Assembly: GCA_038087875.1 (NCBI GenBank)
Contig: CM075996.1
Span: forward strand, 4,528,001 to 4,592,000
Length of the DNA stretch: 64,000 nucleotides
Direction of reading: 5' to 3'
Source of the DNA: Malacoraja senta
Taxonomy: Eukaryota
Positions 1-64,000 of this stretch are shown here, piece after piece. Numbering within the stretch: the stretch's first letter is position 1; every line of letters starts with the position of its first letter. The notes beneath the pieces were generated by a model, which worked only from the letters and a program-made list of their open reading frames with translations, did not search any database and was not told the DNA's origin. The position numbers and the translations under genes were made by a program.

Positions 1-1686
1 GAATTTGAAACAGACTTGATTTTTCTTTGCTTTACTGGGAACTTGTTTATTCCAGCAGCCCTTTAATTTAAACCAAAGTGATGATGATACTGTGTACTTG
101 CAAACCTCCAATGCAAACTCTGGATCATTGTTGGGCATTCATGAGGAAGTGACTGACTCTCAGATAGATAATGAACTTGTGCTGGCATCTTGTGAAATGT
201 CTTGTTTTTCATGGCGGGTTTTGGAATGTAATCTGCAGAGCGTGGGGCTTTATGCATCTGGACAGCTGTCAAAATCAAAGCTGCATGTCAATCCTTCTGG
301 AGGTCATTTTAGATTTCAGAGCCACTACTACAACACGTGATAAATGTATGTGTATAAACTTCTGCTTTGAGATTAACGTACTGAAGATATGAGGATTGTA
401 CACTTGTCCCTGGAAACTACTATCCATTGAGCCTCCTCCACCAAGGCAAAACATACCGTTAACGTATTTTTTCAAGGCATATAATGTCCAGAATAACTTA
501 CAATATTGCTATGCTCAAGAAATGTTAGAATTGAGGGATAGCAGATAAGGACATTTTTGGGGTTAGTTTTACTTTCCTGTCTTATTATTTGTTTGTATTT
601 GTCAGATCAAGGGACTCTCTCCTCCAGGTCCGATGTGGTCTGAGTTGAAGTCTCAGTCCAATTTCAATGGCCATGGATGCACAATATAAAAGTCTACAGA
701 TTTGAAACTGTATTCAGCGTGAAAAGTCCACAGCTTTTAGTGGTATTTCTGCCTTTAAGGTTTGATGATAACGGTGTGTCCAAGTAGAAGAGGAGCATTG
801 CACTTTAACCATTCCATTTCTAACCACAGCTCTGATTATGGGTGACAAAGTTTGTATCCCTACCTAAGTGCACATTCTCAGTTCTTTATGTTGATGCATG
901 TCCACGACTGGTTATGTGTGATGCACACCTGGCCATTTGGTCCAACCGAGACCATATGTTGCACATTTCCTTGTGGGTGCCTGCTGTATGGTCCAACAAT
1001 CTTTGTGCAAGCGACTGGTTTTGCTCGGTGTGACTGCGTTTGAGGATTCCTAAGTGAGCAATTGCTCAAAAACCCATTCTTCAGGTGAGTTTCAGTCCTA
1101 TGTGATGATGAGTGGCGCCAGCAATGGTAAGATGGGGGAGCCTCAGTATAGCAGCTTTTGGCCTTGGATCTATTTGCCTGAGATGGTAGGTGTGACTTCT
1201 GTAAAGATGGCCATCTAGTGGTGGAAAGAGAAGGTGGTGTATGAGTAACCATGTTAAGTATGGTTAACTGAATTCTTCCTACATCCAGAGAAAAATTGTC
1301 TTAAAACTTAGACGATCTCATTATCACCTTCTCTTCCCAGCCGGCCCTTTTCTCCAATTGATTTTCTTTTAATTTAATATTTATTTTAGAATATTATGGT
1401 CAATCTGGTGCATATGTTTCTGTTCAGTGAAATCAATTGTAATTTATTTTGGAAAGCAAGATAGAAAATTCTTGGGAACCCACCAGCTTTACAAGGGGTT
1501 CTTTAGCCATGGTTAAAAATGGCCATTTCTAAATTATTTGATGGAAGATGCAATTGAACCAGATGCAGCATAAACTAATTTCAATGAATTTTGTATCTTG
1601 CTTACATGTGGATTTTGTTTTTTTATTTAATTTTCAATAATTTAGCTTGGTTTAACTTCCTCGTGCCCTTCCCCTTTGTGTAACAG

Positions 1687-3824
1687 ATTCCAGTCACTCA
1701 GGCCAATCTAATGGATGACATTGAACAGTGGCTGTCCACAGATGTGGTGAGATATTTGGGTTTTGTTCTGCACTTTTCACTCAATGGAATTTAAATTTAC
1801 AGGTTCTGTAACAAGCATTGGTGCGTGGGAATTGTTGAGAGGAGAAAAGAGTGTTTGGACTGAACAATATTTCCCACCATGACTAGAGATTCTTGTCATC
1901 TGCATCTTCCCCATCTCTTCACTTCTCCGGGCATGTACATTGATGAGACTTGTTGGAGTCATGTTCTCATGTTATAGCTCGGGTACGGATCTGGGTGTTG
2001 ATTCAATGTTCGTCCCAAACAGCCTAATGATTGCTGTCCACCGTGCAGCCTAGTAAGGTCCTGGTCTGTGTTTGAATTGATTGCTCTTCCCGCAGCCAAA
2101 ATATTTGGCACGACTATCGGTGCAAATGCCCTGCTTCCTCTCCATGTCATATGCTGCAGGGCAAGATTTCTAGTAGTCTTGCACGTACAGAATCAACATA
2201 GGGTACACCAGTGCCATACATAGGAACGTGAAGTTCACTTATGTCAAAGTAGGATATACATTGACAAATTGGTTTTAACCACAATTGAGATCAGTACTTT
2301 TTCAGATTTAAAATGAGAAAAGTCAGGTGCCTTTATCCAGTATCGAAGAAGGATGTGTTGTGTTTTTTGCCCATTGTTTGCCCTTAAACATGGTGGAGTT
2401 GACTGCTAATCCCCTGAACCTGGTCGCCATTGAAATGTGGGGAGATCTAATCTTTGCAAAGTTCTTGAAGCGCAAGCAAAGGGAATTCTTGGAAAATGCA
2501 GAAGTGATTGTAAAAATCCTATTGATAGTGAAACCCTTACAAACAGACATTCGCCAAACAGTGAATAAAACTTGAAAGAGGCGAATCACCTGCCGGTGAA
2601 ACAAAAGGGGTTTTGGAAACTGGACACTCGGATTGTAGACGACAGACTCTTCAATGCAGCAAGTTTCCATGGGGCATAGAGATCGGTGTGTGGCACCAGC
2701 AGGTTTTGGGAGAGAAATGCATTGCGCCCCACTGCAAACTCTTCATCCTACCTCATGGAACAAGAGCTGGCACTGCCTAGGACTGAATGCAAGCGTGGCT
2801 CTGCTCCAGGGATAGGAGGATTTTCTCCCAGTTGTGGACACTGATAAAGACTCAACAAACGACATACAGTGTCCAAGCCCATAACCCGCTAGAAGCAGGA
2901 AACATGTTCCCGGGGGTGTCCAGAACCAGGGCCCACAGTTTAAGAATAAGGAGTAAGCCATTTAGAACGGAGACGAGGAAACACTTTTTCTCACAGAGAG
3001 TGATGAGTCTGTGGAATTCTCTGCCTCAGAGGGCGGTGGAGGCAGGTTCTCTGGATGCTTTCAAGCGAGAGCTAGATAGGGCTCTTAAAAATAGCGGAGT
3101 CTGGATATGAGGAGAAAGCAGGAATGGGGTACTGATTGGGGATGATCAGCCATGATCACATTGAATGGCAGTGCTGGCTCAAAGGGCCAAATGGCCTACT
3201 CCTGCACCTATTGTCTCTTGTCTATTCCACAAAACCAATTGTTGCCACACACAAGCCTCCATCAGGGACAAGTAGTGAAGAGAGAAGAGGCTGTACTTTC
3301 TTATAAATGGATTATCCAGAACATCTGGGATCTTCACACTCCCAGACACTGCCCTGAGCTTCTGATGGTGAAGCTGCTTTTATGATTTATCATTTGAGGT
3401 TTGGTAGCAGATGGCTGTTTCAAGTTTCTGTTCCTCCAATGTGTTTATAAGATGTTGGACATGCTGAGTCCCAGCCAATATTCAGTCTTCAGGCAAATAC
3501 CGTGCTCTACAGAAAACGATCTTTGTTCCTGCATGTAATCCGATCTGTTTCTTTTCCTTCTACCAAATGTTCTCTGTCCATTCTAAGAGTTGCTATTGGC
3601 ACTCCCAATGTACGAACGCCACTTGTCAAGGTATTTTTCTTGTGTGCACTGTGATTGCCCTAATCTGGTAAGTAAAAGTGAGAAATGTTATTAATTACTG
3701 AAACTGCATTCTGATGTGTTGAAAACGAGACATGAATAAGGGAACCGATAGCTGTGTCAGTCTGGCTGGCGGTGGCAGAGCGAGGAGTGCTGTGTGTGTC
3801 AGTGATCAGGGGAGGGCCAAGTAG

Positions 3825-3890
<66 letters not shown>

Positions 3891-6551
3891 GAGAGGAGAG
3901 AGGGAGGGAGGAAGGGATGGAACCTGGGTGCATGGGTGATGAGAGGGGGGGTGGTTGATAGTGTGAGTGGAAGGGAGCTGAGGATTGGATGGCGATGGCA
4001 GAAGGAACCAATTTCTGGCTGTGTGTCAAGAGGAGATGAGCCCTGGCTGGATTGGTGGTTATGGTGGGGAGATGGGAACTGAGTATCCCAGAATGTCAGA
4101 AGTGGTGTGGTAGTGAAGGAAAATCAGCATTGTTATTTCAAAATTTCTTCTTGGATTGGGTATTTTTACAAAGACTATTGGAAAAATAAGGTCATACGAA
4201 AAGAGCAAAGGAGGGGGACTAACTAGATAGTTTTTAAAAGCAACAAATTATCACCGTTGTGCTCTGTAATACAATACCTAGTGTTTGGCTCACTGGCATA
4301 CAGTTGTTTCCATTACCCAAGGTGTGACTTCAGTTTGTGCAACTGATTACACTGCAAGGACACCAGGATTGTGTATTTTCAATTATTGTGTTAGTGCTTA
4401 GTCCTTCGGTCAGACTTTCTCCAACGCTATAACAACGAGGCTTTAACCAAACAAATGCAGCTTGAAGAGGACAGTTAAGGTACGGAGGTGTGTCATTCTG
4501 AAGAAGGGTCTTGACTCGAAACGTCACCCATTCCTGCTCTCCAGAGATGCTGCCTGTCTCGCTGAGTTACTCCAGCTTTTTGTGTCTATCTTCGATTTAA
4601 ACCAGCATCTGCAGTTCCTTCTTACACATGTGTCATTCCTTTATCAGACACACAATGAGGTTTTGTTTTAAGGAAGATTATAAATGATGCCTGTTCTTGT
4701 GTTGAGGTATTGTTAAGCTTCAATATGCGATGTTCCGAGGAAGGAGGCCTTTGGTATCTGGTAGGATTGGATGAGTCACCGACTGTTAGCCTGCTTTGAA
4801 ACAGTGGCCAGAATTTTTTGTTTACTGAAGTTTGGTACATTTGGAGAAAAGGATTTACTTTGCACTCGATTCTGATCAAGACACAGGATTTGAATCAACA
4901 ATACTATGTTTTGCCACTGGATCCTCCCTGTGTTAAAGCACCATTGGATCAATGAAAATTGCGTCGGGGTGGGTTTAATTTTTAGTATTGATCAGTATTT
5001 GAATCGAGCCATTTAGGAGTGAATTCAAATTTTAATACTGGATTCTGTAAAGACATTCGTTAGAGGTGACAATAGCTATAAAAGTTAAAGTAAGGTATAT
5101 TTTTATTTGGATACGTCAATGATAAAGGCTGTCAGTGAATCAAGTATATGTATTAATTCTGCTTGTTACTGCAAAGAGTTAGATGCAATTTTAGTTGAAA
5201 CCAAAAGAAGAGAATTCTAACGTCAGTACATGAGGAATGACTCAAATCCTCTCTGTAATTTTAGAAAGGTGAACTGGGCAATGATTCTGAAGGAGTAACA
5301 AGCGAAGGTAATATTTTTTTTTCTGCTCCCATTTCCCCATTTTGTCTTTAGCAATTACATCAGTTTATCTGGATGAGTAGTTTTATATAGTGTACCTTTT
5401 ATATTTCTTCATGTATAATATTCATTTCTAAGTATTGTAAATGTCACATGAATTATTTGGTCAATTTCTGAGCCCTGTTCGTCTCAATCTCTGAGTTTGA
5501 TTCTTTGCTCTAAATTGAAAACTTAGAGATATTTATTTTTAATTTATACCAAGCTAGCGATGATCACTGATCAACCCTGTCAGCTTTTATTCAGCATAGT
5601 ATTAGAATTCTCATGAAATTATTCTTTCCCCCACATTTGTCACATATCTCATCCAGTGGTCTCCAATGAACTGTGAATAAAGTACATTATCCTTAAATTC
5701 TCTCGTTAGTTATGATCCTCTCTCAGATAAACCCTCATCAAAATTGAAACACTCTTTGTTTTTTTTTAAATATGCTTGAATGATGTTCACCTGAGTTCAG
5801 AGTAGCAGTGCAGACAAATTTGTGGTTCGCTTTTCCTGCTGTCTTTGTAAACATATTGAGCTGTCACAACTCTTGCGAGTAATCAGGTTTGCGCACCATT
5901 TCCCCCACCTTGGTCACAATGTCAAACCACCTCTGTTTTCTAGATAGAATATGGGAGAACCTTATCATTATGTCCAAACTCTCCACAAGAAGAAATATTA
6001 AATTCCAAAATCCCTTGAATGATTTTTCATCTTCAATTTCCCTCTGGAAAATATAATTCACTTTCAATCCCTCCTTTCCTTTCAAATCAGTCATCCTGAC
6101 TTTCAAAACAACATGTTAATTTTTAGGTTATTTGTTCTTGCAATCTCTCTATCCTTCGTGATTTTTTTTGTGCGGTTTCCTCTTTATATGATTTGTCTGA
6201 TTTTGCTTGAATTTATTTTTGCAATTTGTTTTGATTTTTTAATTATTATTGAAACTGACTGAAACTAGGCTCTATATTGAAAATTGCAACAAAAAGAATC
6301 ATTTTCCTTCCCCAAAAACTGGTCTAGTTCTCAATTGAAGGAATGATCTTAAAGAAACATGTTTTGCGCAAATGACAATTTTTCTAAATATTATATTTCT
6401 TCTAGAATTTGATAAGTTCCTGGAGGAGCGAGCGAAAGCAGCGGAGCATCTGCCGACTTTACCCTCACCACCTACAGAGGTCCCTGGCTCTGTTAGTTCG
6501 TCCAAAAAGAAGAAGCAGGAAAAGACAGAAGATGCCTTCTTTGCCCTGTGA
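1687..6551 (+). CDS. TOM1: Target of Myb1 (TOM1), last three coding exons: 1687-1746, 5265-5307, 6406-6551 (5' part upstream of window)
   Basis: AG/GT-bounded exons splice in phase (0,1) to [82 protein letters not shown]. This matches the TOM1/TOM1L2 C-terminus ([18 protein letters not shown], terminal FAL). [15 protein letters not shown] is TOM1-type rather than TOM1L2-type. Confidence 0.88.
2890..3225 (+). mobile_element. CR1/HER1-type LINE 3' fragment
   Basis: Encodes [53 protein letters not shown], the typical CR1 ORF2 C-terminus, plus 3' UTR; near-identical copy at 42578-42890. Confidence 0.85.
3828..3885. repeat. (GA)n microsatellite
   Basis: Pure GA dinucleotide run. Confidence 0.97.
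4498..4628 (+). mobile_element. Short Penelope-derived unit beginning at a hammerhead-like core, 10-bp flanking duplication
   Basis: CTGAAGA..GAAACGTC core followed by the family body; TGTGTCATTC at 4489-4498 and 4629-4638. Confidence 0.7.
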
Positions 6552-7712
6552 AAATGGACCCTGCCTCCTGCCTATCACTATGTATGAAGGATTGTATCAG
6601 GAAAGTCCTGAGCTGTCTCTCTGCTAGAAATCCATTTCTTGCTTCTGAATAGGGGATGGTACGAAATAAAACAAAAAAAGTACACACTTCCCAAGGGGAA
6701 GTTTCAGTTTGAAGGTGGACCCTATTTAAAAAAAGAAATATCTTGAATGCTCAAAGCTCCTACAATGGGGATAAAGATTAATGGGTATCCCTTTGCTGAA
6801 GTTATAGAGGTCATTCAATTATATATTGATGTCAGGAGCAGTGAGTTTATAGCTCATCTTCAAACTGTTTGGAAGATAATTTAAACTACAGTTTTGAGAG
6901 TATACCATTTTATGTATTCCTTCTTCTAAATCTATGTGCAGTATATTTATCTTGTTAGCTAAACTTAGAAATGGACTCTAAATTGTAACCTGTTATACTT
7001 TAAAAGCTTCGGTAGTGCTGGTGTGCCATGGATTCGTTGGCGTATTGGGTAAAAGGTGCCGGCTCCAAGTTATGCAGTCAGTTACATGTCCACTCTTAAG
7101 TCTGATTTATGGGATCTCAAAGTTTGAATTTCAAAATTTGCTATTAAGTGAGCAGCTGTATTGGCAGCATTCTTTACACCTTCATTGTGTTACCTATGCA
7201 GTAGGACGCCCTTCTCCCCCTGCATCCTGAAAGCTTTTGGAACTGGCTGCATCAATGGATCAGTGCAGCTCTGAAAGCTTTGGAAGCTGAAGGGCTGCCA
7301 GCTCTCCTTGGTTGTCTCAGAGCCGCTTGGAATTCACACTCTTTCACCCCAGGGCACGACTGTAAGGAAATTAAAGAGAAAATCATGGCAGTACTAAGGC
7401 ACAATCAAATTTTATCATTTTCTTTGAATGTTTATTAGTTGGAAAAAATGGAACATGGGACTGACCCTGTTCTTCTTTGATTTGACTGAGAAGGCAGCGT
7501 GCCCTGAAGGTGAGCCAAAAGGAGCAAGGGGTCAGGTGGTTTACTCTGGGAGGTTGTGATAAATCCTCCCAGGAGCACAACACATCAGGGTTGGCAACCC
7601 AGGAACAATGGTACTATTATTCAATGAACTTGACCAATTATTTTTGGGTGGTGGTAGCGTGGGAGGGTGGGTCGGGGAGAGAATGTATATTAACAAAAAT
7701 AATTTAATGCAG

Positions 7713-7718
7713 AATAAA
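7713..7718 (+). terminator. Candidate polyadenylation signal of TOM1 (another AATAAA at 6665-6670)
   Basis: AATAAA about 1.2 kb downstream of the stop codon, before repeat-rich sequence starts at about 7900; usage not demonstrable from sequence. Confidence 0.4.
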
Positions 7719-8299
7719 TATGTCTCTCAATGTTGAAACACACTAATATCTAGACTTTTGTGTCTCTTACTGAAACTTATCAGCCCTCAGCAGAGGTATC
7801 AAAATATAAACCTGAGCATGTATATTCCTGGGCACTCAAATTACATGAAATGGCATTTCACTTCCTCCTCTCTTCTGCATGAATCATCTATTTCATTTAT
7901 AATCTGTATTATTCACTTCTGCTCCACTGTGCTGATATGTTGCTTTTACCAGCATCTGCAGTTCTTTCTTACTACATTTAGACACATTCTGTTGTTTTAT
8001 TTCACAACAAGTGTGTTTGCTTTCAAACATCCCTTTGTTGGTTGAAGATATTGCAAAGGAATCCTGCACAGCAGGATCTGGCCCAATTATAGACACAAAA
8101 AGCTGGAGTAACCAGCCTGGATCTAATTGAATGCATCAGACAGCATCTCAGCAGAAAAGGAATAGGTGACGTTTTGGGTTGAGACCCTTCTTCAGTCTTA
8201 AACCAGTTCCTTCCTACACATCTGCTCCAATGAATCTTTGACACAAAGCTAAGAGGTAGTGGTTAGTGCGTATTCCCTGCCTTCCTTTATGAAACAACT

Positions 8300-9080
8300 T
8301 TTTTTTCTTTAAAAAAAAAAAAAAAATTATTAGAAGTATTTTACATTACAGTAATCTGCAATAACGTAAATTTATACAGTTCTTGTACCACTTCTGTTTT
8401 TCAACTTTAATAGAAAGAAAGGATAGAAAGAGCTAGCAAAGACAGTCAGTGAGTGAATGAAAAAGTGGTCCAGGAACACAAGTGAACCTAAACCACAAGA
8501 AGTAGTTAAAGAAGAAAAGAAAAAAAGAGAAAAAAGAAAATAAGATAGGACAATGTGAAAGGGATGCACCTACTTCTTATCTTTACTCACCCCTCGCCAG
8601 GTCCTAAAACCATTTATTATCAACATTTTGTTGCACCCTATGTTTGTAATAAGTCGATATATGGAGACCAAATCTTTTGGAATTGGTCTTGTTTACCTGC
8701 TAGGAGGAATCTCATATCTTCTAGATGTAACAATTCCGACATATTAGAAGTCCACATTTTTATTGTTGGCGTAGGAGCATTTTTCCAAAATTTCAGTATC
8801 AGTTTTTTTGCCGTTATTAAGCCATAACTAAGAAAACTCCTTTAAAACGCAGTCAGCTCCAAACTTGCTTCTATTGTTCCAAAAATAATCAATTCTGCAT
8901 TCGGTTTCAGTTTTATTTTAAATAATTTATTTCCAAAATTTTTGAATTTTTATACAGAAAACAAAAGAATGTGCTATAGTTGATTCTTGGACTAGGCATT
9001 TATCACAGTTAGCAGAGTATTTGGGTAAAATTTATTTAAATTAGCTTTGGAATAATATAATCTATGTAAAATTTTAAATT
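8300..9080 (-). mobile_element. L1/Tx1-clade LINE 3' fragment (degenerate ORF2 C-terminus)
   Basis: Minus strand translates to ...ITAKKLILKFWKNAPTPTIKMWTSNMSELLHLEDMRFLLAGKQDQFQKIWSPY, resembling L1-clade ORF2 ends; A/T-rich tail near 8300-8330. Confidence 0.55.
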
Positions 9081-10986
9081 GAATCAGAGTATGTCTTACG
9101 TTAATCGATTTATGAAACAACTTGGTTATGAGGAGATAATGTTAGACTTCAAGCAAAAAAATCTTTTTCGTTTTGCTGGAACTTCCAACAGAATTTGTAC
9201 TTGCGATATACCCTTTGGCTGGGCCAACTTAATGAATGCATTTTCATGGCATGCTGGATTCCAGCGCCGTGCAAATGTGAAAGATAAAGCTTGGAAATAA
9301 GTCAGCCACCACATGAAGAGAGGAACAAAAGGAACGACTAGAGGACAAGTACTAGCAGTGGGGCACAAGGTGGGGGGGGGGGGGGGCAGATTGTTGCAAG
9401 AAATTCCATATCCTGTTTCAGGTAGGAGATCTCTGCATGTGGTGTGGTGGTGTCTGCAGTTCCATCAAAATCCAAGCATTCAGTTAGATCCAGGCTAGCC
9501 TACCTCTGCCTCACCTGGCTCAATTTCACAAGAGTTATGCAACATGGAGACAGTTCTTTCTATGAATGAAATTCTTACTTGCTGATGTAGCACAACAGGT
9601 TCGTAAACACAGTACTTAATAGAAAATAGAATAAACACATAGAAATGTTCAAATTAAAAAAAACAATTTAGTACAAAGAAAACGAAGCCCAAATTTCTTA
9701 GTGCATCCCGGGCATCTCGTAGTTCAGAGTTTCGTTGGAGTTTGTAGTGTTCAATAGCCTGATGGTTGTTGGCAAGAAGCTGTTCCTGAACCTGGACATT
9801 ACAGTTTTCAAAAGTGGGGAGATCAGTATGTGTGACGGACCGGGCAGTGTTCACCACTTTTTAAAATTTCCTTCGTGCCTGGGCGTTCGAGTTGCCGAAC
9901 CAGGCCATGATGCAACCAGTCAAATTGCTCTCTACCATACACCTGATGAGGTTCAATAGAGTATTTGTTGGCATGCTGAATCTCCTCAATCTTCTAAGGA
10001 AGTAGAGGCATTAATGGGCTTCCTTTATGATTGCATCAATGTGCTGGGTCCAGGACAGATCCTCAGAGATATGCAGGCCCAGGAACTTGAAGTTGTTAGC
10101 TCCACCACTGACCCATTGATGAAGACAGGTTTGTGGCGTGGTGTTTGAATTATTTCTAATGCAGAATAGCTAGCATCTGGAAGCTTTAACTTTGTAAATG
10201 TATATTGCAATGACCGGATACAGAGGTAAGAAACTAGCAGAAAGAGTTGAAGTCATTCGTTCTCACAAAGATGAAATTAGGAGTTGCACCAGGAAGCTTG
10301 ACAGTCCTGCACACTGGCAGTTAAATCAGCAGTATTAGCTTCTTAAAAGGGAATGAAAACAGGAAAATGAAAATGCTAGAGGGAAGGGGTGGTATCTGTC
10401 ATAGATTTCCCGCTTTTATACCGAGCCATATGATCCTAATCTACCAGAAACCCCCTTTAAAAGCTGGTGACACACGATTGTCTGGATGAAAGTTAGAAAT
10501 TGTTCAAAGCAGCTGTTATGAGACAGCAGTAATGCACTGAATGTCAATCAATCACTCAAAGACTTTATTGTCATTCAAAAATACACCCACAAATGCAAGT
10601 TTGAATGAAATTTCGTTGCATCTGGCTCACCATGCAACATAAAATAACAAAAGGATAAAATCGATAATAGTGGCGGCACATTATATGGAATTCAAGAGTC
10701 TGATGGCTCGGGGGGAAGCTGTTGCAAAACCTGGCCGTTCTGCTGCGATACCTTTTGCCCGAGGGCAGCAGGGGTGAACAGTCCATGATGGAAATGTGTG
10801 GGGTCTTTTATAATGCTGTTGGCCTTGGACAATTAATGGCATCGATTAATGCCGCACTCTTAATCCACGGTAATAACCTGGATTCAGAAAGAATGCAAGT
10901 CTGTCAAAAATCTGCGCGGACTGTTAAAGTCGCATGTGCAGATTGAAACAGCTCGGCTGCATGTGGTGGCGAGGCGAGGGCTGCAG

Positions 10987-11012
10987 CAAAGATCCTATAG
11001 CGAGGATCTTTG
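10987..11012. mobile_element. 26-bp palindromic insertion with 8-bp TSD (P-element-like footprint)
   Basis: GGCTGCAG|CAAAGATCCT-ATAGCG-AGGATCTTTG|GGCTGCAG; related copy at 40705-40732. Confidence 0.75.
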
Positions 11013-11029
11013 GGCTGCAGAGCGACTCC

Positions 11030-11350
11030 TGTGCACACCGGCAGCCTGGGGTTTGAGTGACGGCTCATTGACAGCGCGGTCACTGCGCGTGCGCGTGGCG
11101 CAAAGCCCCGCCCGCCCGGAAGCGCATGCGCAGTCAGTTGTGCGCTGGGATTGGAGGTGAGCGGAGGTGCGGCGGCGGCGGTGATGGCTCCTCAGTGATT
11201 CCCGCTCCCGCTCGGTAGGCCCGACCGTTCCCATGACCGCAGCCCCTGGCTCCTCCCCGCAGTGCTCGCTGTTTCATAGCGAACAGGTGAATGGTGAGCG
11301 GCTCCTGAAGGCCCCGGGACTCGGTGCCGGTGTCGGGGATGGAGGGTGGA
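11030..11350 (+). promoter_or_regulatory. CpG-island promoter and probable non-coding first exon of CCDC134
   Basis: CpG-rich island in AT-rich surroundings; NRF1-type TGCGCGTGCGC (11084) and GCGCATGCGCA (11122-11132), ETS CCGGAAG (11116), GC box CCCCGCCC (11106); candidate donors GTGAGC (11157) and GTAGGC (11215). Confidence 0.7.
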
Positions 11351-11479
11351 AGACGGAACAGCAGATGCTGCTTTAAACCGTAGCTGGACACAAAATACTG
11401 GAGTAACTCAGCATCTGTGAGTCTGAACAGGGTCTCGCCCCGACCTGTCCCGCTGAGTTACTCCAGCATTTCGTGTCTA

Positions 11480-12240
11480 TCAGGGATGGAGGCCCTTGTC
11501 CCGACCCCTCCATGCCGACCAAACTGTCCAACCGAGCTAGTCCCACCTGCGCTTGGCCCCAAACCCCCCCCCCCAATCCTTTGCTGTCCATGTACCTGTA
11601 CAAATGTATTTTAATTGTACTCGCAGTTGTTGCCACTTCCTCTGTAGCTTGTTCCATGTACACACCACCCTCTGTGTGCAAAGCTTTCCCAGCAAGTTCC
11701 TTTTAAATCTGTCCCCTCTCACTTTAAACCTGTGCTCTCGAGTTTTAGACTCTCCTATCCTGGGGGAAAGACTGTGGTTATTCATCCTATTGATTGCCCT
11801 TATGATTCCTAAACCTCTATGAAGTTAGCCCTCCGCCCCCTTGGCTCCAGGGAAAAGATCCAGCCTCTCCATATAACTCAAACCCTCCAGTCACTTATTC
11901 CCTTTCTCTAGAGATGCTGCTTGACCTGCTGAGTTACTGCAGCATATTGGGTCTATCTTTGGTATAAACCAGCATCTGCAGTTCCTTCCTAAACAACCAT
12001 GCAGATCTTTATTCCACCCTTTCTAGTTTAATGAAAACCTTCCTTTCGCAGGGCAACCAGAACTGTACTCCAAATGTGGCTGTTCCAAGGTCTTGCACAG
12101 AGTAAGGAGTTGGGATAACATCCCAGCTCCTTACTTAATAACCTGACCAATGAAGGCAAGGGTGCCAAACGTCTTCTTCACCACCCTGTCTACCTGTGTT
12201 GCCACTTTGAAGGGAGAGCATATACCTGCTTCCCTAGGTG
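11480..12240 (-). mobile_element. Degenerate CR1-type LINE 3' fragment with a nested short Penelope-type repeat (about 11890-11990)
   Basis: Minus-strand ORF ESKTREHRFKVRGDRFKRNLLGKLCTQRVVCTWNKL is the CR1 ORF2 C-terminal motif. Confidence 0.7.
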
Positions 12241-14512
12241 AGTGGTAGGACGTAGGTGAAGTTGATGAGAATGTGCGGAGAATTAAAACATGTACTCGTA
12301 TAAGATTAGTGTAAATGGGTGGTTGATGATCAGCATTGGATCATGGGCCAAAGTGCCTGCTTGTGTTTTTCTCAATGACACTAATGTCAATCTTCAACTG
12401 ATCTGCATGGGGTGGAAGACCCCAGGTTGAATTCTGGTCTTGTGTTGGGTGACTTCAGCAATGGTCACACTTATTGGCTACCGTATTTCTGGGTGACAGT
12501 GAGGTGAGGAAGGGAGGGAAATCAGTTGGTACTTACAGTCCTGATTGTTATATAGCACCCCTACCAGGTTGATGAATGGGTGGATTTCTCTTCAGCACAG
12601 GTTGGTTCCCACCCATATTGTCAGATACACCATATTCTGTAAAACACTGTTTCCAGCCTCAATGATCAGCTGTTGGCCATGGATAGAGAAATAAGAAACT
12701 AGATGACTAGAAATACTAAACTGTTTTTCAAGAATATAAATGTTTGCTTCTGAAAAAATATAATGCAAGAATTGTGCCATATTGGTTGCGATTTAAAATA
12801 AGCTGCTTAAGACTAATGCTGATCTCTGCTGTGTTGGTATGAAAAGTATATGATCCATAAATACTCTTTCACTGCTTTCACAGCAATAATTAACCTGACC
12901 ACAGACAGTGGTTTTATGAAGTAATAGGCATGAGTAAGAGAATAACAGGGGAAAGAAAATTTAAACTATCACAATAAACTTTGGGCCTCAGTTTCTAACC
13001 AGATAGATGAAACAACAGTTCCTTCCCTCTCAAGCCTTTTTGTCTCAAGTCAGAAACATGGAAGCATTACTAAAGTTCAATCTTCCTTTTGCTACTAGAC
13101 TGTTTCCGCAATCCTGGTATTTTACCCTAGATTCAAGAAGAGTTCCACAAGACAAGCAGCAGCTGTAATTCCACGCTGATTGAGAACACTTAGCCAACAC
13201 TCAAAAGGATTTGTTGCATGTTAAATTAAAATATCTAACCGTATAATCACGGGAAGTAAATGGGTATTATAATGTGGAGAATTGGATTTTTAAATAGTAA
13301 GCAGGAGGGCCCAGTCAATACAGATGGGCATATAATCCTAATACTTGTATGCAACTTGTAATACTTGTATACATTTTACCCTTTCTGCCCTAAAGCAGAA
13401 AGTGAGTGTTTTGACTGAGTGGTCACTGAATGAAACATTAACTCAATTTTCTGACAAATGTTGCAGGATCTACTGAGCACTTCCAGAAACTTATTTTTAT
13501 TTCAAATTTCCAAGATCAATAGAATTGTAATTTTGTGTTGTGATGGTTGTGTGATTTACAACTTTATCACTGCTATTCTGCCAAAATGGGGAGTGATGCA
13601 GCTTTAGTCATTTGACTTCAGCACTATGGGACATAGTGATATGGGAGCTGTCTCTGTCATGTGCAGACAGATGACATTTGTTTATCTTGGTATCATATTT
13701 GGCACAGACATTGTGAGCCAAAGGACCTGTTCCTGTGTTGTATTTTTCTATGTTCTGAGCAGTCTGGCAAATTGGAACATCTATTCCAGAACACAACAAG
13801 AAAACAGACGCAGATCTGAATGACCCTATCCAACAGGATGAGACCCATCCATCAACATCAGAGAAATAGGAACATTCATGAAGGTAAAATGGAAAATACC
13901 AGGTCATGCAACATCTATGGAGTGAGAAACAAAGTTAATGTTTCAGTTAGTGATGTATTTTTTAATCAGTGCTAGTGAATCCCATTGTACAAGTTGACAC
14001 CAACAGCAAATACTCTGAAGTCGACACTACTTCTTGGAACTGCTGGACAGAGATCGAGAACCTGCTCTAAGATGTGGTACATGTGGAATCCTTGCCTGAA
14101 CAGTGAACAATGTAAAGCTAGCCTGCATGTGAGTGTGGGAGGGCTATCATTTACTGAATAGAAATACATGTGGCGTAGCCGGCATTAGAAATTGTGAGTG
14201 AGGTGGAAGAGCAAAACAATTGCCCAGATCACAGCAAAGCTGCAATTGACCAGTTTGAGAATTCTGCACAATGGGGAAGATGTAGTTCAGTTTTCAATGT
14301 AACATTAAAATCTCTTTGCATTTTGCATAAAGTGTGTACAATTCAGCTTTCCTTATTTATCCACTGTGCAAAAAACTTAATCCAGAATCTTTCTGTGTGT
14401 TAAAGATGTCAGCGTGAAATAGAATGGATCTGAAATCCCCTTAAACTGTTCGTCTTGGATATTTCTTTTGATATTTAACAAATGTCTATTTTTTAAAGTA
14501 GTCTCTTAGATC

Positions 14513-17500
14513 ATGGATGTTCTGCAGATCTGTGTGATTGTGATCAGCATGTGTTTCACTGCATTCAGACCTTCCATTGGTCAAAAGCAAAACTTCGATT
14601 CAAGTCTAGAGATCTGTATCCTTTGTGGCAATGATGGGCTTTGTAAGCTCGATAATCTTCTCAAACTTACTGGAAAGTCAAGACAAACATGCCAAAAACT
14701 AGCCTCCTGAAACAGCAAGAGTGCAGTGGATTAAGGTGCAGTGACCATTTCAGGTACAGCTCCAGCCCATGCGTGCAACTAGAACTCCATTTGTATAAGA
14801 TGTCTAAATGTCGTTTAAAAGCTAGCATCATCATTCCCTATTTGCTCAATATCAATTCCTAGCATTGTAAACCAAAGCTGATACACACTAAGGTTGAATG
14901 TTTGCCCCAAATTGAGTTTCAGACTTCAATTGTGTTCCAATGACTAAGAATGACTGTTTTTACTTCCAGACCCAGCTGCATCCGAGGTTATATCAAGACT
15001 TGTCTATTCCATTGCAATTCCAACTGGTCTTTGGCATTCAATCCTTTTCAACGTGGAAACCACTCAAATCTGCTAAATATTCCTAACTCACACCGAACCC
15101 CAATCCCATTACTTTCGTGCACACTGATCAACAGTTAAGCAACGTCTCGGTTTTAAAATTCTCGTCTTTGTTCTCAAAGCCTCCCATGGCCTTGCCCTCC
15201 TCCAACTCTTTGTAACTTGCAGTGAATTTCCCCATATTACTTGCTCTGTTGGTAAACGTGCCTTCACCTGCCAGGGCATTAAACTCTGGAAGTCCTTGCT
15301 TAAATATCCTTGCCTTGACGCCCCTCTTTACTCCTTTAAAACCTATCTCTTTGCCCACTCTTTGATTATGTTCTGATTTATTTTGTGTGATAAAGCACCC
15401 TGTAATATCTTTTCTGTATTTTATGCAAACAGAAGTAGTTATTGGGTGAAGAGAGAATTGCAACGTTGGGGTTAAGTTGCTGAGCTAGCCAGAGGGCTGA
15501 GCCTTGATGACAGGCACGAGTTTAAATCGCACATTGGCAACTGGGGAATATAAGTTTAATTAAATAAGGAAATTTTGATATCTAAAACAAAAGCTAGTTT
15601 CAGTAACATTAATTGTAAAATGTTTGGATTGTCAGAAAACCCCACCTGCTTCACCATTGTGCTTTAGGGAAGAAAATCCACTGTCCTTATCTATCGTGGC
15701 AAGAGGTTGACTCTTATCTGCCTTCTCACTTCAGGGGCAATTGGGAATAGATGATAAACACTGACATATCCAGCGATGTTCATATTCTGTGAACGAATAA
15801 ATAAAGAAAAATTTCTAAACTGTGTTTCTGAATATTTTCCTGAACAACACTGGTCTTTAGATAGGAAGTTGTTTGAAACTAAACGCAAAGACCAGATGCA
15901 TGCATTGAAGAACATGATTGAATTAAATGATATAAATCAACAATACAAGATTATTGACATCATGTTGAAAGGATTATTCAAGGTGAGCAAAGAGAATTAG
16001 CTAGGATAAATTCCACAAACTTTATTAAGGTGCCTGCCACAAACTATGTAACCAGACCAAGATTCCCCCTGGCCACTCTGAGGCCAACCAAGACAGTTTG
16101 CATACATTTGCCCAATCCGACCATACATATCCCATCATCTAAACCACCTACATGACACCATCTTTCCCTGAGCTTGGATACTCCTGACACCATGGTTTTG
16201 TTACATCTAGTCTGTACTAGGATTCTAATGGGCTTTCTCTATTTACATCCTCCGTAGATTTTGAGTTCTTTTAAAATTCTGTTGCCTATCCTAATTTCCA
16301 TCGTCTGTTCATCAGCACCTTTGGTTAGTTGATTATAGCTCTTGGTCAAGCTAAGAGTTAATTGTAAAATGTTCTTTCTTTTAAAAAAAATCCCTTCATG
16401 TCTATCTCTCAGCCCTACATCTTTCTGGGATTTCTCCTTTCTCTGGTTCTGGCCTCTTATGTGTCTCCATTTTCTTTGAAACTCTCCATCACTGTTAGCT
16501 ATTCTTCCAAAGGCTGGTGACTAAGCTCTGAAACATGCTTGCTAATTTACTCCAAGTTTATTATTTCCTCTTGTTTAAGATGTTCGTCTACATTGCTGTT
16601 CTGCTATCTCATGTTGTGGAATGTCAAATATTGTTTGGAAATGCTACAGATGTCCCACTTTATATGTTATACATGGAATATTAATGCAATTTCTAAACGG
16701 CACATCATTGAGTCTCATTGTACTCGTTCTCACCCAGCAAACAGCTAACAATGGCCTGTTTCCTTTATCATCGTTACTTTTTTTGCATATTTTTCATTAA
16801 TTTGTTCTATATCTCTCTACATCATTGTCTATATCTCTCATTTCCCTTTCCCTTCTCAGTCTGAAGAAGGGTCTCGACCCGAAACATCACCTATTCCTTT
16901 TCTCCAGAGATGCTGTCTGACTCTGAGTTACTCCAGCCTTTTGTGTCTATCTTCAGTTTAAACCAGCATCTGCAGTTCCTTCCTACACATTGATCCAACT
17001 CCTTCCTCAGTCGATCCACACTATTCCTATTGATCATTGTGCAAAAAGTAATCCACTGTATTTTCTCCACGGCCCTGTCAGTAAACAAGGCAAACTGTTT
17101 ACTCTGTGAACTGCAGTATGCTCTCACTTCCTCTCCCCCATGCAGAACAAGAATAGAGTTCCCCAAGTCCTCACCTTTCAGATTCCACATTAAACATAAT
17201 TCTCTAATATTCACCTTCAACATGATTCCACCACTGGTCACATCCTCTCATCACCAATCCTTTCCACTTTCCGTAGAGACTTGATAGAGCTCCTGGTTGC
17301 TAATAATTTAATTCCCTTTCCTAAAACAACCTTCCTGTTCTTGCCCTCCTCCATTCACAGAGTGAGGCCACACGCAAACTGGAAGAAAAGTCATATTCTA
17401 CAACCCAATGACATGAACATTGAATTCTCCAATTTTAAGGAATACGCCCTGCCTCTCCTACCCTGATGTGCACACATTTCTCCCACCACTCTTCTTCAGC

Positions 17501-20500
17501 CTTCTCCTTATCCCTCCTCCCTGTGTTCATCTCCCACCCCCGTCCCCAGTTCCCTTTAATCCCACCTCTTTATCCCCCCCCCCCCAGCCCCCACCTATAT
17601 TCTTCCCTCCAGCTTTCAATTTCACTCTAATTCTTTCCTCATCTGATACGTTTTTGTTTCCTTTTCACATCAAGCCTTTGTTTACTCCAATCACCTCCCC
17701 CCTCATCTGTATTTACTACCTGCTATCATTTGCCAGGCTGGACTCCATCCCCACCTCGTTTTTCCAGCTTTCTCCCCTTCCTCTATTAGTCTGAAGATCC
17801 TGACCCAATCTATAGTCTAAATGTCACTTTTGCCAGAGTGAGGCAAACGGGAGGAACAGCACCTCATATTCCACTTGGGTCATTTACACCCACAACATAA
17901 GAATATCGAACTCTCCAATTTTAGATAACCTCTTTCAACCAACCCACCCCCCCCCCCTTCCCTCCACTTTAGCCCCAATAACTACCTTTGTTTTCCCTAT
18001 TTAAACCAAGCTCATAAGTTAGCAACAATCAGTCTAAAAGAAAGAAATCTTAATAAAAATGGGACACCATGAAAGGATGCTGTCACTAAAATCATTTCTT
18101 CATAACTGGTTTAAAAAGAAGTTGGAAAAAAATCAGTTGAAACACATTTTGATTTTTGTGCATTCCAGGTACTAGAAGACTCCAAGTCGATACTGATTGG
18201 TGCTGATGTACAAGCTGATGGACCACTACCTCATGATGAGAAACTCAAAGATGGTGGATATAGTTTGAATAAACTTTTCCTTATGTTATGCTCTGTATGA
18301 AACAAAATGATTTACAAAATTTCATTTGTCCTTTGCTTGTGAGAGAAGTAGTCATGGGCCAGTGTTGCCGCTTGACCCCGAGTCAGAACGTTGTGGTACA
18401 CGTCTCACTCTAGATTTCAGCATCTGTTCCAAGCTGATACACTTGCAGTGAATAGCAGCATTCCCTGAGGTGGCTCGATTGTAATCATGTATGGTCTTTC
18501 CACTGACTGGTTAGCATGCAACAAAAGCTTTTCACTGTACCTTGGTACATGTGTCAATACACTAAACTATCCTTTCAGGCTTGAGCTGCTGGGGACTACT
18601 TTAATTGACCAGAAAAGGATTATTTGAGAATGTTTTAATTATGCAGTGAAAAGGGTAAAACTGCTTGGTAGGCTGGTGATGATGATTCATTGATTTCAAA
18701 GGACCAGAAAGTGGGAAGAGAAAGATAGTGAAGGAGCTGACCAGTTGGTTACAACACTCCAGCGCTTTCTGTAATCCTCCAAACGTCCCTTTTCCCAACT
18801 AAGCAAGTAGTTTCAATGGGCCCATTTCTATATTGATTGGATTCTAGATTAGTCTAAGTGTCCAAAGCAATGGAAGGGAAAACAAGTTACAATCTCCATG
18901 TCTGATCATTATTCTCACTGGCATCTACTGGGAGTCTACTTGCTAACAGTATTGCAATTTCATCCAACGAACTCCTGCAGTTTAACAATGGTCAGTGTGT
19001 TCTCCAGAACTAATTAGAAATGGAGAATAACTCCCAAACTTACCAGCAGCAACCACAATTTAAGAATGAGTTAAAATTACTGGATGTAAATATTAGCTGA
19101 TTATGTTCAGCTGAATAAGGATCTCGACCCGAAATGTCACCCATTCCTTCTCCTCAGAGATGCTGCCTGTCCGCTGAGTTACTCCAGCATTTTGCGTCTA
19201 TCTTCGGTTTAAACCAGCATCTGCAGTTCCTTCCTATACATGTTCAGCTATCATTTCTGCTACAGTTGATAAAACGATCAACTGTAGCAGATATGATAGA
19301 TGAACATGTAAACCGATCCACTGTACCTCGAACAGAAAAAGGATGTGTTTCCATTGCATCTCCCTTCATTATTAGGGGGATTGTAATCTACGTATTGTCT
19401 TCTGGATGCCAGCACTTTCAGGAGCTTTAGTAAAGCTCACATGTGGAGTTCAATATATGGAATTTATAATTATATTTGCAAATTTGAATATTTTATTATC
19501 TGACATATTATCCGATATATTATTTCCAAACTGATACAAATAAATCTTTCTAACAGCCAATCCTGATTTGCTTTTCAGCTTATTCACACATTGTTGAAAA
19601 CACAGCCTTCTTTGGGGATGTAGCACTGCGTTTCCCTAAGATTGTCCACTATTACTATGACCGAAACTCTAACTGGAACAACCTAATCCGATGGGGAATC
19701 AGTTTCTGTAACCAAACAGGAGTTTTTGATGAAGGTCCTCACACTCAGCTTCTGAATCTGGTGAGCAAAAATATGTGTTTAAAGGGTTTGTTTTTAATGG
19801 AACCATTTGCATAGATGTTGTGTTTAGATACAAATTCTGGAGGAATTATACTCAGTGTAAAAGGAAAGTCAACCATCAATCTGAAGAAAAGATAACTGGC
19901 ACCACCTAGTGAAAGATTGTAGAACTGCCATCTGCCAAATAACTGAATTTAGTTTTTAGTGATACACCTTGGAAACAGGCCCTAGAACCCACCTGTCAAC
20001 CATCGATCACCCGCTCACTCTAGTTCTATATTATTCCACTTTCTCACCCACCCCCTACAAACTTGGGGCAATTTACAGAGGCCAATTAACCCACAAACCC
20101 ACAGGTCTTTGAGATGTGGGAGGAAATAGGAGCACCCGGAGTAATCCCACAGGGAGAACATGCAAACTCCACACTAGAGCACCAGAGGTTAAGATCGAAC
20201 CCGGGTCTCTGGTGCACTGAGGCAGCAGCTTTGCCAGCAGCACAATTTTTTGAAAAACAATTTATTTACATAACTTGTGTTGATGTGCTACATTCAGCCA
20301 ACTGCCCCAAACGGTCAACTGGCCAATTAAAACATGTATGCTCTACACAAACCTCCATGCACCTTTCTTCATCTAACCCTATTATTGTACACGTCTGCGC
20401 AGCAGGTTAGGGCTTCTGCCTCACAACACCAAAGAACGGGTTCAGTCCTGACTGGGTGCTGTGTGTGTGTGGAGTTTGCAAATTTTCTCTGTGCATGTGG

Positions 20501-22760
20501 GTTTCTAGGTATCCTCCCTGCCCTGTAGATATGGTTTGGTAGGTTAATTGGCCTTTGTAAATTGCCTCTGATCTGTAGGTGAATGGTGGTATCCGTAAGG
20601 AGTTGATGGCACATTGGGGAGACTAAAAAGTAGGGTAACTGAGATTAGATTAAATGGGTGATTGATAGTGATCAATGGGGGCACTAATGCCGGCAAAATA
20701 TAACGTGGGTTGGCAATCAAATATATCCATGTGATGGAATTCTGAGATTTTTATTTCTAATGAAAGATCTTAGAAATATTTATTTTCAGACCAAATTCTT
20801 TTCAGTAATTTTTATTTCTAATTTCCCACTCAGATTATTTAAATCCATGCAATCTGTTGGTTATCATGGCAATAGTTTGAGATGCAGGATAGAAAATACA
20901 GCATTTACAACATGCTTTTTATTTGTTTCCCTGATCAACAGATGGCACAGGAGCTTGGGATCAATGAAAAATCTCCTGACTATAAAAATCCATTTAAAGA
21001 TGAGGACGATGATGTAAGTACAGTAATAATTGTCTGTTTTTCCACTGTTCATTTTTTTCTACTTGCTTTTCTTCTATTATTTCCCCTCTGGATATTTGTA
21101 GTCACTTGCTAAAGCACTTCAAGTTTGAATTGTTTTGTTGGTTAAAACAGATATTATAAATCTGGAAACAGATTGCTTATGACCAAGCTGTTGAGGGGCA
21201 TCATAAAGATGTTGGAAATGAAAAGTGAAGATGTTCAAGAGGCCAGAATTAGAGAAGCACTAATAATCCCACAATTCTGTGTGGGTGGACAAAATTGATA
21301 AAGAAGCAAAACCACAAAAGGATTTCAAAATAAGGTTGAGAATTTTCTAAAACTGGAACTAATTATCAGCACAGTTGAATGATGAATGGAACTCTGTGGA
21401 AGTTATAGATTTCTTGAGTCATATAGTAAAGAAACAAGCACTTCATCCTACCATGTCCATGCCGATCATCGGGTACAGGTCTATACTAATCCTATTCTGC
21501 TCGTCACCTTTTTATGCCGTAAATATTTAAGTGCTCATACAGATCCTTATTAAATTTTGTGAGTCTCTGCCTCTACCACTCTCCCTCAGACTGCCACTCA
21601 CATGCCAAGTACCTTATGCAGAGAAAAAAAAATCTTCCTCAAAATCTAGGTAAACCTATCATACTTTACTTTTGCCCTCTAGTTTTATACGTTTCTACTA
21701 TGGAGAAAAGAAAAGCCAAGTCAAAGCGAGTTTATTGTTATGTACACAAGTACAGTGAGGTACAGGTACAATGAACATTTTGGTTGCAGCAGCACCATGG
21801 ACTCAAACATACAAAAATAAATTCTAATTAAATTACACATAAAATGTCTAAAAGACTGCAAAAACAAAAATACATCAATTGAAAACACAATTAGAAGAAA
21901 ACACAAGTGCAAGAGGTGAACCATAATCTTCTGTTATTGAGGTAAGATAAGAGTTGTGCTGGTTGGTCAAGAACCTGTTAGTTGTGGGAACATAGTCGTT
22001 TTTGGTGGTGTAGGACGTCAGGTATCTGCTACGGCATAAAGAGATAGGGTTGTAGGAAGCTTATGTGGGACATAAAACCTTTATTCCAGTTGGGCTGAAT
22101 TACTTGTTTCTCAGGTGTAACTGTCATGTAATTACTGTTGTAGTAATACATGTAAAGACAACTGCATCTTTCAAGTAATTTCTTACATGTGACATATTTT
22201 GTGACCGTTCAGAAATTATTTTCAATAACATAATTTTGTGTTGGTCTTTTTTTCAGTTATTTGGTTGTTCCATAATGCAGTGACTTTGCCATAACACAGA
22301 ATTAATTGTTATACTTTCATATTTTGTCCAATTACGTGCTTAGTCTGGCTATGCTTTTCAAATGTCAGAAGTCATTGTCCACAAACAACATATATGTGAT
22401 GAGCTTCAACATCGCATCCAAAGCTGCAAGGCCTTATTGTTTCCCTCAAACTAACAAAATGTTTCATAGTTTGTTTACTGTTAATGGGACAAATGATTTG
22501 CTGTTGTGATCAGCCTATAAATCAGTAACCAGCAAAGCTACAATAACACCAAGAGAGCTACATTTGGGTTGAGTAATATTAAAAAAATATAAATCAGATT
22601 TGCAAGTTGATCCACTGTAATTTGTATTTTACAGTTTATCGAGACTACTGATGCCTTTCGTAAAGCCTTTAAGGATGAGGAGAAAAGGAGAAAAAAAGAA
22701 GATAAGAGGAAGGAGCTTCGAAAAGGGCCAAGAATTTCAAAGACTAGATCTGAATTATGA
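14513..22760 (+). CDS. CCDC134: Coiled-coil domain-containing protein 134, complete CDS, 229 aa; exons 14513-14615, 15861-15982, 18169-18253, 19579-19760, 20942-21013, 22635-22760
   Basis: Exons total 690 nt in phase (1,0,1,0,0). Protein: signal-peptide-like [18 protein letters not shown], then [106 protein letters not shown]. Matches recalled vertebrate CCDC134, including a KDEL-like C-terminus and adjacency to SREBF2. Confidence 0.95.
14616..15860 (+). other. U12-type (minor spliceosome) GT-AG intron of CCDC134
   Basis: 5' splice site GTATCCTTT is the U12 consensus; branch-like TTCCTGAAC at 15837-15845 close to the AG; no long polypyrimidine tract. Confidence 0.85.
16859..16989 (+). mobile_element. 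Penelope-type terminal repeat unit with hammerhead-like core
   Basis: GTCTGAAGAAGGGTCTCGACCCGAAACATC followed by the family body. Confidence 0.7.
17080..17930 (+). mobile_element. Degenerate Penelope-like element fragments (end of GIY-YIG endonuclease region plus pyrimidine-rich 3' UTR)
   Basis: Similar to the end of the 31846-32685 ORF (..AAACTGGAAGAA..ATGAACATTGAATTCTCCAATTTT, reading MNIEFSNF), present twice. Confidence 0.6.
19111..19239 (+). mobile_element. Short Penelope-derived unit with degenerate hammerhead core, 10-bp flanking duplication
   Basis: ATGTTCAGCT at 19103-19112 and 19240-19249. Confidence 0.65.
19950..20240 (-). mobile_element. tRNA-derived V-SINE/HE1-like SINE
   Basis: Reverse complement of the SINE at 61262-61557; an older + copy follows at about 20393-20660. 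Confidence 0.7.
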
Positions 22761-23126
22761 CCACTGAGCAATATGACAATTGCTAAAACTGTTACTATAC
22801 TGTTGACTGGAGCTGCTACAAATATTTCATTGCCACCAATACTTATACAAGGTTGAAGAAAATTATTTCAAGATGGTGGTAGCCTTTATGTATTTGCCAT
22901 CATTGGAGCTGCTACCTTTAATTGAAAGAAGCAGTGTCATCAAGCCTGCATTTGTTTTGATTCATGTAAATAAAATAGGTCTGAATTACTGAATGTAATT
23001 CCTGAAATGCTGGTGAAAATCCCAGTATCTGAGCTGTTCCATGACTGTTAAATAATGAATCTAAATATAAGCAGGTACCAACGCTATTGTGCAGTAGAGG
23101 TTGAACTTTTGGTTTTACAATTTCAC

Positions 23127-23132
23127 AATAAA
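23127..23132 (+). terminator. Candidate polyadenylation signal of CCDC134 (others near 22969 and 23983)
   Basis: AATAAA downstream of the stop codon at 22760. Confidence 0.3.
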
Positions 23133-23265
23133 AAGCAGGGGTGTAAAAAATATGAATGATCTTAAATACTGACAGATTTCTTCAATCCCATGCAGTACAC
23201 ATATAATAGTACTCATAGGCTGAATGTTCCAATTCTACGGTCACCAAATGAGATTTTCAGTTTAT

Positions 23266-23395
23266 TTAAAATAATGAATGATATTGTGCATCTGATATAA
23301 TGCATTTATGATATTATGCATTATTAAAATAATGAATGATATGATGATATGCATCTGATATGCATTATTAAAATAATGAATGGTATTATGCATCT
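23266..23395. repeat. AT-rich imperfect tandem repeat
   Basis: TTAAAATAATGAATG..ATGCAT unit repeated three times. Confidence 0.75.
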
Positions 23396-24413
23396 CCATA
23401 TATAGGGAGTCCTTTTCCACAACTTTTTTGCCTCTATAAGATATTTTGCAAAACCTACCTCTGTTCTAATATGTATATGGTTTTATGTCAAATTTTACTT
23501 GATAAACTCCTGCTATGATGCTTGGGATGTATATAAAGGTTAGCCAGGTAAATTTTTGAAGAGCCAAATAATTATTCAATACGTCTGATTTGGACAGAAA
23601 AGAATGTAAACATTTAATGCTGCCAACATTCATCCCAGAACCTCAAGGTTTAGGATATTATCTGTGTGGAATTAAAACAAAACATTTTGGTAATACTCAG
23701 CATATCAGGCAGCATCTATGGAGGGAGAACCAGGAAAAGGTTGTGTTTCCCGTTATTCTCTTCATAACTTACATAAATTACAAAGTGCCTCTTCAATGTC
23801 TTTGGAATTTCAGAGCACTGTACCAATCTGACTAAAGAATGCAGGTCACAATTGTTTTTACAAATCATGTAATTTACCGGTGCTAGAGAAGTGGTTAGGT
23901 AAAGAAATTATTTTTTGTTAAATGCAAAGAATTCTATTGCTTGCTGACATTTAAGAGGATATGTAGAGTTGAGGGGATAAAGAATAAACGTGATTCATGA
24001 GATTCAAAAAATTACATTTTTATGTTGTCAAACGTTTTATTTTATAAATCTTTTACAGTTCCTTTTTGTTTGAGCCATAATATGCTTTACCATTTACTGC
24101 AACTCATTTTGGCTCAGCCCCCTACCAGTATGGTGGGAAAGAAAGCAAAAAAGAAATACAGTATAGATTTGTTATTAGAATTTGGATTTGAGATCCTTTA
24201 TTAGTTTCACAGTTACAAAGAAATCAAGGGGAAAAATTATCAGCAACTTAAAATTGCATATCATTTAATATAAAGTTTGCCATGACGATGAACACGATGA
24301 AATGGTTTCAGAGCAGAGGCAGAAATGTTATAGAAGTGGAACTGAATAATCTTGAAGTTGGGTACAAAATTCAGTGATAAGAATGTTTGGTGTGGGGAGG
24401 ATGGAGAAATGGT

Positions 24414-26158
24414 TACATAGATACATAGAAAATAGGTGCAGGAGTAGGCCATTCGGCCCTTCGAGCCTGCACCGCCATTCAATATGATCATGGCTGATCA
24501 TCCAACTCAGTATCCCGTACCTGCCTTCTCTCCATACCCCCTGATCCCCTTAGCCACAAGGGCCACATCTAACTCCCTCTTAAATATAGCCAATGAACTG
24601 GCCTCAACTACCCTCTGGCAGAGAGTTCCAGAGATTCACCACTCTCTGTGTGAAAACGTTTTTCCTCATCTCGGTCTTAAAGGATTTCCCCCTTATCCTT
24701 AAGCTGTGACCCCTTGTCCTGGACTTCCCCAACATCGGGAACAATCTTCCTGCATCTAGCCTGTCCAACCCCATAAGAATTTTGTACATTTCTATAAGAT
24801 CCCCTCTCAATCTCCTAAATTCTAGCGAGTATAAGCCAAGTCTATCCAGTCTTTCTTCATATGAAAGTCCTGACATCCCAGGAATCAGTCTGGTGAACCT
24901 TCTCTGCACTCCCTCTATGGCTATAATGTCCTTCCTCAGATTTGGAGACCAAAACTGTACGCAATACTCCAGGTGTGGTCTCACCAAGACCCTGTACAAC
25001 TGCAGTAGAACCTCCCTGCTCCTATACTCAAATCCTCTTGCTATGAAAGCCAACATACCATTCGCTTTCTTCACTGCCTGCTGCACCTGCATGCCTACTT
25101 TCAATGACTGGTGTACCATGACACCCAGGTCTCGCTGCATCTCCCCATTTCCTAATCAGCCACCATTTAGATAACAGTCTGCCTTCCCGTTTTTGCCACC
25201 AAAGTGGATAACCTCACATTTATCCACATTATACTGCATCTGCCAAACATTTGCCCACTCACCCAGCCTATCCAAGTCACCTTGCAGTCTCCTAGCATCC
25301 TCCTCACAGCTAACACTGCCCCCCAGCTTAGTGTCATCCGCAAACTTGGAGATGTTGCTTTCAATTCCCTCATCCAGTTCATTAATATAAATTGTAAATA
25401 GCTGGGGTCCCAGCACTGAGCCTTGCGGTACCCCACTAGTCACTGCCTGCCATTGTGAAAAGGACCCGTTTACTCCTACTCTTTGCTTCCTGTTTGCCAG
25501 CCAGTTCTCTATCCACATCAATACTGAACCCCCAATATCGTGTGATTTAAGTTTGTATCCTAATCTCTTATGTGGTACCTTGTCGAAAGCCTTCTGAAAG
25601 TCCAGATACAACACATCCACTGGTTCTCCCCTATCCACTCTACTAGTTACATCCTCGAAAAATTCTATAAGATTTGTCAGACACGATTTACCTTTCGTAA
25701 ATCCATGCTGACTTTGTCTAATGATTTCACCACTTTCCAAATGTGCTGCTATCCCATCTTTAATAACTGACTCTAGCAGTTTCCCCACTACCGATAGACT
25801 AACTGGTCTGTAATTCCCCGTTTTCTCTCTCCCTCCCTTCTTAAAAGGTGGGGTTACGTTTGCTACCCTCCAATCCTCAGGAACTACTCCAGAATCTAAA
25901 GAGTTTTGAAAAATTATCACTAATGCATCCACTATTGCTGGAGCTACTTCCTTAAGTACTCTGGGATGCAGCCTATCTGGCCCTGGTGATTTATCGGCCT
26001 TTAATCCATTCAATTTACCCAACACCACTTCCCGACTAACCTGGATTTCACTCAGTTCCTCCATCTCCTTTGACCCCTGCTATTTCCGGCAGATTATTTG
26101 TCTTCCTTAGTGAAGACGGAACCAAAGTAGTTATTCAATTGGTCCGCCATATCCTTGT
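24414..26158 (-). mobile_element. 5'-truncated CR1/HER1 LINE, reverse transcriptase pseudogene
   Basis: ORFs 26064-25156 and 25140-24604 are in the same frame, separated by one TGA. RT motifs: KSPGPD, GNYRPVSL, LDFQKAFDKV, GVPQGSVLGP, KFADDTKL. CR1 C-terminus and (CTATGT..)n-type tail at about 24415-24430. Confidence 0.95.
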
Positions 26159-26679
26159 TGAGGAGGAAAAGATGATGGAGATGCTGGCACATGAGTAGGA
26201 GCCAAATACTCAATTTTATTAAAAATAGCATTAAAATGAAATGCATAAGTTACAGATAAACTACAATTAATGTGTTCGCATTTAATTATACAGCGAGGTA
26301 ATTGAAGGGACGAAAAATATTTTTTGATAACAGGAAGAACACAACAGTAATTTTGGGAGACTAGAGAAAATCCACCCGTATCTGATAATTACTACATTGT
26401 TTTGGGAGATTTGTGCAAAGTTTATTAATACAAAGTATTAATGTGGGGCTTAAATAGTTCATTTTTTATTGTGGTTCAGATTGGGATGTTAAGATTATTA
26501 TTAATATTTCTCAAAATTAAGATATTTTAGGTTATTAAAAATATTATCAAGAGATGCTTCAATTTGTGAACTCTACAGAAGCAGCTAAATTAAAAGATGT
26601 TATAAAAACATATTTGAAGTCATAAACCTTTGTGAAAGTTCCTACATAACCTACATATCCAGTCCAGCACACAGATGCA

Positions 26680-27570
26680 TGGAGTGGCACAATTAGTGGA
26701 GTGGTTGCCTCACAGTTCCACGGATATGGGTTCAATCTTGATCACCAGTACTGTCTGTATGAAGTTTACACATTCTCCCTGTGATCCAGGGCGCTCAGCT
26801 TTCCTCTCAAGGACGAATTTAATTGTGACAAAGCTGATGTGATGCATTTTTTGAAGGCCAACACAGTTAATCGTGGGGTGATGGAGCGCATTGATGAACA
26901 GAGGGAGTTTGGGGAACGTCTATAAAATTAGGAAAGTGGCAACGCAGGTGGATAAAGTAGTAATTAAGGCCTATGGGATACGCCTTCATTGGCTGTGGCA
27001 TGGAATATAGGATCTAGGACATCATGTTACAGCTTTATAAAACATTGGTATGGCTACACTTTGAGTATTTTATACATTTCTGGTCACCCCATTAAAGAAA
27101 CAAAGGACAGGATTGTGCTGGAGAGGCTGCAGAGGAATTCAGCTGGATGTTGCCTGGATTGGAGCATTTCATTTATTGGAAAAGATCGGATAGGCGGTCT
27201 TTGTTTTCCCTGAGACAGAGGAGGCTGTGGGTGACCTGATAGTGGTAAATAAAATTAAGAAATGGATTGATAAGGTAGTGGTGGAGGTGTCTAGAACAAA
27301 AGTACATATGAAGGTGAGGAGTAGGAACCAAGCACACTGGGTTTAGAGTAGGTCTGAGTGAGTTTTTTTCCCACACAGGGTAGTTGGAGTCTGAAGAGGT
27401 GGCATAGGTCCATACTCCCACAATATTGAAGAACTATCTGGATAAGTCAGTTGCTGAGACACAGGCTAGAAACCTAATGCAGGTAAATGGAATTAATACA
27501 GATAGGTACAATGAACAGCATGGTAATTATGGGCCAAAATGTCTGTTTTTGTGTTGTATGACTCTATGAT
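26680..27570 (+). mobile_element. Old V-SINE fragment followed by a degenerate CR1-type LINE fragment
   Basis: SINE head at 26685-26810; downstream similarity to CR1 ORF2 (KAYG..AFI, LERLQR, WIAWIG-like stretches) with many disruptions. Confidence 0.55.
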
Positions 27571-29184
27571 GTGTAGGTTGTTCTGTTAATTGGCCATTAC
27601 CATTGGAGTTAATTGGAAATTGCCTCCAATTTGCAGTTGAGTGGTAGAAGCTGGTTGATGGGCTTACGGAGAGAATAAAATGAGAATAAAATTCAATCTG
27701 AAGAAGGGTCTCGACCCGAAACATCACAAATTCCTTCTCTTCAGAGATGCTGCCTCACTCGCTGAGTTACTCCAGCATTTTGTGTCAACCTTCGATTTAA
27801 ACCAGCATCTGCAGTTCTTTCTTACACAGAATAAAATGGGATATGTGTAAATGGTTATTTTATCATCAGCAGAGATTTTGTGGAAGGGCCTACTTTTGTG
27901 CTGTACACCTATATGCACCCCCTCCAGATATCCCAGCATGTAACATTGTTAAGGCAAGTTTTAAATTACATAGCAATGGCTTTTATCGATGGCATGAATA
28001 TTGTTTGATTTAAATTTTTTTTAATTCCAAGAAAACCTGAGGGGCTGTTATTGATTAAAACTTAAATTCAAATACCAACTACAATGCAACAACGACAGTC
28101 AAAAAAACTTAAAGCAGCTCTGTGTGTTTTATATTGTTGACAGGTTTCATAAAGTCCTTTATTCTTGAACTCTGCTTTTCCTTTCCCTGAAAATGTTCAT
28201 ACATGATGGAAATTTTTAATGTTAACCGGTTTAACCTTTCTAAGTTTCTATTTGACTTACACTGAGTAAGATGTTGCATGTGCTTTCCCCTGATTTTCCC
28301 TTCAGTCATTGCTATACATATTTGCCTACTTTAGCATCTCCACCCATGACTTAATGGTTACTAATGTTGATTTCAAGATTACAACATCTCATCTCCCAAT
28401 ATCTCTCCATATAAATAAACTCCCTCCTTGCCTTTTCCGGCATTTTTATGACTGATAAATAAATGTGTTAAAAGACAAAATAATATCCAGGAGTTGGAGA
28501 GTTATGAACCTTGTATTATGAAGACCTTTTCCTGTACTCTTTGATTGTAATATACATCCTTACCACAAGGATATACAAAGCCTGGAAAATAAATATGGTA
28601 TAAACAAATAAATAAACAGGATGAAAAAGGTGTAATTAGGTAGAAAAAGGAAGCAGAGTAAAAATATTTGAGATGCAAAGGTAAAATAAATTCTACAATC
28701 CTGCTTCTGTGCTCTGATGATTTGCATTTCAATGGCAGTCAAGGGCTGAAAGGATAAAAAGTGCTGGAGTAACTCAGTGGGTCAGGCAGCATCTCTGGAG
28801 AACATGGATAGGGATCTTCCCTACAGCCATCAGGCTATTAAACACAGCAACCTCCAAATAAGCTCTGAACTACATAGACCTGGGGGCATTGGTTTTGTCT
28901 TTTTGCACTATTATAGTTTGTTTGTTTTATGTGTGCGTGAGTATGTACACACACGTGTATCATTTATTATATTGTTTACAGAGTACTATGTTTACATATT
29001 ATGTTGTGCTGCTGCAAGAATTCCATTGTTCTGTGTAGGAAGGAACTGCAGATGCTGATGATGATGAACACAAAATGCTGGACTAACTCAGCGGGACAGG
29101 CAACATCTCTGGCGAGAAGGAATTGGTGACTTTTCGGGTTGTTCTATCTGGGACATATGACAACTCAAACTCAGTGCATATTAT

Positions 29185-29780
29185 AAGACAGTCGACAGAC
29201 GCCAACAGGATTAACAAACTCATCAGGAGGGCTGGCTCTATCCTGGGGACGGAGTTGGATTCATGGGAGGTGGTCTTGGAGGGGAGGACTCAGGATGTTC
29301 CTCAAACTGCGGACAATACAGCTCACCCCCTCCAGCTTGGACCAAAGATACTAACTGCTCACCCTCTCCATGACACACTGGTCAACCTGAGGAGTACCCT
29401 ACCATAGTTACCCAACCAGATGCAACTAAAGTTAAGGTAGCTCTTACTTCCCAAAAACCCTTTCTGGCTTAAGTCCTCCCTCCACCACCTCCAGTTTAAA
29501 TTCCATTTGGAATATTTTGGAGGACCAAGAAGAACCAAGCAACAAATTGATTCCGCCAAGATGCAGCACAGAACGCCACAGGAGATCCTTTTTCCCTGTG
29601 GCTATCAAACTGTACAACTCCTCCTTCTGTCGTGGGGTAGACTGACTCCCCTCTCCGCAATCTTTGCACATCCCCAATCCTTTCCACTCGTCGCTTTAAT
29701 TTAATGTTTCATGTATTTTGTGTTTTTTATGACTGTTGGCAGATCAATTTCCCTCCTGGGATAAATAAAGTTCTAATCGT
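29185..29780 (+). mobile_element. Rex1/Babar-like LINE 3' fragment
   Basis: Translates to DANRINKLIRRAGSILG..HPLHDTL..PPRCSTERHRRSFFPVAIKLYNS; ends in GGGATAAATAAAGTTCTA. Confidence 0.6.
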
Positions 29781-29899
29781 GTCATAACTCGACCTCAGTA
29801 CATATACCTCATTACAAGTCTACTTCAGTGCATATTACTCAATGCAACTGCATGTACCTCATTACAACTCTACTTCAGTGCATATAATAAGTGGGTTAC

Positions 29900-30337
29900 C
29901 TCACCGAGACCTCAGGCTTCGGGCGGGCGGCTCTCACTAAGGCCGCGTCACCATGACGACCGGCCGTGACGCCGCATCGCCCCACCGGGCGGAGCGCGGG
30001 CCCATTGGCCGTCCGCTGTCTCGTGTTGCCCGACACGACGAACGGTCACCGCTCGCGCCACAGTTCGAGAGGACGCCGCGCGGACGGGGGGCGGGGCCTG
30101 GGGAGGGAGGGAGGGCGGCGCGACGCGTCTCGACTCGACCCGACCCGCCGGCAAGATGGCGCCGCTGTCACCGAGGAAGCACCACCGCCACGGAGAATAA
30201 CAACAACAACAATGCTGCCCGAAAGTGGTGGATACGACAAAGTTTCTTATTAACAAGGGAGTGGGGTTGGGGATAGTCACGCTCCCATTATTACTATCCC
30301 CAGAAAGTAGTATTTTCATCACCGCACTGTTAAAGCA
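29900..30337 (+). promoter_or_regulatory. SREBF2 CpG-island promoter / 5' UTR
   Basis: CpG island; SRE-like ATCGCCCCAC 29976-29985; inverted CCAAT (ATTGG) 30004-30008; GC boxes at 29987 and 30088-30097; YY1-type AAGATGGCG 30153-30161. Confidence 0.8.
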
Positions 30338-33300
30338 ATGGAGAACGAAGACATGTCGCTTGAAAATATGGACCCCTCACTGACTGAGTTCAGTGAGGGA
30401 CTCAATTTTGGGGATATAGATGGTGAGTCGATATTTTGCCCAGCTTACCCGATCTCTCAGGATGGGATACACCTGGATATTGGATGTCACCCATCGAAAA
30501 TATATTGTTTTGAATATATGTGTGTGTGGAAAGTGGGTATAAGGTATTTTTAGTTATTTACTTTCCTTAGCGTTAGGGGTTAATTAATAAGAGGTAATAA
30601 GTTCAGTGTGGCGATTGAATATATCACGACTTTGCTACTTATGTAAAATAGTGAATCTCATTTTGTTGATCAGTGTTTCTTGTCTTCAATCATACTCATT
30701 GTGCCCATGCTGGCTAATAAAATGCGATTGAGGCTTGTTCCATTTTCCAGTTACTGCTTGGCATCATTGTACAGCAGATCGAGCTCATCTAGGTTCTTTT
30801 TAAATGTGTCGAAACCTGCTGCCTCCAAAAGACTTTCAGGCAGTGAGTCATTTTTCCTGAAGATTCTGTTCATAAGTAAGTTATTCTTAAATCTGTGCCA
30901 ACTGATTATTCATCTTTCTGCTTAGGTTAACTCGCCTGTACCTATTACCTTATCTGTGTATAATTGAATAAAAACGTAAATAGACGTGGAAGTAGGGCAA
31001 TCGGCTGTCAGCTTGCTCTGACATTCCATAAGACTATGGCTGGTGTTTTCATTCAGCACCGTTTTCCTGTACTAACTGCTTAACTATTGATTTCCATAAC
31101 AATATAACTTTTGGATTCCAAATCCAAGACCCTTATGGAATTGTGTCTTATATATACAAAGCTAGTGAGCCCCCATATCCACTGGATGATGTAATTTCTT
31201 CTGTCCCAAATGATTGACTTCCAGCCATGGTAAACATCCTCTTGAAATAGAGACCAATTTACCATTTATTCCTAATTGTTTCCTGTATCTGCATGTGCCC
31301 GTGTTATACAAGAATGCCGAGGTCTTCCTGAACACGTTTCTTTAAGTCTCTCACCTTTATAAAGAAAATCTCTGCCTTTTTTATTTATTCCACCACTTTG
31401 CATTCTCCTCCATCGGCTGATTACCTTTCATTTAGCCTGTCCATATTCCCCTGAAGCCTCTCTGCGTTATCCTTCAAACTCATAATTTTATGCATCTTAC
31501 TTAAAATTCCCCTCCAGTTCTTCTGTTCAATGAAAGTATTGCCAAAGATGGACACGAAATGCTGGAGTAACTCAATGGGACAGGCAGCATCTCTTGACAT
31601 TTGGGTGACATTTCGGGTCAAGACCCTTCTTCAGACCGAGAGTCAGGGGAGAGGGAGACAGAGATAAGGAAGGGTAATGTGTGAAAATGGGACATTAAAG
31701 GTGATGAAGTTTAAAAAAATGTAGAATAGATTATTGTTAGCTCGGAGAAGGTGACAGCGAGGCAAACAGATAAAATTTAATGGGGGACAGTTAGACTGGT
31801 CAGAGAACTAGGAAGCAGGAGGGATAGACAGAGGGAAAGCAGCGGTTACTTTAAGTTAGAGAAATCAATATTCATACCGCTGGGGTGTAAGCTGCCTAAG
31901 TGAAATATGAGGTGCTGTTCCTCCAATTTGCGCTGGGCCTCACTGAGTGGAGGAGGCCCAACGCAAATGGAGTGGAGGAGGCCCAGGGTACAAAGGTCAG
32001 TATGGGAATGGGAGTAAAAGTCAAAGTGTTTAGCAACTGGGAGGTCAGGTAGGTTTAGGCGGACTGAGTGGAGGTGTTCAGCGAAACGATCGTCGAGCCT
32101 GCACTTGGTCTTGCCGATATATAGGAGTCCACACCTGGAACAGCGTATGCAGTGGATGAGGTTGGAGTAAGTGCAAGTGATCCTCTGCCTCACCTGAAAA
32201 GACTGTCGGAGTCCTTGGACAAAGTCAAGGGAGAAGGCAGAGGGATAGATGCTGCATCTCCTGCAGTTGCAGGGGAAAGTACTTGGGGAGGGGGTGGTTT
32301 GGGTGGGAAGGGACGAGTTAACCAGGAAGTTGCAGAGGGAATGGTCTCTATGGAAAGCAGAAAGGAGTGGCGATGGGAAGATGTGGCTAGTGGTGGGATC
32401 CCGTTGGAGGTGATGAAAATGTCGGAGGATTATGTGCTGTATGCGATGACTGATGGGATGAAAGGTGAGGACTAGGGGGACTCTGTCCCTGTTGTGACTG
32501 GGAGGAGGGGAGCAAGAGCTAATATTGCCAATCTTTGCCTGTACCTTGGCCAATAACCTCATTAAACTCTCCTGAGCCCTTACTAGTGTGGGCAGCCCTA
32601 TAACCATCCAAGATAATGGTGGTCCACTAATTTTGATCACTTGCTCACCCCAAGCATCCTTCATTAATGCCAAAGATTCAGACATCTCAAATGTATAAGA
32701 TCTGGATCTGTGTAGCTAATGTCCCATTTTATTTTTTTAGGGCGGCACTCGTTTCCTTAAACCTCTTTGATTAAGTTTTTGGCCAGATACTCCAGCAATT
32801 CACTTGTTTATGCTCTCAACTCCAACCCTCTGTTGTTGGCACATTTAGAAATGTAGCTTTCATTTCCATCGTTCAAATTATTAACACACATTGTGAGGAG
32901 CTGGGGCCCAATCATCGATCCCACTAGTCATTGCCTGCCACCATAAGAAAATCCTATTTATTCATACTGTTTCCTGTCTGTATACCACTTTTCAATTGGT
33001 GGCAGTGTGTACCCTAATCCCACATACTTTAATTTTGCACATTACCTGCCATGAGCCACCTTATCAAAGGTCTTCAGAAAATATAAATTAATGCACACCC
33101 ATTATCCTTATCTATTCCAACAGTTACATCCTCAACAAACGAATGAACTTCAATAAGTTAGTTAAATGCGACTGCTTTTGTAACTCTACATTGATTTTTG
33201 TCTGACCCTGTTGATATTTCCACCTGAAATATTTTACTTCCGTGTTCTTAGATGTTACAGGTTAATAAACCTGGATACCTAACTGCAATGGGATAAACAG

Positions 33301-36300
33301 CAATGTAAAGATGCACATCAACAGTATTTAACATATTTTGATGGCTTAACTTCAGAATACAACACCTGCTTTTTCATGTGTGAATGTTAATGACTGGGGG
33401 ATGGGGGGGGGGGGGGGGGGGAGAGGGGAGATGGAGTCGGGACATTCTAATGTATAATGTGTGATTGTGATGCTACCAGTAAATATTGCAGATGCTGAAA
33501 ACCTGAAATAGGAGGAATTGCTGGTAATAGTCAGAAGGTCAAGCAACATGCGTGGGGAATATATTGGGATTCATGTATCTGGTCATTTTTTGAATATCAT
33601 TCATGATGGAAAAAATCTTGATCTGAAATGAAAATTGTGAAATGTCTAATAACAAATTTATTAAATAATCCTGAATAAGTTTGAAGAAGGGTAATTGTGA
33701 CCCAACATGTCACCTATCAGTTCTCCAGAGATGCTGCCTGACCTACTGAGTTACTCCAGCACATTGTGAACTTTTTAATTAAATAATGCCCGCATTGCGT
33801 CATACAAGATCTACATTAGCTATTTCCCTAGTTATTCCCTCAACATATTGATCTAGAAAATCACCTTGTAAATGTGACAAGTATTTGTCTTTCACCTTAT
33901 GACCGCTAATTTAATTTAGAAAAATAGAAAATATGTGCAGGAATAGGCCATTCGGCTCTTCGAGCCAGCACCCCAATTCAATATGATCATGGCTGATCAT
34001 CCCCGTTCCTGCTTTTTCCCCATATCCCTTGATTCCGTTAGCCCTAAGAGCTAAATCTCTCTCTTGAAAACATCCGGTGAATTGGCCTCCACTGCCTTCT
34101 ATGCCAGAGAATTCCACAGATTCACAACTCTCTGGGTGAAAACGTTTTTCATCATCTCAGTCCTAAATGGCCTGAGGAAAAACTGCTTGATCTCTGTGAA
34201 GATTTGTCCCCAATGATGACTATATTCCACCCGTCAAATGCATGTCTAACTTCCTTTTCATGTCATATTCTACAAATAATGCACCCAGAGGCATTGACAT
34301 AAGTGAACACATGTTGAGGTTTAGCAAGTTTTGAAACTGGAATTTATAAGCACCTGTGTTTCTTCAAGAATAACACAGAATGTTCCATATTTCTTCAAGA
34401 ATAACACTGAATGTTCCATGGCTGATCTATTTTTCCCTCAACGACCTGCCTTTACCCCGTAACCTTTGATGCCTTTGCTAATCAAGAACCTATCAATCTC
34501 CGCTTTAAAAATACCCAACGACTTGGCCTCCCCAGCCATCTGTGGCAATGAATTCCACACATTCACCGCTATCTGGATGTTGAAACGCAATTCCACAAGC
34601 TTCAGTATATAATTTAGGAGATACTGCAGTCAAGGGTACGTCCTGCAGTGCTCAAGGTGCCATCTTTTGAATGGAATGTTTTAATGAGGTCATATCTCTT
34701 TACTCAAATTGAGACATTGTCCCAATGAAAACAGGAATGTTCCCTGATATATCCTCATTAATATTTTGTATTCAGACATCTTTATTAAAAAAGCAGATTA
34801 TATCTAGTTTATTTTGTTGCTATTTCTAAATTGGTTATTACATTTCGTTAGTTTGAAATAGTTGCTGCATTTATAAGGTAATTCATTTGCTATAAAGTAC
34901 TTTCAGATGTTCTGTAATAGTAACAAAATGCTATTAAAGGTATTTTTAATTAAAAAAAAAAAGAAAATCACTTCTTCAATTCAATAAGGACCTTTTCAAA
35001 TTTATCTGCAACTTTTGAAACAATACATAGTAAATTTCAAGAAATTTTTGAAACAATATCATAAATTTTGAGTATATTTTTCTCTAAGCTGCTGTATATA
35101 AGCTTCAGCTAATATTAAACAATTCAAATTGGACACAATAAAACATCTTGCATTCATAAATACCTTTTAAATTAACAGGTAATGAGGGTAAAATTAAGAA
35201 GGAACCAAAGAACGCTGTGATGGCTCATGAGAAGTTTGATCAAAATGTAAATTAAAAAATTGATCTTGAAAAAGTATAGAGATAAAGAATGGCACAGCTA
35301 CTAACTTTCTGACAGTGAAATTGCAGGAGGTAGTGGGAGAAGAGGGGGCTGGAAGGGTTGTTAGAAGATCACAGAGGAATGGATCAAAATGGAATGGCTG
35401 TGAAAGATTTGACCATGAGAACTGGGATGCAGAAAATGTTTACCAGAATGGTGCCTGGATTAGTCACAAGGAGAGGTTGGACAAACTTGGATTGTTTTAT
35501 CTGGAATGCCAGAGGTAGAGGGGAGATCTGATAGAAGTAAAACAATAGAGAGGCATAGACAGTCAGAACCTTATATCCAGGGAGGAAATGTTAAAAACTG
35601 GATAGCTAAGTTTAAAGGACATGTGCCCATTCCTTCTATCCAGCGATGCTGTCTGTCCTGATGTGTCTATCTTCAGAATACAGATGTTTATTCATAGACA
35701 ATCGATTATATAATTAATATATTATAACTAATATATTAATAGTGGGGGTTGTGTGAGTGCTCTTGTCAATGAATCTATTGTACACAATTAAATCTCGAAC
35801 TATGAAACTTTTCTTGTAAATATTACAAGAGTCTCTCATCACATTGAGCAAAAGGAAGCACATTGCAGTACATGGAAATGCTATCGGTATCTTTCCAAGG
35901 TTAATGATTGCAGTATTCTGCAAACTGGAAAAGTCCTGAATGACTCTTGTTTTAATGTGCTATAATGGATTCTTGTTTTACAATTGAAATTCTCATCAGC
36001 ACATGAACCGAACACTTTGAAGTCGTCTTTATTAATATAAAACTCATTTAATCATATTCTGATAATTAGGCTGTGGGCCGAGCATCAAAAATGTGTCTAG
36101 AAATCAACTTTCGTGACCCATGTCTCGGAACTACATGAAATTTTGCATAGATTTAGATAACATATAATTGAGAAGGAAGTCGTAACTAGTCAGTGCCAAA
36201 AGTTGCACATTAATTAATTAAACTAATTAGAAAATGAGATCGAAAAAGTAAGCGCCATCTAGTGTCCAATGCCCATATTACACCATGGGGAGCCTATTTC

Positions 36301-39300
36301 CGTGTTGCAGACTATTTAAACCATATATTATTATACCTTATACCATGACTTGTGAATATGACTGTAATCATATATAATTACATTATATAAAAGTAATATA
36401 ATGAATATAATTGTGAGTGTGTATTTTGAATGAGTGCCGCAGAGATCCGGCACCTGAACCAGCCTAATTCATGGGTGAGGGCAGTTCCTGTGGGTTCCCC
36501 CGTTTACTGAACCCCACTGACTGCCAGTGTGCAGAGTTGGGGTCACAGCCATAGTGGGACTGGGGCAATGCCAGGCTGGGGAAAGGCTAAGGCATCTTCC
36601 ACTGACAGAAAAATGCCTAACCCTAACCCTAACTTGCCCCCCTTCCAGAGCTGCCCACGGCTGGAGCTGGAGCTGCTTTGGGACCGGCTGCGGGCTCCGT
36701 ACGTGTGGCCCCGCAGCGGTCCACCTCGGCCAGCGTGCCCTTCTCGATCATCGTGGTGATGATGGTGGGGAGCACTGCCCTGCACGCCGCCTGGGCCACC
36801 TTCAACACCACCATAGCGCCGACTCCATCAGACCGCCTGCTCGCTCGCTGCAACACCGGCCATCTGATAGCCCGACTGACCCCTCGCAGCACCCACTGGC
36901 CGTCTGACCACTCGCAGCACCCACCGGCTATCCGACCACTTGCAGCACCCACCAGCGGCCCGGCCACTCTCACCATCCACCGGCGGACCGACCACTCTCA
37001 CCATCCACCAGTGGCCCGGCCACTCTCACCACCCATCGGCGGCCCGGCCACTCTCACCACCCACCGGCAGCCCGGCCTGGCTGACCACTTTCACGACCCA
37101 CCGGTGGCCTGGCCCGGCTGACCACCCTCACGACCCACCGGCGGCCCGGCCACTCTCACCACCCACCGGTGGCCCGACCACTCTCACCACCCACCGGCGG
37201 CCCGACAGCCCGACCAATCCTCCACAGGATCCATCGGCCTACCGACAAGCCAGACCGACCGACTGATCCTGACCCTAACCCTAATTCTAACCCTAACCCT
37301 ACATTTGTTATTTATCATTTTTACTTAATAGTTCACATGATAACTTTATAAATATAAATCAATTGAAAAACAAAATGATCAGCAAGGTTAGCATTACCTT
37401 TATTCCTTGGAAACCTTGTTATTGTTTTGATGTAATGAGGAGACAGCCATGATCCCAGGGTCCTCGCTGCCTAGCTACCATAAAACAAAGCGAGGGATTG
37501 GTCAATTTGCGTCCGACCTCAACGTCAAACGTGCATTGATTGGACAATTACTACTCTGGAAAATTGGAAGTTTTTGTCATATTTTTAAAAAATTTGCAGC
37601 ATTTTGGTCTTGAGGAGTTTCAGGTATGATTTATATAATATTTTTACACAATATGTTAAAAATACTGGTAGTTCCTTGAGTTGGGTCACGAACTTGAACA
37701 AAAAAGCTCCTCGGCCTACAGCCTAAATATACGGTTACTGATCTTGGTTTCGAGCATTAACATTTTGTATTTAGTGCTATGTTGTGAGGAAATAAGTGGC
37801 TCACATGAAAGTGTATCTTTGTTCCTCAATGATAATAATTTCATTATCTTTTTATAGAAATGCTGCAGTTTGTCAATGGCCAAGTTGGTGATTTTCCTGA
37901 CCTGTTTGAACAATTCAGCAGTGGTCTGACGGGATGCGACAAGCTTGACCAGCCTCCAGTTGCTCTACCACAGCAAGGAGGGCAGCAACAAGCGCCACTC
38001 CAACAGCAGCAACTGGTACAGCAACAAGCGCCACTCCAACAGCAGCAACTGGTACAGCAACAAGCGCCACTCCAACAGCAGCAACTGGTACAGCAACAGC
38101 CGCAGCAACAGCAACTAGTGCAGCAACAGGCGCAGCAACAGCAACTGGTGCAGCAACTAGTGCAGCAACAGTCCCAGCAACTGGTGCAGCAACAGTCCCA
38201 GCAACTGGTGCAGCAACAGCCGCAGCAACAGCAACTAGTGCAGCAACAGGTACAACAACTAGTGCAGCAACAGGTACAACAACAGCAACTAGTACAACAG
38301 CAGCAACTGGTGCAGCAACAAGTTCAAACCTCCATGGCACCAACACTCCCACAGACTCCTTCACCTGTAACCCAAAGGATCACCCCTGTTCTTCACCCTC
38401 GCCCACCGCACACACAACCACAACAAACGTTCATGATAACATCAAATTTTACCTCTGCACCAACACAGACTCGGATTATTCAACAGCCTGTGCTCACTTA
38501 CCAGAATCAAGGAGGATTTTCAGGTATGTGTTTACATAGATAGTATTTTAGAATCTTGTGGTTGAGTGGAATTCATGATTAAATGGCCTTTGAATCCACA
38601 TTAATTGTCGGTGAAATGACACCCTGATTTCAACACAGGAAACTGTACACTTGAGGTTTAAGCTTCATACATTGTGGCCAAGAGTTTTGTGTTCTTATCA
38701 AAAGGACAGCACAGTTGTGCATCTAGCAGAGCCATTGTCTCACAGTGCAGACACCTGGGTTCAATCCTCACCCCGGGTGCTGTCCAGGAGAAGTTTACAC
38801 ATAATCCCTGCGGCATGTGGATTTCTTCTGGATGCTCCTGTTTCTTTCCACATCCTAAAAATGTGCTGGACAGTGGGTTAATTGGCCGCTAATTTTGCCC
38901 GATGTATAGATGGGTGATAGAATCTGAGGAGAGTTGGCATGAATGTACAGAGAATAAAATAAAAACTTGATAAAAGAGGAATCACCTGAATCCTTTATTA
39001 TATTTAATAATTGTGAATTATGTTCCTGTAATTCAATTGAAAAATGATGTGTTACAGGGCTCTAGCTTAACTTTTTTTTCCTGTTGCCAGCCGGGCAAGC
39101 TTGGCAGCTTTTTAGGTTGCCAAATGACAGTTTAGGTGGTCATTTAAGATGGCTTGCATGACGCGTGCGATAATGTGCTCGGACGAAGTGCGTAGTTACC
39201 AGTCGGAATTATACTCAATGAAGCATTCACATATTATTTCTGCTTCAAATATAAGTCACAAACTAAACATATTTCACCAATCAAGACATGATATATCCAC

Positions 39301-42300
39301 AATGACGTGCAGCAAAATTATAAGACAGTATCTCAACTCTTTTTACACATTGCAATGAATGCAATTTCTATTAGTTCTTTCCACTTCCAAACAAAAATGT
39401 GGTTGGATTATTCAGCGTATGATCAACCTGTGTCAATAAATCCTGGACCATGGTAACATATATGCGTACATATAGTTATGAATGTTGCTCATTAAATAAC
39501 TACAGTACTGATACTCCATATTAAGAACATTGATTTGCCGTTTAAAATGAATTCTGTAATAACGTGTCAACGGCAGCAGTGACAATCGAACACTGCGGTT
39601 TTAATGTTTCACGTGTTCACAATTTAATTAATCCATCTTTATGGATTAAAACAAATAATAACATTGGGAATTAAAACACATTTGATTGCATACCGTTATC
39701 AAACATAGTCAGTGTTCTCTCTGAAGGACATTTCCAGCACAATAGGGTCAGGGAGGGGGGTGTGTGTGAATCAGTACGGGGTGGATAGGTGGGGGGAAGG
39801 GGGGTTAGAAGGCAGTCGGTGCAGAAATGGATGGATTGAGGCAGGTGAATTAGTACGTGTTGGTTGGAGTAGGTAAAATTGTGAGGGGAGAGCACCGGGG
39901 ATGTCAGTGGTGTTGAATGGGGGGGTTCAGTACGGGATGGATGGGGGTAGACAAAAGTGCTGGAGAAACTCAGCGGGTGAGGCAGCATCTATGGAGCGAA
40001 GGAAATAGGCAACGTTTCGGGTCGAGACCCTTCTTCAGACTGTTCCCCCCATTCTTCTTGAATGGGAGGATCAGTACAGGATGGATGGGGGGGGGAGATC
40101 AGCGCAGGATGAATGGGGGGGGTCAGAACAGTGTGGATCGGAGGGTCTGTGCAGGATGAATGGGCGATCACTACAGGATGAATGAGGGGAAGGGGGGAAG
40201 GTGCAGGGTAAATGGAGGGTGGGTCAGTACGGGATGAATGCGTGGATTAGTACAGAATGGATGGGGGATCAGTACAGGATGGATGGAGGAGAAGTGCAGG
40301 ATGGATGGGAAAGTGCTAAGTACAGGGTGAATTGGGGAAACCAGTTTAGGATGGATGGATGGGGGGGGGGGGGTGGCAGGAGAATCAATGCGAGGTGGAT
40401 AGGGTGATCAACGCAGGATGAATAGATGGGAGGGGGGGTAGATGGGGAGGGGAGCACAGGGGATGTCAGTGAGGACTGAATAGAGGCGGGAACGGGGATC
40501 AGTGCGGGATGGAGTGGAGGGGTCCCAGGATAAGGGTGGAGGGGCGTACAAGAGAGAGAGGGAGAGGGGGGCGAGGTGGGGAGGAAGGAAGGTCAGCGCT
40601 CCTCGGACAACATCGCCCCGCTGCCTTGACCCTTGGGAACTCCTCGCCACCGCCTCCCTCCTCCTCCAGCCAACAGGTAAGGTGCGGTGCCGAGCGGTGC
40701 AGCTCAAAGATCCTATAGCTATAGGATCTTTGGTGCAGCTGCTTCAGAAGGGTCGGAGCGAATGACGGGCCCCGCACAGCGGCTCCATCTCCTCCTCCTC
40801 CCGCCCCCCGCCCGCCCTGATAAGGGCCTCTGCTTGTAAATCCGGTAATGGCACAAAACAAACCCTCCCGCACGCCGAGGCCTCCCCCTCCCTCCCTCCT
40901 CCCGGCCTCGGAGTGCGGGAGGGTTTGTTTTGCGCCATTACCGGATTTACAAAGCAGAGGCCCTTATCAGGGCGGGCGGGGGGCGGGATGAGGAGGAGAT
41001 GGAGCCGCTGTCGTGGCCACTGCTGCCGCTGTGCGGGGCCCATCATTCGCTCCGACCCTTCCTCACCCCGCACCTAGTATCACAGCCGCCGCAGACAAGA
41101 AACGTCGCGTTCCTTTTCTCCAGAGATACTGCCTGACCCGCGGAGTTACTCCAGTTTTTTGTGTCTATCTTCGGTACAAACCAGTATCTGGTTGCCAAGC
41201 CGGGCAAAATGACTCGGTTTAGGTTGCCCGGCGGAGCTTTGAGTGGTCAGTGGCACCCGGGCAACCGCTAATTTCAAGCCCTGTGTTATGAGGAGGAAGA
41301 AAAAAAAAGATTTTTTCCGAAAATATATTTTCTTAACTTTAGATAAATTTCCCGATTTTCAATGATATCCCACTCGATTTAAGCCACAATACTTTGCTTT
41401 GTGTCTATTAACTTGTATTCCAATCATTGTGATTTGTGAATCTGTCTTCCTGGAACAATTTGCTCTTTCCCACTCAGGCTCTTAATTGTGGCCCTTCCCT
41501 GCAATCAAATGAAGTTCCTCATCATCTACCTATTTGTCAAATGTATATATATAGAGTTGTGCATTGGGTGGTGTCTGATTAGAAACATAGAAACATAGAA
41601 AATAGGTGCAGGAGGAGGCCATTCGGCCCTTCGAGCCAGCACCACCATTCAATGTGATCATGGCTGATCGTTCCCTATCAATAACCGGTGCCTGCCTTCT
41701 CCCCATATCCCTTGACTCCACTAGACCCTAGAGCTCTATCTAACTCTCTCTTAAATCCATCCAGTGACTTGGCCTCCACTGCCCTCTGTGGCAGGGAATT
41801 CCATAAATTCACAACTCTGGGTGAAAACGTTTTTTCTCACCTCAGTCTTAAATGACCTCCCCTTTATTCTAAGACTGTGGCCCCTGGTTCTGGACTCGCC
41901 CCACATTGGGAACATTTTTCCTGCATCTAGCTTGTCCAGTCCTTTTATAATTTTATCTGATTTAATTGAAGAATAAGGAATGTTACAATTGTTTCTGTTA
42001 ATAACTTGGTTTTACTTACTTTAATCTTGGATATTTTTATAGTTCTTCAGTCCCAGCTACAGAACCTGGTCACTTCCTCACAGGTGCAGCCAATCACCTT
42101 TCAGCAGCAAGTGCAGGGCCTGTCAACCCACAGGATGCTTACATCAGCCACCACAGGCACCATTCAGACGCTAACCCCTGCCACCACCACCACCACTGTC
42201 CGAACACACGCACCACAGATGCAGCAGGTTCCTGTAAGTATGCTTTTTCCAAAGGTCCAAGTCACCCATTTACTTGTTAGACGACTATTAAGTAGGAATA

Positions 42301-45300
42301 TCCACTCTAAAAGGATGACATTAACTGACTATTAAGCAAAAAACAAAGTGCTGGAGGAACTCAGCTGGTCAGGCATCATCTGTGGAGGGAATGGATAGGT
42401 GACATTTTGGGTCAGAAGTTGAACCCTCCTTCAGACTGATTATAGTAGTGGGGGGGGACGCTAGAAAGGAGGTGAGGGTTGGACAAAGTCTGACAAGTGA
42501 TAGGTGGATATCTCATTTTTTCTTGTAAAAATTACTTCCTGTTAAATATTTTAATTTCCTTTCACTAATGCCAAACGATGCTGGGGGAGTCCAGAACCAG
42601 GGGCCACAGTTTAAGAATAAGGAGTAAGCTATTTAGAACGGAGACGAGTAAACACTTTTTCTCACAGAGAGTGGTGAGTCTGTGGAATTCTCTGCCTCAC
42701 AGGGCGGTGGAGGCAGGTTCTCTCGATGCTTTCAAGAGAGAGCTGGATAGGGCTCTTAAAAATAGCGGAGTCAGGGGATATGGGGAGAGGGCAGGAACGG
42801 GGTACTGATTGGGGATGATCAGCCATGATCACATTGAATGGCGGTGCTGGCTCGAAGGGCCGAATGACCTACTCCTGCACCTATTGTCAAGTCAAGTCAA
42901 GTCAAGTGAGTTTATTGTCATGTGTCCCTGGTAGGACAATGAAATTCTTGCTTTGCTTGAGCACAACAGAACATAGTAGGCATTTACTACAAGGCATTCT
43001 ATAAATATATACACAATGGTCAATATACTGATAACGTGCAAATAACAGTATTGGCTAGTAAAGTTCAGTGTTATGTCCGAGCCAGGTTTAATAGCCTGAT
43101 GGCTGTGGGGAAGTAGCTGTTCCTGAACCTGGTCGTCTATTATTGTCTATCAGCTTCATCAAAAGTAGAAGGACCAAGCTCTTGGCATTTGTCCCCTGTG
43201 AGTTAACAAAGGCAGCTGTTTTGAGGAAGGTTTTCGACTTGAAAAGTTAACTGTTTGTGTTCTCACAGATGCGGCCTGACCTGCTGAGTATTTCCAGCAT
43301 TTTCTATTTTTATTTTATATTTTCAGCATCTTCAGTTTTACTTTTAGATTTTTCAAGGAACTATTTTGGGTTGCTAACCACAAAGATAAATTGTAATATT
43401 AAAAATATGCACTTCAGAAGAATCATAATCTGCACTTGGCACACCAAAGCCAAATGCAATTTTGTAAAATAGAGTGGAAGAGCTGATCACTTTTTAATTA
43501 TTTCTGCTTCTGTTAACATATTTCCATCAACCATTTCCAAGACTGTTAATACTACCAGCTTTTAGCGTTTTGAATTGTATGAGTGCATTTTATTCTATTC
43601 CAGGTTCTAATGCAGCCTCAAATCATAAAGACGGACTCCTTAGTCCTGACGCCTCTGAAAACGGATCGCAGTCCGGTTATTGCAGCTATGCAGAATCCAA
43701 CCATTACCACTCTGACCGCTCCCATGCAGACCACAGCTTTGCAAGTCCCGGTAGGTATTTTTATTGAATGCATGTCATCTTTGACAGATATAGGGCCTGA
43801 AATTAATAATATATGTTGTCCATGGATGCAAATTCTTGGCCAATGATTTTCTTGACACTTGAGCTCAGCAGCAGTTTTAATAGTTTAAAAGGCAGCTCAT
43901 GTCCAATCTGTGGATGTCTTAGGATTCTGTTCCAACTCAGTGAGTTAAATGCTTTCAGCTTGGTTAGCAGTTACAGGAGATTGACAGTACTGGTTGTCAT
44001 TCATCATTTGGAAGCTGGGAATTGTTGGCAAAAGCAACATTTATTCTCTGCCCTTAATAACATTTGATAAACAGTGATGATCCACCTTCTTGAAAGACGA
44101 CAGTCCTGGTAAAAGTACCCGAACAATGCTGATAGTTAAATATATATCATAAAGCACATGCTCTGCTGCCGCAAGAAATGCTCCCAGGCAGTTTCAATGT
44201 GGGCTAGTTGCAGTGGCAAGGTTCTCCATGCTGTCCAGTATTCATTGGATTCATTGATTCCTGGGATGATGATCGATTGAGAAGAATTGTCCAGAGTTCT
44301 GCTTCAATACTTCAGCTAACCTCTGGCCAGTTCTCCTCTGCAAGATGAAACTGTTCAAACCCTTGTCATATCTACTCCAGAATCAAGGTTACTCCAACCT
44401 CAGTCATTTGCTTACAATATGCAGCCGATGCTAGTACATTTGCACACTGGTGACCAAATTCCAAACCATCCTTGATTCCTTCACTGGACAAAATGAAACA
44501 TCTGGAACATAAAGATCCCTCGCCAAGCTGCCCCACTGCACAACATTGTCATTTACCACCACCTCACCCAACCAATTATTGTGATTCATGATGAGCTCAT
44601 AGTTTATGTAGATCTCTTCGTATCTCAGGAGCCATCTCATTGAGGGCAGATATCAATAATGAAATCCTTTCTGCGTTGTGAGCATGACAATCGGCCCATT
44701 AATGATCAAGACCTCAAACCCAGCAACTGTGATGTTTACCAAGCAGCCACGATGCCCTTGGCAAGCTCCATCTACAATCAATACAATCAGTTTTATTCGT
44801 CACTTGTACATAAAGTGCAAGCTCCATCTGCAACCTCTTCCACTACCATCACCTTTTGTCAGATTCTGCAGATCCTGCATTGGATTCAATAACAGCCTCA
44901 AACGCAGAGCACGTTAGTGGAAGTAAGTCATCCTCAACCTCAAAAGTCTGCCTTTCATGTGTAAAGTATTATTTATGTGAGAAAACTAAACTGTTGGTGA
45001 AGGAATTCCTCCACTGTTAATCAGAGAGCGTGAAGATTTGACAACAACTCTGAAGAAGGATCCTGCGTGCCATTGATAGACCTTTGCGAAGATGGTGTTA
45101 AAATATTCCTGTTCCCTTTTCATTTTAGATAATAAGAAATCACGGGTTTGAAAGGTGTTGTTGAAGAAAACATGGTGTGTTGCTCCAGAGTATCTTGACA
45201 TCTTGTAGATGGTGCCCTCTGTCAGTGGTGGAGGAGATGTTATTTTTTAATGAACTCTGTTCCAATTTCTCAATCTATTTGTTACACAGAGCTCACTTTA

Positions 45301-48300
45301 ATCATCAAGTGATTAATTCATCCGAGTGACCTGTTCAGCTCTAAGTTCAATCCTTGTTAGTTGGAATACAATGCATAATGTATGACTACTATTTTTTGAA
45401 AATTTGAATCATTAGATCAAATAATCCTCTTGATTCAGATTTTCCCAAAAGTGTCTTGTTCAACATTCCAACAGCAAAGTTGAGTCAGAGATCATATTTC
45501 CCTCGCTGCTCTTGTATCTTGGAGCAAGTTACTTGGTTTGTCTTAAGGGGACCTCAAGTGGATCCAGAAAGTATGTCAGGGAAGGGTTTATTAGAAGACA
45601 TAAAAGTAAAATACTTATTAACTCTTTGTATTGAGAATTAATGTCATGTTTTTTTAAATCTCAGACATTGGTCAGCAGTAATGGAACTATTTTGACCACC
45701 ATGCCAATGATGGTTGGGGTAGAGAAGGTTCCGATCAAGCATATCACTGGAAATGGAAAACTCTCAATGGAAGGGCCGAAGGAGGGTGAAAAAAGAACAA
45801 CACACAACATAATTGAGAAGCGTTATAGGTCTTCCATCAATGATAAAATTATAGAACTCAAGGATCTTGTGATGGGGACAGAAGCTAAGGTCAGTCAGTT
45901 GCATCACTCATTTTTCTTTATGGGTTATTCCATTTTGATGTGTTAAAAGGCCTGTCCCACGGTACGAGTTCATTCCAAGAGCTCTCCTGAGTTTTAAAAA
46001 AATCAAACTCGTGGTAAGCACGGAGAATGTATGTAGCGGGTACATCGGAGCTCGGGGACATCTCTTAGCGATTCTTAACGCTAACGGCAGGTACTCAGGA
46101 AGACTCGCTAATGGCAGGTAAGCACGGAAAGACTCGTGAAGATTTTTCAACATGTTGAAAAATGTCCACGAGAGCCCCGAGTACCGACGAGTGGCCATTA
46201 CCGTAAATCTCCGAGTTCGAATCAGGGCAAACTCGGGAGAACTCTTGGAATGAACTCGTACCGTGGGACAGGGCTTTTACTTTGCTGATGATATTAACTT
46301 AGAGTTAAATGAGTCATGTGCCAGAGTCTATGCTTGATTCATCGTTCAAACAATCAGATCTATCAATTTATACAGAATTATCAGTTCAGGATACCCTAGG
46401 TTTAATTTCTGACTTTCAGATTATATGCTCGTTTCATCTGGCAGGTTTTTGATTATGTTAACTGATTTGTGCGTGTGTGTGTGTGTATATTCTATAGTTT
46501 TTGAAGCTTGTACACAGACACTTGTATCTCTGAGCTTCAGAAACTATAGAATATATTATATTAGTTATATAGTTGTGTGTGTGTGTATATATACACCAAT
46601 ATATACAAACAACTCTGAGCTTTAACAATTATAGACTGAGGGAGCAAGAGCAACAAAATCAATTCAACATTTAATTGCCCATGGAATCTAGCTTTGGAAA
46701 TTCATTGCTGACAAGACTGTTATTTATTAAACGTTACCAGTTGTGCTTGAGAAGATGGTGGAATGGTCTATTTTGAGAATTTCCACATTGTTATTGGACA
46801 GGAAGCTTGGGAATTTTGATGTACAAATGGAATATTGATCCTGTGCTAAGTTAGACTGGTGCTTGACATTGAGATTTTTATCTTTTTAATTTATCTTTCT
46901 CACTGCATCCTTACTAGTAACGATTAATGAAAAGAAGAGAGAGCGTTACATTTGCATTAGTTTAGCAATAATTGTAAGTAGTTAAGGCATCAAACAAGTT
47001 TGCAGTATGTTTTATGACCTTTTCATTAAACTTTAAAAAAAAATTGAGATGTAACTTATTTCAGCAACAACAGATTGTATTTATGTAATAGCTTTAACAT
47101 AGTTAAAACATCTCAAGTGTTTCACGGAAGCATTACTAGATACAATTTGGCACTATACAACATAATATGTTCAAAGTGAAATAACTGTTCATTTATCTTA
47201 TTTGATCCATGAGAAGAGGCTGTACACAATTTCTTCCAAGACTACAACCTTTTTACCATTTAATTAGGTTGAAAATTGTGTATGATATTATACGTTATGG
47301 TGATGGCACAATTTTTAAAATAAATAACCACTACACTTAAATGCCAAAAGCTAATGTGACATATTTTGCAGATGAACAAATCTGGAGTTCTAAGAAAAGC
47401 CATTGATTACATTAAATACCTGCAACAAACCAACCACAAGCTACGACAGGAGAACATGGTACTAAAAATGGCTAACCAGAAAAATAGTAAGTAGTGCCAG
47501 GTTTATATCAAAGGGGAGGTTCCTCCTTATGCAACTCTTACAATGGCAATTCTAGTCATCTATACTTTAAGTTTAAACACACTTGGATTGCTTTATTATG
47601 CATACTTGTACTGAATGTTAATACTTTAGAGAAATCTGGTTTAGATGAGATGCTTCCAACTGTGTTCACGAGTGAATTATAACTTAATATCTCATTTAAG
47701 TTGTTGTAAATTTACAGCTACATATTTAAATGTATTCCTTTTTCCAATATTGCAGAGGGTCTGAAGGGATCTGAGATTACCAGCCTGTTGGACATTGATA
47801 TGGACCTGAAGACCGATGACTTCAAATCGCATTTATTGATCATGTCACCACCACCTTCAGATTCTGGCTCCGCTGGAACGTTCTCACCTTGCTCCATTGA
47901 TTCTGAACCAGGAAGCCCTCTCCTTGACGAAGCGATGGTAGCAGCCATTTCAATAATATCGTTTGTAAAAATCTGGGAACCCCTAAGGAATATTTTTGTT
48001 TAAACATTTTTTATATCTTGTGTTCCTGCACCTTGCTCTTAGTTTTGAGCAAAACACAATGTGCTCGAGTAACTCAGCAGGTCAGGCGGCATCTGTGGAT
48101 GCAACATTTGCATGCCCTTCTTCAAACTGATGATGGGGTGAGGAGAAAGCTGGAAAAAGGTGGGGGCGAGACGAGGCCTGGCAGTGGATGGGTAGATACA
48201 AGTGAGAGGCGTTAGATTGGCTGATGTTAATGACAAAGGTTGGAGATACAAAGACGACGTAAGGGTGTCAGATAAAAAGAGAAGATAAGTGAATTATATA

Positions 48301-51300
48301 ATGCTCTTAGTTTTGCTGGTCTTCCATTCCTTAATTAAATAACTCAAATATGTCTGAAAATATCTATTGTGTTAATTATTGGCTTAAATATGGAATGTTC
48401 TTCCTCTAAAAGGTTATATATGGTAGATGGTAGGATATCAATATCCTTTTGATAGGAAGAAGCATCAAAGCGTGTGTAGCAAAGGTGGATAGATGGTATA
48501 AGAGTATAACAGGCACAAAGGGCTGAATGACCGACTAGGTAATTACAAAGAAACCTTTCTCTACAGGTAAAGGAAGAGCCATTGTCACCCCCCACCTTCG
48601 GAATGCTGGACAGCTCTCGGATTCTCCTGTGCACCCTCACCTTTCTTTGTCTTTCCTTCAACCCACTTGCTTCACTTTTTCAACGTCGAATGCATTCAAC
48701 AGCACCTGAAGATTCTGGGCACCCTGGTAGAAGTATGCTGGGAATGGAGACTGGTAAGCATTGTTTCATAAATAATCCTGTGGTGAAATACATTTTTTTT
48801 AAATTTGAGATTTTTTACATTTACCTACCAGAATTTCCTTTAGGTGAACATATCATTCTTAATGACTTGTTTCTGCGCTGTTTCTGCATTCCTTCAACTC
48901 TCTATTTCCTTTGTTCATCTTTTATCATCTGTTGAATATCCACCCATCTGCCAATCAACCCCCTCCCCCCACCCCCCCCACCCCCCGCCACCTATATCTA
49001 TCTGTCACTTGTCAGGCTTTGTCGTATTCCACCTCTCTTTTCCAACTTTCTCCCCTCTACTACATCCCACCCCCCTTTTCCAGCTTTCTCCTCCACACCC
49101 CATTTACAATCAATCTGAAAAACATCACCTATCCAGTCCCTCCATCGAAGCTGCTTGACCCGCTGAGTAATCGAGCACTTTGTGCTTTATTTAGAATATT
49201 TAAGTTTAGTCCATTCTCCCATCTCAACAATTTCCATAGGTTTTTGGTCTTCTGAAAAATTCTCCTGCCAATTTTGGCATTTCTCATTTGAGCCCTACAT
49301 CTAAATCGTTGATGAATCCACTGAACAGGTGTGACCTCAAAGTACAGCCATTGTTTGCATCCCACCGTTAAAAATACTCAATACCTTTTTTCCCCACGTA
49401 ACAATTTTCCTCTTGTAGCCAATCTTTCCCCTCCTGCTGACTCTTTTATCTTTAGAGTGCTTTATCTTCTGTAATCTCACCATCAGTGGTAACTTGTCAC
49501 AGACTTAATCACAGCATTTTCACAATGTATTGCAGCTGTTACCTCAGGTAATTCTTGGAAGGGTGTGTGCACAATTTCCTTTGAAATTTTGCTTTCTCTC
49601 GCAGCCACTTAATTTGTGAAAAAAAAATATTTCTTGTATCTTAGTAAAATATTATGTGCCTCTTGATTCATCTTTAAATAGTTCCCCTATAAATGTATCT
49701 TAATCTCTTATTTATTTGCTCGGGTTTTGTTTTTCATTACAGGTACAGGAAAAAAGCAACAATCAGAAGTCTGGTCCCTCTTGCCTGCACTGCCATTCAT
49801 TAAGATCAGAGATGATCTTTTACCACAGCACAACTTTCCTGTCCCATGTTTCTTGAATCCCTTAAAAGATATAAATCCAGCATACACATTTCAACTCTCC
49901 ATATCGCTGAATGGATGCAGATAAAATTATACTTGGCAATGCTAAGGTCAAAAAACAAAACAAGAGTATTCTAGATCTAATCATTTGTTAATATTGATTA
50001 CATTTTGAGTCTTGACTAATGGATGTAACATATGTCCTGAAGCAATTGGGCAGTGTTGGTTTTAGTTTATAACATATATATATTTTTATATTTTAGAAGG
50101 CTCCAAAGGCTGGTTTGATTGGATGCTACCTACCCTAATCCTCTGGCTGGTGAACGGTATCATTGTGCTGAGTGTATTTATTAAGCTATTCATTTACGGT
50201 GAACCCATCACCCGTCTGCATTCTCAGTCCTCTGTTACATTCTGGAGATATCGCAAGCAAGCAGACCTGGATCTGGCCAGGGTAAGAATTACATTTGGAA
50301 AAGTGAGTTGGTGGGGGGGGGCGGGGGGGGATGCTGGAAATCTGAAATAAAATCTGTTGGAAGATTAGGTTGGGAAGTTGAAATACTCTGCGACTACAAA
50401 CCTATTAGTCTTGTTATAAGTAGCAAGCAAGCAACCTGCTTCTTGACCTATGAAGTTTGAGTTGCACTGATCACGTGCAATGTGGCCACATAGTATTTAA
50501 CAGACTTGTATGTTCTGCTCTTGACACTTTGCAGTGTAGGTTTCAAATCCTGTAAGAACTGATCAAGATTATAATCTTGTGGTTGTGAATCTAACGTGGA
50601 ATGATTTTTGAGATTCTTAACTCTGTTCCTAGTCAGCATTGACAGCTTGACATTGGCCCCTGTATGGAAATTTCACGCAAAGTTCATTGGAAGGCAGGCG
50701 TTAGAAATGAAGGAAAAAAACCCTCTGGTTTTGGTCCAAAAGTAGTGTTTTACAGATGGGGGATGTGTTTGGCTAGATGGCTGGAACTTTAATCTGCTGT
50801 TCTCTGTATTAAATTGATTTGAGATCTTGTTTATGGAATTTTTGGCACCAGACTATTGTACACTAAAGGAATCTGTAGCTCAGATGGACCCATGATAAAG
50901 ATCTTTATAATATTTATAACATCTTTACATTTAGTGCCATGGGACCTGGTATATGAATTTTTTTAATTTGTTGGCAGACAAAAATGCTGGACAAACTCAG
51001 CGGCTGAGGCAGCATCTATGGAGCAAAGGAAATAGGCAACGTTTCGGGTCGAAACCCTTCTTCAGACGCTTCTTAAAATTTGTTGTAAGGATATTAATGG
51101 ATACAACAAAATAATAAATGTCCCTTGAGATCAGGAATATTCTGCTGATGATCCTATGCATATTATGTAGACACAGATGCTGGAATCATGAGCAAAGTGC
51201 TGGAGGAACTCGGCGAGGGGGGAATGGACAGACGATTTGTCAGATCGCAGACTTTCTTCATACTCAAGAAGGGTCCTGACCCAAAACTATGTACATATAA

Positions 51301-54300
51301 TTAAATCGGGGATGAATTTTCCATTGCAGGGTGCCTTTATTGCAGCTGCAGGAAACTTGCAAACATGTTTGTTGGTGCTGGGACGTGCACTGCCGGCCTC
51401 CCGGTTTGACCTGGCCTGTAGCCTCTCCTGGAATATCATTCGGCACAGCATTCAGAAGCTGGTGTTTATGCGTTGGCTGCTGAAGTGGACAAGAGGGTTT
51501 CGGCAAGATGCACAGCTTCAAGAAGAAGCCAAAATGAGTGCACGAGATGCTGCACTGGTGCATCATAAACTCCATCAACTGCAGTTGACAGGTATTGGTA
51601 ACATGATGAGCGTGATAACATTTCGCTGTTCATTTGACCTGATTGCATAAAGGGAAAGCTGGGGTTGAAATGTTATGGCTGCACGTAGATTCGGTGACCT
51701 CATTGCAGTTTATGGTACCTTTGCAGTGTGCAAAATGTTCACTGCTCTAATTACAGAAGGATTAGACCACATGGCTGAATCATGGGAAATTATGATGTCC
51801 TCCTTGAAAAGACTGTTTCCAAATTCTTCTTTGTGTTTGCATTTTCTTCTCCCAGTGACTATTGTTGTGATGGGGATAGAAGCGTATAAAATGTATCCTA
51901 TGATATAGAGCTCCATATGAGGCCTAAAATTCTGAGGGCTTGTCATGGTTTTATCGAGTCTCATTATTGCCTCCGAGCTTCTTTATTCCATACCTCTAGG
52001 GGGGGGAAGCCTGGATTTTTTTGTTTTATTTTTTTTTTGAACAGCATGCTGAAAAGCTACCCTCACTCAGAGATTTCTACCCCAGGCTTCTTCAAATAGT
52101 CTACAGCCTGACGCTCCTTCCATTCAGAAATCAAAACTGCTATTTGCTTTCTTCATATACACTTTATATTTTATAATGCACTTATTGACTGATTTCTACT
52201 GTAGCCGATTAGTCTTTTTTGTTACAACGTTATTAATTATTTCAGCTGGATACTGCGATCCAGTATTATAGAAATTATTCAAATTATGAAAGGCTTGGAC
52301 AGAGTACTTAGCAACAGACTTCAAGTGTCCTGAAAATTTGTTTTGACCATCCTTCGCCTGGAAGCCATATCAAGTTCATCCGAAAAGTGCAAAATAGGAA
52401 ACATTTAGTTGATGCCAATTCTTTATCTGCATTTCTTTTGATTTTAGATAAAGTGGTGCAAGGCCCTGTAAGTGCCATAAATCTAGCTCTGTCTGCAGTT
52501 AATCTAGCCGAGTGTGCAGAGGAGAAAATCCCCCAAAGTCTCATGGCGGAAATCTATATAACTGCTGCCATTTGTCTAAAAAACAAATTTAGTGGCAGAC
52601 TCTCCTTCATGTTGGTAAGTAGATACTTTGTGCTGTGCTTGGTTGTTACGAATAAGTTAGTAAGATATAGTTTTAATAAATGGTTTTGTGTCCAATTTCT
52701 GGGAGAATATATTGTTCATTCAGTGTCTAATGTATGAGGCACTGATTGGACCCTTCCGCAGACTCATACATAGGCAGGTAGAGATGATTGTTTATAGGCA
52801 ACTTCCAATGCCGGTATGGAACCTTGAATGATGAAAGATGGTTCAAGTGTGTACCTACAACATTGAAATCCTAATTCTCCAATCAATGCTCATCAATGCC
52901 AAGAATGTGCCAACAGAAGAACATTATGAAGTTATCCGTTCCTCTCAATTGCAAATGTTTAATAACTGAACTTTGTTTATTTTGTTACTGGGCCAAAACT
53001 CAGTGATCAAGTTGATATGCTTGTGGTTTGTGTATTACTTATGTTTTTCATGCTCACAGGGTTATTTCCTGCGTCGAGCCCAGCGGGTTTGCCAATCTCC
53101 GTGTGGTTCTGACCCCGGCACCTGTCAATGGCTTTTCCATCCTCTGGGACGCCGTTTCTTTGTGGATTGTAATTGGACGCTTAAATCGGTTCCTAAGGGA
53201 AGTCTCTTCAGCTCTCCAAGGAACCCGGGTAAGGAGTGTTGTCCAAGATCCACAAGTACACAGTCCTCAACAATTCTTCTGAATTATAAAGAAATGCATA
53301 TTTTAAAATTCTCCAGATGGCTCAGAGTTTCAGTAATTAAACTATTTTTTTTTGTTCACATCGTTCAGGTGCTAAAATCTAACAATAAAAAAATACAAGA
53401 AAATAGTAGATATGTGAACACATGCTTGGATTAATAATACTTGAAAATGCAAAGAAGAAAGAAAATAGGGTGGTGAAGGGGAGTTTATATTGTCTGGCTC
53501 ATTGGAAGAGTCACAGTGTTCTCTACTTAGAATCCAATCATTACTATGTCTGGTCAACACTGGAGCAATACAATTTGACCAAAAGAGAGCAAATTAACAA
53601 GTTAGGTCAAGTATATTTCGAGGAAACACAAAGAATCTTGAGCAAAACGCAAAGGGCTAGAGTAACTCAGCAGGTTAGGCAGCATCTGTGGAAGGAATAG
53701 ATAGAGGATGTTTCCAGTTGGGACCCTTCTTCAAACTCAGATTCTTCAGAATATTTCATGATAGCGCACAGCTTCAGTTCTTCTCTTGTATATTAAGTAA
53801 AAATCATCAGCAGGTGGGACTTGTGCAGATGGGGCATCTGGGTCAGCATGGGCAAGTTGGGCCGAAGGACCTGTTTCCATGCCGTAAGATGTTGAGGTCA
53901 GGCAGCATCTGTGGAGTGAGATATAGTTAATGTTTTAGTTCAATGTTGTGAGGAAGCCTCATAAACCCGAAACATTAGTTTTGTTTCACTCTCCACAGAT
54001 GCTGTCTGACTTACTGAAGATTTATTCACTCTCCACAGATGCTGTCTGACTTGCCGAAGATTTATTTCTAGCATTTTGTTTTATATTTCCACCAAATGAA
54101 GTTTATTTGGCTTTTTTGGATTCAGGATTTTTTGACAAATTTGGAACCATTACTTGCTATTCTTTGGTAAATTACACATGGACGGCAGCATATGGTGCAA
54201 GTAAAGAGAGCTATATTATATAGTTGCACAGTGAGAAATTGACTAAGAAAATCTTTTTTTAATATCACATAATTTGTAACACAAAAAATTATAAGGCACT

Positions 54301-57300
54301 TTGCCAGAATGCTATTGATCAAAATTTCACAGATTTCAAAATTTCCAAAGGTCTGAAGAAGGGTTTCGGCCCGAAACGTTACCTATTTCCTTCGCTCCAT
54401 AGATGCTGCTGCACCCGCTGAGTTTCTCCAGCATTTTTGTGTACTTTCAAAATTTCAAGGTTGACAACTGAAGGTTTGATCAAAGAGATAGGCGTAAAGT
54501 AGAATTTTAGTAGAAGTAGACCTGCATTGAAAGAATCATCTCTAGAAACCATGTATTTGAATCTCCCATTGATGCAGGAAGTGAACCCTAATACAAGATT
54601 TTTTATGTCATACTTTTTGTGTTACTCTGTAGACTGAGTCTGTTGTACCAGTGTATTTTATACAATACATAATTTGCATCCAATCTTGAAGCTGAACTGG
54701 AGATGCTAATCATTGTGATTTATACTTTGCCTTTCGCAGTTGATCCAGTAGCCCAAGTGAACCAAGCCTTTTGTGAAAATTTGCTTGAGAAAGCTGTATA
54801 CTCGCTGGTCAAACCAGAGGTTGAGGATGCGGGGTATGTACACTGGCCTAATGTAAGTGGTGGGGAGGGGGGGTTATATGGGGTAGAATGAATAGCTGAA
54901 GAAAAGCTTGGCGAAAACAATTCCTTCATTTCTTGGACGGTGAATGGCTTTACAGAAAGGCAATTGGTAAATTGAATAATTCTTTATTGTCTGTTTCTAT
55001 GCGAGGTAAAGGATTTTAATATAAATGGAATGAGGGATAATTAGTTTTGTGGGAAACTTGCATTTTCCCGTCTCTCCATGGTAAATAATTGGAATCAAAC
55101 AACCTTTTTAAGGGCCTGTTCCACTTAGGCGACTCTTTAGGCGACTGCCAGGGACTAGTTTTAATGGAATTCATCTATGACACCTGGCGACAACCTACAA
55201 TATCACCTACGTCAACCCACGACAACACCTACGATAACCTACGACAACAAAAATTATCGCCACTGTCGCTGAAAATTTTTCAACATGTTGAAAATTTTGC
55301 AGCAGTCGCCTGTAGTCGCCCAAAAAATCGCCTAAGTGGGACAGGCCCTTCAGAAAATGTCACGTATTTAAAAAGTCCTGACTTGACCCTGACATCAGAA
55401 AAATTGGTCCTTGGTTCTGCAGGATAAACGTTCCAGTCTAGCTCTTGGGAGGAACAGAATATTTGATTAAATTCCTGCAGTTTGTTGTCTTCAAAATAGA
55501 ATCAAGCAGGCATTATATTTCCTCCTACTCTTAATTCTTGGGAATTAACTCTCCGCTTAGATTTCTTTGTTTTTGTTTTGGAAGAGTTTTAGATTTGATT
55601 GTTTTAGCACTGTTTTGTCCTGCCCCAGTAATATCATTTTTGGTGAATGAAGGCAAATCTTAACCAAAATGAGTCCGAGAATGCTGTACCATTATAAATT
55701 ATATTATTCACAAAGATTACATGAAAATCCAAAATTCCATTTTGGAATCATAAACCTTTGCCAGTATTGAAATAAAGGGATAAATGGGGATTTAGAAAAT
55801 TCTCCATCAGACTTCAGAAATGCAGCGCGGAAACAGGCCCTTCGACCCACTGAGTCCACACTGACCAGCGATGTCCCGTACGCTACCACTATCCTACACC
55901 TTAGGGGCAATTTTTTTTTTTTGCTAAAGCCAATTAACCTACAAACCTGTATGTCTCTGGAGTGTGGGAGGAAACTGGAGCACCCGGAGAAACCCCATAT
56001 GGTCACAGAATGGAGAATATATTCATTGGCATGAATATAAGTATGATTTAGCATATCATAAGTACAAGTGTACAATTTCAGGAACCAAGAATAATATGAT
56101 TCTCAGCAGTCTGAAGAAGGGTTTCGGCCCGAAACGTTGCCTATTTCCTTCTCTCCATAGATGCTGCTGCACCCGCTGAGTTTCTCCAGCACTTTTGTGT
56201 ACCAATGATTTATTATATGATCTGCTGAGTTGAAGATGATTTTAAGTGGAAGATCTATGTTTCATTGCCAATCTCCAAACTAAACTAAAATGTATTGTCT
56301 ATTGCAGAGAATTCTCCAATGCTTTTGAGTATTTACAGTTACTTAAAACTTGTGCTGACACAGCTGGAAATTGGACACAGGCATTTTCCATTGATTCCAG
56401 TCTGAGGAGAACTGCAGGTGAGAGTTTGGCTTTGGAATGATTTGATTTTGGGTCAATGATTAAAAAATGAGCAGAATAATCAATTAAAGGCAGTGATGTG
56501 GGTAAATGCCATGTTCCCCATCATATGAACATTAGACATAGGGGCAGAATTAGGCCATTCAGCCTATCAAGTCCATTCCGCCATTCAATCATGGCTGAGC
56601 TATATTTCCCTCTATATTTCCCCCTTTTTCCTGCCTTCTTCCCGTAATCCTGAAGCCCCACTAATCAAGAACCAAATGGAATCAATCTCCGATTTAAAAA
56701 ATACCCAATGACTTGTCCTTCACCACAATCTGCGGCAATTAATTCCACAGATTCACCACCTTCAGGCTAAAGAAATTCCTCCTCATCTTCATTCTAAAGG
56801 TGTGTGCTTTAATTCTGAGACTGTGCCCTTTGATCCTAGTCTCTCCCACTCCTGGAAACATCCTCTCCACATCCACTCTATCTAGATTCAGATAGATACC
56901 CATTATTCAGTAGATTTCAGTGAGATCCCCATTGTCCTCTTCCTGCTTTGAAGGAGCATTCTTGATGACTCTGCAAACAAGTCTGTGCAGAAATTACGTT
57001 TTGGTTTATTTTTGAAGGATGCGGACATAATGTGGTCAAATGAGAGTAGTATAGATGGGCAAAATGGTCAGCGTGGACTTGATGGACCGAAGGGCACACA
57101 AGTGTGCTGTATGTCTCTGATTTCAATTTCTGTCATCCCCTCCAATTGAAATGGTTTTTTTGTACAATATTTGCCATTCCCTTGAGTTATCCTGAGTCCC
57201 CATGATCTCCCATCTCAACCAATGTTTGATGGATTGCTAGCAAAGAACTACTAGTTCTGAAACTACTTTCAATAATTTCATCAGATAGTCTTCAAACTTT

Positions 57301-60300
57301 TTAATGCCTTTGAATGGTAAAATGCCTTGCTTCAAACCTAAGCTACATGTTTTGTATTTATACAAGCAACGCAACCATTTTGCATTGGGGAAACAAAAGT
57401 AACTGCTTGTGTTAGTAAAATATTTTTTCTAATCACTTTATCAGGTCCCGATCCTGTCAGTAAATGGTGGGCATCCGTTGTCGTGTTTGTTGTACACTGG
57501 CTTCAGGGTGACGATACAACAGCAAAAGAATTGTTCACTGAAGTAGAACGGATACCCAAATCTCTGCAGATGGCTGAGTATGTCAGTGTTTTATTTTTCT
57601 CATATTAAGTGAAGGTTGATACCTTAAGCAGTAGGCAGTGAATTTGGACGTGAAATAATCCCGTTGCATGTACAGAGTTTTGTTTTATAAATTTTTTCTT
57701 CTTCTTTCTTCTTCCTTTCTTCTTCTTTCTTTCTTCCTTTCTTCTTCCCGCCCCCCCACCCTGCATCAGTCTGAAGAAGGGTTTAGGCCCGAAACGTTGC
57801 CTATTTCCTTCGCTCCATAGATGCTGCCGCACCCGCTGAGTTTCTCCAGCATTTTTGTCTACCTTTGCTTTATGAATGCTCTGCTTTAAAGGAAATAAAG
57901 TTTTTTCCTTTGGGCGACACAGTTGTGTAGCGGGTAGAGCTGCTGTCTCACAGCACCAGAGACGCAGGTTTGATCCTGACCTCGGATGCTGTCTGTATGG
58001 AATTTGTTCATTTTCCCTATGACCGTGTGGATTTTCTCCGGGTGCTCCACTTTCCTCACACGTCTAAAAAAAAGTGCGGGTTTCAAAGTTAATTGGTCTT
58101 TGTAAATTCCCCGTGGTGTGCAGTGAGTGGATGAGAACGTGAGATAACAGAACTAGTGTAAACAGGTGAACGATGTTCGGAGTGGACTCGATGGTCCAAA
58201 GGGTCTGTTGAACACTACTAACTCCAACTAAACTACAAACTGCCTTGGTGCACTAGGGCTTTGTTTTGTTTTGCACTACATTGGATGTTTTACTTATTTA
58301 ACATGTTTTTGTTTGTTTATTATGTTATCTATTGAGTACTGGATTTACAAACCTGTTGTGCTGCTGCAAGAAAGAATTTTCCATTTTAGTACATATATTA
58401 ATTCAACACAAGATAGACATAAAAAGCTGGAGTAACTCAGCGGGACAGGCAGCATCTCTGGAGAGAAGGAATGGGTGACGTTTCGGGTCTAGACCCTTCA
58501 GACTCTTTTAAAAAAAGACCAGCTCTGCTAGGCGGAATAGTGTTAGTAGAGGGAAATTGGATGGTTCTGCGGTCGAGGAAGAAACGGAAGAGTTTAAGGT
58601 CTTCCTGGTGGGGGAATGGAGGGTGGGGTTAAACACACTTGATATGGAGATGCAAGGAATGGAGGGACTGATTATGTGCAGGAGATACGAATTGGTCAGG
58701 CAGCGGGACAGGCAGCATCTCTGGAGAGAAGAAATGGGTGACGTTTCGGGTCGAGACCCTACTTCCAGGGGTGAAGTAGGGTCTCTACCACTTCCTGACG
58801 AATTCAATCAACCTGGCGAGCACTAACAGAAAATCAAACAGAACAAGTTGTCTTACAACTTTAGGCTGTGCACGCCATACGCAAGAAGAAGAAGAATAAG
58901 ACCCTACAAGTGAAGCTGTTCACCCACCATGTAAAACTAGGGGGCGCGAGAATTATAATTGCAAACAATCTAATCGTCATTTATTCTTCAACAACAGTGT
59001 TAATCCAACTCTGCCAGAAAATATTGATTTTTTTGTTGTCACCATTGCATAATTTATTTTTTCTCGTCTCCCAAATATAGGAGCTCACTGCCAAAGGCTA
59101 TTCTTCACATCTGCAAAGCGATGCAGACAACTCTCTTGGGGAAACGAGATGCTCACCAGACAACGTTCCTGCGCTGTGAGAGGGCCAGTGGATATCTATG
59201 CAACAGTTTGTCCGTCTCTAGCCCACACCAGGATACAAAGCTTCACCAGGTACGGAGCTGTTCGTTGGTGCCATCCCATTGTTTCATATGGTTTCTGCGC
59301 CTTAGCAATAGTAATGAGGTTCCTGCATCTCAGCAAACACTTGCATTGTCCAAACTGCAGCTTTAAAACCTACAAATCAGCCATATTGCAGTAGAAATTC
59401 TGCTGCTTTTGTAATTAAAGCCAGGGCAGAAGTGTGCTCAGGTCTTTCAAAAATGAGATGGTGGCCTCTGGGGTGCATTGTAGTTGCATTGCATGTGCCA
59501 GCGATGTTGTGCAATGTGTCTGCAGTGCAATACAGAGGTGTGCCCTGGGCATCGGCAAGTGAACACGATTCACCATAATCGAGGTCTTACAATTAGTTCA
59601 TGGCTGGTGATGTCTTTTCACCATGAGGCCAAATGTGCAAGGTTTTTAACTGCACATCTGACCTTTCTTGAGCAATACCCAGCCTTGAATATGTCTGTCA
59701 AAGGAAACAGGCCACTTTACCCAACTGTTATAAGCTTGTAGTTGCACGTATAACCTCCCATCAAATACATCTCTGCTATTTATTTACATGGTATAAAGGA
59801 TAGTGAGTCCTGCAATCCCACCACTAAGAAAAAATATCTTCCTGATTTCTCCATTTGTCGTATTGATATCATCAAATAGATATGGATCCTGATGGTTCAG
59901 CGTGTGGCTCACTGGTTAGTCTGGAATGTGAGTCGATGGTCAGGGATGCATGAGGGCCATGCGCCTGAGTGAGGGTGTGGAGTTTAGCTGAGGCTGGGCT
60001 CCAGCTGTGGGCCTGGTGTGCAGTTGGAGGGAGAGTTGGGGTCCCAAACACCAGAGGTCAGGAGCAAGGCTGGAGTCGAGGTTCAGACTGCTTTTATATT
60101 TCCTGCTCCCTTTTATACTCATTTACACTGGAAAATTTACTACAGTGCATAACATGTTTAAGGAAAAGCAATAGAAAAGTTTGCCAGGGTTTTGGAGTAA
60201 CAACCAAGGTCTGGTAAATCTGTCAGTCCAGCTCTACCAAAGTCCCAAGAGCAGTGGACAATCAAAGTATTTTGAGCAACCTTGCAGATGCAATAATATG

Positions 60301-61723
60301 TTCTAATTATTTTTAATGTACCTCCCTTAATTTTTTAAAGATGGATTGATGCAAAATTGGAGAAAGGATGGTGATGTGAAATATCTTTTATCGTAAGATG
60401 GGGGGGAAAGCTTGGATTATCATTGCTTACTTGTCTGGCAATGACATTTTGTTTTTTTTTGTTCTTGGCAGGCAGTGCAATTGTTGATCTGCGACATTTT
60501 GCTCTCAATTCGTACAACCTTGTGGCAGAAACAAGCGAATTCCAGCCAAGCCGTGGGTGAGGCCTACCAAGCATCAAGTCTGGAACTGAAAGGATTCCAA
60601 CAAGACTTGAGCAGTCTCAGGAAGCTTGGGCAGACTTTTAAACCAGCACATCGTAAGGTAAGCAAACAGAACATGTTCAGGGCCTCGACAGTTATTACAA
60701 ATTGGGGCAAAAGATCATAATTATATTGCTCGTAATTTTTCTATCAATTATGCTATACCCTGCTATCAACTGATTTGTGCAATATCTCGTGTAATAATTG
60801 TGGTGAGCGTCCATTCATGAATAATGGACCGTTGGCCGGGACCTGTTCCTGTTCTGTATTTGGGTGGTAATGTCACAAAATAGACATCAACTTCTCAGCT
60901 GGTAAAGACACAAGGTTTTTTGGCTGAGGGTGCAAAGTATAATTATGAGAGAATACCTTTCAATACAAGACCAGCTGCAGCTGCTTTAATATTTTCCCTT
61001 CAGGGATTTCTACATTAAAAGACATGAAACATTTCTATTATTGCAGAGGCAGCTGTGATACTACTGCACAAAGTTTTAAAAGTTAAGTTTTGGTTGGGGG
61101 AAAAAAAGCTATTTTTAGTGGTAGGAGCATCACTGTTGCTGGTGTTTGAATTGATTTACTTGGACAGTTATTGAAATGAGAATCCGCAAGTGGTTGAGGC
61201 CACAGGGTTGGGTCATAGAGGGTTTTAGAAGGGAGGATGTATTCAGGGGGATAGGTGTAATGGGACGGCATGTTGGCACAATGGTAGAATTGCTGCCTTA
61301 CAGCCCCAGAGACCCGGGTTTGATGCTGTCTGTACGCTGTTTGTACATTCTCCCCGTGACCGAGTGGGTTTTCTCCGGGTGCTCCTGTTTCCTCCCACAC
61401 TCCAAAGACGTCCAGGTTTGTAGGTTAATTGGCTTTGGTATAAACTTAAAATTGTCCCTAGTGTGTAGGATGTTGCTAGTGTACAGGGATTGCTGGTCGG
61501 CGTGGACTCGGTGGGCCGAAGGGCCTGTTTCTGTGTTGTGTCTCTAAACTAAACTAATGTGAGTGTAATATTCTCTCTTTAAATGGCTTACGTGCTGGAA
61601 ATTTCTTCCAGATGTTTTTGCATGAAACGACAGTGAGGTTGATGGCGGGTGCAAGTCCAACAAGAACACACCAGCTTCTGGAGCACAGTCTGAGGAGACG
61701 CATTTCACACCCCGTCCAACAAG
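30338..61723 (+). CDS. SREBF2: Sterol regulatory element-binding protein 2, exons 1-18: 30338-30422, 37858-38523, 42043-42233, 43604-43750, 45665-45889, 47372-47486, 47756-47937, 48567-48753, 50097-50281, 51330-51591, 52448-52614, 53060-53228, 54740-54833, 56308-56417, 57445-57577, 59081-59249, 60472-60657, 61612-61723; final exon beyond window
   Basis: All exons are AG/GT-bounded and phase-compatible (3385 nt). Acidic N-terminus GDIDEMLQFV; bHLH-Zip with SREBP-specific Tyr ([44 protein letters not shown]); SPPPSDSGS degron; TM1 [16 protein letters not shown]1P site RSML; TM2; C-terminal [22 protein letters not shown]; miR-33 in intron 16. Confidence 0.96.
31548..32520 (-). mobile_element. 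Penelope-like retroelement 3' part: GIY-YIG endonuclease ORF, 3' UTR and hammerhead-bearing terminal repeat
   Basis: ORF 32685-31846 contains [17 protein letters not shown]..., [54 protein letters not shown] (GIY-YIG with Cys/His motif). On the same strand it is followed by CTGAAGAAGGGTCTTGACCCGAAATGTC (31634-31607). Confidence 0.88.
33915..34175 (-). mobile_element. CR1/HER1 LINE 3' end
   Basis: Similar to 24414-24680. Confidence 0.75.
36067..37725. mobile_element. Non-autonomous DNA transposon, TAG..CTA termini, 3-bp TSD (Academ-like)
   Basis: Left TAGGCTGTGGGCCGAG vs right reverse complement TAGGCTGTAGGCCGAG; subterminal TTCGTGACCCA..GGAACTAC inverted match; AAT on both flanks (36064-66, 37726-28). 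Confidence 0.75.
36890..37215. repeat. GC-rich 28-bp minisatellite
   Basis: Unit CCACTCTCACCACCCACCGGCGGCCCGG recurs at 36964, 36992, 37020, etc. Confidence 0.85.
37971..38327 (+). repeat. Coding CAG/CAA-rich minisatellite (Gln-rich tract in SREBF2 exon 2)
   Basis: 119 codons, 76 Gln, 12 QQLV motifs; three 36-nt [12 protein letters not shown] units. Confidence 0.95.
38704..38960 (+). mobile_element. V-SINE/HE1-like SINE (old copy)
   Basis: tRNA-like head (..GGGTTCAATCC) and central GTGGATTTCTTCTGGATGCTCCTGTTTCTTTCCACATCC domain. Confidence 0.65.
39745..40590. repeat. Degenerate G-rich satellite (TCAGTACAGGATGGATGGGGG-like units)
   Basis: Recurring CAGT(A/G)C(A/G)GGATG(G/A)ATGGG motif, interrupted by a Penelope-type unit at 39950-40041. 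Confidence 0.75.
40705..40732. mobile_element. 28-bp perfect palindrome with 8-bp TSD (P-element-like footprint)
   Basis: GTGCAGCT|CAAAGATCCTATAGCTATAGGATCTTTG|GTGCAGCT. Confidence 0.78.
40747..41061. repeat. Long GC-rich inverted repeat (arms about 135 and 158 bp, 21-nt pyrimidine spacer)
   Basis: 40747-40882 is the near reverse complement of 40904-41061; the right arm has one small internal insertion. Confidence 0.9.
41580..41955 (-). mobile_element. CR1/HER1 LINE 3' fragment
   Basis: (AGAAACAT)n tail and similarity to 24414-24790. Confidence 0.8.
42578..42890 (+). mobile_element. CR1/HER1 LINE 3' fragment
   Basis: [40 protein letters not shown]..; near-identical to 2890-3225. Confidence 0.85.
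45947..46276. mobile_element. MITE, PIF/Harbinger-like (TWA flanks)
   Basis: About 48-bp terminal inverted repeats AAGGCCTGTCCCACGGTACGAGTTCATTCCAAGAG..; flanked by TAA / TTA. Confidence 0.8.
54351..54444 (+). ncRNA. Minimal type I hammerhead ribozyme motif (core 54353-54380) in a Penelope-derived repeat; intact sister cores at 56111-56138, 57771-57798, 40011-40038(-), 51038-51065(-)
   Basis: CUGAAGA-A-GGGU(UUCG)GCCC-GAAA-CG-UU; AGGU/ACCU can form helix I; helix III reduced to the palindrome ACGU. Confidence 0.7.
55111..55349. mobile_element. MITE, PIF/Harbinger-like, related to 45947-46276
   Basis: TIR AGGGCCTGT(T/C)CCACTTAGGCGA at both ends; flanks TTA / TCA. Confidence 0.8.
56535..56885 (-). 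mobile_element. CR1-type LINE 3' fragment
   Basis: Similar to other CR1 3' ends (GGCCATTC..GCCATTCAATCATGGCTGA, AATTCCACAGATTCACCAC). Confidence 0.7.
57911..58210 (+). mobile_element. V-SINE/HE1-like SINE
   Basis: tRNA-like A/B boxes, central GTGGATTTTCTCCGGGTGCTCC domain, LINE-derived tail. Confidence 0.75.
59463..59540 (+). ncRNA. MIR33A: microRNA mir-33 (miR-33a-type) precursor; mature 5p 59473-59493
   Basis: GTGCATTGTAGTTGCATTGCA is the canonical miR-33a-5p sequence; 3p arm CAATGTGTCTGCAGTGCA; basal stem GCCTCTG/CAGAGGT; located in SREBF2 intron 16. Confidence 0.97.
61262..61557 (+). mobile_element. V-SINE/HE1-like SINE
   Basis: tRNA-like head, V-domain GTGGGTTTTCTCCGGGTGCTCCTGTTTCCTCCCACACTCCAAAGAC, tail GGGCCGAAGGGCCTGTTTC..(CTAAA)n; ends about 55 bp before the exon 18 acceptor. 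Confidence 0.8.
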
Positions 61724-62089
61724 GTAAATACATCTCACACCTGTCTTCCAGCCGCCAATGCTGGAGGCTCATATGTAACATCCATTACCTTGTCCTAGCA
61801 ACAGAGACCATTGCAAGCAAAAACATCCACTTGCTTTTAAACTGCTTAAAGTATGTTACTTTATTACATTTACTTGTGTTCCTGGCCTATTGTGCTTGTG
61901 CCACCTCTTGATCTATCCTGATCATCCCACTTCCCTGTTCTTTCTCTTTAACTCTGGCATTTTTTCCCACACAACTGAGTATTATCCATTTTCCATGTTA
62001 TTGTTTAATCTGTACCCACTATCCCCCCCAGTCAATCCTTTTATCAACTAATTTATATTTTAGTTTGTTAATTACTGACCTCTGCTAAG

Positions 62090-62990
62090 AAAAGGAGGTT
62101 TACTCTGTCTAGGGCTTTAATAATTGTACATATTCTTTTCCTCTCCTTTGTTCCCTCAAGTGACCTGTGCCTTGATAGGATTTACTCATGCCGATAATTC
62201 TCCACCCTGATAGTCCTCGCATATCTTCTCTGCACATACTGCTTTTGCGATCACACTCTTGCTCTATTTTGGCAGCCAAAACTCTCCTCGGTTCTCCAGC
62301 TGTGGGACTATGATCTCTTGCATACCCCCCTGCTCTGTATTCTGTACTTCAGCCTATAAAGGCAAGTATCCCATATTCATCCTTAATCACCTTATCTACC
62401 TGTCTTGCTGCCTTCAGGGATTTGTGAAGATGCACGACAAGATCTTGCTGTTCCTCTTAATTTCTCGACCTCTACATTGCATCTTACATTTCTTCGCATT
62501 CTTTGCCAAATCCAAGCACACTAGTTCATGCTTTTCCAGGCTGAATTCCACTTAACACTTTATGCCCACCTATCCAGTCCACTGATTTCTTCTCGCACTG
62601 TAACTCACTTCCTCATTATCATCTTGGGTATAATCACCAATTTTCTTAATTATAATTAAAAGCAAATCATCCACAAATATCTCAAATATCATAAAAGTCC
62701 TCCCGCTGATCTTTGTGGAATCCCATTGCGTACCACTACAGTCACTAAAACTTTCATTGACCATTATCTATTGCTCTGTTGCTGAGCCCACTTTTACACC
62801 AAATTGCCACTTTCCCATGGATCCCATGGAACATTTTACGTTCCAAACCTTTTTATTTGACTTTGTCAAACACCATGCTCTGCTATCCGATGGTTTGGCA
62901 ATCCCAAAGGTTCTCCATTTGCTTGCTAGGTGCAAAATCCCAGATCCCTTTAAACCTACCAAGACCCACTTCCAATGCTCCCTCTAAAAT
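62090..62990 (-). mobile_element. Highly degenerate CR1-type LINE fragment
   Basis: Residual similarity to the RT/C-terminal region of 24414-26158, many stops. Confidence 0.45.
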
Positions 62991-63529
62991 GCATCAGCTT
63001 TAATTTCCCACATTCCTTTTAAAATCACCATCTTCTGGGTAGCATTTAAAAAAAAAAGAGAATTAAATGTGTGTCATCTTAATGGAGTGAAATCCTATGT
63101 TCTGGAAAATCTACCAGTCTGGCTTAAGTCTTGAGCTAATGGATTATTGGAGTTTTATTGTAAAATACACAAAGTTGTTTACCTCATTGATAGTTCTTGT
63201 AACTGGCACAAAACAAATCAATTTAATTTGGTCAGTCCTGAGATTGCCTTCAGCAAGTCAATGTTGATTTCCCTTCTTTAACAACTCATGTCTCAATATC
63301 CACAACTAATATCGGGCTCAACTGTACTTCTTTCCAATCGAATGTGGCGTTTAAGAGGCTTTTGGATAGGCACATGGATATGCAGGGAATGGGGGAACAT
63401 GGATTAAGTGTGAGCTGATAGGAGTCCGCCTCAACATCATGCTTGACACAGACATTGTGGGCTGAAGGCAGTGCTGCACTGCACTTTGTTCTAATGTGCT
63501 GCAGTCACTGTTTCCAGCGTGGCCTCCAC

Positions 63530-64000
63530 TACTTCGAAGAAACCAAACATAGACTGAGTGATTCCATTGCACTCAGTCAGTAGGAGTGATTCTGAGCTTC
63601 CAGTTGCTTGCCACTTTAATTCACCATCTCTCGCTCTGTCTGTGGCCGCCTACATTGTTATAATAAAGCCTAACACAAGCTTGAGGAAAAATCCCTTCTG
63701 TCTGGGCATGTCGCAGCCTGCAGAACTCAATATTGAATTCTCCAACATTAGATAACTCGCTCCTTCATTCTGTTTGTATGAGAACTGGCCTTTTGTGCCT
63801 GCCAACCTTTCATCTTTTCCATTTTGTTTTGTATAGTCAGATTATACAACATTGCAGCAGACAAAGAAGTTTATCTACTCCATTATTTCTCTATTACTGC
63901 CCCTCCTTTGCCCTCTCTGCTGCCGAGACCAACGTATTTCTTTCGTTCTCAGTTCTAATGAACGGTTCTAGATCTGGAACTTTAACTGATTCTCTTTCCA
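63530..64000 (+). mobile_element. Degenerate Penelope-like fragment
   Basis: ORF LHSVSRSDSELPVACHFNS..LNIEFSNIR resembles the end of the GIY-YIG ORF at 31846-32685. Confidence 0.55.

What the first reader, a model, noticed from the sequence alone, without database searches (positions are those of the whole stretch)
40697..40740. Second P-like footprint: perfect 28-bp palindrome between 8-bp direct repeats
GTGCAGCT|CAAAGATCCTATAG-CTATAGGATCTTTG|GTGCAGCT equals two 14-bp TIR stubs joined head to head. The same TIR occurs at 10987 with a different TSD and a different junction, as expected from independent insertion and excision/repair events. Both targets are GC-rich and contain TGCAG.
Basis: partly seen in the sequence, partly recalled or inferred. 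Interest (0 to 1): 0.7.

Follow-up and report, generated by a model that had tools for sequence, protein, structure and literature searches.

The report
Old transposon scar copied as cargo
The 28-base palindrome is real and is likely the scar of a P-element-type jumping gene that cut itself out long ago, but it sits inside a second, much-copied jumping element whose other copies carry the same scar, so it likely arrived here as a passenger and should not be counted as a new excision event.

Summary
The best reading is a P-type excision scar: two transposon-end stubs joined, probably 15+15 on a 2-base GC overlap rather than 14+14. Public contigs from all seven organism labels laid carry the scar with the same host flanks, many copies per run, and no empty host site was listed. 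The scar likely formed once in a master copy of a 2.2-kb host transposon (5-bp duplication, so hAT5-like, not 8-bp hAT) and spread with it. The same 14-base tip marks 36 metagenome loci from a eukaryote that shares no repeats with the window: 22 independent sites, 14 with 7-9-bp duplications, stubs up to 20 bases, and 13 of the 36 again host-borne. No P transposase could be linked (no genome held), so P membership is inferred. This scan reported such scars before in other skate-like genomes. New here are the passenger origin, which biases scar-length censuses, and the non-skate occurrence.

The parts
40697..40704 (+). left copy of the 8-bp target-site duplication GTGCAGCT
40705..40732 (.). perfect 28-bp palindrome; two transposon-end stubs, 15+15 overlapping on GC or 14+14 blunt
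   Evidence: base 15 = C from the 10987 site and from +3-base variants (table 4)
40733..40740 (+). right copy of the 8-bp duplication
39055..41283 (.). host non-autonomous DNA transposon carrying the scar: 7-bp matching ends CAGGGCT, subterminal GTTGCC/GGCAAC motifs, no transposase domain in the 14 host frames scanned, very high copy
   Evidence: depth
39050..39054 (+). left 5-bp duplication TGTTA of the host
41284..41288 (+). right 5-bp duplication TGTTA of the host
40747..41061 (.). fold-back inside the host (arms about 40747-40882 and 40904-41061); a subfamily feature, since another host form runs from 40748 straight to about 40877
   Evidence: joints and loose ends
41066..41081 (-). likely truncated remnant of a second host-borne scar of a sister end (inferred from 30-letter loose-end consensuses)
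   Evidence: table 7 rows 40747-before and X6 40749-before

Best explanation
The palindrome is likely the end-joining scar of a P-superfamily-type transposon, and it likely formed once inside a master copy of a second transposon, whose copies in all seven organism labels laid carry the same scar with the same flanks. Steps: (1) inferred: a P-type element inserted into a GC-rich part of the host and duplicated 8 bp; (2) inferred from Drosophila P biochemistry: excision left both donor ends with the same long 3' tail of terminal-repeat sequence; (3) inferred: the tails were trimmed and annealed on the self-complementary GC at bases 14-15, which gives this 28-mer exactly; (4) shown: host copies with the scar are numerous in several organisms; (5) inferred: one young host copy later landed in this SREBF intron with a 5-bp duplication.
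For: Anatomy exact and beyond chance. Host-borne: 24 of 32 listed pieces cover the whole 44 bp with at most 6 gap letters; 11 of 32 have 31 or more letters on both sides of the centre (X19 2, X2 4, X23 5, X6 0 of 8 each) and differ from the window at 4-12 letters. In one search one piece each from X1, X21 and X5 covers it too. Summed depth on the left flank is 138,726 in X19 against 19.8 for a single-copy contig; this is no copy number but points to hundreds to thousands. No 36-base deletion or skip joint is listed in the untruncated tables 4 and 5. In one search the shown joints leave the left segment at 40745-40748, after the scar. Host younger than scar here: X19 has a contig joining the host end to unique flank, while X21 and X5 contigs carry 329 and 317 unaligned letters left of about 41312. 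Family-wide scar anatomy: 22 independent loci in a non-skate eukaryote have 22 different inserts of 27-40 bp, 14 with a 7-, 8- or 9-bp duplication at up to 1 mismatch (shifted controls 2 of 854 and 0 of 853). One subfamily's stubs reach 20 bases, and two 36-mers fit 20+20 overlapping on CGCG. Drosophila P leaves 17-nt 3' tails and 8-bp duplications; two 2-nt-microhomology joins near the tail tips make 19 of 68 junctions (PMC2895639, table and legend passages). P-superfamily duplications are 7, 8 or 9 bp (PMC3698922, PMC4168063 passages).
Against: No full-length element or P/THAP9 transposase was linked to this end: no genome held, none among 130 of 135 open frames of 90 aa or more from the loci, none in viral contigs. 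Empty host copies could be missed: the common host form shares only 26+8 letters with the stretch, 164 loose-end rows were hidden there and 223 joint rows, and contigs drop rare variants. 8 of 22 independent loci have no recognisable duplication. The search pattern fixed the first 14 and last 9 bases and capped the gap at 20, so longer internal-deletion remnants could not appear.
Confidence: 0.72

Rival explanations
1. One reading: a P-like element inserted and excised at this genomic place, independently of other host copies.
For: The duplication and palindrome are perfect. The same stub also occurs in unrelated flanks (8-19 contigs per run in 3 of 4 runs), so independent events do occur. The 10987 site is likely one of them.
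Against: The same scar with the same flanks is in several distinct contigs per run and in seven organism labels; no empty host form was listed. The host copy here looks younger than the scar (table 8).
Confidence: 0.04
2. The stub pair is an extreme internal-deletion remnant made by aborted gap repair or replication slippage between the inverted repeats, so its length says nothing about cut depth.
For: P breaks are often repaired by partial synthesis followed by end joining (PMC2895639 passage). The pattern used could not see remnants longer than 43 bp.
Against: Stubs in the G-subfamily reach 19-20 bases at one or both ends in 9 of 10 scars (1 mismatch allowed, against a 20-base reference taken from one scar) and agree poorly beyond 20. 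Junctions carry short overlaps or insertions typical of end joining.
Confidence: 0.1
3. The 28-mer is itself a mobile micro-MITE that inserts with 8-bp duplications.
Against: 22 of 22 independent inserts in the second organism differ; the two window sites differ. A preferred microhomology join predicts recurrence of the same 28-mer without mobility.
Confidence: 0.06
4. Same scar logic, but the donor is not P: another superfamily with CA...TG ends and 7-8-bp duplications that also cuts deep inside its ends.
For: No transposase was linked. The end sequence was not found in the papers searched.
Against: The papers read describe the long staggered cut as atypical and special to P (PMC7776569, PMC10983969 passages). 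Hairpin-type scars copy flank sequence, and this insert shares at most 4 letters with its flanks.
Confidence: 0.08

Closest known systems
Drosophila melanogaster P element donor-site repair junctions (PMC2895639, passages with Tables 1-3; PMC7776569, passages)
   Same: 8-bp duplication on both sides, two terminal-repeat stubs joined head to head, short microhomology at the junction, GC-rich target (PMC2577343 passages), one site at a promoter-like CpG island
   Different: Other end sequence; a fixed germ-line relic in a fish, not an induced event; this copy was multiplied by a host transposon; related scars reach 20 bases against 17; transposase not identified
Zebrafish Pdre2 / THAP9 elements (PMC10983969, passages)
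   Same: Vertebrate P-like ends beginning CA, 8-bp duplications
   Different: Different 13-bp terminal repeat; the passages read describe no genomic stub scars
Galileo, 1360 and BuT5 of the P superfamily (PMC3698922, PMC4168063, passages)
   Same: 7-, 8- or 9-bp duplications within one superfamily, as in the second organism's subfamilies
   Different: Insect elements known as full or MITE copies; no sequence link tested
hAT5 group (PMC12730594, passage) for the host
   Same: 5-bp duplication, short terminal repeats starting CAG (the CAG start as hAT-like is recalled)
   Different: One copy only, no transposase; assignment untested

Membership tests
P superfamily (donor element) | 7-8-bp target-site duplication | tested here: met
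   8 bp exact at both window sites; 7 or 8 bp at 13 and 9 bp at 1 of 22 independent loci
P superfamily (donor element) | terminal inverted repeats beginning CA | tested here: met
   compared with Drosophila and zebrafish ends
P superfamily (donor element) | long staggered donor cut leaving terminal-repeat tails on both flanks | tested here: inconclusive
   Scar anatomy fits (stubs 9-20 bases on both sides), but the pattern imposed minimum stubs and a length cap; no biochemistry
P superfamily (donor element) | THAP9/P-type transposase between the ends | not testable with these tools
   No genome; no hit in 130 frames of the loci; records not searchable
P superfamily (donor element) | internal transposase-binding sites or subterminal repeats; GTP dependence | not testable with these tools
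   Only stubs are in hand
hAT/RAG-type hairpin footprint | palindrome copied from the flanking donor DNA | tested here: not met
   Longest word shared with 100-bp flanks is 4; same stub in unrelated flanks. The definition is recalled.
canonical hAT (host) | 8-bp target-site duplication | tested here: not met
   Of lengths 2-10 only 5 matches
hAT5 (host) | 5-bp target-site duplication | tested here: met
   TGTTA on both sides, one copy only; definition in PMC12730594
hAT5 (host) | hAT transposase in an autonomous partner | not testable with these tools
   No Pfam hit in 14 host frames scanned, of 34 listed
MITE (28-mer as mobile unit) | uniform length and sequence across independent insertions | tested here: not met
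   22 different inserts at 22 loci; 26 against 28 bp in the window

The most novel reading that the evidence does not exclude
One P lineage with a conserved 14-base tip is or was active both in skates and in a distant animal, cuts about 20 rather than 17 bases into its ends, switches between 7- and 8-bp duplications among sister families, and leaves scars that other transposons capture and multiply. Scar collections, once purged of such passengers, would then read out cut depth and germ-line end-joining rules across phyla without an active enzyme.
Probability: 0.45. Interest if true: 0.55.

Novelty: new variant of a known kind. Interest (0 to 1): 0.36.

Why it matters
For this site the result is deflationary: it is a passenger, not a new event. 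It matters for method. The proposed test, and earlier notes of this scan, infer the cut stagger from genome-wide scar lengths. One old scar multiplied by a host can dominate such a census: 13 of 36 loci in the second organism and likely hundreds to thousands of copies here. Scars must be collapsed by flank first, and only the longest stubs bound the cut, because common lengths (12, 22, 28) follow self-complementary words in the end. The same tip in a non-skate eukaryote, with stubs to 20 bases, suggests the long staggered cut, described biochemically for the Drosophila enzyme, is shared by a widespread P lineage with a different depth. That is testable in vitro.

Tried and rejected
Own genome: not held, so no census of host copies or full elements. 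First lay (1.15 kb) was swamped by a SINE; only parts were usable. Viral contigs: 0 hits for three patterns. Prokaryote genomes: 1 hit in 596 billion bases, without duplication or palindromic right half, taken as chance. Pfam: no P, THAP or hAT domain in 130 of 135 frames of the loci (5 left out as duplicates) or in 25 window frames. Record search for a P domain was not possible. Look-ups by sequence and by relatives in earlier findings were blank. Paper searches for the end sequence gave 559 papers for a 9-mer (15 listed, none on transposon ends by title) and 1 unrelated paper for a 13-mer. Searches listed no paper on P scars in cartilaginous fish by title or abstract start; Repbase and Dfam were not searchable, so absence from print is not shown. 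Rejected: assembly artefact (seen in seven organism labels), hairpin-type footprint, 8-bp hAT host, TGCAG as a general target. Folding (z = -5.6) only restates the palindrome. The clade of the second organism was not determined. No supplements were opened.

Full report
Observation. The sequence is as described: GTGCAGCT at 40697-40704, a perfect 28-bp palindrome at 40705-40732 and GTGCAGCT at 40733-40740. Its 14-base arm occurs three times in the window, twice here and once at 10987, where a 26-bp insert lies between GGCTGCAG repeats. These are the only two sites with an exact 8-bp repeat around an insert with inverted ends of 6 or more bases. In 100 resamplings such sites averaged 0.11, inverted ends never passed 8 and palindromes never passed 24.

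Setting. The window holds the last exon of CCDC134 near 22.6-22.75 kb and an SREBP-family bHLH exon at 45.6-45.9 kb. That it is SREBF2, and that the animal is a skate or ray, is recalled from gene order and repeat content and comes from no call. The 10987 scar lies at the edge of a CpG island, likely the CCDC134 promoter. The 40705 scar lies in a GC-rich part of a 2.2-kb element, 39055-41283, with 7-bp matching ends and a 5-bp duplication; no other length from 2 to 10 matches. hAT elements usually make 8-bp duplications and the hAT5 group 5-bp ones (PMC12730594, passage), so the host is at best hAT5-like. No Pfam domain was found in the 14 host frames scanned.

The scar is cargo. No genome is held, so I laid public contigs. 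One search listed 24 runs; I laid 8 of them, covering organism labels A-G. On 40660-40780 597-1,080 contigs per run were laid. Of the 32 pieces listed (3,306 hidden), 24 cover the whole 44 bp with at most 6 gap letters. Eleven have 31 or more letters on both sides of the centre (X19 2, X2 4, X23 5, X6 0) and differ from the window at 4-12 letters. Four or five different bridging contigs in one run are more than two alleles of one locus. Loose ends at 40679 (18-36 contigs per run) and 40748 (12-37) agree at 0.70-0.86 and read as host sequence. In one search, one listed piece each from X1, X21 and X5 also covers the scar at nearly equal length. Summed depth on the left flank is 138,726 in X19, against 19.8 for a single-copy contig. 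The tool warns that this is no copy number; allowing up to 31-fold overcounting it suggests hundreds to thousands of copies.

No empty host site was listed. Tables 4 and 5 are untruncated and hold no 36-base deletion or skip. The joints shown leave the left segment at 40745-40748, after the scar. This is not proof: the common host form shares only 26+8 letters with the short stretch, 164 loose-end rows and 223 joint rows were hidden, and contigs drop rare forms. The host copy at this locus looks younger than the scar. In X19 one contig joins the host end to unique flank (41255-41593, 1 difference), while contigs of X21 and X5 align only from about 41312 and carry 329 and 317 further letters that do not match the host.

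The family exists outside the host. In three of four runs, 8-19 contigs carry the stub pair with unrelated flanks (agreement 0.40-0.58). Variants with three extra central bases show base 15 = C and base 16 = A in one subfamily; the 10987 site shows C and G. So the repeat is longer than 14, and the 28-mer reads equally as 15+15 on a GC overlap. Annealing two identical tails on self-complementary words of the first 15 bases predicts scars of 12, 20, 22, 24 and 28 bp. Earlier notes of this scan report 12-, 22- and 28-bp forms in other skate-like genomes; I did not check them.

A second organism. A two-stub pattern found 36 loci in metagenome contigs, none in viral contigs and one chance-looking hit in prokaryote genomes. 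The 135 kb of these loci share only the stub with the window. The window's SINE and LINE probes hit it 24 and 7 times and the loci never. Reverse-transcriptase, MULE, PHD and Ig frames mark them as eukaryotic; the clade was not determined. I dropped 3 loci seen twice and 11 further members of two host-borne clusters (5 and 8 loci; the second assigned by eye from the alignment), leaving 22. All 22 inserts differ (27-40 bp), and 14 have a 7-, 8- or 9-bp duplication at up to one mismatch; 8 have none. Shifted controls gave 2 of 854 and 0 of 853. Ends continuing GGC had 8-bp duplications in 7 of 11 (one 7, one 9, two none); the others had 7-bp ones in 5 of 11 and never 8 (Fisher p = 0.005 on 7 against 8, grouping chosen after seeing the data). 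In the GGC group stubs reach 20 bases, and two 36-mers fit 20+20 overlapping on CGCG. The pattern fixed the first 14 and last 9 bases and capped the gap, so the shared tip was imposed by the search and longer remnants were invisible. The duplications were not imposed.

Mechanism. Drosophila P transposase cuts with a 17-nt stagger, makes 8-bp duplications and prefers promoters (PMC7776569, passages) and GC-rich targets (PMC2577343, passages). The donor ends keep 17-nt 3' tails, and repair gives stub-to-stub junctions; two 2-nt-microhomology joins near the tips make 19 of 68 junctions (PMC2895639, passages). Other P-superfamily members make 7-, 8- or 9-bp duplications. The scars here match that anatomy. 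The order I infer is: insertion into a host copy, excision, end joining on GC, amplification of that host in the common ancestry of the organisms laid, and a late jump of one copy into this intron. Shown: anatomy, host-borne multiplicity, family breadth. Inferred: the P enzyme, the overhang, the order of events. Against: no transposase was linked, and gap-repair deletion is not excluded.

Verdict. It works like a P-element donor scar; membership of the donor in P is likely but untested at its defining feature, the transposase. The scan has reported the scar family several times. This report adds that scars ride in hosts, which biases length censuses, and that the same tip occurs outside skates with stubs to 20 bases. 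The paper searches listed no account of such scars in cartilaginous fish, but repeat databases were not searchable. Interest 0.36; new variant of a known kind.

Noticed in passing
window 41066-41081 (-); table 7: Loose-end consensuses (24-37 contigs per run, agreement 0.81-0.91) show a 12-base insert starting CAAAGATAC before GTGCGGGG, with 6 letters of the same repeat visible on its left; 11 contigs of X6 look like the empty form. Likely a second, one-sided scar in the same host; the window copy has part of it deleted.
   Followed up: partly
window 40747-41061: Fold-back of about 135-bp arms at 96-98% inside the host. Another host form lacks it, so a template-switch duplication likely founded a subfamily.
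   Followed up: partly
window 40724, 40725, 40730; table 3: End variants: G>A at 40724 in 58% of X19 depth; changes at 40725 and 40730 in 14-47 contigs of X23 and X2, pointing to a sister end beginning CATAGATAC.
   Followed up: no
window 46142-46163 and 55277-55294: The same palindrome (22 and 18 bp, centre AACATGTT) in two related GC-rich repeats; likely an internal feature of another repeat family.
   Followed up: no
window 10979-11300: The second scar lies about 100 bp before GCGCATGCGC (11122; NRF1-like, recalled) in a CpG island, likely the CCDC134 promoter.
   Followed up: partly
window 37900-38330: Long glutamine-rich tandem expansion in an SREBF exon.
   Followed up: no
L006, L015, L016, L025, L034; L001, L002, L007, L010, L014, L020, L026, L035: Two repeat families in the second organism carry a scar, one young and one old and diverged.
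   Followed up: yes
L003 10001-10060: A 27-bp scar whose right duplication is replaced by a short tandem tail, likely a retroelement end.
   Followed up: no
window 39759-40430: Satellite-like 22-28-bp purine-rich repeats and two SINE pieces lie inside the host; depth at 40450-40527 suggests part belongs to the host family.
   Followed up: no

Follow-up and report, generated by a model that had tools for sequence, protein, structure and literature searches.

Small hammerhead-ribozyme motifs are scattered through the introns of SREBF2, CCDC134 and TOM1 in the 64,000-nucleotide stretch of Malacoraja senta DNA analysed here (the window), and the question raised by this locus is whether they cut the pre-mRNAs in which they are transcribed, as an earlier note had proposed for SREBF2, or were left there by a mobile element. 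The reading that best fits the data, to which we assign a probability of about 0.87, is that the motifs are the pseudo-LTR (pLTR) hammerhead of a young and abundant Neptune-type Penelope-like element (PLE), and that the copies in host genes are separate insertions of the element's end, likely neutral passengers that are predicted not to cut host RNA usefully.

The host genes were matched to SREBF2 (HLH/SREBP exon), CCDC134 (family PF15002) and TOM1 (peptide), all on the plus strand. Our own exon count agreed with the earlier note in placing the three sense copies in SREBF2 introns 12, 13 and 15, where their intact cores span 3,418 nt. Human SREBF2 has 19 exons, with miR-33a in intron 16. The features used below are as follows.

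4494..4630, plus strand: stub of an older subfamily, with tail, in a TOM1 intron (4498 copy); it retains both boxes and ACGU, has GUC as its site and a helix I of 1 bp, and is flanked by a 9-bp repeat.
8089..8198, minus strand: decayed copy (8195 copy), G12 lost, adjoining an inverted tail piece at 8204-8230.
16835..16990, plus strand: stub with tail in a CCDC134 intron (16861 copy), palindrome lost (ACAU), from BLAST and tabulation.
19107..19243, plus strand: stub with tail in a CCDC134 intron (19111 copy), G8 lost, 8-bp flanking repeat.
27693..27828, plus strand: stub with tail between CCDC134 and SREBF2 (27698 copy), palindrome lost (ACAU), 11-bp flanking repeat.
31545..32553, minus strand: 5'-truncated older PLE, a decayed frame followed by a hammerhead with C3 at 31634, both boxes retained and a GUC site.
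39946..40042, minus strand: intact-core copy antisense to SREBF2 (40038 copy), from BLAST, descriptor and tabulation.
50971..51067, minus strand: intact-core copy antisense to SREBF2 (51065 copy), from BLAST, descriptor and tabulation.
53647..53741, minus strand: old antisense copy in intron 12, transcribed ahead of the focal copy, from BLAST.
54334..54345 (left) and 54445-54456 (right), plus strand: 12-bp target-site duplication flanking the focal stub.
54349..54384, plus strand: minimal type I hammerhead of the focal copy, with C3 at 54353, UUCG loop, GUU, predicted cut after 54380.
54351..54444, plus strand: solo pseudo-LTR stub in SREBF2 intron 12, the focal stub.
56107..56202, plus strand: second sense stub, intron 13 (56111 copy), intact core, GUU, 2-bp helix I, 91/94 identical to the autonomous 3' end.
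57766..57863, plus strand: third sense stub, intron 15 (57771 copy), intact core, UUAG loop, 2-bp helix I, 90/94.
58402..58505, minus strand: antisense copy in intron 15 (58500 copy), first box broken, short of 3 nt, from BLAST and tabulation.
58701..58765, minus strand (to 58770 in the duplex calculation): truncated antisense copy in intron 15 (58765 copy), without CUGA, from BLAST.
59468..59535, plus strand: mir-33 precursor in the next SREBF2 intron, from Rfam, given for context.

When the sequence was re-read and tabulated, every motif in the earlier list was recovered at its position, including the intact cores at 54353, 56111 and 57771 (plus) and at 40038 and 51065 (minus). The family is indeed dense, and denser than that list: BLAST of the 64-kb window with four window copies as queries gave 30 merged fragments. 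Five of the 11 tabulated copies combine the two catalytic boxes with a helix II of 4 bp, the palindromic ACGU and GUU as cleavage site; in each of them CUGAAGA is followed by an unpaired A, a helix II with G10.1-C11.1 as its closing pair, GAAA, ACGU and GUU. The unpaired A followed by the G10.1-C11.1 pair is present in 11/11. This A had been regarded as a possible defect; it is a published hallmark of the PLE minimal hammerhead (min-HHR), the unpaired base between 9 and 10.1 being one of the four conserved traits named in PMC4209133. The CUGANGA and GAAA boxes with an NUH site are those of the PLE min-HHR, and the identification as Penelope-type minimal type I hammerheads, in which helix III can form only in a dimer, was upheld. 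The 15.2-16.2 palindrome is CG in seven copies and shows CpG-type decay (CA, TG) in the other four, with no loop III.

Helix II was found to consist of 4 bp with a 4-nt loop (CUCG, UUCG, or UUAG at 57771), and not of 5 bp with a 2-nt loop as first drawn. Its pairing is kept across variants, as had been claimed, but through one-sided change only (U-G to U-A), and no two-sided compensatory change in helix II was seen among the window copies. The very short helix I (2 bp formable from the element) was also borne out, except that the focal copy at 54349-54384 has 4 bp; because the outer 2 bp come from flanking DNA rather than from the element, this longer helix is an accident. Folding in context gave a predicted occupancy below 5% for the 4-bp helix II and 2-bp helix I. 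A compensatory distal extension of helix I (CUAU/AUAG in 11 copies, CUCU/AGAG in 6) was considered and is unproven, as the commonest class (21 copies) needs another register. The 57771 copy is preceded by a long pyrimidine tract ending in CAG.

A generic minimal-hammerhead descriptor gave 75 matches in 1,816,405 bases, all from this PLE family, and 0 matches in each of three shuffles, confirming that the window motifs are real and not due to chance. At gathering thresholds Rfam reported no hammerhead in the window, its sole match being mir-33; since its models look for more complete helices, the lack of a match does not count against the hammerheads.

For identification of the source, the motif was followed through the 1.94-Gb genome. 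Exact matches numbered 19,101 for the 28-mer of the focal copy and 57,686 for the intact-core pattern, against 0 for the reversed-pattern controls. A coding frame was found upstream of longer family copies, and two frames that are open for 1,224 and 1,222 aa from stop to stop carry a reverse transcriptase (RVT_1, E 6.5e-6) and a GIY-YIG endonuclease (E 1.5e-3), both matches lying under Pfam's cut-off; YIDD and LIY..YIGET motifs are visible in the autonomous frame, and a CX4CX2C linker is read before the endonuclease. The element runs in the order pLTR (hammerhead, about 65-105 nt, tail), ATG, frame, stop, 117 nt and pLTR again. Its in-frame ATG lies at +163 from C3 and its frame comprises about 1,200-1,270 aa, containing the RT, the linker and GIY-YIG. 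Downstream, C3 was found 117 nt past the stop in 4/4 loci; upstream, the same motif preceded the start of the ORF in 22/30 loci, 291-293 nt before the ORF-start query, and hammerhead pLTRs thus stand on both sides of the PLE ORF. One contig (C562) holds a tandem with a period of 3,996 nt (9062 and 13058), and 1,555 head-to-head junctions were counted at the 5' boundary of the core; the family also has a tail with two 3' end points, besides partial tandems and inverted copies. ORF identity was 97-100% in all 112 scored matches (of 115,405 candidates), which makes the family very young. Within the window itself, a decayed thumb/linker/GIY-YIG frame with its stop at 31846 (minus) stands ahead of the 31634 hammerhead and is 63% identical to the autonomous protein over 232 aa. 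An origin of the hammerhead motifs in a PLE pLTR is thereby confirmed.

In Craig et al. 2021 (PMC8557442), a CX2-5CxxC linker sets Neptune and Nematis apart from Penelope/Poseidon; assignment to Neptune rather than Nematis would follow from the linker together with the host group, the repeats themselves pointing to a cartilaginous fish, probably a skate. With the Neptune-clade EN+ PLEs described there the family shares a single ORF with RT and C-terminal GIY-YIG, the linker, CCHH-type residues, partial tandems, inverted 5' copies and an optional tail, and it differs in the great length of its protein (about 1,270 aa from the ATG), the N-terminal half of which is repetitive and rich in proline. 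The hammerhead agrees with the metazoan PLE min-HHRs of Cervera and De la Pena 2014 (PMC4209133) in type I topology, CUGANGA/GAAA boxes, unpaired 9-10.1 base, G10.1-C11.1 pair, palindromic 15.2-16.2 and absence of loop III, and likewise in being present in each pLTR and in having most of its copies dispersed as solo motifs. Helices II and I measure 4 and 2 bp here, as against 7-8 and 4-5 bp in Schistosoma (2 bp is given for D. virilis); the exact-core count compares with 4,000 copies in coelacanth and 9,000 in Xenopus; and the youngest subfamily here, unlike those min-HHRs, has a GUU site. Poseidon PAc of Anolis (Frangieh et al. 2024, PMC11167929) has the same pLTR hammerhead, two 3' end points a tail apart and uncleaved template RNA, although the PAc ORF starts inside helix II, whereas the ATG here is 163 nt past C3. 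The non-LTR retrozymes of a recent preprint (bioRxiv 10.64898/2026.07.22.740005) are also non-coding derivatives of PLE pLTRs with type I hammerheads; those are head-to-tail arrays, whereas the window copies are dispersed solo stubs with flanking repeats. The kind of element, a min-HHR in the pLTR of a Neptune-type PLE, is therefore already published, and this family is a further member. Literature searches found no paper on a hammerhead-PLE motif from skates or sharks, although the supplements of PMC4209133 and of the 2026 preprint may list motifs from cartilaginous fish; none is named in the portion of the PMC4209133 main text covered, and one chondrichthyan was sampled in the covered portion of the preprint.

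The earlier note had set conservation of the core above that of the flanking repeat as a test of function. Among 452 copies in 9 clusters, of which the 7 with at least 15 copies were compared, both boxes are kept in all 7 clusters, the single exception being a CpG-type loss in an old one. Change concentrates in loop II and the linker, helix changes being one-sided, but downstream blocks are kept equally well, so that the core is not uniquely conserved in this genome.

The origin of the short stubs was examined from their ends. In 106 of 181 core-bearing copies the upstream sequence is shared with no other copy. When 89 young copies were anchored on their downstream part, the 5' end fell 1-7 nt before C3 in 37, although mismatches to the reference copies may account for part of the -7 class, and in none did it fall at +27 to +29, the start that self-cleavage of the RNA would give; the ORF-start loci, of which 1/30 begins at +31, are uninformative here. 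At the other end, stubs terminate in clusters near +92 or +130 from C3. The sequence just before C3 fits the initiator consensus, and is also compatible with a splice acceptor, as in D. virilis Penelope. No common upstream exon, indicative of a spliced template, was found among the 105 copies not ending in native TCAG, a result more in keeping with an RNA start or a point of fold-back. As a further lead, the accumulation of 5' ends just ahead of the core may mark where the element's RNA starts, in which case most stubs would be complete copies of the first 95-135 nt of its mRNA.

These ends are compatible with a mechanism in which the element protein would nick AT-rich DNA and reverse transcription would begin inside the element RNA, at about +92 or +130 from C3, the two internal priming sites lying a tail apart. 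Copying would then run back through the uncleaved hammerhead and mostly stop 1-7 nt before C3, and such an early stop would give a stub of 95-135 bp. Internal priming and copying through an uncleaved hammerhead are described for the anole element in vitro (PMC11167929).

The focal stub matches the autonomous 3' end at 94/94 positions, and the remaining four intact copies match it at 85-91/94. For this copy alone the orthologous site was compared, using DNA runs from three relatives. In one (X21) a single contig joins 54333 to 54455 with 5 letters between, and in a second (X22) a single contig joins 54331 to 54455 with 7 letters between; for the third (X24), no bridging contig was present among the pieces listed. 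From the 12-bp duplication and the site empty in two relatives, the 54353 copy is a recent, lineage-specific insertion, and the conservation at the orthologous place that marks a domesticated ribozyme is lacking for it in 2/3 runs. Contigs of a further run (X1, possibly RNA and from another organism) cover exons 12 and 13, although contigs cannot show RNA ends. The SREBF2 location of the stubs looks accidental. The amniote RECK and CTCL intronic hammerheads (PMC6155905) and the CPEB3 ribozyme (PMC10919898) are likewise self-cleaving motifs in sense orientation within introns, but each of those occurs once, is conserved between species and works as a monomer, whereas the copy here is one of tens of thousands and missing in close relatives.

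Folding of the three SREBF2 copies in 140-nt contexts was used to estimate the cost of adopting the hammerhead form, with energies that disregard tertiary contacts, proteins and co-transcriptional order. At 37 °C this cost is 3.9, 8.9 and 12.8 kcal/mol, and still more at 15 °C, owing to pairing between a downstream CCUUC and the GAAGG in the first box; the focal copy, with its gained 4-bp helix I, is the cheapest of the three to fold. The ACGU/ACGU duplex joining two copies contributes -1.7 kcal/mol, whereas duplexes with the antisense pieces (53647-53741, 58402-58505 and 58701-58770) are predicted at -101 to -142 kcal/mol, including -107 kcal/mol for the 53647-53741 copy with the focal copy and -142 kcal/mol for the 58402-58505 copy with the 57771 copy. 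The 1.7-kb spacing is not itself too long for pairing, since partners in a native tandem are separated by about 4.0 kb. Across such a distance, two hammerheads in tandem RNA of the element itself would pair via ACGU, probably only with the element's protein; intronic stub RNA would instead fold into the GAAGG/CCUUC hairpin or pair with an antisense copy, and the intron would be spliced out before slow cleavage matters. In the published accounts, as far as covered, a PLE minimal hammerhead shows no activity as a monomer and little as a dimer or trimer (PMC4209133), the anole hammerhead does not cleave without the element's protein and no RNA-seq ends fall at its site (PMC11167929), and slow intronic ribozymes leave splicing unchanged (PMC10919898, citing Fong 2009). 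Trace activity of the SREBF2 copies is nonetheless conceivable.

If sense copies cut their host transcripts, selection should thin them, and strands were compared on this rationale in 1,752,405 intronic bases lying between same-strand CUB or spectrin exon matches, gene strand being taken from these Pfam matches rather than from annotation. The sample held 681 family copies (326 sense and 355 antisense), and those with intact cores were divided 45 to 45 (95% CI of the sense share, 0.40-0.60); with 90 intact copies, a mild cost of sense copies is compatible with this result. Pairs of intact copies within 3.5 kb comprised 7 sense-sense, 2 antisense-antisense and 8 mixed, sense-sense pairs thus being no rarer than antisense ones. 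No intact sense triplet within 3.5 or 5 kb was present in the 1.75-Mb intron sample, and a Poisson estimate gave 72-471 same-strand triplets genome-wide; the SREBF2 trio, with same-strand intact copies in 3.4 kb, is uncommon.

The intact copies were also divided by cleavage triplet. GUC cleaves better than GUU. In the first set, GUC copies numbered 12 sense and 23 antisense and GUU copies 17 and 8. A replicate on 600 kb of new loci, with the hypothesis fixed beforehand, gave 6 and 9 for GUC and 9 and 5 for GUU, in the same direction with p=0.27. When the sets were pooled, the deficit of sense GUC copies (18 vs 32, p=0.065) was not significant, GUU copies leaned to the sense strand (26 vs 13, p=0.053), and the two triplets differed (Fisher p=0.0055) in what was a post hoc split. 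Comparison of GUC-intact with core-broken copies gave p=0.14. We regard the sense depletion of GUC as a weak lead and not as a finding; the three SREBF2 copies carry GUU regardless.

Among the alternatives to the passenger reading, the one that survives best is that the hammerheads keep a low activity in host pre-mRNA, mostly in GUC copies and perhaps in germ-line cells that contain the element's protein, that selection slowly removes intact sense copies, and that those in SREBF2 are tolerated as the weaker GUU type. The pooled GUC-GUU difference, the preservation of the boxes across subfamily majorities and the cleavage of the anole element with its protein (PMC11167929) speak for this, but with a split made post hoc, a replicate short of significance, no clear difference between GUC-intact and non-intact copies, a GUU sense excess that it does not explain and 0/89 copies starting at the cut site, we consider it unlikely. 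The same low standing applies to its stronger form, in which GUC copies would cut host pre-mRNA in vivo and be purged from sense introns, the youngest subfamily's switch to GUU lowering the cost.

A shade less probable is an effect on the host through other signals, the pyrimidine tract and CAG being used as a cryptic acceptor site for splicing or as a promoter start, or duplexes forming within introns 12 and 15. The sequence ahead of the 57771 copy, the Penelope pLTR promoter (PMC2377424), the D. virilis Penelope intron that ends at the 5' end of helix I (PMC4209133) and the strong predicted sense/antisense duplexes would suit it, against which stand the lack of a common upstream exon in 105 copies and of any family-wide strand bias; such effects could coexist with an origin of the copies as pLTR stubs. 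Cleavage of SREBF2 pre-mRNA during transcription by three sense copies pairing in cis, tuning SREBP2 or miR-33, is unsupported and highly improbable, for although three intact sense cores lie within 3,418 nt, at a spacing below the native 4 kb and with a 4-bp helix I at 54353, that copy is missing from two relatives, the partners are separated by exons 13-15 and have GUU sites, the active fold is predicted to be unfavourable and rare beside stronger antisense partners, strands stand at 45:45 with sense pairs undepleted elsewhere, and published in vitro activity is weak (PMC4209133 and PMC11167929).

The significance of the passenger reading is limited in that the kind of element is known and its place in SREBF2 looks accidental. 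Should the GUC skew hold across the whole genome, it would demonstrate that selection acts against the cutting of host RNA by ribozymes, and purging of GUC copies, if true, would be the first genome-scale sign of PLE hammerhead activity in cells. The role of PLE hammerheads is called unclear in PMC8557442. Being very young, with full-length frames that are open and about 58,000 copies of the exact core, the present family is useful and suits two questions in the literature, namely the role of the PLE hammerhead and the origin of the short stubs.

For intact-core copies of the Penelope-like element (PLE) family, strand was compared within the intronic sample (L035–L210) according to cleavage triplet. 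GUC copies leaned antisense (18 sense versus 32 antisense) and GUU copies leaned sense (26 versus 13), but the replicate set taken by itself did not reach significance. Family density differed approximately threefold between two CUB-domain genes, with 30 copies in 230 kb of one (L128–L150) and 156 in 370 kb of the other (L091–L127). The protein of the autonomous element (L031, 2628–6302) has a long, proline-rich N-terminal half containing a repeat of ~26 amino acids, whose copy number varies among genomic copies.

Three further features were recorded in the window:

24604–26079, − strand: piece of a LINE reverse transcriptase, read in two neighbouring frames, in the interval from CCDC134 to SREBF2
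53990–54051, + strand: fragment from the PLE pseudo-LTR family, duplicated in tandem (40 bp), SREBF2 intron 12
55055–55350: repeated element with inverted ends, SREBF2 intron 13, at high depth in the runs of relatives

The last of these is probably a small non-autonomous DNA transposon. SREBF2 exon 2 (37839–38543, + strand) encodes a long glutamine-rich repeat with units such as QQQLVQQQ; this repeat exceeds in length those known from other vertebrates.

Genome-wide, 1,555 head-to-head junctions were counted in which inverted copies lie 0–6 nt apart at the 5′ boundary of the hammerhead core, as where two copies meet at C1:5164121–5164143. Stub 5′ ends were concentrated 1–7 nt ahead of C3, the reference position in the first catalytic box (L214, comprising C3 and the preceding 7 nt). 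Judged by its sequence, this short stretch fits an initiator-like and a splice-acceptor reading alike. At the third stub, in SREBF2 intron 15, a long run of pyrimidines with CAG at its end is retained on the SREBF2 sense strand (57690–57770, +). Situated ~190 nt past exon 15, this tract may be a cryptic splice acceptor.
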